Of a DNA stretch of 64,000 nucleotides, positions 1 to 64,000 are shown piece after piece. A program made the position numbers and the translations under genes. This DNA is from Raillietiella orientalis (Eukaryota). The notes below the pieces were generated by a model. That model ran no database searches. It saw only the letters and a program-made list of their open reading frames with translations, and was not told where the DNA came from. The stretch's first letter is position 1, and each line of letters starts with the position of its first letter. Location of the stretch: NCBI GenBank assembly GCA_036172245.1, contig JAYWIR010000110.1, positions 1 to 64,000 on the forward strand. The letters run 5' to 3'.

Positions 1-1690
1 AAGTAAGATAATATACACATAGGATTCAACAATTTTGAACACATGCATTCCTCGTGCGCTTGCGTTTCCGAAAGCACCGTCATTCACCCAATACTTGAAA
101 AATTTTTTCTACATTCAATTCAGACGTAAGAATTCGGAAGGCCAAATGGGAAGGGTTTTAGAAACTCGTTTTACGACTGTCCCTTTTTTCTCCTTATTGC
201 CACAGATTCTCCACAATACTGGCAAGTTGAAACAGTGTATAGATTCTCTGGCTTCATAGACATCCTCTTTACATGTTCCCATATATGGCTTTTTATAAAC
301 ACCAATACAATTTAATGGAAGTAATTTGCACGTATCTTCTTTGTTTCTAAACTTCCTTTACCTGTTATACATTTGCTCATCATACTAAGTTGGTTGAGAA
401 AATGTAAATTCTTTCTTACGGGCACATGGATTGCTAATGAGCTCGAGTGGAATTGCGTCGACGCTGCCTATTGTGGTGTCGTCATGGAAAGGTTTTCAAA
501 GGTCGTAACTAACACTGCTGCAAGGAAGATGATCCCTCAGAAAACAAGCTCGTTTCTAGAGCAGAGCGTATCCTACCACAACTTTAGTACATCCCGATTG
601 CAGATCCTCCGCAGTTCAGGAAAGCCATTTCTGTGCGATCGAAAAGAGGTATCTAGCCTCCAGTTTTGCCACGCCGCAAAGTGAATTGCAGAATCGAGAT
701 TTCGGGAGCCAAATATAAATTTTGGATTTGGTTGCCTTAGGCATTGCGATCCGTGCAGTCCCACGCTACAGAAATCTGCTGACTGTGTGGCCAGATTGGT
801 GAAAGTGGTGATGCTCTTCCTTGCCCTGTTACCCACTGGGATGTCACTCAATTTGGTGTGCATACGAGGTAGGAAACATTCGTTTATTTCTATCCCGATG
901 TGGCCGCTTCTTCTCCTCTTCCCTAGCTTTTTTCTCTGCCCCATGGCAACGACGTGGTGCTCGTAAGGATCGTTGGCTTGCAAGTAGCGAAAGTGCATTT
1001 TCCGCGCTTGCTTGCTACCTACGTGCTGCGGTCGCGGACTGCTTCCGTAATAAAATCGAGAATGGCGCAGAGACAAGTCCTTTTGCGGAAAGTAGTGAGA
1101 GAGCAAATCTTTTTCATCCATGCTAGTTGCAGAAAATGAGCTACGGATACCAAGATTCTTATTTTCACAACATTCTTTTATTGTGTAACTTGAAAATGAT
1201 GCAACCTATTACTTGCAGGAATATTATGCATACACCATATGTTTTATCATTTGCCTTTTGAAAGCTGTTCGTGGCTGGGACGTGTTGTATATAGTTGAGC
1301 ATCATTTGAAGCAAAATCATAGGAAGATGTCTGCCTGTGTTTCCGGATTCACTATATTGGTAGGGGGTTTCGTAGGAGACCAAAACTTTTCTTACATACG
1401 CCCATCAAACATGTGGCGAATGTTAAGAAACTTCTTTGGTAGATGATAGTTTTCCAAAGTAGATGAGCGGATTAAACCTTTAGTTTGAAATGGTAAAGCT
1501 GTACAGCTTCCAACGCGGCCTAGCACGATAATGAATTTCATTTAAGCAGGAGTCACGTTTTCGGTTTGTGCGTATGCACATTTATCAGCTCAATCTTTCG
1601 AGGAACTCGTGGCCGCTTACTTTCGAGAGGAACACCTCCATTTTCCTGGTTCGCTTGGGGCAAGCGGATCAAATCCTTCCTCTCTTAACT
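1..1690 (+). pseudogene. Degenerate Maverick/Polinton protein-primed DNA polymerase B, polymerase half
   Basis: Ordered decayed motifs: KIIYT*DSTIL (~YxDFTSLYP), LLPQILHNTGKL (~PVLPxRxxGKL), LTGTWIANEL (~LTGTWxTxEL), SSGKPFLCDRKE (~SSGxPxxCxxxE), FAESSERANLF..SYGYQDS (~FTTxxARLxLY..YxDTDS), GFVGDQNFSY (~FVSGGPKNYxY); many stops and frameshifts. Confidence 0.72.
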
Positions 1691-1905
1691 CTCAACATTG
1701 AAGGTTGTTGCTTTCGTAACGGCGTCGATAGGAAACTAGACAAACAGCCTGGGCGATGCTTGAATCGAAGACAAGCTACTGCTGAGCGGCGGCGGGAATC
1801 CTTGAGGTGTTCCTTCTGAACTGAAACTGAAGTGGCACACTTCTTAAGAAACTAATGTTCGGTGGAAATCCTTATTTTAATTTCCATTCTTGACATGTTT
1901 ATTTT

Positions 1906-2700
1906 GTGCGTATACGAATGGAAATACCAGAGATTGAGACATTCATCACACTTGACGGAGCATCCAAAAATTTTAAACTTTCGATTCGTTTCTACAAAAG
2001 CATGGAAAAGTCCATTCTCGAGACAGGTGTATGTATTCTTAATGCGTCGCTTGTTCTGTGTTCCTTGAAAGATACTGAAACCAATAGGTTCACACATCTC
2101 GAAGCATGGGAATGTCCGTGCGCAATGGAAACGGTGCACAGCAATAGTTTCCGGTACAGGGAAGAGCTCATTTCCGTTTCAGTTTTCCCCGTGGGATACG
2201 CACAGCTCTCAGGAATAAAAGGATTCACAGTCTCTGGAAACGATGTCGTGTAGAAGTCGATTTGTCAGCAACTGCTGCTCGCGCCTCGAAGAGCATGCTA
2301 GTTGCGAGGAGAATTGCGGTCGGCTGGCAACATCGGACCTGTGAGGAAGTGCGGCCAGGCGGCCCGAGAAATGCTGGAGTGCAACGGTGATGGAAGCGTT
2401 GGCTCGCCCGCTCAGAGTTCCCTGGTGCGCCATGCAGTGTACACAAAGGTCTCCGTCTGCAGAAGTTTCGCATTTCGGCACGGCACGCCTCGCGCCCGTA
2501 CCAATCTTAAGAGCCATGCGAAAGCGGCTGTAGGGTGAGTGGCACAGCGATCTCTTCGTTGTTTATTCTCGTTTTTTCGTCCCTACGTCACACAGCGGTT
2601 CTCATCGACACGAATCCCGTTTATCCCAAAGTGTCAACACGTACCTGCAGAGGCCCCAACGCTCTCCACGAATATCTCATGGTGGTATGCCATCTAGAAC
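1906..2700 (+). pseudogene. Degenerate Maverick minor capsid (penton/PX), internally deleted
   Basis: FITLDGAS (~FYITLPSNAS), LEAWEC (~LxGxWEV), ISSLFI (~SLYVY); lies after pPolB. Confidence 0.45.
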
Positions 2701-4147
2701 GCACGTCTTCTGCACGGTTGAATGCTTTCTTTAATGCTCTCTCCGAATCAAATCATTTCTCTCCATCCGTTGTCATCATGAATACTTTCTAATCTCGCTT
2801 CTAATTTCTCCGAAACCTTTGTTGTTCTTTTTTGTGCACATGAGGAACGATCGTCACCGTCGGAGACAGCGCTTTCCGTCGTGATCAAGCAAACGAGGAA
2901 CAGGTTGGCAGCAGGTTCGCATCCGACAAAGGAAGAGATTGAAGAGCACACTGTCGTGCTGCATGTGTCAACGCAGTTCGCGTCCTTCGAGAATAAGCGT
3001 CGATAAGCTACTGTCTTACACATCCCATATCATCATGTTGAATGTTATGGAATGGAGTGGATCTCTTGAAAAAGAGTCGACCTCGTGGTTGTTGCGTTTT
3101 CGCTGAGATCTTCCGGATCCGGCGAGCTTTCAAATGTTTACTTGCATGCACCATCGTCGTTGAACAGCAATGCAAGTCGATCGTCTTTCCTGAAGGTTGG
3201 ATTAACTCGAGAGGAATGTCTACTGCTGAACGAATCTCTATCTGATTTTTTTCCTAGATAGTAAAAGCATTTATGGAGACTACATTTTAAATGTGGCCAC
3301 AACGACACAGCAGATTCATATAGGTTCATCGATATGCAGATGTCGATGTATGGGGAAGGTTTTCGGCGAGCTATCGTTTTCTGTCACGGAGCACTGACAC
3401 GCTGCATTCAGGCAGCCAATTCATTATTTATTACGAATTTCTTCCCACTTTCGTGCCAACAAGACTGTACTTGATTTTCCGCTGTCGGAGAATGTATGAA
3501 CAAAGCCGCGGATTCATTTCACTCTTCATGGTCAGATATTCCTTGCAATATGCTGTCCTGTATACGTCTAGGTAATGTAGCTGCGGTACATTTCTGCAGC
3601 GGAATGCCTCTGTTGGAGTTTCTGTCTTCCATGGTATTCCAACATCCTTCCTAAAAATGCACGTGTTCGTTCCCAGGAAAGGTGTACCCTCGTGCACCTA
3701 CGGTCAATTCACAGAGCTTTACATTTCGTTTATCATACTGAAGATCAACTCTTGCACGCTCTGCAAAGAAGATATCTTGCTAATTTTGACTTCCAGCAAT
3801 AGAATTTCGGACTGTCTCGCAAGTACTTTCAGGTTCTGAAGGTAATTGCGGAATAAAACAGAACCGTGGAATTTCAATTTTATCCTGGAGAAGGTGAGCA
3901 GTCAAGAGATTGTGATCTTCATGGTATAGTAAGGGTTTTGACGAAGCGAGGAATCCTTCCGCAATGACAATAATCACACACAAAGGAAACCTTCATTTCA
4001 CCCTAAAATTCTACGTGGTCGAGGGATTTGAAACCACGGTGCTCCTCACGATTCAAGTGCTTTTGCTGATTAAGGAGAAGAAGAATTGTTTTGCTATTTC
4101 TTAACACAACACTGCCAAATCTTCGTTTCCTCTTCTACGTAGGATAT

Positions 4148-7023
4148 TTCTCACTGTGGCTCGCCGGGGCGTTTATTTCATATGAATACAACATTAATAA
4201 ATATATAAAATAAACCAGTTGGGGACCATGCCCACAACCGACGAAGGCACAAGTATCAATAGAACATTGCTAGCACGCAGGCCGAATTACACAGAACGGT
4301 TTGTGGGAACTGGAAAAACAAAGCAACAAAAACAAAAGTAATCCACGGGGGACGCGGGCACCAGGGTCTTTGGGATCGCACTGGTTCTGTCCGAGATAAT
4401 AGTTATGGCACCGGGTTTTTAGCAGAGTGAGCGGGGAAGGGGTATGTGTGGGATTCAGGTCGTAGTGGTCACCGGATTAAACCGTTCTCAAAAGTCTGTA
4501 ATGAGACTAGCTGGCAGCGTTTTCCATGGATTCTGCTGCAATCCGGTGAGCCTTCCTTCGCTGGGCTGACAACTTTAGGGCGTAGCGGGCCTTCAGGATG
4601 GCGCGAATGCAACACATACTTGCTTCAATCGCGCCTACCAAAAATCCATTCCTCCTGAAGAAGCACCGCAGCACATCAATGGCAGTGCCTCCCTGCGGCA
4701 GGATGGCTGCAATCAGCCTTCGCCACAGTTCACGAAGGTCACCTCAGTCCATCAAGAGGTGCGGAAAAGGCTCGATCTCATCGCACCTCAAACAGTTTGG
4801 TGTAGCACCTTCCCCGGAAACGGTGCTTCGCTGCCGATTACAGTGGAAGCCCCAGTGTAAAAAGAGCAGCACGTCTTGTTTCCACATTAAGGGGAACACG
4901 GAGCTGTCCAAATATACGGTGGAGACCACTATCTCTTCGGAGGGTACACTGAAATGTTGCTCCACCGAAGCAGGCGCATCGCTTGATTACGAGGAGTGGC
5001 GGTTTCCACCAGTTCCTTTGTCGTCCAGCAGCCGAGGAGCTTACTTACTCCCGCTATTGAGCAGGAGAACACCCATTTCGCCGTTAGGCTACTGTCGTTG
5101 CTTGCTCTGAGGGCAGACAGCGCTGCGGCGAACGGTGTGGCGGCCAGACGATCCGACATCTTGTCCTGCATGACTTCGTCCATTGGATGAGTGAGGAGAA
5201 GTCGCAGGTGCCGAAGATCGTTCGGGCGCGATCCTTCGGAAGCTGCCCACGATGGAAACGATTCCTGCCGCCATGCAATAATGTTCATAAGGCGGCAGAA
5301 GGTTTAACATTGGGCTTTCAGCAGTGAGGACAGCTGCCTCAGCGGGAAGGCAAACCCTATTCTGGTCTGCCGAAAGTGGGGCAGGAACGAAAGCAGTCCC
5401 TCGCTTCCCGTGTAGCGCCTTAGTATAAGTCGTGCAAGTTAGCATCACTGCGTAAACCACAGCTTGGTACAGAGACGCAGCATTCGAAAATGCACCTGCA
5501 GCTCGATGGTTTTTCAGTCTAGGATGCCCAAGCCTGCATCCTGACGCGGCCCCACCAAGTCGTTAAGTCTAACACGCCATCTTGCAGCGCTCCACAACGT
5601 TTTGCGTATAAGGCGCTGCGCCCAGACTTTGACTTCTTGGGAGGATGGACAAACATATAAACAAGGGGCGAAGGAGGGGGACAACGAAAGTGTTCCATAT
5701 GCTGGCGCGTTCCGGCAAGACGAACTCTCCTCCTGAGAACGGACCAAGTGCACGCTCTGCTTTCCGAAGGCAGTAAGGCTACACTTCTGAGATGCAGAAG
5801 TCGCCCAATGGCACGCCAAGGTTCCTTAGGTACCTGCCTGTGGGGATCCCCAGGCGCATTCAGTCGTACTGCCCCTCCCACGTCGCTCCAACCGGAACAT
5901 CCATGCTCTTGCTAATCTTGACGCTCACGCCCGCACCGCGACGGATCAACTCAAAGAAATCGTCAAGCGACGCCGCCGGGGTGGACTGGGACTGTAGTGT
6001 GAATGTTTTTGTAGAAAAATTTTGAAAAACAAATTTACCCCACCCCTTGTGGGACTTGGGGAAACTTGCCGAGTCGGAGAAGGGGCGGATGCATGCAGTG
6101 TGTTTTTGCGCAGCACGCCGCGGCTTGGTACAAGTTTCGTAGCCGCCGAAGAGGCCCCTACGTTGCATTGGGGGTTTGCCGGTTTGGGAAGGCACAGCGG
6201 GTTGGAGCTGGAAGTCTCCGCCCTGTGGCGATCTTCTTGCTCACCTACCTTTCCTACCGAGGTTTTTCGGGTATTTCCCGGTTGCTGGATTGGAGTGGTG
6301 TTTCCCAGTACGGCAGCGAGGGCGGGCACGGCACGCGTCGAACCCTCGCGCAACTGTTTAATTGGCTTCCCCGCCGCGATTTCTCCCTTTTATGGCGTTG
6401 CGAGCGGGGACGCCTTTTGTATTGCTGCGTATTGCTTGGCGCTTTTGCCAAGACTCCGCGGACACTGCTTTCTGTTGGGGGCAGCGGCCTATCGTGCGTT
6501 GGTCTCTTGAACGCGACGAACTTCCGCTGCTGCATTTTTCTGTGCAAGGACCTGTTACCTTTTTATTTCGTGCCCGCTTCCTTTGCAATAGCGACATTCC
6601 GAGGTGGCACATTCGTTCATTCGGTGTCCCTCCTTGGCGCACTGCTCGCACGCGCGTTTCTGCCCTATGAACCACAGGTGAACGACCGTGGTTCATAGGG
6701 CCTTATAACGGTGTGGGGGCATGTAGCTGGATGCCACATAAACCTGCAACTTCGCATCGCAGGGTCCTGCTCCCTTGGAGGTGACGGCGGCGTAGTACCT
6801 CACCGAAGGCGAGGAAACCGTCACGGAGGATGCGGCCGCTTCCATTCCAATTGAATTGGATTCAACGGCTGTCTCCTCCACACCATTCTTAGAGGTGGCC
6901 ATGCTGCACAACGCTGCTTGGTCTACTTCCAAGAAACACACAAGTGCAAGCGAAAACGCACGCACAAAGAGGCTCGATAGCGGACGCGGAAAGACGCGAA
7001 AACACGTCTGCACTGTACGAGCG
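4148..7023 (-). mobile_element. Tx1/L1-clade non-LTR retrotransposon, internally deleted (lacks APE and most of RT; extra ORF1 deletion)
   Basis: Absent from units 2, 4 and 5; degenerate 8-bp TSD TAGGATAT (4140-4147) / CAGGAGAT (7024-7031); minus-strand AATAAA at 4172-4177; RT end GVSVKISKS..LGVPLG, AGLGILD, and zf-RVT CLRCDEIEPFPHLLMD. Confidence 0.88.
6030..6902 (-). pseudogene. LINE ORF1 with 418-bp internal deletion
   Basis: Aligns to 35440-36719 without 36100-36517. Confidence 0.8.
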
Positions 7024-7124
7024 CAGGAGATCGGTGTCATCAACTTGTAAGTTATCTATTTCTACTTGTATCCTACGAGATTCAACGTGCGGCAGAAGTC
7101 CATTCACATCTGAAAGGCAGCGAT

Positions 7125-7480
7125 GATACATATGTACATATATATAAATATCTATGTACAAATGCATATGAATATGTATAATTATATTTAACATCTTTAA
7201 TTATACATACATGTTCTATATAATGTAAGAAAAAAATATTTAAGTACATAAATTATTCATTATAATAAAATATTAATTTCATACCTGAGATATAATGTAA
7301 TAGTTATATTAGGTTTTCAGAGTAAACAGAATATTCTTTGATTTATAGTTTACTCCAAATGTTTTATATAACAATCATTTATTGTTATTATTATAAAATA
7401 TATTATCCTCAGTTAGTATGATAAAACTAATTCCTAAAATATTTTTAATTTTAAAAAAAATGAATTCAGATTCATTTTTC
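7125..7480. promoter_or_regulatory. Mitochondrial A+T-rich control-region fragment within the NUMT
   Basis: TA-rich repeats; perfect hairpin AAAAATGAAT-TCAG-ATTCATTTTT at 7456-7479, present in all five copies. Confidence 0.65.
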
Positions 7481-7484
7481 ATAA

Positions 7485-7537
7485 AAAGAAATAGTTTAAT
7501 GAATATTTTGTTTACATCAAAAAGGAAAATTTCTTTA
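7485..7537 (+). tRNA. trnV: mt-tRNA-Val(UAC), T-arm-less, NUMT copy
   Basis: Acceptor AAAGAAA/TTTCTTT; anticodon arm TTTTG-TTTACAT-CAAAA; TV-replacement loop. Confidence 0.75.
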
Positions 7538-7559
7538 TTTATACTAATATGACCGAAAT

Positions 7560-8264
7560 TAAATTTAGGATTGAATTATGCTTTACGTTAAAGGCTATTA
7601 GTAATAATTTTTGCATGAGGTTTAGTGTTAATTCGAATAATAAGGTATATATAAATTTTAAAAGCAGATACATAGTATTTAATTTTAATTATAAAAAGGA
7701 TTTGAATTAGTAATGATTTAATGTTTTATGAATATACGTGCGAGCAATAGCGGTTAAACGTGAAAGTTAAATTAACATTAATGTTTTATTAATTTAATAT
7801 GAGAATTTTGGTTCGATAGGAGGTTATTGGTTTTAGATGAGCTATTATTAATGAAGTAGAATTAGGTACTCTAATATAAATAGTGGATATTAAAAAATAG
7901 GGAAGGGCACATATATGAATTGGTTGTAATGAGTAGTATTAGAGGAGTTTGCTTAGTATACGATAATCCGCGAGGAACTTACTTTTTTTAGTGTTTGTAT
8001 ACCGTTGATTCGATTATTTAAGAGTAATTAATTTTCTAAATAGATTGTAATTAAGAGTTCTAATCAAGATGCAGCATAAAAAAGAAGGATTTGTGTACTA
8101 CGTTATCTTAAATTTGGATCTGTTGAATTGAAATAGGATTTAATTGTAAATTTGTTTAAGAAGAGCAAGTTGAATTTAACAGTCATTAAATACAAATCGC
8201 CCGTCGCTCTGATATAATATGAGATAAGTCTTAACATAGTAGATGTACCGGAAGATGTATCTAG
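7560..8264 (+). rRNA. rrnS: Mitochondrial 12S rRNA, NUMT pseudogene (5' end approximate)
   Basis: GTGC(C/G)AGCAATAGCGGTTA, AAATCGCCCGTCGCTC, AAGTC(G)TAACATAGTAGATGTACCGGAAG. Confidence 0.92.
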
Positions 8265-8269
8265 GCAAA

Positions 8270-9440
8270 TGGGTTATTTACTATTAGAAGTAAAGAGTGG
8301 CTTGATGTTGATAATTATTTAAAATTTCGTTAAGTTTGAGTATGAGATTATTAGTAAGAAATTTTATTTTATAATGATAGTGAAATGTACTGAATACGAC
8401 TGTCAATTAATAGTGATCAAGTATTAAAATTAATTACCTTTTGTATCAGAGTGGAATCAATTGAAAATTTATATTTAATGTTTGAATGTTAATGAGTTAA
8501 ATAAAATGATTGTTGTATGTAACAAAATATAGCGGAATTTTATTTAGGGGTGATATGCTGACAAATTAATAGTTCTAATTATTAGTAAGTAAAAATTGGG
8601 GATAAACTTAATTTATTTATAAATATAATAATAGGTATAAATTAGGAGCATTGAAGTAGCTATTACAAAGTTTTAATACTAAGTTAATGTTGATTTTTAA
8701 AGTAGTATGGTAATGTAATGTAATTATTAATAACTTATGTGAAATACTGTTTCAATTGGTAACATCTTAGGTAAGATTAAATTGTGAAGTGGGAATATTA
8801 TAAGGAATTCGGCAAAAATTTGTTTCAACTATTTCTTAAAAACATTTCCTTATGAATAATGTAAGGTATACACTGCCCGGTGTATAATAAACGGCTGCAG
8901 TATATTGACTTTACTAAGGTAGCATACTAGTTAGTTATTTCATTGATAACCTGAATGAAAGATTGTATTAAGCAAGACTGTCTTATTTTGTGTATTTGAA
9001 TTTATTGTTATAGTGAAAAATCTATACTGAATTTAGGGGACGAGAAGACCCTTCAGAACTACTGTCTCTGAATAGATTGAAAATGTGGTAGTGAAATGAG
9101 ATTTTGATGAGATGTTATCTGGGGCGGATAATGAAGAATTTATCTTCATGATTCAAAATTTATATATTAAGTAATATTGATCTTGAAATGAAGAAAAAGT
9201 TACCTAAGGCTTAAAAGCGTAATTTTCATGGAGAGTTCTAATTGATATGAAATTTTGCGACCTGGATGTTGAATTAGGCATCTATAAGACGAAGAAGGTA
9301 TATAGCAGCAGTCTGTTCGACTGAAATTCCTACATGATTTGAATTTAGATCGGCGTAACCCAGATTGGTTTACATCTTTAAATTATAACGTGTTTTGTTA
9401 GTACGAAAGAATTGGAAAGTTAAAATATTTTTTGGGTAAA
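8270..9440 (+). rRNA. rrnL: Mitochondrial 16S rRNA, NUMT pseudogene (ends approximate)
   Basis: TACCTTTTGTATCAG, AAGGAATTCGGCAAA, TAAGGTAGCATA, GACGAGAAGACCCT, TGCGACCT..ATGTTGAATT, GTCTGTTCGACT, TAGTACGAAAG. Confidence 0.93.
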
Positions 9441-9542
9441 GGAAAATTTTAATATTCATGATTTAAAGAATTCTTTGAGTAGTTAGACTTTCTTAGAAAT
9501 AATCATTGGAAATTTCAGATATTTTGAAAGTTGAACGTGTTA

Positions 9543-10400
9543 ATGATCATTCAGAGAATATTTGCGATGTTACTGGTATTGGTTAGTGTGTCTTTCGTGA
9601 CTTTGGTTGAGCCTAAGGTTTTAGGAGTACAATGACTCGAGAGGCCGGGTAAAGTAGGGGTTGGTATTTTTCAGCCTATTGTTGATGGTTAAAACTGTTG
9701 AATAAGGAACATTATGATGTAATGGGTAGAAATAGAGTTGGTTATAAGTTGGGTCCGTTGATTATGGAGTCAGTGATGGTAGGAATGTGAGTGATTTATC
9801 CTAGAAGTCTGGGATTGGTGGGGGAAATCATAGGTTTACTGTTGTTTGTGTGTTATTTAGCAGTTAGGATATGTGGAGAATTAATGGGTGGCTGAGCTAG
9901 TAATAGGAAATATAGGTATGTTGCTGTGGTGCGTTCAGTAGCTCAGATGATTTCTTATGAAGTATGTATGATTGTTGTATTAATGGGTATAGTAGTATAT
10001 TTGGGTGGATATGAATTAGATGTGGAGGTAGAGAGCTGGTTAGTGTTTTGTAGGGCGGGTGGATTAATTGTATGGATTGTTGTATGTTTAGTAGAAGTTA
10101 ATCTTTTACCGTATGATTTTCTGGAAAGTGAATCTGAGTTGGTGTCTGGATATAATGCAAAGTATGGTGGTATATTGTTTGCTTTTTTTATTTTTGTCGG
10201 AATATGGATTTATCGTTTATTGAAGTTTGAATACGAGTAGTTTATTTTTAGGAGGTTGTTATATGGTGAGAATCAAAACTTTATTTGTAATGTATGTGAT
10301 TATTTGATTCCGATGGGTATTGCCTCGTTATTGTTATGATAAGTAGATATATCTGTGTTGGGGTGTTTTATTATATTGTGTGTTTTATTTCTTATTGTCG
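9543..10400 (+). pseudogene. nad1: NADH dehydrogenase subunit 1, NUMT pseudogene
   Basis: FVTLVE.KVLG, GKVG, FQPIVDG, GWASN, RSVAQMISYE, PYDFLESESELVSGYN, LPR..YDK; stops and frameshifts. Confidence 0.96.
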
Positions 10401-10535
10401 GGAGGGAAAGTAGCGATGGGAAGAATGAATGGGTATGATTTGATGGAAAGAATGGGGGGGTATATGATGTCAAAAATTTGTTTATGAGAATAGTAATTTT
10501 GGGTGTTGAAGGATTATGTCTTGATGAAAGGTTAT

Positions 10536-10591
10536 TGCATTTTATTTTTTTTTGATTTACAAAATCAATGTTTCAATTAAACTATGGAGGC
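10536..10591 (-). tRNA. trnT: mt-tRNA-Thr(UGU), T-arm-less, NUMT copy
   Basis: Minus strand TAGTTTAATTGAAACA-TTGAT-TTTGTAA-ATCAA; cross-copy consensus acceptor GCATTCA/TGAATGC. Confidence 0.72.
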
Positions 10592-10594
10592 TGG

Positions 10595-10735
10595 GATTAT
10601 GGATAGAGAATAATGGAGAGAGATAATGATTAAGTGGCTGATGCTTTTTGTTCATGGGTACCTTGGCTGTTGGGTATTTTCGAGTTCTTGATGTGCAAAG
10701 GATGAAGAATGAGGATTTTGACAATGGTAATCCTT
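10595..10735 (-). pseudogene. Possible 3' end of cytochrome b (NUMT), very degenerate
   Basis: FFILCT...KNP...P...Q...YLSLLF (clearest in the 52295-52435 copy) loosely resembles cytb FILLTWIGxNPVExP..GQ..YF; the position fits. Confidence 0.3.
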
Positions 10736-10739
10736 CCCC

Positions 10740-12810
10740 TGCCAGTTTGCTTAGCAGTCGCTGCGCCTCTTGAAGTTGCATGTGTATGACCCGTGATCCA
10801 TGTAGACAGAAGTCTTCGTGGGGATAGAATCACCACCGCGATGTGGTCTTACGTGAATGTACGTTGGCACTGTGCATTGACGATGTATTTTCCCTCCGCG
10901 CAACTTGCTCCTTTTGCTCATGGTCAGAAGCAGTGAGCATTGCCGTATGCATAGCTACAGTTGACGCACGTATGCAGGGAACGCGTTTCATGCTGTCCTA
11001 GAGAATAGCGGTTGGTTATTTGCTTTGGTTCTCGCTTTCAGAAATGATCATAGCTTACGTGTGGTACTCGGAAATGTCAACAAGAATTGCATACCTCCAA
11101 CACACATTCTTCTTTCCACATTTCACTATTTTCAGATTTGAACTTTTCTGTGAACTTGATTGTAGCCTGCATAACCTCGTGTTCTTGAGAAACACACTCG
11201 GATGCATATTCCATCAAGATCAGGCGCTCTTCTGGGATTGGACGTTCCACGGAAAGCAAGAAGCGGATTCAGAATCTGTTCTGCAGCACGCACTTGGCCT
11301 CGTGCCTCTCGGGCGTAAATGGCAACGGTTTAGACTATCTGGAGAAACCAAATTGTGAGTTGCGGCTCTGCACGGTTCACATCTTTCGAGATGCTCATAC
11401 CGTTTGCGACGGCAACTGTCATTCGCATCGTGATGCTTGTGACGGAGGTGTCAAACCTCAGTTAGCTTAGACGCTGAAGATGCAGGTGTTCTCTAGCAAA
11501 AGTGGAACCTCCGGACGGATTTTGCTTCCAGAAGCCCCCAACAATTTGTTGGGTCTAATAGTCGCAAGCGGTCTCTGAGTAAATTGCTGTGCTGCCGTCG
11601 TGGTTTCGAAGTAGATGCGGTGGAAAAGTGGGAACATTCTGTAGAGCCTCCCTATTACGTTGCGATCCGCCATCGCACACACGTGCTGTGACTTTCACGG
11701 CGGGTCCCTGTACGTAACCGAACAAAAGGCACGCTTAAACCAAGTCACTTGAGAGTTTTCACACGCAAGAACATGATGCGAACCAACTCCGCTCTTTCCA
11801 CGTACTTGAGTTGCTCTCCAGATATCCATCAACCTGGTGCCGAGATGAAGAAGTGTGGAAATAAGGCGCTCCACCGATGCAAAACGAAATCTTTTGGGAG
11901 CATAGAGACAACTCGTCAATTAAGGAAGCCACCACCCGCAATGTGTCATGCAAGTTTCTTCGACATTGGATCACGCTGCTCGCAAACTCTCTATTGGACG
12001 TTAAGGGTCTTCCAAAGTGCTTGATGTGCGCCATCCATCCCTCGATATGGCGCTATTTCTGTCTGGTTGAGAGCAGGCTACTAATGGCGATATGATTTTC
12101 ACTCGCGGACTATCTAACCAACAGCCTATTATCATCAACTTGAATACATATGGAGGAACGAATGTGTCAATACTTTACGGTCCTTTTCTTTCTACCAGTA
12201 CTTTCACGATTCTCGATTGCTGCAAAGCAACTTACGTGCCTTCGATTACGAATGAACTCAAAATTCCATGTACCAAGTGCGATAATGGACTTGATGTTTT
12301 GGTTATTAAAGTCGATGGAACTCAAGACACGTGTCCGATGCTCACATGCATCTATTCATATCAACGGATTCTTCCTGCTGAAAAGTGGATGCGTCGATTC
12401 CTTTGTACCCCTGCGTTTAACTGTGCATATTGACGTGTCAACACCCTGGCGGTTTTCTCGCCGTGGATACGGATAATGTGTCGCTTTGCATTCTGACGAA
12501 GAACGCGGTTTCTCATCAGCAACTCATGGAATCAAAGATCGGCGACTTTCCCTCAGCTTTCTCCAAGTGCTGCAATGTTCGCATCATTGGACGGTTGTTG
12601 CGCAATTCATAAGCGGCTTGGTCACAAGCAGCCTCAAGTGTCTGAGTCCTTACTACGGAAGAACATTTCTTCATTGACGCCTAGATGATCCGAGAACCGA
12701 ACTGCTAAGTTTCGGGGAACCCTTTCCCAGGTTTGTAGGTGGGCTGCAGGTGATGAACAGTCTCGATTCATATGAATTCGCAATCAGCAAGATGACGGTT
12801 CTCTCCACTG
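10740..12810 (-). mobile_element. Degenerate piggyBac-type transposase remnant
   Basis: Ordered decayed motifs: SAISRDGW (~MSRxRF), LYAPK..VERLI (~YxP..VDExLI), QFTQRPL..LLGASGSKIRPEVP (~DNxFTSxPL..LVGTxRxNKREIP), C-terminal HTCVNCSYAYGNAHCF* (Cys-rich domain). Confidence 0.6.
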
Positions 12811-12816
12811 TGCGCC

Positions 12817-13910
12817 TGTAACACTAGATTTTCCATTCTCTTTTCAATGTGGTTCCGTTTTTAACTTTCTTTCCTTGTTATTGGGAAGCCAAACTAATCC
12901 TAGAGTTTGCCTAATTTGTTCCTTCTTTTCTTCTCCAGTTTTCTTTGTTTCCGTTCGCGAAATATTCCAAATGAGCCTGTCGCGTGCCGTAAGGCGCACG
13001 TTACTTTTTTGAACACAGTGTTTTGTTACCACGGCTCTCCGTCTAAGGCAAGGGCCGATGTTTTCTAGAAGATAGAGCACCTTAGAAGAAGCTATGGATA
13101 TGAATCCAAAAAGATCTCGGAGTCCGTTCCTCTCTCAGCCATGGTGATCTCACCTCCCACCCTAGTTGTCTCCTTTCTCTTTCTCTCGTAACGCTCCCTC
13201 CCTCCTCAATGGGCATGGCTGTCCTGTCCGTTTTAAATTGTCTGATTAAAACTTCTTCGAAGGCTCATCACCCTTGTGTAAGGTGGTCCTCTCCATTTCA
13301 ACTTCTCCAATGGGAACCCGGAGAAACTCACTTTGGGAGAATTTCTGCTTCGTAGGTAAACCGCAATGGAACCGTTCCTGTTCACTCTTCTGAAGAGAAC
13401 CCCGAAAGCATGCTTCAGAAACTCCGAAGCGGCTCGGCGCTTGCTTGTAGGTACTCGCTCTCGCTTCCTTCCTTGTGCACTCGGTGGAGACGCGACGAAT
13501 CGGTGGGTATATCCTCGGCTGAGCAGGATCCGCTCCATCGAACAACTAGGGAGAGAAACCCGCGAAGGCTCTTGCTCCATGTTCCTTCTCTTGCTCTTTG
13601 TGAAGAGCATGATAGGAAGCGTACCACCGCTGAGGGCGGTCCGCTCCAGCTAACTACTAGGAGAGGAGCCCTTGCGTGCTCTTGCTAGAGGTGCCTTACA
13701 TTGCACTATGAAATGAGGCGATGAATCGGATTTGACCCCCGCTAAGGGGTCTGTTGTCCATTGTACAACCGGATGGCGAACTCCCCACTCCCTGGAATCG
13801 TGAAAGGACTCAAAGGTCGACTGCCATTGTTCCGGGGTTCATGAGAAGTCTCCGGCTTAAACTACCATCGGTGCCCCGACCGAATTTCATCGTACTCCCG
13901 TCGCCATTGC
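12817..13910 (-). mobile_element. Gypsy-like LTR retrotransposon remnant: gag fragment, PPT (13153-13164), 336-bp 3' LTR (13152-12817)
   Basis: Minus strand AGGGTGGGAGG followed by TG...TGTTACA; gag-like QWQSTFESFHDSREW...Q...LAG and KEGSESEY; no pol and no second LTR seen. Confidence 0.45.
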
Positions 13911-14788
13911 AGGAGAAACTCGGAACCCAACGACGCAGTTGCGTCATTTTCTGCCATATCCTTCGATTTGGCGACGCATCGTGCCATGCACAAAAGCCTT
14001 AACCCCAAAGCCTTTGACCCGCCCTAATCTTTATCCTCATCTTTAAGAGCAACGTGCATCGCACTATCTCTCGGAATATCACGGTAAAACAGTCATGAAT
14101 TTGCATTCGCTTGGTCGTAACGCTGGAAAGGAGGGAACTTTGTGAAGGATTCGCTTCAATCATTTCACAATTCCTCCATTCAAAAATAAATTCAAGTGAA
14201 TTCGGCAACAACACTAATGGTAAAATTGCAAAATTCTGGAATAAGAGTCCAATCGATTTGCAGTGTAAATGCGGTCGCATGATGCAAGGAAACGAAACCT
14301 TCCCGTGGCAACTACGTAGCTAAACCCTACGTCGCGGTATTCCAGTAGCCACAAGAGACCCTCATGGAGCGCCTTCTACAACGAGATCCCAAATACGCGT
14401 TCGCGGTTGGAACGCGGAGGCGGGCGCAGAGCTTCGTTTTCGGCGGCCCACAACGGACTGAGATACAGCGTATGCGGCTCCTCTGCTGCTCGCCAGCGCG
14501 CAGGCGCGGTTCGCTGCCCGCGGAACACCGGTCGCGCTAACGTTACGTGCACTCATATCCAGCAGAACATTGGTCTCGCTGCCTTGACGACACACATCAT
14601 GGCATCGTCGTTTATAATTCCATTGGCGGATCACGAATTCGTATTTTCCAGCATTCGAGAAATACTTTCAGGATACGACGGACTGTGTTCTCTCTTGTCT
14701 CGCGTCCTGCACGATTGCTGTTCTTCAAACGTTTCGACTGCACGCAAGGCGGACCATCGGGCTCTCGGATCCACCTCAGCCTCCAGCT

Positions 14789-15110
14789 GTGAGTACCGCT
14801 TCCAAGAGGACCTCAGTCAGCAGTTGGGAGTGCGCGGCCAGTGCACCGCTGGCCGCCCTCGCTCACGTTGAACACCCCTGTCAGCGTTCGGCGGCTGCTC
14901 GCGTCTGCGGATTGTGCCAGCGGGCAGACCGTGCGCGGGCGAACTTGCTTTTGACGCCATTCGAACGCGGAAGAAGCCAAACTTTCCGTGCAATGCTCGC
15001 CACCTGTTCACGGAAAATCGCCACAGCCTAGCTCGTTTGTGTGACAGCTGAACTCCCTCAGCGTACCAAGGAAGTGGATTGATGTTTCTCTCTATGATTG
15101 TTTCTTCCAG
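14789..15110 (+). other. Putative spliceosomal intron upstream of the orphan ORF
   Basis: GTGAGT donor conserved in A (14789) and B (28118, ~55596); pyrimidine-rich CAG acceptor conserved in all four copies. Confidence 0.45.
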
Positions 15111-15112
15111 GT

Positions 15113-15778
15113 ATGCCGAAGAAATCAGCAAATCCTACGCTACGAAAGCGGACTAGGATCTATCTACGCCTTCTACTCCAGAACAGACGCTTTCTCCGCT
15201 GGTATTTCATACACAGCACGAAGCTGCACACCATCGTCGAGGTGCCCGAAGAAGAGCAAAGCGCTGAGCTGATAGAGCAACTTCTTGCGGGCTACGCCGT
15301 TCAGGAGCACCTGCATGAGGAGACACCTGCAGTGCAGATGGAGCGGTACCAGGAGCACCTGCAGGAGCACTTAGGTGCACGGAAGCCGGATCAGCAGCAG
15401 CTGCTGTCTGGCGCAATGGACGCGCTCGCGTGCCGGCCGGAGCACGACCCCAACGAAGCAGAACGGCGTCCACGCGGACGCTGCTCCACGCAGCACGGAT
15501 CCTCTAGCTATAGACATGCCTCTTATTGCATTACAGGTCATCTTTCGCGATGCTGGGATCGCGTACTTGGTATTTTGGATGCGGCCTGCATGCTACCGAG
15601 CGAGAGTGACGATGATGGAGACCCCCAACCGCAAAGCCTATTATGGGGAGCAAAATGGTGTTTTTTTCTAATCCCCTATTTACTGCTAGTGTTCTATCTC
15701 AGGTTAGTACTTCTTCGTCGCGAGCTTCGTTCCCCAGTGGCGTTTGTTCCCTTCTTCAGGTTTCTGATTTGGTGGTAG
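15113..15778 (+). CDS. Orphan protein, A lineage, 221 aa from the ATG: basic N-terminus, LHTIVEVPEEE motif, QEHL repeats
   Basis: ATG 2 nt after the TTTCTTCCAG acceptor; frame open and indel-free versus the B lineage; synonymous excess. Confidence 0.6.
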   Translation: MPKKSANPTLRKRTRIYLRLLLQNRRFLRWYFIHSTKLHTIVEVPEEEQSAELIEQLLAGYAVQEHLHEETPAVQMERYQEHLQEHLGARKPDQQQLLSGAMDALACRPEHDPNEAERRPRGRCSTQHGSSSYRHASYCITGHLSRCWDRVLGILDAACMLPSESDDDGDPQPQSLLWGAKWCFFLIPYLLLVFYLRLVLLRRELRSPVAFVPFFRFLIWW

Positions 15779-15889
15779 CGGAACAAGCAATGGAATCGTC
15801 CTGTTGACACGAGTGCCGTCCGCTCATCTTCTTCGTCCTCTGTTTGATGATCCGCTATTTAGTTTCGTGTGCAAATCCAAATTCTGGAG

Positions 15890-17806
15890 TTCAGTGAGTT
15901 TACGGATTTCAAAGTTGCCGGGCAATCTTAAGTGAAATTCGTATGTTTATTAATAAGCAAATAAACTACAGGAATAACCAAGCCTCAATATTTATTAACA
16001 AGCTCATATCAGGAACATATTCAGGAATTTGCTTGGACTTATGCTTTGAGATTGCTAACAGATGAAGTTGTATTTGTGGTTTTTGTTCGTTGGGTACATC
16101 ACTAGACACATAGCAGAAGTAAGATAATATACACATAGGATTCAACAATGTTGAACACATGCATTCCTCGTGCGCTTGCGTTTCCGAAAGCACCGTCATT
16201 CACCCAATACTTGAAAAATTTTTTCTACATTCAATTCAGACGTAAGAATTCGGAAGGCCAAATGGGAAGGGTTTTAGAAACTCGTTCCACGACTTTCCCT
16301 TTTTTCTCCTTATTGCCACAGATTCTCCACAATACTAGCAAGTTGAAACAGTGTATAGATTCTCTGGCTTCATAGACATTCTGTTTACATGTTCCCATAT
16401 ATGGCTTTTTATAAACACCAATACAATATAATGGAAGTAATTTGCACGTATCTTCGATGTTTCTAAACTTCCTATACCTGTTATACATTTGCTCATCATA
16501 CTAAGTTGGTTGAGAAAATGTAAATTCTTTCTTACGGGCACATGGATTGCTAATGAGCTCGAGTGGAATTGCGTCGACGCTGCCTATTGTGGTGTCGTCA
16601 TGGAAAGGTTTTCAAAGGTCGTAAGTAACACTGCTGCAAGGAAGATGATCCCTCAGAAAACAAGCTCGTTTCTAGAGCAGAGCGCATCCTACCACAACTT
16701 TAGTACATCCCGATTGCAGATCCTCCGCAGTTCAGGAAAGCCATTTCTGTGCGATCGAAAAGAGGTATCTAGCCTCCAGTTTTGCCACGACGCAAAGTGA
16801 ATTGCAGAATCGAGATTTTGGGAGCCAAATATAAATTTTGGATTTGGTTGCCTTAGGCATTGCGATCCGTGCAGTCCCACGCTACAGAAATCTGCTGACT
16901 GCGTGGCCAGATTGGTGAAAGTGGTGATGCTCTTCCTTGCCCTGTTACCCACTGGGATGTCACTCAATTTGGTGAGCATACGAGGTAGGAAACATTCGTT
17001 TATTTCTATCCCGATGTGGCCGCTTCTTCTCCTCTTCCCTAGCTTTTTTCTCTGCCCCATGGCAACGACGTGGTGCTCTTAAGGATCGTTGGCTTGCAAG
17101 TAGCGAAAGTGCATTTTCCGCGCTTGCTTGCTACCTACGTGCTGCGGTCGCGGACTGCTTCCGTAATAAAATCGAGAATGGCGCAGAGACAAGTCCTTTT
17201 GCGGAAAGTAGTGAGAGAGCAAATCTTTTTTATCCATGCTAGTTGCAGGAAATGAGCTACGGATACCAAGATTCTTATTTTCACAACATTCTTTTATTGC
17301 GTAACTTGAAAATGATGCAACCTATTACTTGCAGGAATATTATGCATACACCATATGTTTTATCATTTGCCTTTTGAAAGCTGTTCGTTGCTGGGACGTG
17401 TTGTATATAGTTGAGCATCATTTGAAGCAAAATCATAGGAAGATGTCTGCCTGTGTTTCTGGATTCACAATATTGGTGTGGGGTTTCGTAGGAGACCAAA
17501 ACTTTTCTTACATACGCCCATCAAACATGTGGCGAATGTTAAGAAACTTCTTTGGTTGATGATAGTTTTCTAAAGTAGATGAGCGGATTAAACCTTTAGT
17601 TTAAAATGGTAAAGCTGTACAGCTTCCAACGCGGCCTAGCACGATCATGAATTTCATTTAAGCAGGAGTCACGTTTTCGGTTTGTGCGTATGCACATTTA
17701 TCAGCTCAATCTTTCGAGGAACTCGTGGCCGCTTACTTTCGACAGGAACACCTCCATTTTCCTGGTTCGCTTGGGGCAAGCGGATCAAATCCTTCCTCTC
17801 TTAACT
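15890..17806 (+). pseudogene. Degenerate Maverick pPolB (unit 2)
   Basis: Same motifs, plus VYGFQSC at ~15898 (~VYEFxGC of the pPolB nuclease-like insert). Confidence 0.72.
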
Positions 17807-18021
17807 CTCAACATTGAAGGTTGTTGCTTTCATAACGGCGTCGATAGGAAACTAGACAAACAGCCTGAGCGATGCTTGAATCGAAGACAAGCTACTGCTG
17901 AGCGGCGGCGGGAATCCTTGAGGTGTTCTTTCTGAACTGAAACTGAAGTGGCACACTTCTTAAGAAACTAATGTTCGGTGGAAATCCTTATCTTAATTTC
18001 CATTCTTGACATGTTTATTTT

Positions 18022-18910
18022 GTGCGTATACGAATGGAAATACCAGAGATTGAGACATTCATCACACTTGACGGAGCATCCAAAAATTTTAAACTTTCGA
18101 TTCGTTTCTACAAAAGCATGGAAAAGTCCATTCTCGAGACAGGTGTATGTATTCTTAATGCGTCGCTTGTTCTGTGTTCCTTGAAAGATACTGAAACCAA
18201 TAGGTTCACACATCTCGAAGCATGGGAATGTCCGTGCGCAATGGAAACGGTGCACAGCAATAGTTTCCGGTACAGGGAAGAGCTCATTTCCGTTTCAGTT
18301 TTCCCCGTGGGATACGCACAGCTCTCAGGAATAAAAGGATTCACAGTCTCTGGAAACGATGTCGTGTAGAAGTCGATTTGTCTGCACCTGCTGCTCGCGC
18401 CTCGAAGAGCATGCTAGTTGCGAGGAGAATTGCGGTCGGCTGGCAACATCGGACCTGTGAGGAAGTGCGGCCACGCGGCCCGAGAACTGCTGCAGTGCAA
18501 AGGTGATGGAGGTGGGAGCTTGCCCGCTCAGAGTTCCCTCGTGCGCCATGCAGAGTACACAAAGGTCTCCGTTTGCAGAAATTTCGCATTTCGCCACGGC
18601 ACGCATTTTGCCCGTACCAATCTGAAGAGCCTTCCGGAAGCGGCTGGAGGGTGGGCTGCAAAGCGCAATCTTCGCTGTTTATTTTCAGTTCGGAGAGCTT
18701 ACTGTACTTAAGCGGAAAATGCTTTATTTCCGCTAAACGAATGTCGTTTATGATTGTCATCCGAGCGAAGAATCTTTGAAGTGTCACCTTCGTTACAGAG
18801 CGGTTCTCATCAAAACGAATCCCGTTTATCCCAAAGTGGCAACAAGTACCCGCAGAGGCCCCCAACGCTCTCCACGAATATCCCATGGTAGTCTGCCATC
18901 TAGAAAGCAC
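18022..18910 (+). pseudogene. Degenerate Maverick minor capsid (unit 2, long form)
   Basis: Same motifs, plus SSLFIFS...SG...R...SVTF resembling the PX C-terminal half. Confidence 0.5.
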
Positions 18911-18927
18911 GTCTTCTGAACGGTTGA

Positions 18928-19143
18928 ATGCTTTCTTTAATGCTCTCACCGAATCAAATCATTTCACTCCATCCGTTGTTATCATGGATACTTTCTAATC
19001 TCGGTTCCATTTTCTCTAAAATCTTTGTTCTTCTTTTTCGAGCACTTCAGGAACGATCGTCACCGTCGGACAGAGCGCTTTCCGTCGTGATAAAGCAAAC
19101 GGGCAACAGGTTGCCAGCACGTTCGCATCCGAAAAAGGACTAG
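18928..19143 (+). pseudogene. Remnant of small Maverick ORF between minor and major capsid genes (GxGxxFxxLFR-type, core-like protein)
   Basis: NLGSIFSKIFVLLFR...KQTG; syntenic position; paralogs at ~2720, 32129, 47641, 59604. Confidence 0.4.
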
Positions 19144-19244
19144 ATAGAAGAGCACACTGTCGTGCTCCATGTGCTCAAGGCCGATCGCGTCCTTCGTGAA
19201 CCAGCGTCTATGAGCTACTGTCTCACATATCCCTTATCATTACG

Positions 19245-20445
19245 TTGAATGTTATGGAATGAAGTGGATCTCGTGAAAAAGAGTTGACCTCATGGTTGTT
19301 GCTGTTTCGCTGTGATCGTCCGGTCCCTGCGAGCTTTCAAATGTTCACTTGCATGCACCATCGCCGTTGAACAACGTTCAAATCGATCCTCTCTCCTGAA
19401 GGTTGGATTAAATCGAGAGGAATCTCTACTGCTCAAGCACTCTCTATCTGACTTTTTTCCTAGATAGTGAAAGCATTTATGAAGACAACATTCCAAATGT
19501 CTGCACAACGCCAGAGCCGAATCATATACGTTCATCGATATGCATATGTCGATGTATGGGGAAGGTTTTCGTCGACCTACCGTTTGCTGTCACGGAGCAC
19601 TGACACGCTGCATTCAGGCAGCCTATTTATCATTTATTACGAATTTCTTCCCACTTTCGTGCCACCAAGACTGTACTTGATTTTCCGCTGTCGGAGTATC
19701 TGCGAGCAAAGCCGCGGATTGAGGTCACTCTTCATGGTCAGATATTCCTTGCCATATGCTGTCCCGAGTACGTTTAGATAATGTAGCTGCGGTACATTTC
19801 TCCAGAGCAATGCCTCTGCCGGAGTTTCTGTCTTCCATGGTATTCCAACATCCTTCCGAAAAACGCACGTGTTCGTTCCCAGGAAAGGTGTAACCTCGTG
19901 CACTTACGGTCAATTCACAAAGCTCCACGTTTCGTTTACCATACTGAAGATCAACTCTTGCACGCTCTGCAAAGAAGATATCTTGCTAATTTTGACTTCC
20001 AGCAATTGAATTTCGGACTTTCACGCAAGCATTTTAAGGTTCTGAAGGGAATTGTGGACTCAAAGGAAATCGGGGAATTCCAATTTCAACCTGGAGAAGG
20101 TGAGCAGTCAAAAGTTTGTGATCTTTATGGTCTAGTAGGCGTTATGCGACGAGACGAGGAATCCTTCCGCAATCATAATAATCACACACAAAGGAAACCT
20201 TCATTACACCCTGAAACTCTGCGTGGTTCAGGGATTTAAAACCACGATACTCCTCACGATTCGAGTACTATTGCTGATTGAGGAGAAGAACAATTTTTTT
20301 GCTATTTCTGAAGAGAACGCTGCCAAATCTTCGTTTCGTTTTCTACCCAGGAGATCGGTGTCATCAACTTGGGAGTTATCTATTTCTACTTGTATCCTAC
20401 GAGATTCAACGTGCGGCAGAAGTCCATTCACATCTGGAAGGCAGC
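19245..20445 (+). pseudogene. Degenerate Maverick major capsid protein (double jelly-roll, PY), 3'-truncated by the NUMT
   Basis: RVDL (~ELDLF), STLYL, SRSTDTL (~SxSxNTY), QRRYLANFDFQQLNFGLSRKHFKVL (~QxRYLxNGVDLxIKLxRSxxxFxL), HNNHTQRKPSLHP (~HxxxLxKxPAxYP), SSFRF (~NPFNF), in the expected order. Confidence 0.62.
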
Positions 20446-20808
20446 GATGATACATATGTACATATATATAAATATATATGTACAAATGCAAATGAATATG
20501 TATAATTATATTTAACATCTTTCATTATACATACATGTTCCATGTACTGTGAGATAAAAATATTTAAGTACATTAATTATTCATTATAATAAAATATTAA
20601 TTTTATACCTGACATATAATGTAATAGTTATATTAAATTTTCAGAGTACAAAGAACATTCTTTGATTTATAATTAACTCCAAATGTTTTATATAACAATC
20701 ATTTATTGTTATTATTATAAAATATATTATCCTCAGTTAGTATGAAAAAACTAATTCCCAAAATATTTTTAATTTTAAAAAAAATGAATTCAGATTCATT
20801 TTTCATAA

Positions 20809-20861
20809 AAAGAAATAGTTTAATGAATATTTTCTTTACATCAAAAAGGAAAATTTCTTTA
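20809..20861 (+). tRNA. trnV: mt-tRNA-Val, NUMT copy with anticodon-stem mismatch
   Basis: Paralog of 7485-7537. Confidence 0.68.
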
Positions 20862-20884
20862 TTTATACTAATATGACAGAAATT

Positions 20885-21592
20885 AAATTTGGGATTGAAT
20901 TATGCTTTACGTTAAAGGCTATTAGTAATAATTTTTGCATGAGGTTTAGTGTTAATTGGAATAATAAGGTATGTATAAATTTTAAAAGCAGATACATAGT
21001 ATTTAATTTTAATTCTAAAAGGGATTTGAATTAGTAATGATTTAATGTTTTATGAATATGCGTGCCAGCAATAGCGGTTAAACGTGAAAGTTAAATTAAC
21101 ATTAATGTTTTATTAATTTAATATGAGAACTTTTGGTTCGATAGGAGGTTATTGGTTTTTAATAAGCTATTATAAATAAAATAGAATTAGATACTCTAAT
21201 ATAAATGCTGGATATTAAAAAATAAAGGGAAGGGGACTTATATGAATTGGTGGTAATGAGAATTATTAGAGGAGTTTGCTTAGTAAACGGTAATCCGCGA
21301 GGAACTTCCTTTTTCTAGTGTTTGTATATCGTTGATTCGTTTATTTAAGAGTAATTAATTTTCTAAATAGATTGTAATTAAGAGTGCTAATCAAGATGCA
21401 GTATAAAAAAGAATGATTTGTGTACTACGTTATCTTAAATTTGGATGTGTTGAATTGAAATAGGATTTAATTGTAAATTTGTTTAAGAAGAGCAAGTTGA
21501 ATTTAACAATCATTAAATTCAAATCGCCCGTCGCTCTGATATAATATTAGATAAGTCGTAACATAGTAGATGTACCGGAAGGTGTATCTAGG
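20885..21592 (+). rRNA. rrnS: Mitochondrial 12S rRNA, NUMT pseudogene
   Basis: GTGCCAGCAATAGCGG, ATTAGATAC, AAGTCGTAACATAG. Confidence 0.92.
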
Positions 21593-21599
21593 CAAATGG

Positions 21600-22770
21600 G
21601 TAATTTACTAGTAGAAGTAACGATTGGCTTGAAGTTGATAATTATTAAAAATTTGGTTAAGTTTGAGTATGAGATTATTAGTAAGAAATTTTATTTTATA
21701 ATGATAGTGAAAAGTACTGAATACGACAGTCAATTAATAGTGATAAAGTATTAAAATTAATTACCTTTTGTATCAGAGTGGAATCAATTGAAAATTTATA
21801 TTTCATGTTTGAATGTTAATGAGTTAAATAAAATGATTGTTGTATGTAAGAAAATATAGCGGAATTTTATTTAGGGGTGATATGCTGACAAATTAATAGT
21901 TCTAATTATTAGTAAGTAAAAATTGGGGATAAACTTGATTTATTTATAAATATAATAATAGGTATAAATTAGGAGCATTGAAGTAGCTATTACAAAGTTT
22001 TAATACTAAGTTAATGTTGATTTTAAAAGTATTATGGTAATCTAATGTAATTAATAATAATTTATGTGAAATAATGCTTCAATTACTAAGATCTTAGGTA
22101 AGATTAGATTGTGAAGTGAGAATATTATAAGGAATTAGGCAAAAATTTGTTTCAACTATTTCTTAAAAACATTTCCTTATGAGTAATATAAGGTATAATC
22201 TGCCCGGTATATAATAAACAGCTGCAGTGTATTGACTGTACTAAGGTAGCATACTAGTTAGTTATTTCATTGATAACCTGAATGAAAGATTGTATTAAGC
22301 AAGACTGTCTTATTTTGTGTATTTGAATTTAATGTTATAGTGAAAAATCTATAGTGAATTTAGGGGACGAGAAGACCCTTCAGATCTAGTGTCTTTGAAT
22401 AGATTGAAAATGTGGTAGTGAAATGAGATTTTGATGAGATGTTATCTGGGGCGGATAATGAAGAATTTATCTTCATGATTCAAAATTTATATATTAAGTA
22501 ATATTGATCTTGAAATGAAGAAAAAGTTACCTAAGGGATAAAAACGTAATTTTCATGGAAAGTTCTAATTGATATGAAATTTTGCGACCTCGATGTTGAA
22601 TTAGGCATCTATAAGACGAAGAAGGTTTATAGCAACAGTCTGTTCGACTGAAAATCCTACATGATTTGAATTTAGATCGGCGTAAGCCAGATTGGTTTAC
22701 ATCTTTAAATTATAACTTGTTTTGTTAGTACGAAAGAATTGGAAAGTTAAAATATTTTTTGGGTAAAGGA
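21600..22770 (+). rRNA. rrnL: Mitochondrial 16S rRNA, NUMT pseudogene
   Basis: Same motifs; TGCGACCTCGATGTTG intact. Confidence 0.93.
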
Positions 22771-22869
22771 AAATTTTAATATCCATGATTTAAAGAATTC
22801 TTTGAGTAGTTAGACTTTCTTAGAATTAATTATTGGAAATTTCAGATATTTTGAAAGTTGAACGTGTTA

Positions 22870-23730
22870 ATGATCATTCAGAGAATATTTGCGATGTTAC
22901 TGGTATTGGTTAGTGTGTCTTTCGTGACTTTGGTTGAGCGTAAGGTTTTAAGAGTACAATGACTCGAGAGGCCGGGTAAAGTAGGGGTTGGTATTTTTCA
23001 GCCTATTGTCGATGGTTCAAAATTGTTGAATAAGGAACATTATGATGTAATGGGTAGAAATAGAGTTGGTGATAAGTTGGGTTCGTTGATTATGGTGTCA
23101 GAGATGGTAGGAATGTGAGTGATTTATCCTAGAAGTTGGGGATTGGTGGGGGAAATCATAGGTTTACTGTTGTTTGTGTGTTATTTAACAGATAGGATAT
23201 GTGGAGAATTAATGGGTGGCTGAGCTAGTAATAGGAAATATAGGTATGTTGGTGTGGTGCGTTCAGTAGCTCAGATGATTTCTTATGAAGTATGTATGAT
23301 TGTTGTATTAATGGGTATAGTAGTATATTTGGGTGGATATGAATTAGATGTGGAGGTAGAGAGCTGGTTAGTGTTTTGTAGGGCGGGTGGATTAATTGTA
23401 TGGATTGTTGAATGTTTAGTAGAAGTTAATCTTTTACCGTATGATTTTCTGGAAAGTGAATCTGAGTTGGTGTCTGGATATAATGCGGAGTATGGTGGTA
23501 TATTGTTTGCTTTTTTTATTTTTGTCGGAATATGGATTTATCGTTTATTGAAGGTTGAATACGAGTAGTTTATTTTTAGGAGGTTGTTATATGGTGAGAA
23601 TCAAAACTTTATTTGTAATGTATGTGATTATTTGATTACGATGGGTATTGCCTCGTTATCGTTATGATAAGTAGATATATCTGTGTTGGGGTGTTTTATT
23701 ATATTGTGTGTTTTATTTTTTATTGTCGGG
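22870..23730 (+). pseudogene. nad1: nad1 NUMT pseudogene
   Basis: RSVAQMISYE, ESELVSGYNAEYGG, LPRYRYDK*. Confidence 0.96.
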
Positions 23731-23863
23731 AGGGAAAGTAGCGATGGGAAGAATGAATGGGTATGATTTGATGGAAAGAATGGGGGGGTATGTGATGTCA
23801 AAAATTAGTTTATGAGAATAGTAATTTTGGGTGTTAAAGGATTATGTCTTGATGAAAGGTTAT

Positions 23864-23919
23864 TGCATTTCATTTTTTTTTGATTTACAAAATCAGTGTT
23901 TCAATTAAACTATGAAGGC
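23864..23919 (-). tRNA. trnT: mt-tRNA-Thr, NUMT copy
   Basis: Paralog of 10536-10591. Confidence 0.7.
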
Positions 23920-24064
23920 TGGGATTATAGATAGAGAATAATGGAAAGAGATAATGATTAAGTGGCTGATGCTCTTTGTTCATGGGTACCTTGGCTGTTG
24001 GGTATTTTCGAGTTCTTCATGTGCAAAGGATGAAGAATGAGGGTTTTGACAATGGTAATCCTTC

Positions 24065-26140
24065 CCCTGCCAGTTTGCTTACCAGTCGCTGCGCCTCTTA
24101 AAGTTGCATGTGTATGACCCGTGATCCATGTAGACAGAAGTCTTCGTGGGGATACAATGACCACCCCGATGTGGTCTTACGTGAATGTACGTTGGCACTG
24201 TGCCTTGACGATGTATTTTCCCTCCGCGCAACTTGCTCCTTTTGCTCATGGTCAGAAGCAGTGAGCATTGCCGTATGCATAGCTACAGTTGACGCACGTA
24301 TGCAGGGAACGCGTTTCATGCTGTCCTAGAGAATAGCGGTTGGTTATTTGCCTTGGTTCTCGCTTTCAGAAATGATCATAGCTTACGTGTGGTACTCGAG
24401 AATGTCAAAAAGAATTGCATACCTCCAACACACATTCTTCGTTCCACATTTGACTATTTTCAGATTTGAACTTTTCTGTGCACTTGATTGTAGCCTGCAT
24501 AACCTCGTGTTCTTGAGAAACACACTCGGATGCATATTCCATCGAGATCAGGCGCTCTTCTGGGATTGGACGTTTCACGGAAAGCAAGCAGCGGATTCAG
24601 AATCTGTTCTGCAGCACGCACTTGGTCTCGTGCCTCTCGGGCGTAAATGGCAACGCTTTAGACTATCTGGAGAAACCAAATTGTGAGTTGCGGCTCTGCA
24701 CGGTTCACTTGTTTCGAGATGCTCATACCGTTTGCGACGGCAACTGTCATTCGCATCGTGATGCTTGTGACGGAGGTGTCAAACCTCAGTTAGCTTAGAC
24801 GCTGAAGATGCAGGTGTCCTCTAGCAAAAGTGGAACCTCCGGACGGATTTTGCTTCCAGAAGCCCCCAACAATTTGTTGGGTCTAATAGTCGCAAGCGGT
24901 CTCTGAGTAAATTGGTGTGCTGCCATCGTCGTTTCGAAGTAGATGATGTGAAAAAGTGGGAACATTCTGTAGAGCCTCCCTATTACGTTGCGATCCGCCA
25001 TCGCACACACGTGCTGTTACTTTCACGGCGGGACCCTGTACGTAACCGAACAAAAGGCACTCTTAAACCAAGTCACTTGAGAGTTTTCACACGCAAGAAC
25101 ATGATGCGAACCAACTCCGCTCTTTCCACGTACTTGAGTTGCTGTCCAGATATCCATCAACCTGGTGCCGAGATGAAGAAGTGTGGAAATAAGGCGCTCC
25201 ACCGATGCAAAACGCAATCTTTTGGGAGCATAGATACAACCCGGCAATTAAGGAAGCCACCACCCGCAATGTCTCATGCAAGTTTCTTCGACATTGGAAC
25301 ACGCCGCTCGCAAACTCTCTATTGGACGTTAAGGGTCTTCCAAAGTGCTTGATGTGCGCCATCCATCCCTCGATATGGCGCTATTTCTGTCTGGCTGATA
25401 GCAGGCTACTAATGGCGATATGATTTTCACTCGCGGACTATCTAACCAACAGCCTATTATCATCAACTTGAATACATATGGAGGAACGAATGTCTCAATA
25501 CTTTAAGGTACTTTTCTTTCTACCAGTACTTTCACGGTTCTCGATTGCTGCAAAGCAACTTACGTGCCTTCGATTACGAATGAACTCAAAATTCCATGTA
25601 CCAAGTGCCATAATGGACTTGATCTTTTGGTTATCAAAGTCGATGGAACTCAAGACACGTGTCCGATGCTCACATGCATCTATTCATATCAACGGATTCT
25701 TCCTGCTGAAAAGTGGATGCGTCGATTCCTTTGTACCCCTGCGTTTAACTGTGCATATTGACGTGTCAACACCCTGGCGGTTTTCTCGCTGTGGATACGG
25801 ATAATGTGTCGCTTTGCATTCTGACGAAAAACGCGTTCTCTCATCAGCAACTCATGGAATCAAAGATCGGCGATTTTCCCTCAGCTTTCTCCAAGTGCTG
25901 CAATGTTCGCATCATCGGACGGTTGTTGCGCAATTCATAAGCGGCTTGGTCACAAGCAGCCTCAAGTGTCTGAGTCCTTACTACGGAAGAACATTTCTTC
26001 ATTGACGCCTAGATGATCCGAGAACTGAACTGCTAAGTTTCGACGAACCCTATCCCAGGTTTGTAGGCGGGCTGCAGGTGATGAACAGTCTCGATTCATA
26101 TGAATTCGCAATCAGCAAAATGACGGTTCTCTCCACTGTG
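24065..26140 (-). mobile_element. Degenerate piggyBac-type remnant (unit 2)
   Basis: Paralog of 10740-12810. Confidence 0.6.
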
Positions 26141-26144
26141 CGCC

Positions 26145-27240
26145 TGTAACACTAGATATTCCGTTCTCTTTTCAATGTGGTTCCGTTTTTAACTTTCTTT
26201 CCTTGTTATTGGAAAGCCACACTAATCCTAGAGTTTGCCTAATTTGTTCGTTCTTTTCTTCTCCAGTTTTCTTTGTTACCGTTCGTGAAATGTGCCAAAT
26301 GAGCCTGTCGCGTGCCGTAAGGCGCACGTTACTTTTTTGAAAACAGTGTTTTGTTACCACGGCTCTCCGTCTAAGGCAAGGGCCGATGATTTCTAGAAGA
26401 TAGAGCACCTTAGAAGGAGCTATGGAGATGAATTCAAAAAGATCTCAAAGTCCGTTCCTCTCTCACCCATGGTGATCTCACCTCCCACCCTAGTTGTCTC
26501 CCTTCTCTTTCTCTCGTAACGCTCCCTCCCTCCCCAATGGGCATGGCTGTCCTCTCCTTTTTAAATTCTCTGCTTTAAACTTCTTCAAAGGCTCATCACC
26601 CTTGCGTGGGGTGGTCCTCTGCATCTCAACTTCTCCATTGGGAACCCGGAGAAAGTCACTTTGGGAGAATTTCTGCTTCGGAGGGAAACCGCAATGGAAC
26701 CGTTCCTGTTCAATCTTCTGAAGAGAACCCCGGAAGCATGCTTCAGAAACTCGGAAGCGGCTCGGCGCTTGCTTGTAGGTACTCGCTCTCGCTTCCTTCC
26801 TTGTGCACTCGGTGGAGAAGCGACGAATCGGTGGGTATTTCCTCGGCTGAGCAGGATCCGCTCCATCGAACAACTAGGGAGAGAAACCCGCGAAGGCTCT
26901 TGCTCCATGTTCCTTCTCTTGCTCTTTGTGAAGAGCATGATTTGAAGCGTACCACCGCTGAGGGCGGTCCGCTCCAGCTAACAACTAGGAGAGGAGCTCT
27001 TGCGTGCTCTTGCTAGAGGTGCCTTACATTGCACTATGAAATAAGGCGATGAATCGGATTTGACCCCCGCTAAGAGGTCTGTTGTCCATTGTACAACCGG
27101 ATGGCGAACTCCCCACTCCCTGGAATCGTGAAAGGACTCAAAGTTCGACTGCCATTGTTCCAGGCTTCATGAGAAGTCTCCAGGTTAAACTACCATCGTT
27201 GCCCCGACCGAATTTCATCGTACTCCCATCGCCATTGCAG
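26145..27240 (-). mobile_element. Gypsy-like remnant (unit 2)
   Basis: Paralog; putative LTR 26145-26480. Confidence 0.45.
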
Positions 27241-28442
27241 GAGAAACTCGGAACCCAACGACGCAGTTGCGTCATTTTATGCCATATCCTTCGATTTGGC
27301 GACGCATCGTGCCATGCACAAAAGCCTTAACCCCAAAGCCTTTGACCCGCCCTAATCTTTATCCTCATCTTTAAGAGCAACGTGCATCGCACTATCTCTC
27401 GGAATATCACGGTAAAACAGTCATGAATTTGCATTCGCTTGGTCGTAACGCTGGAAAGGAGGGAACTTTGTGAAGGATTCGCTTCCAATCATTTCACAAT
27501 GCCTCCATTCAAAAATAAATTCAAGTGAATTCGGGAACAACACTAATGGTAAAATTGCAAAATTCTGGAATAAGAGTGCAATCGATTCGCATTGTAAATG
27601 CGGTCCCATGCTGCGACGCAACGAAAACTTCTCGTGGCAACTGCGTAGGTATACCGTACGTCGCGGCATTACAGCAGCCACAAGAGACCCTCATGGAGCG
27701 CCTTCTACAACGAGATCCCACATACGCGTTCGCGGTCGCAACGTGGAGGCGGGCGCAGTGCTTCGTTCTCGGCGGCCCACAACTGACTGAGATACAGCGT
27801 AAGCGGCTCGTCAGCTGCTCGCTAGCGCGCAGGAGCGGTTCGCTGCCCGCGGAACGCCGGTCGCGCCAACGTTACATGCACTCATGTCCAGCAGAACATT
27901 GGTCTCGCTGCCGTGACGACACACATCATGGCATCGTGGTCCATCATTCCATTGGTGGATCACGGATTCGAAATTTACAGCATTCGAGAAATGCTTTCAG
28001 TCGACGACGGACTGCGTTCTCTCTTGTCTCGCGTACTGTAAGTTGATTGTTCTTGGAACGTTTTGACTGCACGCAAGACGGACCATCAGGCTCTAATATC
28101 GACTCAAGCCTCCAGCAGTGAGTACCAGCGTGCAAGAGAACATCGGCCAGCAGTAGGGAGTGCGCGGCCAGAGGACCGCTGGCCGTCCTTGCTCACGGTG
28201 AACACCCCTGTGAGCGTTCGGCTGCGGCTCACGGCTGCGGATTGTGCCAGAGGGCAGGCCGCGCGCGGGCGAACGCGCTTTCGCGGCCAATCGACCGCGG
28301 AAGAAGCCAAACTTTCCGTGCAACGCTCGCGACCTGTGCACGGAAAATCGCCACAACCTTGCCCACCTGTGTGACAGCTGAACGCAATCCGTGTCGCAAA
28401 GAAGTGGATTCATGTATGTCTTTATTATTTTTTCTTCCAGGC

Positions 28443-28976
28443 ATGCCGGACCAATCAGCAAATCGCACGCTGCGCAAGCCAACCGGGATCTACCTTCGCC
28501 TCCTAATCCAGAACAGACGCTACCTGCGCTTGTATTTCCTATACCGCACGAAGCTTAACACCATCGTCGAGGTCCCCGAAGAAGAGCAAAGTGCGGAGCT
28601 GATAGAGCAACTTCTAGCGGGCTACGCCGTTCAGGAGGACCTGCATGAGGAGATGCCAGCAGTGCAGACGAAGAGGTACCAGGAGCATCTGCAGGAGCAC
28701 TCAGCAGCACGGAAGCCGGATCAGCAGCAGCTGCTGTCTGGCGCCATGGACGCGCTCGCGTGCCGTCCGGAGCTCGACCGCAGCGAAGCGGAACGGCGTC
28801 CATGCGGACGCTGCTCGACGCAGCACGGATCCGCTAACAAGAGTCATGGCTCTCTCTACATTACTAGTCATCTTTCGCGATGCTGGCGTCGCGTACTTCG
28901 TTTTCTGGATGCGGCCTGCATGCTTCCGAGCGAGAGTGATCCCCGAGGAGACCCCCAACCACATCGCGTTTCATAG
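28443..28976 (+). CDS. Orphan protein, B lineage, 177 aa
   Basis: Same acceptor/ATG context; LNTIVEVPEEE; open frame. Confidence 0.6.
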   Translation: MPDQSANRTLRKPTGIYLRLLIQNRRYLRLYFLYRTKLNTIVEVPEEEQSAELIEQLLAGYAVQEDLHEEMPAVQTKRYQEHLQEHSAARKPDQQQLLSGAMDALACRPELDRSEAERRPCGRCSTQHGSANKSHGSLYITSHLSRCWRRVLRFLDAACMLPSESDPRGDPQPHRVS

Positions 28977-29214
28977 GGAGCGAGATGTGGTTTTTTTTAG
29001 TTCCCTGTTTACTGCTAGTCTTCCATCTCTGGTGAGTACTTCTTCGCAGGGAGCTTCGTTCCCCAGTGGCATTTGTTCCCTTCTTCAGGTTTGTGATTTG
29101 GTAGTAGCGGAACAAGCAATGGAATCGTAATGCTGGAACGAGTGTCGTCCTCTCATGTTGTTGGTCCTCTGTTTGATGAGTCGCAATTTGAGTTTCGTTC
29201 GCATTCCCGAATTC

Positions 29215-31140
29215 TGGAGTTCCGTGAGTTTACGGATATCAAAGCTTCCGGCAAATCTTAAGTGAAATTGATATGTTCATTAATACGCAAATAAACTTCA
29301 GGAAGAAACAAGCATGAATATTTATTAACAACCACATATCAGGAACCCATTCTGTAATTTGCATGGACTTATACGCTACGATTGCTAGCAGATGAATTTC
29401 TGATTGCTGTTTCGGTTGGTTGGTTACATCGCAAAACACATAGCAAAAGAAAGATGATATTCACATAGGATTCATAAATTCTGAACAAACGCGTTCACTG
29501 TGCGCTTGCGTTACAGAAAGCAGCGTCATTCACCCAATACTTCGAAAATTTTTTCTACAGTTGGTTCAGACATAAAAAGTCGGAAGACCAAATGACAAGG
29601 TTTAGCTCTGCTCGTTCCACGAGTTTACCGTTTCCCTTTTTTGCCGACAGATTCGCCACCATACAGGCATTAACAAAGTCTGTACACATTCGCTGGCTTC
29701 ATATGCATTCTATTTACATAAACCCATATCAACAGCAATACAATTTAATGGAAGCAATGTACACGTAACTTTGATGTTTCTGAACTTCGTATACGTGTTC
29801 TACATATGCTCTCCATACTACGTGGGTTGAGAAAATGTAAATTCTTGATTACAGGCACATGGATTGCTAATGAGCTCGAGAGGATTTGCGTCTACGCTGC
29901 CTATAGTGGTTTCGTCATGAAAAGCTTCTCCAATTTCGTAAGCAACACTGCTGCAAGGTTGGTGATCCCTCAGAAAACAAGTTCGTTTCTAGAGCAGAGC
30001 GCATTAAACCATACTTGAGAACATCTCGACTGCAGATCCTCGGCAGCTCTGGAAAGCCATTTCTGTGCGATCCGAAAGAGGTATCCAGCTTCCAGTTTTG
30101 CCACGCAGCAAAGTGAATTGCCAAATCGAGATTTCGTGCGGCAGATGTCAATTTCGTATTTGTTCGCCTTAAGAATATCGATCCGTGGAGTCACACGATA
30201 CTGTACTCTGCTGACTTCGTGGCTAGATTCCAGAAGACGGAGGCACTTGGTGGTCAAAGCGGTCATGCTCTTTTTGCCTTGTTATCCACTTTGATGTCAC
30301 TCCATTGGTCGTGCATACGAGATAGGAAGCATTCTCTTATTTCTATCCCGATGTAGCCGCTTCTTCTCCTCTTACCTAGCTCTTTTCTCTCTTCCTTGGC
30401 AACGACGGGGTGCCCTTGGGGGATCGTTGGCTTGAAAGTCGCGAAAGTGCTCTTTCCGCGCAGTCTTCCTAACTATGTACTCCGTTCGCGGACAGCTTGC
30501 GTGATGAAATCGAGAATGGCGCAGAGAAAAGTCCTTTTGCGGAAAAAAGTGAGTGAGCAAATCTTTCATTATCCATGCGAGTTACGGAAAATGAGCTACG
30601 GATATCAAGATTCTCATTTTCACAACATTTTTTTATCGCATAGCTTGAAAATGAAGCAGCCGATTACTTCCAGGAATATAGTGCATACACCATAGGTTTT
30701 GTCGTTTGCCTTTTGAAAGCAGTTCGTCGCTGGGACGTGTTGTATATAGTTCCGCATCAATTGAAGCAAAATCATGGCAAGATGTCTGCCTGTGTTCCTA
30801 GATTTACAATCTTTCTAGAAGGTTTGCAAGGAGACCAAAAACGGTTCTACATACGCAGAGCGAACATATGGCGAATGTTAAGAAACTTCTTTGGTGGATG
30901 ATAGTTTTCCAAAGTAGATGAGCGGATTAAACCTTTAGTTTGAAATGGTAGAGCTGTACAGCTTCCAACGCGGCCTAGCACGATAAAGAATTTCATCTAA
31001 GCAGGAGTCACGTTTTCGGATTGGCCGTATGCGGAATTATCAGCTCAAACTCTCGAGGAACTCGTGACCGCTAACTTTCGAGAGGAACACCTCCGTTTTC
31101 CTGGTTCGCTTGGGGCAAGCGGATCAAATCCTTCCTCTCT
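29215..31140 (+). pseudogene. Degenerate Maverick pPolB (unit 3, B lineage)
   Basis: ITGTWIANELE, SSGKPFLCDPKE, KMSYGYQDS. Confidence 0.7.
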
Positions 31141-31360
31141 TAACTCTCAACATTGAAGGTTGTTGCCTCCATAACGGCGTCGATAGGAAACTAGACAAAG
31201 AGCCTGAGCGATGCTTGAATCGAAGACAAGCTACTGCTGAGTGGCGGCGGGAATCCTTGAGGTGTTCTTTCTGAACTGAAACTGAAGTGGCACACTTCTT
31301 AAAAAACTAATGTTCGGTGGAAATCCTCATCTTAATTTCCATTCTTGACATGTTTATTTA

Positions 31361-32105
31361 GTGCGTATACCAATAAGAATACAAGAGATTGAGACATTCA
31401 TTACGCTTGACGGAGTATCCAAAAATTTTACACTTTCGATTCGTTTGTACAAAAGCATGGAAAAGTCCATTCTCGACACAGGTGAATGTATTCTCAATCC
31501 GTCGCTTGTTCTGTGTTCCTTGAAAGATACTGAAACCAATAGGTTCACACATCTGGAAGCATGGGAATGTCAATGCGCAAGGGAAACGGTGCACAGCAAT
31601 AGTTTCCGGTACAGGGAAGAGCTCATCTCCGTTTCAGTTTTCCCCGTGGGATACGCAGAGCTCTCAGGAAGAAAAGGAATTAGAAAGGGATCGAAAAGCA
31701 TGTTAGTTGCGAGGAGAATTGCGGTCGGGTGGCTACATCGGACCTGTGAGGAAGTGCGGCCAGGCGGCACCGAGATGCCCGAAAACTGCTGCGGTGATGG
31801 AAGCGTTGGCTCGCCCGCTCAGAGTTCCCTGGTGCGCCTTGCAGTGTACACAAAGGTCTCCGTCTGCAGAAGTTTCGCATTTCGGCACGGCACGCCTCGC
31901 GCCCGTACTAATCTGAAGAGCCATGCGAAAGCGGCTGTAGGGTGAGTGGCACAGCAATCTCTTCGTTGTTTATACTCGTTCTTTCGTCCCTACGTTACAC
32001 AGCGGTTCTCATCGACACGAATCCCGTTCATCCCAAAGTGTCAACACGTACCTGCAGAGGCCCCAACGCTCTCCACGAATATCTCATGGTGGTATGCCAT
32101 CTAGA
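31361..32105 (+). pseudogene. Degenerate Maverick minor capsid (unit 3, short form)
   Basis: Paralogous to 1906-2700. Confidence 0.45.
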
Positions 32106-33554
32106 AAGCACGTCTTCTGCACGGTTGGATGCTTTCTTTAATGCTCTCTCCGAATCAAATCATTTCTCTCCATCCGTTGTCATCATCGATACTTTCTAAT
32201 GTCGGTTCTATTTTCTCTAAAATCTTTGTTCTTCTTTTTCGAGCACTTCAGGAACGATCGTCACCGTCGGGCACAGCGCTTTCCGTCGTGATAAAGCAAA
32301 CGGGCAACAGGTTGCCAGCACGTTCGCATCCGGAAAAGGACTAGATAGAAGAGCACACTGTCGTGCTGCATGTGTCAACGCAGATCGCGTCCTTCGAGAA
32401 TAAGCGTCGATAAGCTACTGTCTTACACATCCCCTATCATCATGTTGAATGTTATGGAATGGAGTGGATCTGTTGAAAAAGAGTTGACCTCGTGGTTGTT
32501 GCGTTTTCGCTGAGATCGTCCGGTTCCGGCGAGCTTTCAAATGTTCACCTTCATGCACCATCGTCGTTGAACAGCAATGCAAGTCGATCGTCTTCCCTGA
32601 AGGTTGGATTAACTCGAGAGGAATGTCTACTGCTGAACGAATCTCTATCTGATTTTTTTCCTAGATAGTAAAAGCATTTATGGAGACTACATTTTAAATG
32701 TGGCCACAACGACACAGCAGATTCATATAGGTTCATCGATATGCAGATGTCGATGTATGGGGAAGGTTTTCGGCGAGCTACCGTTTGCTGTCACGGAGCA
32801 CTGACACGCTGCATTCAGGCAGCCAATTCATTATTTATTACGAATTTCTTCCCACTTTCGTGCCAACAAGACTGTACTTGATTTTCCGCTGTCGGAGAAT
32901 GTATGAACAAAGCCGCGGATTCAGATCACTCTTCATGGTCAGATATTCCTTGCAATATGCTGTCCTGTATACGTCTAGGTAATGTAGCTGCGGTACATTT
33001 CTGCAGCGGAATGCCTCTGCCGGAGTTTCTGTCTTCCATGGTATTCCAACATCCTTCCGAAAAATGCACGTGTTCGTTCCCAGGAAAGGTGTACCCTCGT
33101 GCACCTACGGTCAATTCACAGAGCTTTACGTTTCGTTTATCATACTGAAGATCAACTGTTGCACGCTCTGCAAATAAGATATCTTGCTAATTTTGACTTC
33201 CAGCAATAGAATTTCGGACTGTCTCGCAAGTACTTTCAGGTTCTGAAGGTAATTGTGGAATAAAACAGAACCGTGGAATTTCAATTTTATCCTGGAGAAG
33301 GTGAGCAGTCAAGAGATTGTGATCTTCATGGTATAGTAAGGGTTTTGACGAAGCGAGGAATCCTTCCGCAATGATAATAATCACACACAAAGGAAACCTT
33401 CATTTCACCCTGAAATTCTGCGTGGTCGAGGGATTTGAAACCACGATGCTCCTCACGATTCAAGTGCTTTTGCTGATTAAGGAGAAGAAGAATTTTTTTG
33501 CTATTTCTCAACACAACATTGCCAAATCTTCGTTTCCTCTTCTACCTAGGATAT

Positions 33555-36500
33555 TTCTCACTGTGGCTCGCCGGGGCGTTCATTTCATATGAATACAACA
33601 TTAATAAATATATAAAATAAACCAGTTGGGGACCATGCCCACAACCGACGAAGGCACAAGTATCAATAGAACATTGCTAGCACGCAGCCCGAATTACACA
33701 GAACGGTTTGTGGGAACTGGAACAACAAAGCAACAAAAACAAAAGTAATCCACGGGGGACGCGGTCACAAGTGTCTTTGGGATCGCACTGGTTCTCTTCG
33801 TGATAATAGTTATAACACCGGTTTTTTAGCAGAGTGAGCAAGGAAGGGGTATGTGTGGGATTCAGGTCATAGTGGTCACCGGATTAAACCGTTCTCAAAA
33901 GTCTGTAATGAGACTAGCTGGCAGCGTTTTCCATGGATTCTGCTGCAATCCGGTGAGCCTTTCTTCGCTGGGCTGACAACTTTAGGGCGTAGCGGGCCTT
34001 CAGGATGGCGCGAATGCAACACATACTTGCTGCATTCGCGCCTACCAAAAATCCATTCCTCCTGAAGAAGCACCGCAGCACATCAATGGCAGTGCCTTCC
34101 TGCGGCAGGATGGCTGCAATCAGCCTTCGCCACAGTTCACGAAGGTCACCGCAGTCCATCAAGAGGTGCGGAAAAGGCTCGATCTCACCGCACCTCAAAC
34201 AGTTTGGTGGAGCAGCTCCCCCGGAAACCGTGCTTCGCTGCCGATTACAGTGGAAGCCCCACTGTTAAAAGAGCAGCACGTCTTGTTTCCACATTAAGGG
34301 GAACACGGAGCTGTCCAAATATACGGTAGAGACCACTATCTCTTCGGAGGGTTCACTGAAATGTTGCTCCACCGAAGCAGGCGCATCGCTTGATTACGAG
34401 GAGTGGCGGTTTCCACCAGTTCCTTTGTCGTCCAGCAGCCGAGGAGCTTACTGACTCCCGCTATTGAGCAGGAGAACACCCATTTCGCCGTTAGGCTACT
34501 GGCGTTGCTTGCCCTGAGGGCAGACAGCGCTGCGGCGAACGGTGTGGCGGCCAGACGATCCGACATCTTCTTGTCCTGCATGACTTCGTCGATTGGATGA
34601 CTGAGGAGAAGTCGCAGGCGCCGAAGATCGTTCGGGCGCGATCCTTCGGAAGCTGCCCACGATGGAAACGATTCCTGCCGCCATGCAATAATGTTCATTA
34701 GGCGGCAGAAGGTTTAACATTGGGCTTTCAGCAGTGAGGAGAGCTGCCTCAGCGGGAAGGCAAACCCTATTCTGGTCTGCCGAAAGTGGGGCAGCAACGA
34801 AAGCAGTCCCTCGCTTCCCGTGTAGCGCCTTAGTATAAGTCTTGCAAGTAAGCATCACTGCGTAAACCACAGCTTGGTACAGAGACGCAGCATTCGAAAA
34901 TGCACCTGCAGCTCGATGGTTTTTCAGACTAGGATGCCCAAGCCTGCATCCTGACGCGGCCCCACCAAGTCGTTAAGTCTAACACGGGATCTTGCAGCGC
35001 TCCACAACGTTTTGCGTATAAGGCGCTGCGCCCAGACTTTGACTTCTTGGGAGGATGGACAAACATATAAACAAGGGGCGAAGGAGGGGGACAACGAAAG
35101 TGTTCCATATGCTGGCGCGTTCCGGCAAGACGAACTCTCCTCCTGAGAACGGACCAAGTGCACGCTCTGCTTTCCGAAGGCAGTAAGACTACACTTCTGA
35201 GATGCAGAAGTCGCCCAACGGCACGCCAAGGTTCCTTAGGTACCTGCCTGTGGGGATCCCCAGGCGCATCCAGTCGGACTGCCCCTCCCACGTCGCTCCA
35301 ACCGGAACAACCATGCTCTTGCTAATGTTGACGCTCACGCCCGCACCGCGACGGATCAACTCAAAGAAATCGTCAAGCGACGCCACCGCGGTGGACTGAG
35401 ACTGTAGTGTGAATGTTTTTGTAGAAAAATTTTGAAAAACAAATTTACCCCACCCCTTGTGGGACTTGGGGAAACTTGCCGAGTAGGAGAAGGGGCGGAT
35501 GCATGCAGTGTGTTTTTGCGCAGCACGCCGCGGCTTGGTACAAGTTTCGTAGCCGCCGCAGAGACCCCTACGTTGCATTGGGGGTTTGCCGGTTTGGGAA
35601 GGCATAGCGGGTTGGAGCTGGAAGTCTCCGCCCTGTGGCGATCTTCTTGCTCACCTACCTTTCCTACCGAGGTTTTTCGGGTATTTCCCGGTTGCTGGAT
35701 TGGAGTGGTGTTTCCCAGTACGGCAGCGAGGGTGGGCACGGCACGCGTCGAAGCCTCGCGCAACTGTTTAATTGGCTTCCCCACCGCGATTTCTCCCTTT
35801 TATGGCGTTGCGGGCGGGGACGCCTTTTGTATTGCTGCGTATTGCTTGGCGCTTTTGCCAAGACTCCGCGGAAACTGCTTTCTCTTGGGGGCAGCGGCCT
35901 TTCGTACGTTGGTCTCTTGAACGCGACGAACTTCCGCTGCTGCATTTTTCTGTGCAAGGACCTGTTACCTTTTTATTTCGTGCCCGCTTCCTTTGCAATA
36001 GCGACATTCCGAGGTGGCACATTCGTTCATTCGGTGTCCCTCCTTGGCGCACTGCTCGCACGCGCGTTTCTGCCCTATGAACCACAGGTGAACGACCGTA
36101 CCGTTCACCTGCTGCTGCTCGGGCACAATACGCCTGTTCACGACGATGATCCGCGCGGAGGCTTGTCCAATGTGGTCAGAGGAAAAATCCTTTAGAGGAT
36201 TTGGCCTTCTCCACAGAGGGTGCACGGTGGCGAACATCGCCAGCACACTTACGACATCGGGGTCGGAGATTTCCGGCTCGATGTCGCACAATTGGGCGAC
36301 AAACTTGTCGTCCATCACGGAAGGCAGGACTTCCTTGCCACCGATGGACAACGGAGTACGGAGAAGACGCTGCACAAGTGCTTCGTTTTTGAACCATATC
36401 TTTGTGGATTCCATCCTGCTCCCAGGCATGATGGCAAGGAGCTCCTCCTCCCGAACGCCGATCCGGACGAGCAATCGTTGAGCTCACGCCCGGTCCTATC

Positions 36501-36840
36501 GTTAAGGAGCCCACTGACCTTATAACGGTGTGGGGGCATGTAGCCGGATGCCACATAAACCTGCAACTTCGCATCGCAGGGTCCTGCTCCCTGGGAGGTG
36601 ACGGCGGCGTAGTACCTCACCGAAGGCGAGGAAACCGTCACGGAGGATGCGGCCGCTTCCATTCCAATTGAATTGGATTCAACGGCTGTCTCCTCCACAC
36701 CATTCTTAGAGGTGGCCATGCTGCACAACGCTGCTTGGTCCACTTCCAAGAAACACACAAGTGCAAGCGAAAACGCACGCACAAAGAGGCTCGATAGCGG
36801 ACGCGGAAAGACGCGAAAACACGTCTGCACTGTACGAGCG
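33555..36840 (-). mobile_element. Tx1/L1-clade non-LTR retrotransposon, internally deleted, with near-complete ORF1
   Basis: Same insertion site and TSD as unit 1; GVSVNISKS and CLRCGEIEPFPHLLMDC. Confidence 0.9.
35440..36719 (-). pseudogene. LINE ORF1 (RRM-like region plus tandem CCHC zinc knuckles), frameshifted
   Basis: FIGQKRACEQCAKEGHRMNECATSECRYCKGSGH matches the Tx1-type YxGQxxxCx2Cx4Hx4C-Cx2Cx4H pattern; frameshift near 36475, stop at 35965. Confidence 0.85.
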
Positions 36841-37301
36841 CAGGAGATCGGTGTCATCAACTTGTAAGTTATCTATTTCTACTTGTATCCTACGAGATTC
36901 AACGTGCGGCAGAAGTCCATTCACATCTGAAAGGCAGCGATGATACATATGTACATATATATAAATATCTATGTACAAATGCATATGAATATGTATAATT
37001 ATATTTAACATCTTTAATTATACATACATGTTCTATATAATGTAAGAAAAAAATATTTAAGTACATAAATTATTCATTATAATAAAATGTTAATTTCATA
37101 CCTGAGATATAATGTAATAGTTATATTAGGTTTTCAGAGTAAACAGAATATTCTTTGATTTATAGTTTACTTCAAATGTTTTATATAACAATCATTTATT
37201 GTTATTATTATAAAATATATTATCTTCAGTAAGTATGATAAAACTAATTCCTAAAATATTTTTAATTTTAAAAAAAATGAATTCAGATTCATTTTTCATA
37301 A

Positions 37302-37354
37302 AAAGAAATAGTTTAATGAATATTTTGTTTACATCAAAAAGGAAAATTTCTTTA
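37302..37354 (+). tRNA. trnV: mt-tRNA-Val, NUMT copy
   Basis: Paralog of 7485-7537. Confidence 0.72.
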
Positions 37355-37376
37355 TTTATACTAATATGACCGAAAT

Positions 37377-38082
37377 TAAATTTAGGATTGAATTATGCTT
37401 TACGTTAAAGGCTATTAGTAATAATTTTTGCATGAGGTTTAGTGTTAATTCGAATAATAAGGTATATATAAATTTTAAAAGCAGATACATAGTATTTAAT
37501 TTTAATTATAAAAAGGATTTGAATTAGTAATGATTTAATGTTTTATGAATATACGTGCGAGCAATAGCGGTTAAACGTGAAAGTTAAATTAACATTAATG
37601 TTTTATCAATTTAATATGAGAATTTTGGTTCGATATGAGGTTATTGGTTTTAGATGAGCTATTATTAATAAAGTAGAATTAGGTACTCTAATATAAATAG
37701 TGGATATTAAAAAATAGGGAAGGGCACATATATGAATTGGTTGTAATGAGTATTATTAGAGGAGTTTGCTTAGTGTACGATAACCCGCGAGGAACTTACT
37801 TTTTTTAGTGTTTGTATACCGTTGATTCGATTATTTAAGAGTAATTAATTTTCTAAATAGATTGTAATTAAGAGTTCTAATCAACATGCAGCATAAAAAA
37901 GAATGATTTGTGTACTACGTTATCTTAAATTTGGATCTGTTGAATTGAAATAGGATTTAATTTAAAATTTGTTTAAGAAGAGCAAGTTGAATTTAACAGT
38001 CATTAAATACAAATCGCCCGTCGCTCTGATATAATATGAGATAAGTCGTAACATAGTAGATGTACCGGAAGATGTATCTAGG
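37377..38082 (+). rRNA. rrnS: Mitochondrial 12S rRNA, NUMT pseudogene
   Basis: Same conserved motifs. Confidence 0.92.
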
Positions 38083-38089
38083 CAAATGG

Positions 38090-39260
38090 GTTATTTACTA
38101 GTAGAAGTAAAGATTGGCTTGATGTTGATAATTATTTAAAATTTCGTTAAGTTTGAATATGAGATTATTAGTAAGAAATTTTATTTTATAATGATAGTGA
38201 AATGTACTGAATACGACAGTCAATTAATAGTGATAAAGTATTAAAATTAATTACCTTTTGTATCAGAGTGGAATCAATTGAAAATTTATATTTCATGTTT
38301 GAATTTTAATGAGTTAAATAAAATGATTGTTGTATGTAACAAAATATAGCGGAATTTTATTTAGGGGTGATATGCTGACAAATTAATAGTTCTAATTATT
38401 AGTAAGTAAAAATTGGGGATAAACTTGATTTATTTATAAATATAATAATAGGTATAAATTAGGAGCATTGAAGTAGCTATTACAAAGTTTTAATACTAAG
38501 TTAATGTTGATTTTTAAAGTATTATGGTAATCTAATGTAATTAAAAATAATTTATGTGAAATAATGTTTCAATTACTAACATCTTAGGTAAGATTAAATT
38601 GTGAAGTGGGAATATTATAAGGAATTAGGCAAAAATTTGTTTCAACTATTTCTTAAAAACATTTCCTTATGAGTAATATAAGGTATAATCTGCCCGGTGT
38701 ATAATAAACAGCTGCAGTGTATTGACTGTACTAAGGTAGCATACTAGTTAGTTATTTCATTGATAACCTGAATGAAAGATTGTATTAAGCAAGACTGTCT
38801 TATTTTGTGTATTTGAATTTAATGTTATAGTGAAAAATCTATAGTGAATTTAGGGGACGAGAAGACCCTTCAGAACTAGTGTCTTTGAATAGATTGAAAA
38901 TGTGGTAGTGAAATGAGATTTTGATGAGATGTTATCTGGGGCGGATAATGAAGAATTTATCTTCATGTTTCAAAATTTATATATTAAGTAAAATTTATCT
39001 TGAAATGAAGAAAAAGTTACCTAAGGGATAAAAACGTAATTTTCATGGAAAGTTCTAATTGATATGAAATTTTACGACCTCTATGTTGAATTAGGCATCT
39101 ATAAGACGAAGAAGGTTTATAGCAGCAGTCTGTTCGACTGAAAATCCTACATGATTTGAATTTAGATCGGCGTAAGCCAGATTGGTTTACATCTTTAAAT
39201 TATAACTTGTTTTGTTAGTACGAAAGAATTGGAAAGTTAAAATATTTTTTGGGTAAAGGA
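38090..39260 (+). rRNA. rrnL: Mitochondrial 16S rRNA, NUMT pseudogene
   Basis: Same motifs. Confidence 0.93.
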
Positions 39261-39359
39261 AAATTTTGATATCCATGATTTAAAGAATTCTTTGAGTAGT
39301 TAGACTTTCTTAGAATTAATTATTGGAAATTTCAGATATTTTGAAAGTTGAACGTGTTA

Positions 39360-40220
39360 ATGGTCATTCAGAGAATATTTGCGATGTTACTGGTATTGGT
39401 TAGTGTGTCTTTCGTGACTTTGGTTGAGCGTAAGGTTTTAGGAGTACAATGACTCTAGAGGCCGGGTAAAGAAGGTGTTGGTATTTTTCAGCCTATTGTT
39501 GATGGTTCAAAATTGTTGAATAAGGAACTTTATGATGTAATGGGTAGAAATAGAGTTGGTTATAAGTTGGGTCCGTTGATTATGGTGTTAGTGATGGTAG
39601 GAATGTGAGTGATTTATCCTAGAAGTTGGGGATTGGTGGGGGAAATCATAGGTTTACTGTTGTTTGTGTGTTATTTAACAGTTAGGATATGTGAAGAATT
39701 AATGGGTGGCTGAGCTAGTAATAGGAAATATAGGTATGTTGGTGTGGTGCGTTCAGTAGCTCAGATGATTTCTTATGAAGTATGTATGATTGTTGTATTA
39801 ATGGGTATAGTAGTATATTTGGGTGGATATGAATTAGATGTGGAGGTAGAGAGCTGGTTAGTGTTTTGTAGGGCGGGTGGATTAATTGTATGGATTGTTG
39901 AATGTTTAGTAGAAGTTAATCTTTTACCGTATAATTTTCTGGAAAGTGAATCTGAGTTGGTGTCTGGATATAATGCGGAGTATGGTGGTATATTGTTTGC
40001 TTTTTTTATTTTTGTCGGAATATGGATTTATCGTTTATTGAAGGTTGAATACAAGATTTTAATTTTTAGGAGGTTGTTATATGGTGAGAATCAAAACTTT
40101 ATTTGTAATGTATGTGATTGTTTGATTCCGATGGGTATTGCCTCGTTATCGTTATGATAAGTAGATATATCTGTGTTGGGGTGTTTTATTATATTGTGTG
40201 TTTTATTTCTTACTGTCGGG
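39360..40220 (+). pseudogene. nad1: nad1 NUMT pseudogene
   Basis: Same motifs. Confidence 0.96.
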
Positions 40221-40353
40221 AGGGAAAGTAGCGATGATAAGAATGAATGGGTATGATTTGATGGGAAGAATGGGGGGGTATGTGATGTCAAAAATTAGTT
40301 TATGAGAATAGTAATTTTGGGTGTTAAAGGATTATGTCTTGATGAAAGGTTAT

Positions 40354-40409
40354 TGCATTTTATTTTTTTTTGATTTACAAAATCAATGTTTCAATTAAAC
40401 TATGAAGGC
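40354..40409 (-). tRNA. trnT: mt-tRNA-Thr, NUMT copy
   Basis: Paralog of 10536-10591. Confidence 0.7.
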
Positions 40410-40559
40410 TGGGATTATGGATAGAGAATAATGGAAAGAGATAATGATTAAGTGACTGATGCTCTTTGTTCATGGGTACCTTGGCTGTTGGGTATTTTCG
40501 AGTTCTTGATGTGCAAAGGATGAAGAATGAGGATTTTGACAATGGTAATCCTTACCCTG

Positions 40560-42508
40560 CCAGTTTGCTTACCAGTCGCTGCGCCTCTTGAAGTTGCATG
40601 TGTATGACCCGTGATCCATGTAGACAGAAGTCTTCGTGGGGATACAATCACCACCGCGATGTGGTGTTACGTGAATGTACGTTGGCACTGTGCCTTGACG
40701 ATGTATTTTCCCTCCGCGCAACTTGCTCCTTTTGCTCATGGTCAGAAGCAGTGAGCATTGCCGTATGCATAGCTACAGTTGACGCACGTATGCAGGGAAC
40801 GCGTTTCATGCTGGTCTAGAAAATAGCGGTAGGTTATTTGCCTTGGTTCTCGCTTTCAGAAATGATCATAGCTTACGTGTGGTACTCGAGAATGTCAACA
40901 AGGATTGCATACCTCCAACACACATTCTTCGTTCCACATTTCACTATTTTCAGATTTGAACTTTTCTGTGCACTTGATTGTAGCCTGCATAACCTCGTGT
41001 TCTTGAGAAACACACTCGGATGCATATTCCATCGAGATCAGGCGCTCTTCTGGGATTGGACGTTTCACGGAAAGCAAGCAGCGGATTCAGAATCTGTTCT
41101 GCAGCACGCACTTGGTCTCGTGCCTCTCGGGCGTGAATGGCAACGCTTTGGACTATCTGGAGAAACCAAATTGTGAGTTGCGGCTCTGCACGGTTCACTT
41201 GTTTCGAGATGCTCATACCGTTTGCGACGGCAACTGTCATTCGCATCGTGATGCTTGTGACGGAGGTGTCAAACCTTAGTTAGCTTAGACGCTGAAGATG
41301 CAGGTGTTCTCTAGCAAAAGTGGAACCTCCGGACGGATTTTGCTTCCAGAAGCCCCCAACAATTTGTTGGGTCTAATAGTCGCAAGCGGTCTCTGAGTAA
41401 ATTGGTGTGCTGCCATCGTCGTTTCGAAGTAGATGATGTGGAAAAGTGGGAACATTCTGTAGAGCCTCCCTATTACGTTGCGATCCGCCATCGCACACAC
41501 GTGCTGTTACTTTCACGGCGGGTCCCTGTACGTAACCGAACAAAAGGCACTCTTAAACCAAGTCACTTGAGAGTTTTCACACGCAAGAACATGATGCGAA
41601 CCAACTCCGCTCTTTCCACGTACTTGAGCTGCTCTCCAGATATCCATCAACCTGGTGCCGAGATGAAGAAGTGTTGAAATAAGGCGCTCCACCGATGAAA
41701 AACGCAATCTTTTGGGAGCATAAATACAACCCGGCAATTAAGGAAGCCACCACCCGCAATGTCTCATGCAAGTTTCTTCGACATTGGAACACGCCGCTCG
41801 CAAACTCTCTATTGGACGTAAAGGGTCTTCCAAAGTGGTTGATGTGCGCCATCCATCCCTCGATATGGCGCTATTTCTGTCCGGTTGATAGCAGGCTACT
41901 AATGGCGATATGATTTTCACTCGCGGACTATCTAACCAACAGCCTATTATCTTTAACTTGAATACATATGGAGGAACGAATGTGTCAATACTTTACGGTC
42001 CTTTTCTTTCTACCAGTACTTTCACGGTTCTCGATTGCTGCAAAGCAACTTACGTGCCTTCGATTACGAATGAACTCAAAATTCCATGTACTAAGTGCGA
42101 TAATGGACTTGATCTTTTGGTTATCAAAGTCGATGGAACTCAAGACACGTGTCCGATGCTCACATGCATCTATTCATATGGACGGATTCTTCCTGCTGAA
42201 AAGTGGATGCGTCGATTCCTTTGTACCCCTGCGTTTAACTGTGCATATTGACGTGTCAACACCCTGGCGGTTTTCTCGCCGTGGATACGGATAATGTGTC
42301 GCTTTCCATTCAGACGAAAAACGCGGTTTCTCGTCAGCAACTCATGGAATCAAAGATTGGCGATTTTCCCTCAGCTTTCTCCAAGTGCTGCAATGTTCGC
42401 ATCATCGGACGGTTGTTGCGCAATTCATAAGCGGCTTGGTCACAAGCAGCCTCAAGTGTCTTAATCCTTTCTACGGAAGAACATTTCTCCATTGACGCCT
42501 AAATGATC
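40560..42508 (-). mobile_element. Degenerate piggyBac-type remnant (unit 3, truncated by deletion)
   Basis: Paralog of 10740-12690. Confidence 0.6.
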
Positions 42509-43803
42509 GACTGCCATTGTTCCGGGGTTCATGAGAAGTCTCCGGCTTAAACTACCATCGGTGCCCCGACCGAATTTCATCGTACTCCCGTCGCCATTGC
42601 AGGAGAAACTCGGAACCCAACGACGCAGTTGCGTCATTTTCTGCCATATCCTTCGATTTCGCGACGCATCGTGCCATGCACAGAAGCCTTAACCCCAAAG
42701 CCTTTGACCCGCCCTAATCTTTATCCTCATCTTTAAGAGCAACGTGCGTCCCACTATCTCTCGGAATATCACGGTAAAACAGTCATGAATTTGAATACGC
42801 TTGGTCGTAACGCTGGAAAGGAGGGAACTTTGTGATGGATTCGCTTCCAATCATTTCACAATTCCTCCATTCAAAAATAAATTCAAGTGAATTCGGCAAC
42901 AACACTAATGGTAAAATTGCAAAATTCTGGAATAAGAGTTCAATCGATTTGCAGTGTAAATGCGGTCGCATGATGCGAGGAAACGAAACCTTCCCGTGGC
43001 AACTACGTAGCTAAACCCTACGTCGCAGTATTCCAGCAGCCACAAGAGACCCTCATGGAGCGCCTTCTACAACGAGATCCCAAATACGCGTTCGCGGTTG
43101 GAACGCGGAGGCGGGCGCAGAGCTTCGTTCTCGGCGGCCCACAACTGACTGAGATACAGCGTATGCGGCTCCTCAACTGCTCGCCAGCGCGCAGGCGCGG
43201 TTCGCTGCCCGCGGAACACCGGTCGCGCTAACGTTACGTGCACTCATATCCAGCAGAACATTGGTCTCGCTGCCTTGACGACACACATCATGGCATCGTC
43301 GTTTATAATTCTATTGGCGGATCACGAATTCGAATTTTCCAGCATTCGAGAAATACTTTCAGGATACGACGGACTGTGTTCTCTCTTGTCTCGCGTCCTG
43401 CACAATTGCTGTTCTTCAAACGTTTCGACTGCACGCAAGGCGGACCATCGGGGTCTCGGATCCACCTCAGCCTCCAGCTGTTAGTACCGCTTCCAAGAGG
43501 ACCTCAGTCAGCAGTATGGAGTGCGCGGCCAGTGCACCGCTGGCCGCCCTCGCTCACGTTGAACACCCCTGTCAGCGTTCGGCGGCTGCTCGCGTCTGCG
43601 GATTGTGCCAGCGGGCAGACCGTGCGCGGGCGAACTTGCTTTTGACGCCATTCGAACGCGGAAGAAGCCAAACTTTCCGTGCAATTCTCGCCACCTGTTC
43701 ACGGCAAATCGCCACAGCCTAGCTCACCTGTGTGACAGCTGAACTCCCTCAGCGTACCAAGGAAGTGGATTGATTTTTCTCTCTATGATTGTTTCTTCCA
43801 GGT

Positions 43804-44469
43804 ATGCCGAAGAAATCAGCAAATCCTACGCTACGAAAGCGGACTAGGATCTATCTTCGCCTTCTACTCCGGAACAGACGCTTCCTCCGCTGATATTTCA
43901 TACACCGCACGAAGCTTCTCACCATCGTCGAGGTGCCCGAAGAAGAGCAAAGCGCGGAGCTGATAGAGCAACTTCTTAAGGGTTAGGCCGTTCAGGAGCA
44001 CCAGCATGAGGAGACACCTGCAGTGCAGATGGAGCGGTACCAGGAGCACCTGCAGGAGCACTTAGCAGCTCGGAAGCCGGATCAGCAGCAGCTGCTGTCT
44101 GGCGCCATGGACGCGCTCGCGTGCCGGCCGGAGCACGACCCCAACGAAGCAGAACGGCGTCCACGCGGACGCTGCTCCACGCAGCACGGATCCTCTAGCA
44201 ATAAACATAACTCTTATTGCATTACAGGTCATCTTTCGCGATGCTGGGATCGCGTACTTGGTTTTTTGGATGCGGCCTGCATGCTACCGAGCGAGAGTGA
44301 CGATGATGGAGACCCCCAAGCGCCAAGCCTATCATGGGGAGCAATATGGTGTTTTTTTCTAATTTCCTATTTACTGCTAGTGTTCTATCTCAGGTTAGTA
44401 CTTCTTCGTCGCGACCTTCGTTCCCCAGTGGCGTTTGTTCCCTGCTTCAGGTTTCTGATTTGGTGGTAG
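43804..44469 (+). pseudogene. Orphan protein, A lineage, disrupted
   Basis: In-frame TGA at 43891 and TAG at 43984; upstream donor GTGAGT changed to GTTAGT. Confidence 0.6.
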
Positions 44470-44579
44470 CGGAACAAGCAATGGAATCGTCCTGTTTACA
44501 CGAGTGGCGTCCGCTCATCTTCTTCGTCCTCTGTTTGATGATCCGCTATTTAGTTTCGTGTGGAAATCCAAATTCTGGA

Positions 44580-46515
44580 GTTCAGTGAGTTTACGGATTT
44601 CAAAGTTGCCGGGCAATCTTAAGTGAAATTCGTATATTTATTAATAAGCAAATAAACTAGAGGAATAACCAAGCCTCAATATTTATTAACAAGCTCATAT
44701 CAGGAACATATTCAGGAATTTGCTTGGACTTATGCTTTGAGATTGCTAACAGATGAAGTTGTATTTGTGGTTTTTGTTCGTTGGGTACATCACTAGACAC
44801 ATAGCAGAAGTAAGATAATATACACATAGGATTCAACAATTTTGAACACATGCATTCCTCGTGCGCTTGCGTTTCCGAAAGCACCGTCATTCACCCAATA
44901 CTTGAAAAATTTTTTCTACATTCAATTCAGACGTAAGAATTCGGAAGGCCAAATGGGAAGGGTTTTAGAAACTCGTTCCACGACTTTCCCTTTTTTCTCC
45001 TTATTGCCACAGATTCTCCACAATACTGGCAAGTTGAAACAGTGTATAGATTCTCTGGCTTCATAGACATTCTATTTACATGTTCCCATATATGGCTTTT
45101 TATGAACACCAATACAATTTAATGGAAGTAATTTGAATGTATCTTCGATGTTTCTAAACTTCCTATACCTGTTATACATTTGCTTATCATACTAAGTTGG
45201 TTGAGAAAATGTAAATTCTTTCTTACGGGCACATGGATTGCTAATGAGCTCGAGTGGAATTGCGTCGACGCTGCCTATTGTGGTGTCGTCATGGAAAGGT
45301 TTTCAAGGGTCGTAACTAACACTGCTGCAAGGAAGATGATCCCTCAGAAAACAAGCTCGTTTCTAGAGCAGAGCGCATCCTACCAGAACTTTAGTACATC
45401 CCGATTGCAGATCCTCCGCAGTTCAGGAAAGCCATTTCTGTGCGATCGAAAAGAGGTATCTAGCCTCAAGTTTTGCCACGCCGCAAAGTGAATTGCAGAA
45501 TCGAGATTTCGGGAGCCAAATATAAATTTTGGATTTGGTTGCCTTAGGCATTGCGATCCGTGCAGTCCCACGCTACAGAAATTTGCTGACTGCGTGGCCA
45601 GATTGCACAAGACGCAGGCAGCTGCTGGTGAAAGTGGTGATGCTCTTCGTTGCCCTGTTACCCACTGGGATGTCACTCAATTTGGTGAGCATACGGGGTA
45701 GGAAACATTCGTTTATTTCTATCCCGATGTGGCCGCTTCTTCTCCTCTTCCCTAGCTTTTTTCTGTGCCCCATGGCAACAACGTGGTGCTCTTAAGGATC
45801 GTTGGCTTGCAAGTAGCGAAAGTGCATTTTCCGCGCTTGCTTGCTACCTACGTGCTGCGGTCGCGGACTGCTTCCGTAATAAAATCGAGAATGGCGCAGA
45901 GACAAGTCCTTTTGCGGAAAGTAGTGAGAGAGCAAATCTTTTTTATCCATGCTAGTTGCAGAAAATGAGCTACGGATACCAAGATTCTTATTTTCACAAC
46001 ATTCTTTTATTGCGTAGCTTGAAAATGATGCAACCTATTACTTGCAGGAATATTATGCATACACCATATGTTTTATCATTTGCCTTTTGAAAGCTGTTCG
46101 TGGCTGGGACGTGTTGTATATAGTTGAGCATCATTTGAAGCAAAATCATAGGAAGATGTCTGCCTGGGTTTCTGGATTCACAATATTGGTTGGGGGTTTC
46201 GTAGGAGACCAAAACTTTTCTTACATACGCCCATCAAACATGTGGCGAATGTTAAGAAACTTCTTTGGTAGATGATAGTTTTCCAAAGTAGATGAGTGGA
46301 TTAAACCTTTAGTTTGAAATGGTAAAGCTGTACAGTTTCCAACGCGGCCTAGCACGATAATGAATTTCATTTAAGCAGGAGTCACGTTTTCGGTTTGTGC
46401 GTATGCACATTTATCAGCTCAATCTTTCGAGGAACTCGTGGCCGCTTACTTTCGACAGGAACACCTCCATTTTCCTGGTTCGCTTGGGGCAAACGGATCA
46501 AATCCTTCCTCTCTT
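44580..46515 (+). pseudogene. Degenerate Maverick pPolB (unit 4)
   Basis: As unit 2; retains QKFAD at ~45576 (~WGKFxQ, motif B). Confidence 0.72.
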
Positions 46516-46734
46516 AACTCTCAACATTGAAGGTTGTTGCTTTCATAACGGCGTCGATAGGAAACTAGACAAACAGTCTGAGCGATGCTTGAATCGAAGA
46601 CAAGCTACTGCTGAGCGGCGGCGGGAATCCTTGAGGTGTTCTTTCTGAACTGAAACTGAAGTGGCACACTTCTTAAGAAACTAATGTTCGGTGGAAATCC
46701 TTATCTTAATTTCCATTCTTGACATGTTTATTTT

Positions 46735-47620
46735 GTGCGTATACGAATGGAAATACCAGAGATTGAGACATTCATCACACTTGACGGAGCATCCAAAAAT
46801 TTTAAACTTTCGATTCGTTTCTACAAAAGCATGGAAAAGTCCATTCTCGAGACAGGTGTATGTATTCTTAATGCGTCGCTTGTTCTGTGTTCCTTGAAAG
46901 ATACTGAAACCAATAGGTTCACTCATTTCGAAGCATGGGAATGTCCGTGCGCAATGGAAACGGTGCACAGCAATAGTTTCCGGTACAGGGAAGAGCTCAT
47001 TTCCGTTTCAGTTTTCCCCGTGGGATACGCACAGCTCTCAGGAATAAAAGGATTCACAGTCTCTGGAAACGATGTCGTGTAGAAGTCGATTTGTCAGCAC
47101 CTGTTGCTCGCGCCTCGAAGAGCATGCCAGTTTCGAGGAGAATTGCGGTCGGCTGGCAACATCGGACCTGTGAGGAAGTGCGGCCACGCGGCCCGAGAAC
47201 TGCTGCAGTGCAACGGTGATGGAGGTGGGAGCTTGCCCGCTCAGAGTTCCCTCGTGCGCCATGCAGAGTACCCAAAGTTTACCGTTTGCAGAAATTTCGC
47301 ATTTCGCCACGGCACGCTTTTTGCCCGTACCAATCTGAAGAGCCTTCCGGAAGCGGCTGGAGGGTGGGCTGCAAAGCGCAATCTTCGCTGTTGATTTTCA
47401 GTTCGGAGAGCTTACTGTACTTAAGCGGAAAATGCTTTATTTCCGCTAAACGAATGTCGTTTATGATTGTCATCCGAGCGAAGAATCTTTGAAGTGTCAC
47501 CTTCGTTACAGAGCGGTTCTCATCAAAACGAATCCCGTTTATCCCAAAGTGGCAACAAGTACCCGCAGAGGCCCCCAACGCTCTCCACGAATATCCCATG
47601 GTAGTGTGCCATCTAGAAAG
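46735..47620 (+). pseudogene. Degenerate Maverick minor capsid (unit 4, long form)
   Basis: Paralogous to 18022-18910. Confidence 0.5.
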
Positions 47621-47959
47621 CACGTCTTCTGAACGGTTGAATGCTTTCTTTAATGCTCTCACCGAATCAAATCATTTCACTCCATCCGTTGTTACCATGG
47701 ATACTTTCTAATCTCGGTTCCATTTTCTCTAAAATCTTTGTTCTTCTTTTTCGAGCACTTCAGGAACGATCGTCACCGTCGGACAGAGCGCTTTCCGTCG
47801 TGATAAAGCAAACGGGCAACAGGTTGCCAGCACGTTCGCATCCGAAAAAGGACTAGATAGAAGAGCACACTGTCGTGCTCCATGTGCTCAAGGCCGATCG
47901 CGTCCATCGTGAACCAGCGTCTATGAGCTACTGTCTCACATATCCCTTATCATTACGTT

Positions 47960-49160
47960 GAATGTTATGGAATGAAGTGGATCTCGTGAAAAAGAGTTGA
48001 CCTCATGGTTGTTGCTGTTTCGCTGTGATCGTCCGGTCCCTGCGAGCTTTCAAATGTTCACTTGCATGCACCATCGCCGTTGAACAACGTTCAAATCGAT
48101 CCTCTCTCCTGAAGGTTGGATTAAATCGAGAGGAATCTCTACTGCTCAAGCACTCTCTATCTGACTTTTTTAATAGATAGTGAAAGCATTTATGAAGACA
48201 ACATTCCAAATGTCTGCACAACGCCAGAGCCGAATCATATACGTTCATCGATATGCATATGTCGATGTATGGGGAAGGTTTTCGTCGACCTACCGTTTGC
48301 TGTCACGGAGCACTGACACGCTGCATTCAGGCAGCCTATTTATCATTTATTACGAATTTTTTCCCACTTTCGTGCCACCAAGACTGTACTTGATTTTCCG
48401 CTGTCGGAGTATCTGCGAGCAATGCCGCGGATTGAGGTCACTCTTCATGGTCAGATATTCCTTGCCATATGCTGTCCCGACTACGTTTAGATAATGTAGC
48501 TTCGGTACATTTCTCCAGAGCAATGCCTCTGCCGGAGTTTCTGTCTTCCATGGTATTCCAACATCCTTCCGAAAAACGCACGTGTTCGTTCCCAGGAAAG
48601 GTGTAACCTCGTGCACTTACGGTCAATTCACAAAGCTCCACGTTTCGTTTACCATACTGAAGATCAACTCTTGCACGCTCTGCAAAGAAGATATTTTGCT
48701 AATTTTGACTTCCAGCAATTGAATTTCGGACTTTCACGCAAGCATTTTAAGGTTCTGAAGGGAATTGTGGACTCAAAAGAAATCGGGGAATTCCAATTTC
48801 ATCCTGTAGAAGGTGAGCAGTCAAAAGTTTGTGATCTTTATGGTCTAGTAGGCGTTATGCGACGAGACGAGGTATGCTTCCGCAATCATAATAATCACAC
48901 ACAAAGGAAACCTTCATTACACCCTGAAACTCTGCGTGGTTCAGGGATTTAAAACCACGATACTCCTCACGATTCGAGTACTATTGCTGATTGAGGAGAA
49001 GAACAATTTTTTTGCTATTTCTGAACAGAACGCTGCCAAATCTTCGTTTCGTTTTCTATCCAGGAGATCGGTGTCATCAACTTGGGAGTTATCTATTTCT
49101 ACTTGTATCCTACGAGATTCAACGTGCGGCAGAAGCCCATTCACATCTGGAAGGCAGCGA
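47960..49160 (+). pseudogene. Degenerate Maverick major capsid protein (unit 4)
   Basis: Near-identical to 19245-20445. Confidence 0.6.
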
Positions 49161-49521
49161 TGATACATATGTACATATATATAAATATATATGTACAAAT
49201 GCAAATGAATATGTATAATTATATTTAACATCTTTCATTATACATACATGTTCTATGTACTGTAAGATAAAAATATTTAAGTACATTAATTATTCATTAT
49301 AATAAAATATTAATTTTATACCTGACATATAATGTAATAGTTATATTAAATTTTCAGAGTACAAAGAACATTCTTTGATTTATAATTAACTCCAAATGTT
49401 TTATATAACAATCATTTATTGTTATTATTATAAAATATATTATCCTCAGTTAGTATGAAAAAACTAATTCCCAAAATATTTTTAATTTTAAAAAAAATGA
49501 ATTCAGATTCATTTTTCATAA

Positions 49522-49574
49522 AAAGAAATAGTTTAATGAATATTTTGTTTACATCAAAAAGGAAAATTTCTTTA
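49522..49574 (+). tRNA. trnV: mt-tRNA-Val, NUMT copy
   Basis: Paralog of 7485-7537. Confidence 0.72.
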
Positions 49575-49596
49575 TTTATACTAATATGACAGAAAT

Positions 49597-50302
49597 TAAA
49601 TTTGGGATTGAATTATGCTTTACGTTAAAGGCTATTAGTAATAATTTTTGCATGAGGTTTAGTGTTAATTCGAATAATAAGGTATATATAAATTTTAAAA
49701 GCAGATACATAGTATTTAATTTTAATTATAAAAAGGATTTGAATTAGTAATGATTTAATGTTTTATGAATATACGTGCGAGCAATAGCGGTTAAACGTGA
49801 AAGTTAAATTAACATTAATGTTTTATCAATTTAATATGAGAATTTTGGTTCGATATGAGGTTATTGGTTTTAGATGAGCTATTATTAATAAAGTAGAATT
49901 AGGTACTCTAATATAAATAGTGGATATTAAAAAATAGGGAAGGGGACTTATATGAATTGGTGGTAATGAGAATTATTAGAGGAGTTTGCTTAGTAAACGG
50001 TAATCCGCGAGGAACTTACTTTTTATAGTGTTTGTATATCGTTGATTCGTTTATTTAAGAGTAATTAATTTTCTAAATAGATTGTAATTAAGAGTGCTAA
50101 TCAAGATGCAGTATAAAAAAGAATGATTTGTGTACTACGTTATCTTAAATTTGGATGTGTTGAATTGAAATAGGATTTAATTGTAAATTTGTTTAAGAAG
50201 AGCAAGTTGAATTTAACAATCATTAAATTCAAATCGCCCGTCGCTCTGATATAATATTAGATAAGTCGTAACATAGTAGATGTACCGGAAGGTGTATCTA
50301 GG
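49597..50302 (+). rRNA. rrnS: Mitochondrial 12S rRNA, NUMT pseudogene
   Basis: Same conserved motifs. Confidence 0.92.
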
Positions 50303-50309
50303 CAAATGG

Positions 50310-51140
50310 GTAATTTACTAGTAGAAGTAACGATTGGCTTGAAGTTGATAATGATTTAAAATTTGGTTAAGTTTGAGTATGAGATTATTAGTAAGAAATT
50401 TTATTTTATAATGATAGTGAAAAGTACTGAATACGACAGTCAATTAATAGTGATAAAGTATTAAAATTAATTACCTTTTGTATCAGAGTGGAATCAATTG
50501 AAAATTTATATTTAATGTTTGAATGTTAATGAGTTAAATAAAATGATTGTTGTATGTAACAAAATATAGCGGCATTTTATTTAGGGGTGATATGCTGACA
50601 AATTAATAGTTCTAATTATTAGTAAGTAAAAATTGGGGATAAACTTAATTTATTCATAAATATAATAACAGGTATAAATTTGGAGCATTGAAGTAGCTAT
50701 TACAAAGTTTTAATACTAAGTTAATGTTGATTTTTAAAGTATTATGGTAATCTAATGTAATTAAAAATAATTTATGTGAAATAATGTTTCAATTACTAAC
50801 ATCTTAGGTAAGATTAAATTGTGAAGTGGGAATATTATAAGGAATTAGGCAAAAATTTGTTTCAACTATTTCTTAAAAACATTTCCTTATGAATAATGTA
50901 AGGTATAATCTGCCCGGTATATAATAAACAGCTGCAGTATATTGACTGTACTAAGGTAGCATACCAGTTAGTTATTTCATTGATAACCTGAATGAAAGAT
51001 TGTATTAAGCAAGACTGTCTTAAATCCTACATGATTTGAGTTTAGATCGGCGTAAGCCTGATTGGTTTAAATCTTTAAATTACGATGTATTTTCTTAGTA
51101 CGAAAGGATTGGAAAGTTAAAATATTTTATGGGTGAAGAA
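50310..51140 (+). rRNA. rrnL: Mitochondrial 16S rRNA, NUMT pseudogene with most of domain V deleted
   Basis: Lacks GACGAGAAGACCCT through GTTCGACT. Confidence 0.9.
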
Positions 51141-51239
51141 AAATTTTAATATCCATGATTTAAAGAATTCTTTGAGTAGCTAGAGTTTCTTAATATTAAT
51201 GTTTGGAAAGTTCAGATGTTTTGAAAGTTGAACGTGTTA

Positions 51240-52100
51240 ATGATTATTCAAAGAACATTTGCGATGTGAATGGTATTGGTTAGTGTGTCTTTCGTGACTT
51301 TGGTTGAGCGTAAGGTTTTAGGAGGAGTACAATGACGCTAGAGGCCGGGTAAAGTAGGGGTTGGTATTTTTCAGCCTATTGTTGATGGTTCAAAATTGTT
51401 GAATAAGGAACATTTTTATTTAATGGATAGAAATAAAGTTGGTTATAAGTTGGTTTCGTTGATTATGGTGTCAGTGATGGTAGGAATGTGAGTGATTCAT
51501 GCTAGAAGTTGGGGATTAGTGGGGGGAATGATAGGTTTAATGTTGTTTGTGTGTTATTCAACAGGGAAGATATATGGAGTATTAATGGGTGGCTGAGCCA
51601 GTAATAGGAAATATAGTTCTGTTGGTGTGATGCGTTCAGTAGCTCAAATGATTTCTTATGAAGTATGTATGATTGTTGTATTAATGGGTATAGTAGTGTG
51701 TTTGGGTGGATATCAATTAGATGTGGAGTTAGAGGAATGCTTAGTATTTTGTAGGGCGGGTGGATTAATTGTATGTAGTGTTCTATGTTTAGTAGAAGTT
51801 AATCGTTTACCGTATGATTTTTTAGAAAGGGAATCTGAGTTGGTGACTGGTTATAATGCGCAGTACGGTGGTGTATTGTTTGTTTTTTTATTTTTGCCGG
51901 AATATGGATTTATCGTTTATTGAAGGTTGAATACGAGTTGTTTATTTTTAGGAGGTTGTTATATGCTGAGAATCAAAACTTTATTTGTAATGTATGTGAT
52001 TATTTGATTACGAGGGGTATTGCCTCGTTATCGTTATGGTAAGTAGATATATCTGTGTTGGGGTGTTTCATTATATTGTGTGTTTTATTTCTTATTGTGG
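51240..52100 (+). pseudogene. nad1: nad1 NUMT pseudogene, second lineage
   Basis: EVNRLPYDF, WLRGVLPRYRY. Confidence 0.96.
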
Positions 52101-52235
52101 GGAGAGAAAGTAGCGATGGTAAGAATGAGTGGGTATGATTTGATGGTAAGAATGAGGGGGTATGTGATGTCAAGAAGTAGATTGTGAGAATAGTAATTTT
52201 GGGTGTTAAAGAATTATTTCTTGATGAAAGGTTAT

Positions 52236-52291
52236 TGCATTAAATCTATTTTTGATTTAATAAATCAATGTTTTAATTAAACTATGAATGC
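52236..52291 (-). pseudogene. trnT: mt-tRNA-Thr, NUMT copy with mutated anticodon loop
   Basis: Loop TTATTAA instead of TTTGTAA. Confidence 0.6.
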
Positions 52292-52439
52292 TGAAATTAT
52301 TGATAGAGAATAATAGAGAGAGATAATGATTATGTCGCTGATGCTCTTTCTTTATGGGTACTTTGGCTGTTGGGTTTTTTCTAATTCTCGATGTGCAAAG
52401 GATGAAGAATGAGGATTTTGGCAATGGTAATCCTCCCCT

Positions 52440-53730
52440 TGCCAGTTTGCTTACCAGTTGCAGCGCCCCTTGAAGTTGCATGTGAATGACCCGTGATCCA
52501 TGTAGACACAAGTCTTGGTGGGCTTCTAATGACCTCCCCGATGTGGTCTTACGTGAATGTACGTTGGCACTGTGCTTCGACGATGTATTTTCCCTTCACG
52601 CCAATTGCTGCTTTTGCTCATGGTCAGAAGCAGTGAGCCTTGCCGTATGGATAGCTACAGTTGACGCACGTATGCAGGGAACGAGTTTCATGCTGTCCTA
52701 GAGAAAAGCAGTTGCTGATTTGCTGTGGTTCTCGCTTTCTGAAATGGTCATAGCTTACGTGAGGTACTCGAGAATGTCAACAAGAATTGCATACTTCCAA
52801 CACACATTCTTGGTTCCGCTTTTCGCGATTTTGAGACCTGAACTTTTCTGTGCACTTCATTGTATCCTGCATTACCTCGTGTTCGCGAGAAACACACTCG
52901 GATGCATATTCCATCGAGATCAGGCGCTCTTCAGGGATTTGACGTTCCAGTTACAGCAAGCAGCGGATGCTTAATCCACCCTGCAGCAGGCACTTGGTCT
53001 CGAGTATCTCGGGCGTAAATGGCAGCGCTTTAGAATATCTGGAGAAACCAGGTGTTCAGTTGCTGCTCTGCAGGGTTCACTTGCTTCGAGATGCTCATAA
53101 CGTTTACAACGGCCACTGTCTTTCGCATCTTGATGCTTTGTTTTCGTGTGACGAAGGGGTGAAACCTCAGCTTACGTAGACGCTGAAGATGCTGGTGTTC
53201 TCTAGCAAATGTGGAATCTCCCGACGGATTTTGCTTCCAGAAGCACCCAACAATTTGTTGGGTCTCATAGTCGGAAGCGGTCTCTTAGTAAATTGGTTTG
53301 CAGACATGGTCGATTCGAAGTAGATGCTCTGGAAAAGTTGGAACATTCTGTAGAGCTTCCCTATTACGCTGCGATCCGTCATCGCACAAAGGTGTTGTTT
53401 CTGGTCCCTGTAGGTAACCGAACAAAAGGCGCGCTTACAGCAAATCACTTGGGAGTTTTCACACGCAAGAACATGTTGCGAACCAACTCCGCTCTCTGCA
53501 CGTACTTTTGCTGCTGTCCAGATATCCAGCAACCTGGTGCTGAGATGAAGAAGTGTGGAAATAAGGCGCTCCACCGACGCAAAACGCAATCTTTTGGGTG
53601 CATAGAGACAACTCGTCACTTAAGGAAGTCACCACCCGCAATGTTTCATGCAAGTTTCTTCGACATTGGAACACGCTGCTCGCAAACTCTCTATTGGACG
53701 TTAAGGGACTTCTGAAGTGCTTGATGCGCC
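52440..53730 (-). mobile_element. Degenerate piggyBac-type remnant (unit 4, other lineage, N-terminal part deleted)
   Basis: STMSANQFTKRPL...SKIRREIP; RKREPQQISNC...HTCVNCSYPYGKAHC. Confidence 0.63.
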
Positions 53731-54730
53731 TGTAACACTAGATTTTCCGTTCTCTTTTCAATGTGGTTCCGTTTTTAGCTTTCTTTCCTTGTTATTGGAA
53801 AGCCACACTAATCCTAGAGTTTGCCTAATTTGTTCGTTCTTTTCTTCTCCAGTTTTCTTTGTTTCCGTTCGTGAAATGTGCCTCATGAGCCTCTCGCGTG
53901 CCGTAAGGCGCACGTTACTTTTTTGAACACAGTGTTTTGTTACCACGGCTCTCCGTCTAAGGCAAGGGCCGATGTTTTCTACAAGATGGAGCACCCCAGA
54001 AGGAGCTATGGATATGAATCCAGAAAGATCTCGGAGTACGTTCCTCTCTCACCCATGGGGATCTCACCTCCCACCCAAGTTGTCTCCTTTCACTTTCTCT
54101 CCGGAAGCACCCTATTTCCCTAATGAACAGGGAGGTCCACTCGATTTGAAATTGTCTCATTTCAACTTCTTGGAAGGCTCATTTCCCTTGCGTCTGGTGG
54201 TCCTCTCCATTTCAAGTTCTCCGAAGGGAACCCAGAAAGAATCGGCTTGGGAGAATTTCTTCTTCGGAGGGAAAACGCAATGGAAGCGTTTTTGTTCACT
54301 CTTCTGAAATGAACCCCGAAAGCACGCTTCGGAAACTCAGAAGCTGCTCTGAGCTTTCTTGTAGGTAATCGCTCAAGCTTCCTTCCTTGTGTTAATCCCG
54401 CGAGGGCTGCTGCTCCATGTTCCTTCTGCATGGTCTGGAAGGGTACACCGCTGAGGGCGGTCCGCTCCAGCTAACGACTAGGAGAGAAGCCCTTGCGTGT
54501 TCTTGCTCCATGTTCCTCACATTGCACTCTGAAATGTGGCGAAGAATCGGATTTGACCCACGCTAAGTGGTCTGCTGTCCGTTGTACTAGCGGATGGGAA
54601 ACTTCCCACTCCCTGGAATCGTGAAAGGACTCCGAAGTTCGACTGCCATTGTTCCGGCCTTCATGAGGGGTCTCCGGCTTAAACGACCACCGATGCCTCG
54701 CCGGAATATCATCGGACAACCATCGCCATT
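53731..54730 (-). mobile_element. Gypsy-like remnant (unit 4)
   Basis: Paralog; putative LTR 53731-54066, also 336 bp. Confidence 0.45.
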
Positions 54731-55916
54731 GCAGGAGAAACTCGGAACCCAACGACGCAGTTGCGTCATTTGCTGCCATAGTATTCGATCCCGCGACGCA
54801 TCGTGCCACGCGCGGATGCCGTAACCACATAGCCTTTATACTTATCTTTAACAGTAGCGTGCATCCCACTATCTCTCGGAATAAAACGTTAAAACAGTCA
54901 TGAATTTGAATTTGCTTGGTCGTAACGCTGGAAAGGAGGGAACTTTGTGAAGGATTCGCTTCCAATCATTTCACAATTCCTCCATTCAAAAATAAATTCA
55001 AGTGAATTCGGCAACAACACTAATGGTAAAATTGCAAAATTCTGGAATAAGAGTGCAATCGATTCGCAGTGTAAATGCGGTCCCATGCTGCGACGCAACG
55101 AAAACTTCTCGTGGCAACTGCGTAGCTATACCGTACGTCGCGGCATTACAGCAGCCACAAGAGACCCTCATGGAGCGCCTTCTACAACGAGATCCCACAT
55201 ACGCGTTCGCGGTCGCAACGCGGAGGCGGGCGCAGTGCTTCGTTCTCGGCGGCCCACAACTGACTGAGATACAGCGTAAGCGGCTCGTCAGCTGCACGCG
55301 AGCGCGCAGGAGCGGTTCGCTGCCCGCGGAACGCCGGTCGCGCCAACGTTAGCTGCACTCATGTCCAGCAGAACATTGGTCTCGCTGCCGTGACGACACA
55401 CATCATGGCATCGTGGTCCATCATTCCATTGGTGGATCACGGATTCGAAATTTACAGCATTCGAGAAATGCTTTCAGTCGACGACGGACTGCGTTCTCTC
55501 TTGTCTCGCGTACTGTAAGTTGATTGTTCTTGGAACGTTTTGACTGCACGCAAGACGCACCATCAGGCTCTAATATCGACGCAAGCCTCCAGCAGTGAGT
55601 ACCACCGTGCAAGAGGACATCGGCCAGCAGTAGGGAGTGCGCGGCCAGAGGACCGCTGGCCGACCTTGCTCACGGTGAACACCCCTGTGAGCGTTCGGCT
55701 GCGGCTCGCGGCTGCTGATTGTGCCAGAGGGCAGGCCGCGCGCGGGCGAACGCGCTTTCGCGGCCATTCGACCGCGGAAGAAGCCAAGCTTTCCGTGCAA
55801 CGCTGGCGACCTGTGCACGGAAAATCGCCACAACCTTGCCCACCTGTGTGACAGCTGAACGCCCTCCGTGACGCGAAGTGGATTGATGTTTGTCTTTATT
55901 TTTTTTTCTTCCAGGC

Positions 55917-56420
55917 ATGCCGGACAAATCAGCAAATCGCACGCTGCGCAAGCAAACGGGGATCTACCTTCGCCTCCTTATCCAGAACAGACGCTACCTG
56001 CGCTTGTATTTCCTATACCGCACGAAGCTTAACACCATCGTCGAGGTCCCCGAAGAAGAGCAAAGAGCGGAGCTGATAGAGAAACTTCTAGAGGGCTACG
56101 CCGTTCAGGAGGACTTGCATGAGGAGATACCAGCAGTGCAGACGAAGAGGTACCAGGAGCATCTGCAGGAGCACTCAGCAGCACGGAAGCCGGATCAGCA
56201 GCAGCTGCTGTCTGGCGCCATGGACGCGCTCGCGTGCCGGCCGGAGCTCGACCGCAGCGAAGCGGAACGGCGTCCATGCGGACGCCGCTCCACTCAGCAC
56301 GGATCCGCTAACAAGAGTCATGGCTCTCTCTGCATTACTAGTCATCTTTCGCGATGCTGGCGTCGCGTACTTCGTTTTCTGGATGCGGCCTGCATGCTTC
56401 CGAGCGAGAGTGATCCCTGA
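55917..56420 (+). CDS. Orphan protein, B lineage, 167 aa (CGA>TGA trims 10 C-terminal residues)
   Basis: Same acceptor/ATG context; open frame. Confidence 0.58.
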   Translation: MPDKSANRTLRKQTGIYLRLLIQNRRYLRLYFLYRTKLNTIVEVPEEEQRAELIEKLLEGYAVQEDLHEEIPAVQTKRYQEHLQEHSAARKPDQQQLLSGAMDALACRPELDRSEAERRPCGRRSTQHGSANKSHGSLCITSHLSRCWRRVLRFLDAACMLPSESDP

Positions 56421-56694
56421 GGAGACCCCCAACCACATCGCGTTTCATGGGGAGCGAGATGTGGTTTTTTTTAGTTCCCTGTTTACTGCTAGTCTTCCAT
56501 CTCAGGTGAGTACTTCTTCGCCGGGAGCTTCGTTCCCCAGTGGCATTTGTTCCCTTCTTCAGGTTTGTGATTTGGTAGTAGCGGAACAAGCAATGGAATC
56601 GTAATGCTGGCACGAGTGTCGTCCTCTCATCTTGTTCGTCCTCTGTTTGATGAGTCGCCATTTGAGTTTCGTTCGCATTCCCGAATTCTGGAGT

Positions 56695-58620
56695 TCCGTG
56701 AGTTTACGGATATCAAAGCTGCCGGCAAATCTTAAGTGAAATTGATATGTTCATTAATACGCAAATAAACTTCAGGAAGAAACGAGCATGAATATTTATT
56801 AACAACCACATATCAGGAACCCATTCTGTAATTTGCATGGACTTATACGCTACGATTGCTAGCAGATGAAGTTCTGATTGCTGTTTCGGTTGGTTGGGTA
56901 CATTGCAAAACACATAGCAAAAGAAAGATAATATTCACATAGGATTCATAAATTCTGAACAAACGCGTTCACTGTGCGCTTGCGTTACCGAAAGCAGCGT
57001 CATTCACCCAATACTTCGAAAATTTTTTCTACAGTTGGTTCAGACATAAAAAGTCGGAAGACCAAATGACAAGTTTTAGCTCTGCTCGTTCCAGGAGTTT
57101 ACCGTTTCTCTTTTTTGCCGACTGATTCTCCACCATACGGGCATTAACAAAGTCTGTACACATTCGCTGGCTTCATATGCATGCAATTTACATAAACCCA
57201 TATCAACAGCAATACAATTTAATGGAAGCAATGTACACGTAACTTTGATGTTTCTGAACTTCGTATACGTGTACTACATATGCTCTCCATACTACGTGGG
57301 TTGAGAAAATGTAAATTCTTGATTACAGGCACATGGATTGCTAATGAGCTCGAGAGGATTTGCGTCTACGCTGCCTATAGTGGTGTCGTCATGAAAAGCT
57401 TCTCCAATTTCGTAAGCAACACTGCTGCAAGGATGGTGATCCCTCAGAAAACAAGTTCGTTTCTAGAGCAGAGCGCATTAAACCATACCTTGAGGACATC
57501 TCGACTGCAGATCCTCCGCAGCACTGGAAAGCCATTTCTGTGCGATCCGAAAGAGGTATCCAGCTTCCAGTTTTGCCACGCAGCAAAGTGAATTGCCAAA
57601 TCGAGATTTGGTGCGGCAGATGTCAATTTCGTATTTGTTTGCCTTAAGAATAACGATCCGTGGAGTCACACGATACTGTACTCTGCTGACTTCGTGGCTA
57701 GATTCCAGAAGACGGAGGCAATTGGTGGTCAAAGCGGTCATGCTCTTTTTGCCTTGTTACCCACTTTGATGTCACTCCATTGGTCGTGCATACGAGATAG
57801 GAAGCATTCTCTTATTTCAATCCCGATGTAGCCGCTTCTTCTCCTCTTACCTAGCTCTTTTCTCTCTTCCTTGGCAACGACGGGGTGCCCTTGGGGGATC
57901 GTTGGCTTGAAAGTCGCGAAAGTGCTCTTTCCGCGCAGTCTTCCTAACTATGTACTGCGTTCGCGGACAGCTTGCGTGATGAAATCGAGAATGGCGCAGA
58001 GAAAAGTCCTTTTGCGGAAAAAAGTGAGTGAGCAAATCTTTCATTATCCATGCGAGTTACGGAAAATGAGCTACGGATATCAAGATTCTCATTTTCACAA
58101 CATTTTTTTATCGCATAGCTTGAAAATGAAGCAGCCGATTACTTCCAGGAATATAGTGCATACACCATAGGTTTTGTCGTTTGCCTTTTGAAAGCAGTTC
58201 GTCGCTGGGACGTGTTGTATATAGTTTCGCATCAATTGAAGCAAAATCATGGCAAGATGTCTGCCTGTGTTCCTAGATTTACAATCTTTCTAGAAGGTTT
58301 GCAAGGAGACCAAAAACGGTTCTACATACGCGGAGCCAACATGTGGCGAATGTTAAGAAACTTCTTTGGTAGATGATAGTTTTCCAAAGTAGATGAGCGG
58401 ATCAAACCTTTAGTTTGAAATGGTAGAGCTGTACAGCTTCCAACGCGGCCTAGCACGATAAAGAATTTCATCTAAGCAGGAGTCACGTTTTCGGATTGGC
58501 CGTATGCGGAATTATCAGCTCAAACTCTCGAGGAACTCGTGACCGCTAACTTTCGAGAGGAACACCTCCGTTTTCCTGGTTCGCTTGGGGCAAGCGGATC
58601 AAATCCTTCCTCTCTTAACT
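56695..58620 (+). pseudogene. Degenerate Maverick pPolB (unit 5, B lineage)
   Basis: As unit 3. Confidence 0.7.
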
Positions 58621-58835
58621 CTCAACATTGAAGGTTGTTGCCTCCATAACGGCGTCGATAGGAAACTAGACAAACAGCCTGAGCGATGCTTGAATCGAAG
58701 ACAAGCTACTGCTAAGTGGCGGCGGGAATCCTTGAGGTGTTCTTTCTGAACTGAAACTGAAGTGGCACACTTCTTAAAAAACTAATGTTCGCTGGAAATC
58801 CTTATCTTAATTTCCATTCTTGACATGTTTATTTA

Positions 58836-59585
58836 GTGCGTATACCAATAAGAATACCAGAGATTGAGACATTCATTACACTTGACGGAGTATCCAAAAA
58901 TTTTACACTTTCGATTCGTTTGTACAAAAGCATGGAAAAGTCCATTCTCGACACAGGTGAATGTATCCTCAATGCGTCGCTTGTTCTGTGTTCCTTGAAA
59001 GATACTGAAACCAATAGGTTCACACATCTGGAAGCATGGGAATGTCCGTGCGCAAGGGAAACGGTGCACAGCAATAGTTTCCGGTACAGGGAAGAGCTCA
59101 TCTCCGTTTCAGTTTTCCCCGTGGGATACGCAGAGCTCTCAGGAAGAAAAGGAATTAGAAAGGGATCGAAAAGCATGTTAGTTGCGAGGAGAATTGCGGT
59201 CGGGTGGCTACATCGGACCTGTGAGGAAGTGCGGCCAGGCGGCACCGAGATGCCCGAAAACTGCTGCGGTGATGGAAGCGTTGGCTCGCCCGCTCAGAGT
59301 TCCCTGGTGCGCCTTGCAGTGTACACAAAGGTCTCCGTCTGCAGAAGTTTCGCATTTCGGCACGGCACGCCTCGCGCCCGTACTAATCTTAAGAGCCATG
59401 CGAAAGCGGCTGTAGGATGAGTGGCACAGCAATCTCTTCGTTGTTTATTCTCGTTCTTTCGTCCCTACGTTACACAGCGGTTCTCATCGACACGAATCCC
59501 GTTTATCCCAAAGTGTCAACACGTACCGGCAGAGGCCCCAACGCTCTCCACGAATATCTCATGGTGGTATGCCATCTAGAAAGCA
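58836..59585 (+). pseudogene. Degenerate Maverick minor capsid (unit 5, short form)
   Basis: Paralogous to 31361-32105. Confidence 0.45.
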
Positions 59586-59919
59586 CGTCTTCTGCACGGT
59601 TGAATGCTTTCTTTAATGCTCTCTCCGAATCAAATCATTTCTCTCCATCCGTTGTCATCATCGATACTTTCTAATGTCGGTTCTATTTTCTCTAAAATCT
59701 TTGTTGTTCTTTTTTGTGCACATGAGGAACGATCGTCACCGTCGGAGACAGCGCTTTCCGTCGTGATAAAGCAAACGAGGAACAGGTTGGCAGCAGGTTC
59801 GCATCCGACAAAGGAAGAGATTGAAGAGCACACTGTCGTGCTGCATGTGTCAACGCAGATCGCGTCCTTCGAGAATAAGCGTCGATGAGCTACTGTCTTA
59901 CACATCCCTTATCATCATG

Positions 59920-61125
59920 TTGAATGTAATGGAATGGAGTGGATCTCTTGAAAAAGAGTTGACCTCGTGGTTGTTGCGTTTTCGCTGAGATCGTCCGGTT
60001 CCGGCGAGCTTTCAAATGTTCACTTGCATGCACCATCGTCGTTGAACAGCAATGCAAGTCGATCGTCTTCCCTGAAGGTTGGATTAACTCGAGAGGAATG
60101 TCTACTGCTGAACGAATCTCTATCTGATTTTTTTCCTAGATAGTAAAAGCATTTATGGAGACTACATTTTAAATGTGGCCACAACGACACAGCAGATTCA
60201 TATAAATTCATCGATATGCAGATGTCGATCTATGGGGAAGGTTTTCGGCGAGCTACCGTTTGCTGTCACGGAGCACTGACACGCTGCATTCAGGCAGCCA
60301 ATTCATTATTTATTACGAATTTTTTCCCACTTTCGTGCCACCAAGACTGTACTTGATTTTCCGCTGTCGGAGTATCTGCGAGCAATGCCGCGGATTGAGG
60401 TCACTCTTCATGGTCAGATATTCCTTGCCATATGCTGTCCCGACTACGTTTAGATAATGTAGCTTCGGTACATTTCTCCAGAGCAATGCCTCTGCCGGAG
60501 TTTCTGTCTTCCATGGTATTCCAACATCCTTCCGAAAAACGCACGTGTTCGTTCCCAGGAAAGGTGTAACCTCGTGCACTTACGGTCAATTCACAAAGCT
60601 CCACGTTTCGTTTACCATACTGAAGATCAACTCTTGCACGCTCTGCAAAGAAGATATTTTGCTAATTTTGACTTCCAGCAATTGAATTTCGGACTTTCAC
60701 GCAAGCATTTTAAGGTTCTGAAGGGAATTGTGGACTCAAAGGAAATCGGGGAATTCCAATTTCATCCTGTAGAAGGTGAGCAGTCAAAAGTTTGTGATCT
60801 TTATGGTCTAGTAGGCGTTATGCGACGAGACGAGGTATGCTTCCGCAATCATAATAATCACACACAAAGGAAACCTTCATTACACCCTGAAACTCTGCGT
60901 GGTTCAGGGATTTAAAACCACGATACTCCTCACGATTCGAGTACTATCGCTGATTGAGGAGAAGAACAATTTTTTTGCTATTTCTGAACAGAACGCTGCC
61001 AAATCTTCGTTTCGTTTTCTATCCAGGAGATCGGTGTCATCAACTTGGGAGTTATCTATTTCTACTTGTATCCTACGAGATTCAACGTGCGGCAGAAGTC
61101 CATTCACTTCTGGAAGGCAGCGATG
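59920..61125 (+). pseudogene. Degenerate Maverick major capsid protein (unit 5, B/A recombinant)
   Basis: 5' part as unit 3, 3' part as unit 4. Confidence 0.6.
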
Positions 61126-61483
61126 ATACATATGTACATATATATAAATATATATGTACAAATGCAAATGAATATGAATAATTATAATTAACATCATCGT
61201 TATACATACATGTTCTATGTACTGTAAGATAAAAATATTTAAGTACATTAATTATTCATTATAATAAAATATTAATTTTATACCTGACATATAATGTAAT
61301 AGTTATATTAAATTTTCAGAGTACAAAGAACATTCTTTGATTTATAATTAACTCCAAATGTTTTATATAACAATTATTTATTGTTATTATTATAAAATAT
61401 ATTATCCTCAGTTAGTATGAAAAAACTAATTCCCAAAATATTTTTAATTTAAAAAAAAATGAATTCAGATTCATTTTTCATAA

Positions 61484-61536
61484 AAAGAAATAGTTTAATG
61501 AATATTTTGTTTACATCAAAAAGGAAAATTCCTTTA
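61484..61536 (+). tRNA. trnV: mt-tRNA-Val, NUMT copy
   Basis: Paralog of 7485-7537. Confidence 0.7.
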
Positions 61537-61559
61537 TTTATACTAATATGACAGAAATT

Positions 61560-62268
61560 AAATTTGGGATTGAATTATGCTTTACGTTAAAGGCTATTAG
61601 TAATAATTTTTGCATGAGGTTTAGTGTTAATTGGAATAATAAGGTATGTATAAATTTTAAAAGCAGATACATAGTATTTAATTCTAATTCTAAAAGGGAT
61701 TTGAATTAGTAATGATTTAATGTTTTATGAATATGCGTGCCAGCAATAGCGGTTAAACGTGAAAGTTAAATTAACATTAATGTTTTATTAATTTAATATG
61801 AGAACTTTTGGTTCGATAGGAGGTTATTGGTTTTTAATAAGCTATTATAAATAAAATAGAATTAGATACTCTAATATAAATGCTGGATATTAAAAAATAA
61901 AGGGAAGGGGACTTATATGAATTGGTGGTAATGAGAATTATCAGAGGAGTTTGCTTAGTAAACGGTAATCCGCGAGGAACTTACTTTTTATAGTGTTTGT
62001 ATATCGTTGATTCGTTTATTTAAGAGTAATTAATTTTCTAAATAGATTGTAATTAAGAGTGCTAATCAAGATGCAGTATAAAAAAGAATGATTTGTGTAC
62101 TACGTTATCTTAAATTTGGATGTGTTGAATTGAAATAGGATTTAATTGTAAATTTGTTTAAGAAGAGCAAGTTGAATTTAACAATCATTAAATTCAAATC
62201 GCCCGTCGCTCTGATATAATATTAGATAAGTCGTAATATAGTAGATGTACCGGAAGGTGTATCTAGGC
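61560..62268 (+). rRNA. rrnS: Mitochondrial 12S rRNA, NUMT pseudogene
   Basis: Same conserved motifs. Confidence 0.92.
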
Positions 62269-62274
62269 AAATGG

Positions 62275-63105
62275 GTAATTTACTAGTAGAAGTAACGATT
62301 GGCTTGAAGTTGATAATTATTTAAAATTTGGTTAAGTTTGAGTATGAGATTATTAGTAAGAAATTTTATTTTATAATGATAGTGAAAAGTACTGAATACG
62401 ACAGTCAATTAATAGTGATAAAGTATTAAAATTAATTCCCTTTTGTATCAGAGTGGAATCAATTGAAAATTTATATTTAATGTTTGAATGTTAATGAGTT
62501 AAATAAAATGATTGTTGTATGTAACAAAATATAGCGGAATTTTATTTAGGGGTGATATGCTGACAAATTAATAGTTCTAATTATTAGTAAGTAAAAATTG
62601 GGGATAAACTTAATTTATTTATAAATATAATAACAGGTATAAATTAGGAGCATTGAAGTAGCTATTACAAAGTTTTAATACTAAGTTAATGTTGATTTTT
62701 AAAGTATTATGGTAATCTAATGTAATTAAAAATAATTTATGTGAAATAATGTTTCAATTACTAACATCTTAGGTAAGATTAAATTGTGAAGTGGGAATAT
62801 TATAAGGAATTATTCAAAAATTTGTTTCAACTATTTCTTAAAAACATTTCCTTATGAATAATGTAAGGTATAATCTGCCCGGTATATAATAAACAGCTGC
62901 AGTATATTGACTGTACTAAGGTAGCATACTACTTAGTTATTTCATTGATAACCTGAATGAAAGATTGTATTAAGCAAGACTGTCTTAAATCCTACATGAT
63001 TTGAGTTTAGATCGGCGTAAGCCTGATTGGTTTAAATCTTTAAATTACGATGTATTTACTTAGTACGAAAGGATTGGAAAGTTAAAATATTTTATGGGTG
63101 AAGAA
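62275..63105 (+). rRNA. rrnL: Mitochondrial 16S rRNA, NUMT pseudogene with most of domain V deleted
   Basis: Same deletion as copy 4. Confidence 0.9.
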
Positions 63106-63204
63106 AAATTTTAATATCCATGATTTAAAGAATTCTTTGAGTAGTTAGAGTTTCTTAATATTAATGTTTGGAAAGATCAGATGTTTTGAAAGTTGAACGT
63201 GTTA

Positions 63205-64000
63205 ATGATTATTCAAAGAACATTTGCGATGTGAATGGTATTGGTTAGTGTGTCTTTCGTGACTTTGGTTGAGCGTAAGGTTTTAGGAGGAGTACAATGA
63301 CGCTAGAGGCCGGGTAAAGTAGGGGTTGGTATTTTTGAGCCTATTGTTGATGGTTTCAAAATTGTTGAATAAGGAACATTTTATTTAATGGATAGAAATA
63401 AAGTTGGTTATAAGTTAGTTCGTTGATTATGGTGTCAGTGATAGTGGGAATGTGATGATTCATGCTGAAAGTTGGGAGTTAGTGGGGAATGATAGGTTTA
63501 ATGTTGTTTGTGTGTTATTCAACGCAGAGGATATATATGGAGTATTAATGGGTGGCTGAGCCAGTAATAGGAAATATAGTTCTGTTGGTGTGATGCGTTC
63601 AGTAGCTCAAATGATTTCTTATGAAGTATGTATGATTGTTGTATTAATGGGTATAGTAGTGTGTTTGGGTGGATATCAATTAGATGTGGAGTTAGAGGAA
63701 TGCTTAGTATTTTGTAGGGCGTGTGGATTAATTGTATGTAGTGTTCTATGTTTAGTAGAAGTTAATCGTTTACCGTATGATTTTTTAGAAAGGGAATCTG
63801 AGTTGGTGACTGGTTATAATGCGCAGTATGGTGGTGTATTGTTTGTTTTTTTATTTTTGCCGGAATATGGATTTATCGTTTATTGAAGGTTGAAAACGAG
63901 TTGTTTATTTTTAGGAGGTTGTTATATGCTGAGAATCAAAACTTTATTTGTAATGTATGTGATTATTTGATTACGAGGGGTATTGCCTCGTTATCGTTAT
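63205..64000 (+). pseudogene. nad1: nad1 NUMT pseudogene, second lineage, truncated by the window edge
   Basis: As copy 4. Confidence 0.95.

Follow-up and report, generated by a model that had tools for sequence, protein, structure and literature searches.

A candidate taxon-restricted gene in a tandemly duplicated, NUMT-carrying unit of Raillietiella orientalis

Introduction

Does an open reading frame (ORF) that has stayed open inside a tandem array encode a protein, and, if so, did it bring the amplification about? The question is raised by a window of 64,000 nt, the first of contig JAYWIR010000110.1 of Raillietiella orientalis. An earlier note, made from the sequence alone, had proposed there a lineage-specific ampliconic gene whose gain in copy number carried along a Maverick relic, a mitochondrial insert (NUMT) and transposable elements (TEs).

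We consider it probable that the ORF is, or until very recently was, a real taxon-restricted coding gene in an old tandem duplication, now present in four copies, of which one is intact, two are truncated in the tail and one is dead. This reading builds on the copies, their lesions, an omega below 1 in the reading frame only, and one collinear relative outside the array.

Results

Four copies of the ORF in different states

We located the copies by a blastn search of positions 15113-15778 against the 64-kb window and derived their lesions from translation and a four-way alignment (Table 1). The four copies listed by the earlier note, at 15113, 28443, 43804 and 55917, were all recovered on the plus strand. 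The reference copy, A1, runs from an ATG at 15113 to a TAG at 15776-15778 and is open for 222 codons, stop included. Its identity to A2, B1 and B2 is 95.5%, 85.8% and 86.2%, respectively, and B1 and B2 are identical at 647 of 665 positions (97.3%).

One of the four copies is intact over its full length, three are open through codon 165, and one, A2, is dead. Near codon 182, the B copies have in common a 1-bp deletion with respect to A, and each carries a private stop besides: codon 178 of B1, now TAG, is TGG in B2 and A, and codon 167 of B2, now TGA, is CGA in B1. These three lesions of the B lineage all lie after codon 165, outside the region shared with the only relative found (P0001, described below), whereas both stops of A2 fall well within it. 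The ORF had been taken to be open and free of indels in both lineages, with the copy at 43804 as the only disrupted one. The first statement holds through codon 165 but not beyond it, and the second fails because B1 and B2 are lesioned as well.

A count of codon differences made by hand in the same note was exact for A1 against B1 when repeated with the codon table and the NG86 method: in codons 1-70, 12 codons show synonymous differences and 13 show replacements, and in codons 40-65 the figures are four and zero. Between A1 and B2, codons 40-65 show three synonymous and three replacement differences.

Table 1 Units of the array, copies of the ORF and candidate gene signals, with positions in the window
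Feature	Position	Strand	Remarks
Unit with A1, type A	7024..20347	+	from self-alignment
Unit with B1, mosaic	20348..36840	+	A-like up to ~27800, B-like around the gene
Unit with A2, type A	36841..49060	+	95-99% identical to unit 7024-20347
Unit with B2, type B	49061..61023	+	from self-alignment
Copy A1, reference ORF	15113..15778	+	sole full-length open copy; 221 aa and TAG
Copy B1	28443..29107	+	177 codons open (28443-28973), then private TAG at codon 178
Copy A2	43804..44469	+	pseudogene; stops in frame at codons 30 (TGA) and 61 (TAG)
Copy B2	55917..56581	+	166 codons open (55917-56414), then private TGA at codon 167
Codons 1-70	15113..15322	+	constrained N-terminal part; 48% identical to P0001 over 54 aa
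Donor-like GTGAGT	14789..14794	+	candidate; in three of four copies (GTTAGT in A2)
Acceptor-like pyrimidine tract and AG	15102..15110	+	candidate; its end lies 2 nt upstream of the ATG; no difference among the four copies
AATAAA, candidate poly(A) signal	15960..15965	+	putative; ~180 nt past the stop codon of A1; same in each of the four copies

A direct tandem array with a mitochondrial insert

Self-alignment of the window resolved direct tandem units of 12-16.5 kb, with partial units at both window ends, and no palindromes were seen in the array. Types A and B differ by 8-22% per 500-nt window between ~9000 and 19500, windows consisting mostly of gaps excepted. The A-like part of the mosaic unit around B1 is 94-98% identical to the unit at 7024-20347. 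At the start of the window, positions 1-2573 are 97% identical to sequence that lies downstream of A1, which makes it probable that a further (fifth) A-type unit starts ahead of the window.

Once per unit, the array contains a mitochondrial fragment comprising trnV, part of rrnL and nad1; in nad1, 252 codons are open when read with the invertebrate mitochondrial code. Since the insert is present in every unit, it predates the split between types A and B. The domestic cat reportedly carries a tandemly amplified NUMT array. The array described here resembles NUMT arrays in that each unit of a nuclear tandem array includes one mitochondrial fragment. It differs from them in that the NUMT accounts for only about a quarter of the unit (12-16.5 kb), in which a constrained nuclear ORF is also present, and in that the NUMT is a passenger and not the whole repeat. 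A literature search on NUMTs and tandem arrays returned nothing relevant.

The relations between the units suggest how the array may have formed. An ancestral unit of ~12 kb, with the mitochondrial DNA insert already inside, would have held the ORF. This unit would have been duplicated in tandem long ago, giving rise to the types A and B that have since diverged. A second, more recent round of duplication would have affected both types (2-5% divergence), after which the A and B units may have been shuffled by unequal exchange or gene conversion.

Coding constraint on the reading frame

Long ORFs are common in this DNA. The window holds 31 stop-to-stop ORFs of at least 150 aa, for example one of 227 aa at 6015-6695 and one of 210 aa at 576-1205, and the openness of the ORF alone is weak evidence for a gene. 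Nor is the ORF, at 86% identity between A and B, clearly better conserved than its flanks: measured per 200 nt within 13817-18189, the identity between the two types is 79-91% in the ORF and 72-97% in the flanks. The flanks contain 10 indel events in 2335 nt and codons 1-165 (495 nt) contain none, which has a probability of about 0.12. Over all branches except that of A2, about 2.6 stop-creating substitutions were expected and none was seen.

We then estimated omega for the four copies over 163 codons with the codon model GY+F3X4 in IQ-TREE on a fixed tree, using a likelihood ratio test against omega = 1. In frame 0, omega was 0.443 (2dlnL 11.4, p = 7.4e-4), and it fell to 0.374 (p = 1.5e-4) when A2 was left out. 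The same DNA read in frames +1 and +2 gave an omega of 1.07 (p = 0.80) and 1.45 (p = 0.18), respectively. The constraint was concentrated at the start of the protein, with an omega of 0.309 (p = 7e-4) for codons 1-70. For codons 71-165 (omega 0.653, p = 0.22) and for the tail in the A frame, codons 183-221 (omega 0.63, p = 0.38), the estimates were indistinguishable from neutrality. Two other segments of the module, at 16441-16797 (omega 0.68, p = 0.22) and 14320-14868 (omega 0.71, p = 0.18), showed no significant constraint.

Pairwise NG86 estimates agreed with the codon model. For codons 1-165, omega was 0.373 between A1 and B1, 0.397 between A1 and B2, and 0.37-0.48 over all comparisons of A with B, and the other two sense frames gave values of 0.80-1.37. 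As controls we used 276 overlapping windows of 165 codons from the diverged flanks, in six frames and for two pairs of copies. Their median omega was 0.85 and their minimum 0.45, and none of the 276 was at or below 0.40. For these four copies, dN/dS measured with frame-shifted and flanking controls, as the earlier note had proposed, is not near 1, in the reading frame only. Taken together, the codon substitutions support the view that the ORF behaves as a lineage-restricted coding sequence under purifying selection, which would act mainly on codons 1-70 and leave the remainder to evolve nearly freely.

An antisense frame also had a low NG86 omega (0.39-0.49). We rejected it as a coding frame, as it contains 9-10 stops and has its third positions in common with those of the sense frame.

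For the individual branches, we assigned the substitutions by parsimony and permuted them over sites with the same base. The A1 branch carries six synonymous and four replacement changes and no stop, against a null mean of 2.0 synonymous changes (p = 0.0056). On the internal branch, 17 synonymous and 29 replacement changes with no stops compare with a null expectation of 11.5-12.2 synonymous changes, a borderline result (p = 0.045-0.07). The A2 branch, with two synonymous changes, six replacements and two stops, fits neutrality, and the branches of B1 and B2 have too few changes to be informative (2:3 and 3:2 synonymous to replacement, respectively). The changes on the A1 branch could, however, be older variants brought in by gene conversion, and for this reason present-day constraint on A1 is not proven by them.

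The abundance of long ORFs leaves some room for a chance ORF in GC-rich non-coding DNA, the omega signal then being a statistical accident. The fixed differences between A and B point the same way, as their distribution over the codon positions is flat (16/12/18, p = 0.54 for periodicity, not significant), and multiple testing applies since the ORF was picked after a scan of the window. Against this, the likelihood ratio test responded to a single frame, the flank controls did not reach values as low, and the composition at the three codon positions is coding-like, with a GC content of 0.66/0.44/0.62 at positions 1/2/3 of the ORF and a flat profile in four other long ORFs. With the outside homologue described in the following section also weighing against it, a chance ORF is already disfavoured and we regard it as very improbable.

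A single distant relative and features of the protein

We searched 1.84 billion (1.84e9) representative proteins exhaustively with phmmer and obtained a single match, P0001, a protein of 229 aa with a library-wide E value of 1.6e-4. Its start residue coincides with the start of the ORF, and 26 of 54 residues are identical at the N-terminus. In a tblastn search with P0001 as the query, the match was collinear over almost the full length: residues 6-219 aligned to B2 and residues 12-219 to B1, with E values of about 4e-9. At the N-terminus, comparison with shuffled sequences gave z-scores of 24 and 19. With B1 against P0001, the z-score was 3.3 for the middle part and 4.6 for the C-terminal motif S..I..L.R.CW..V.RFL, and the C-terminal match of A1 was not significant (z 1.5, p = 0.098). 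Past this motif, P0001 continues for about 10 residues, and its end corresponds to about codon 165 of the ORF.

The two proteins have their parts in the same order: a basic N-terminal helix, an acidic Q/E-rich linker, GA(M/C)DAL and the C-terminal motif. They differ in that their overall identity is only ~29-37%, that the linker of P0001 is roughly twice as long and is not followed by a hydrophobic tail, and that the pI of P0001 is 4.9 as against 8.2 for the ORF protein.

P0001 is an unnamed singleton from a JGI/IMG metagenome. The family outside the array consists of this one protein, on a contig of 1248 bp that offers no context, which counts against reading the ORF as a gene.

Other searches added no further member. 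The word-indexed protein search among proteins of near length found no relative with A1 as the query, and with the alignment as the query it found P0001 only, which was itself part of that alignment. Neither the prokaryote genome contigs nor the 2.9 million viral contigs contained a relative, and a search among longer proteins returned none either, which is weak evidence. The scans of metagenome contigs yielded no locus, and they also missed the contig of P0001 itself. In Pfam, A1 matched no family at E values up to 10, and B1 and P0001 gave sub-threshold matches only. NCBIfam had no match for A1, the profile search of the PDB produced chance-level immunoglobulin matches only (best E 0.26), and the ESM Atlas held no usable match for A1 or P0001. 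The impression that no domain can be recognised is consistent with these four resources, none of which gave a usable family match. The label "lineage-specific" needs qualification: the gene is lineage-restricted and has no known domain, but it has one distant collinear relative.

In several respects the ORF resembles taxon-restricted (orphan) genes. It has no match in Pfam, the PDB or the Atlas, it is short, with a single coding exon and low predicted order, and strong constraint is confined to a short motif-bearing region. It differs from them in not being strictly species-unique. The existence of a distant relative argues for an old, fast-evolving family and against a de novo ORF.

The charge distribution along the protein is common to A1, B1 and P0001. 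Residues 1-40 have a net charge of +8 to +11 (+11 in A1), and residues 41-100 are Q-rich with a net charge of -9 to -13. Codons 183-221 form a tail of the A lineage with a hydrophobic segment. In A1, Kyte-Doolittle hydropathy averaged over 19 residues peaks at residue 183 with a value of 2.39, which is transmembrane-like, and B1 and P0001 have no such segment. AlphaFold2, run on an alignment of four rows, returned helices with a mean pLDDT of 43.4 and a pTM of 0.22, and this model was unusable.

From these features we picture a small protein that is probably helical or disordered. Its N-terminal helix would be strongly basic and carry the conserved motif RKxT...RRFLRxY...KLxTIxEVPE. An acidic, Q-rich linker of variable length would follow, and then a short C-terminal helix (S..I..L.R.CW..V..FL), with the sequence past about codon 165 apparently dispensable. 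The B copies may still be functional. As for the role of the protein, our guess, held with low confidence, is docking of the basic helix to a nucleic acid or to an acidic partner.

The gene boundaries that we propose would place the whole coding sequence within one exon. The donor-like GTGAGT upstream could end a 5' non-coding exon, the acceptor-like tract would lie directly before the start codon, and the AATAAA would serve as the poly(A) signal (Table 1).

Search for mobile elements in the array

Accessory genes of mobile elements are typically orphan, fast-evolving, single-exon ORFs with charged termini. The ORF fits this type, and its only relative is metagenomic, so that it might be the accessory ORF of a transposon, a Maverick/Polinton or an endogenous virus, in which case the purifying selection would stem from the life of the element, not from that of its host. 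A weak, sub-threshold zinc-knuckle match on the minus strand at 35968-36483 (E 0.027), ~7 kb downstream of B1 and in the same unit, also points in this direction.

The hallmarks of such elements did not appear where we looked for them. A Pfam search of 272 stop-free ORFs (126 + 81 + 65) returned only ND1 and sub-threshold noise, and no polymerase B, integrase, capsid, ATPase, reverse transcriptase or transposase domain; the scans took ORFs of at least 48-70 aa, so that relics in shorter pieces would be missed. No LTR or TIR was found in 11000-20400 (no inverted repeat and no long direct repeat), and no tandem repeats were found in 1-32000. A scan for polymerase-B-type motifs gave two matches to a general motif, with no polymerase context around them. 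The Maverick relic and the TEs of the earlier note were accordingly not confirmed, in ORFs of at least 48-70 aa and, as regards LTRs and TIRs, in 11000-20400. A clear match to a known TE accessory ORF, which that note had named as grounds for giving up its reading, was not found in Pfam or in the viral contigs either. With no relative among those contigs, and with copies that lie in register within a tandem array and are not dispersed, an origin in a mobile element seems quite improbable to us.

A possible coding relic

With nonsense or frameshift lesions in three of the four copies, the ORF could also be a coding relic, one that was functional while A and B diverged and of which all copies are now decaying, A1 merely not having been hit yet. 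The number of stop-creating changes expected on the A1 branch is only ~0.64, so that its escape is unsurprising, and long ORFs are frequent in the window in any case. Within the lineages, the synonymous and replacement changes in codons 1-165 (8:12 for A1-A2, 6:8 for B1-B2) are too few to establish current constraint.

The relic explanation is less easily reconciled with the A1 branch, where the permutation test found an excess of synonymous changes and no stop. Nor does it lead one to expect that the private stops and the shared frameshift of the B copies would all lie after codon 165. The two private stops both fall in the last 25 of ~190 codons, for which the probability is about 0.02 if they were placed at random, as calculated post hoc. 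We hold it unlikely that the ORF is only such a relic.

Divergence between A1 and A2

A1 and A2 differ at 30 of 666 positions in the ORF (4.5%) and at 66 of 3707 in the flanks (1.8%; Fisher p = 6.8e-5), and the excess forms a patch that roughly spans the ORF. Both branches contribute to it, with their positions interleaved. Synonymous sites are raised too, with a dS of about 0.07 and an omega of 0.45-0.56, and no such excess centred on the ORF exists between B1 and B2. Since synonymous sites are also affected, the excess looks mutational or recombinational and not adaptive. The patch is better accounted for by exchange with unseen copies, or by some local effect on mutation, than by adaptive evolution of the protein.

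CpG hypermutability was considered as a cause of the substitution pattern and rejected. Per 500-nt window, the observed/expected ratio of CpG ranges over 0.57-2.07 in the unit as a whole and over 0.91-1.26 near the ORF. The 30 differences between A1 and A2 in the ORF comprise 10 transitions and 20 transversions.

Discussion

If it is expressed, the ORF would represent an uncharacterised protein family, at present consisting of the array and one metagenome protein, whose basic N-terminal motif is sharply conserved. In addition, it would be a clear-cut example of a taxon-restricted gene persisting in a decaying, NUMT-carrying tandem duplication. Its copies stand at three stages (intact, tail-truncated and dead) and so lend themselves to the question of which portions of an orphan protein are required.

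Whether the amplification itself was selected is a further matter. The multicopy families Slx/Sly and Stellate/Su(Ste) are examples of ampliconic families of sex chromosomes. By analogy, the gain in copy number may itself have been favoured, through dosage or through germline or sex-chromosome conflict, with the NUMT and the rest of the unit hitch-hiking. Several observations are in keeping with this: among the segments of the module that were tested, significant coding constraint is confined to the ORF, at least four copies occur within 64 kb with a fifth unit probably starting before the window, the diverged forms, A and B, coexist in the array, and A1 and A2 show raised divergence in the patch around the ORF. 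One copy, however, is dead and two are truncated, and the raised divergence extends to synonymous sites. On balance, we doubt that the copy number was selected in this way.

The degree of identity between the copies is also lower than the term "ampliconic" suggests. An excerpt of PMC13616518 characterises ampliconic families as multicopy, with at least 97% identity between copies. Judged by that excerpt, the ampliconic gene of the earlier note is not a typical member of such a family, as A1 and A2 are 95.5% and A and B 85.8-86.2% identical and B1-B2 alone qualifies (97.3%), which also tells against a selected gain in copy number. With the sex-chromosome ampliconic families described in excerpts of PMC13616518, PMC6028258 and PMC10618873, the locus has in common a lineage-restricted small gene in large duplicated units with non-genic passengers. 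It differs from the families in those excerpts in that its copies are 86-97% and not at least 97% identical, with one dead and two truncated, and in that its units are direct tandem repeats in which no palindromes were seen. As yet, the locus has no bearing on the biology of sex chromosomes or meiotic drive.

The ORF may have driven the amplification, may be sex-linked or may be expressed in the germline. A more elaborate version, which we put forward as a long shot, would have the gene drive the array, as a germline gene that evolves fast, is amplified for dosage and is kept in two antagonistic or complementary forms, A with a hydrophobic and possibly membrane-anchoring tail and B without it; the patch between A1 and A2 would then mark ongoing exchange with unseen copies in an intragenomic conflict. 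A selected gain in copy number, for its part, presupposes the reading of the ORF as a gene and is compatible with it.

Mosaic structure of the B1 array unit

Judging from its identity profile, the array unit carrying B1, a B-lineage copy of the orphan ORF, is a recombinant. We compared 20348-31678 with 7024-18339, the corresponding part of the unit carrying A1 (the A-lineage copy at 15113-15778), and give positions in A1 coordinates. Identity is 94-98% as far as about 14500, falls to 78-86% over 14500-17500 and returns to 94.6% beyond 17524. In the unit of the other B-lineage copy, B2, divergence extends through most of the sequence. These patterns suggest that units of different type have undergone unequal exchange or gene conversion.

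Divergence and splice-like signals at the ORF

Comparison of the recent duplicates A1 and A2 shows a patch of raised divergence centred on the ORF (~15030-15760 compared with 43720-44450): 4.5% of sites differ there, and 1.8% in the flanking sequence (Fisher p 6.8e-5). The patch is rich in transversions and its synonymous sites are hit as well. Within the A-lineage tail of the ORF (codons 183-221), a donor-like and an acceptor-like motif form the ends of a 57-nt stretch, a length divisible by three, and the donor-like motif reads GTGAGT in the B copies. This stretch may be a small intron.

Features in and around the array units
Feature	Position	Strand	Remark
Donor-like GTTAGT and acceptor-like TTCTTCAG	bounds of 15703-15759	+	within A-lineage tail; candidate small intron
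Second ORF	16441-16797, plus copies	+	119 codons; open in 3/4 copies
Mitochondrial insert	7024-~10500, 20348-~23800; further ones starting 36841, 49061, 61024
trnV of insert (example)	7485-7537
rrnL fragment of insert (example)	22537-22693
nad1 of insert (example)	22810-23565
tRNA-Thr	near 23845-23919	complementary	ARAGORN call
Extra GC-rich segment	2286-6689 and 31691-36099		about 4.4 kb
Zinc knuckle (zf-CCHC)	35968-36483	-	weak Pfam match, E 0.027, under cut-off

Other features of the units

The second ORF is probably non-coding. Its copy in the B1 unit carries a 1-bp deletion, the codon model gave an omega of 0.68 (p 0.22), and a Pfam search with it returned zero matches. Its NG86 values (0.46-0.52) are some of the lowest among the control windows.

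A mitochondrial insert common to all array units runs trnV, rrnL, nad1; its GC content is 22-38% per 500-nt window and its GC skew about +0.43 to +0.53. Read with the invertebrate mitochondrial code, nad1 is open for 252 codons, including 11 AGA/AGG and four TGA, before the frame shifts at around 23420-23570. The sense strand is rich in G+T and AGR is read as Ser, both pointing to a mitochondrial sequence of non-vertebrate animal type.

The full-length GC-rich segment occurs in only two units, with a mutual identity of 96.7% and a GC content of up to 55%; the units with A1, A2 and B2 end in shorter versions of about 1.6-1.9 kb. Pfam searches of its long ORFs gave zero matches, and their translations are R/G/S/A-rich and random-looking.

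Among the ORFs scanned, the sub-threshold zinc-knuckle match was the sole hint of a retroelement-type protein.
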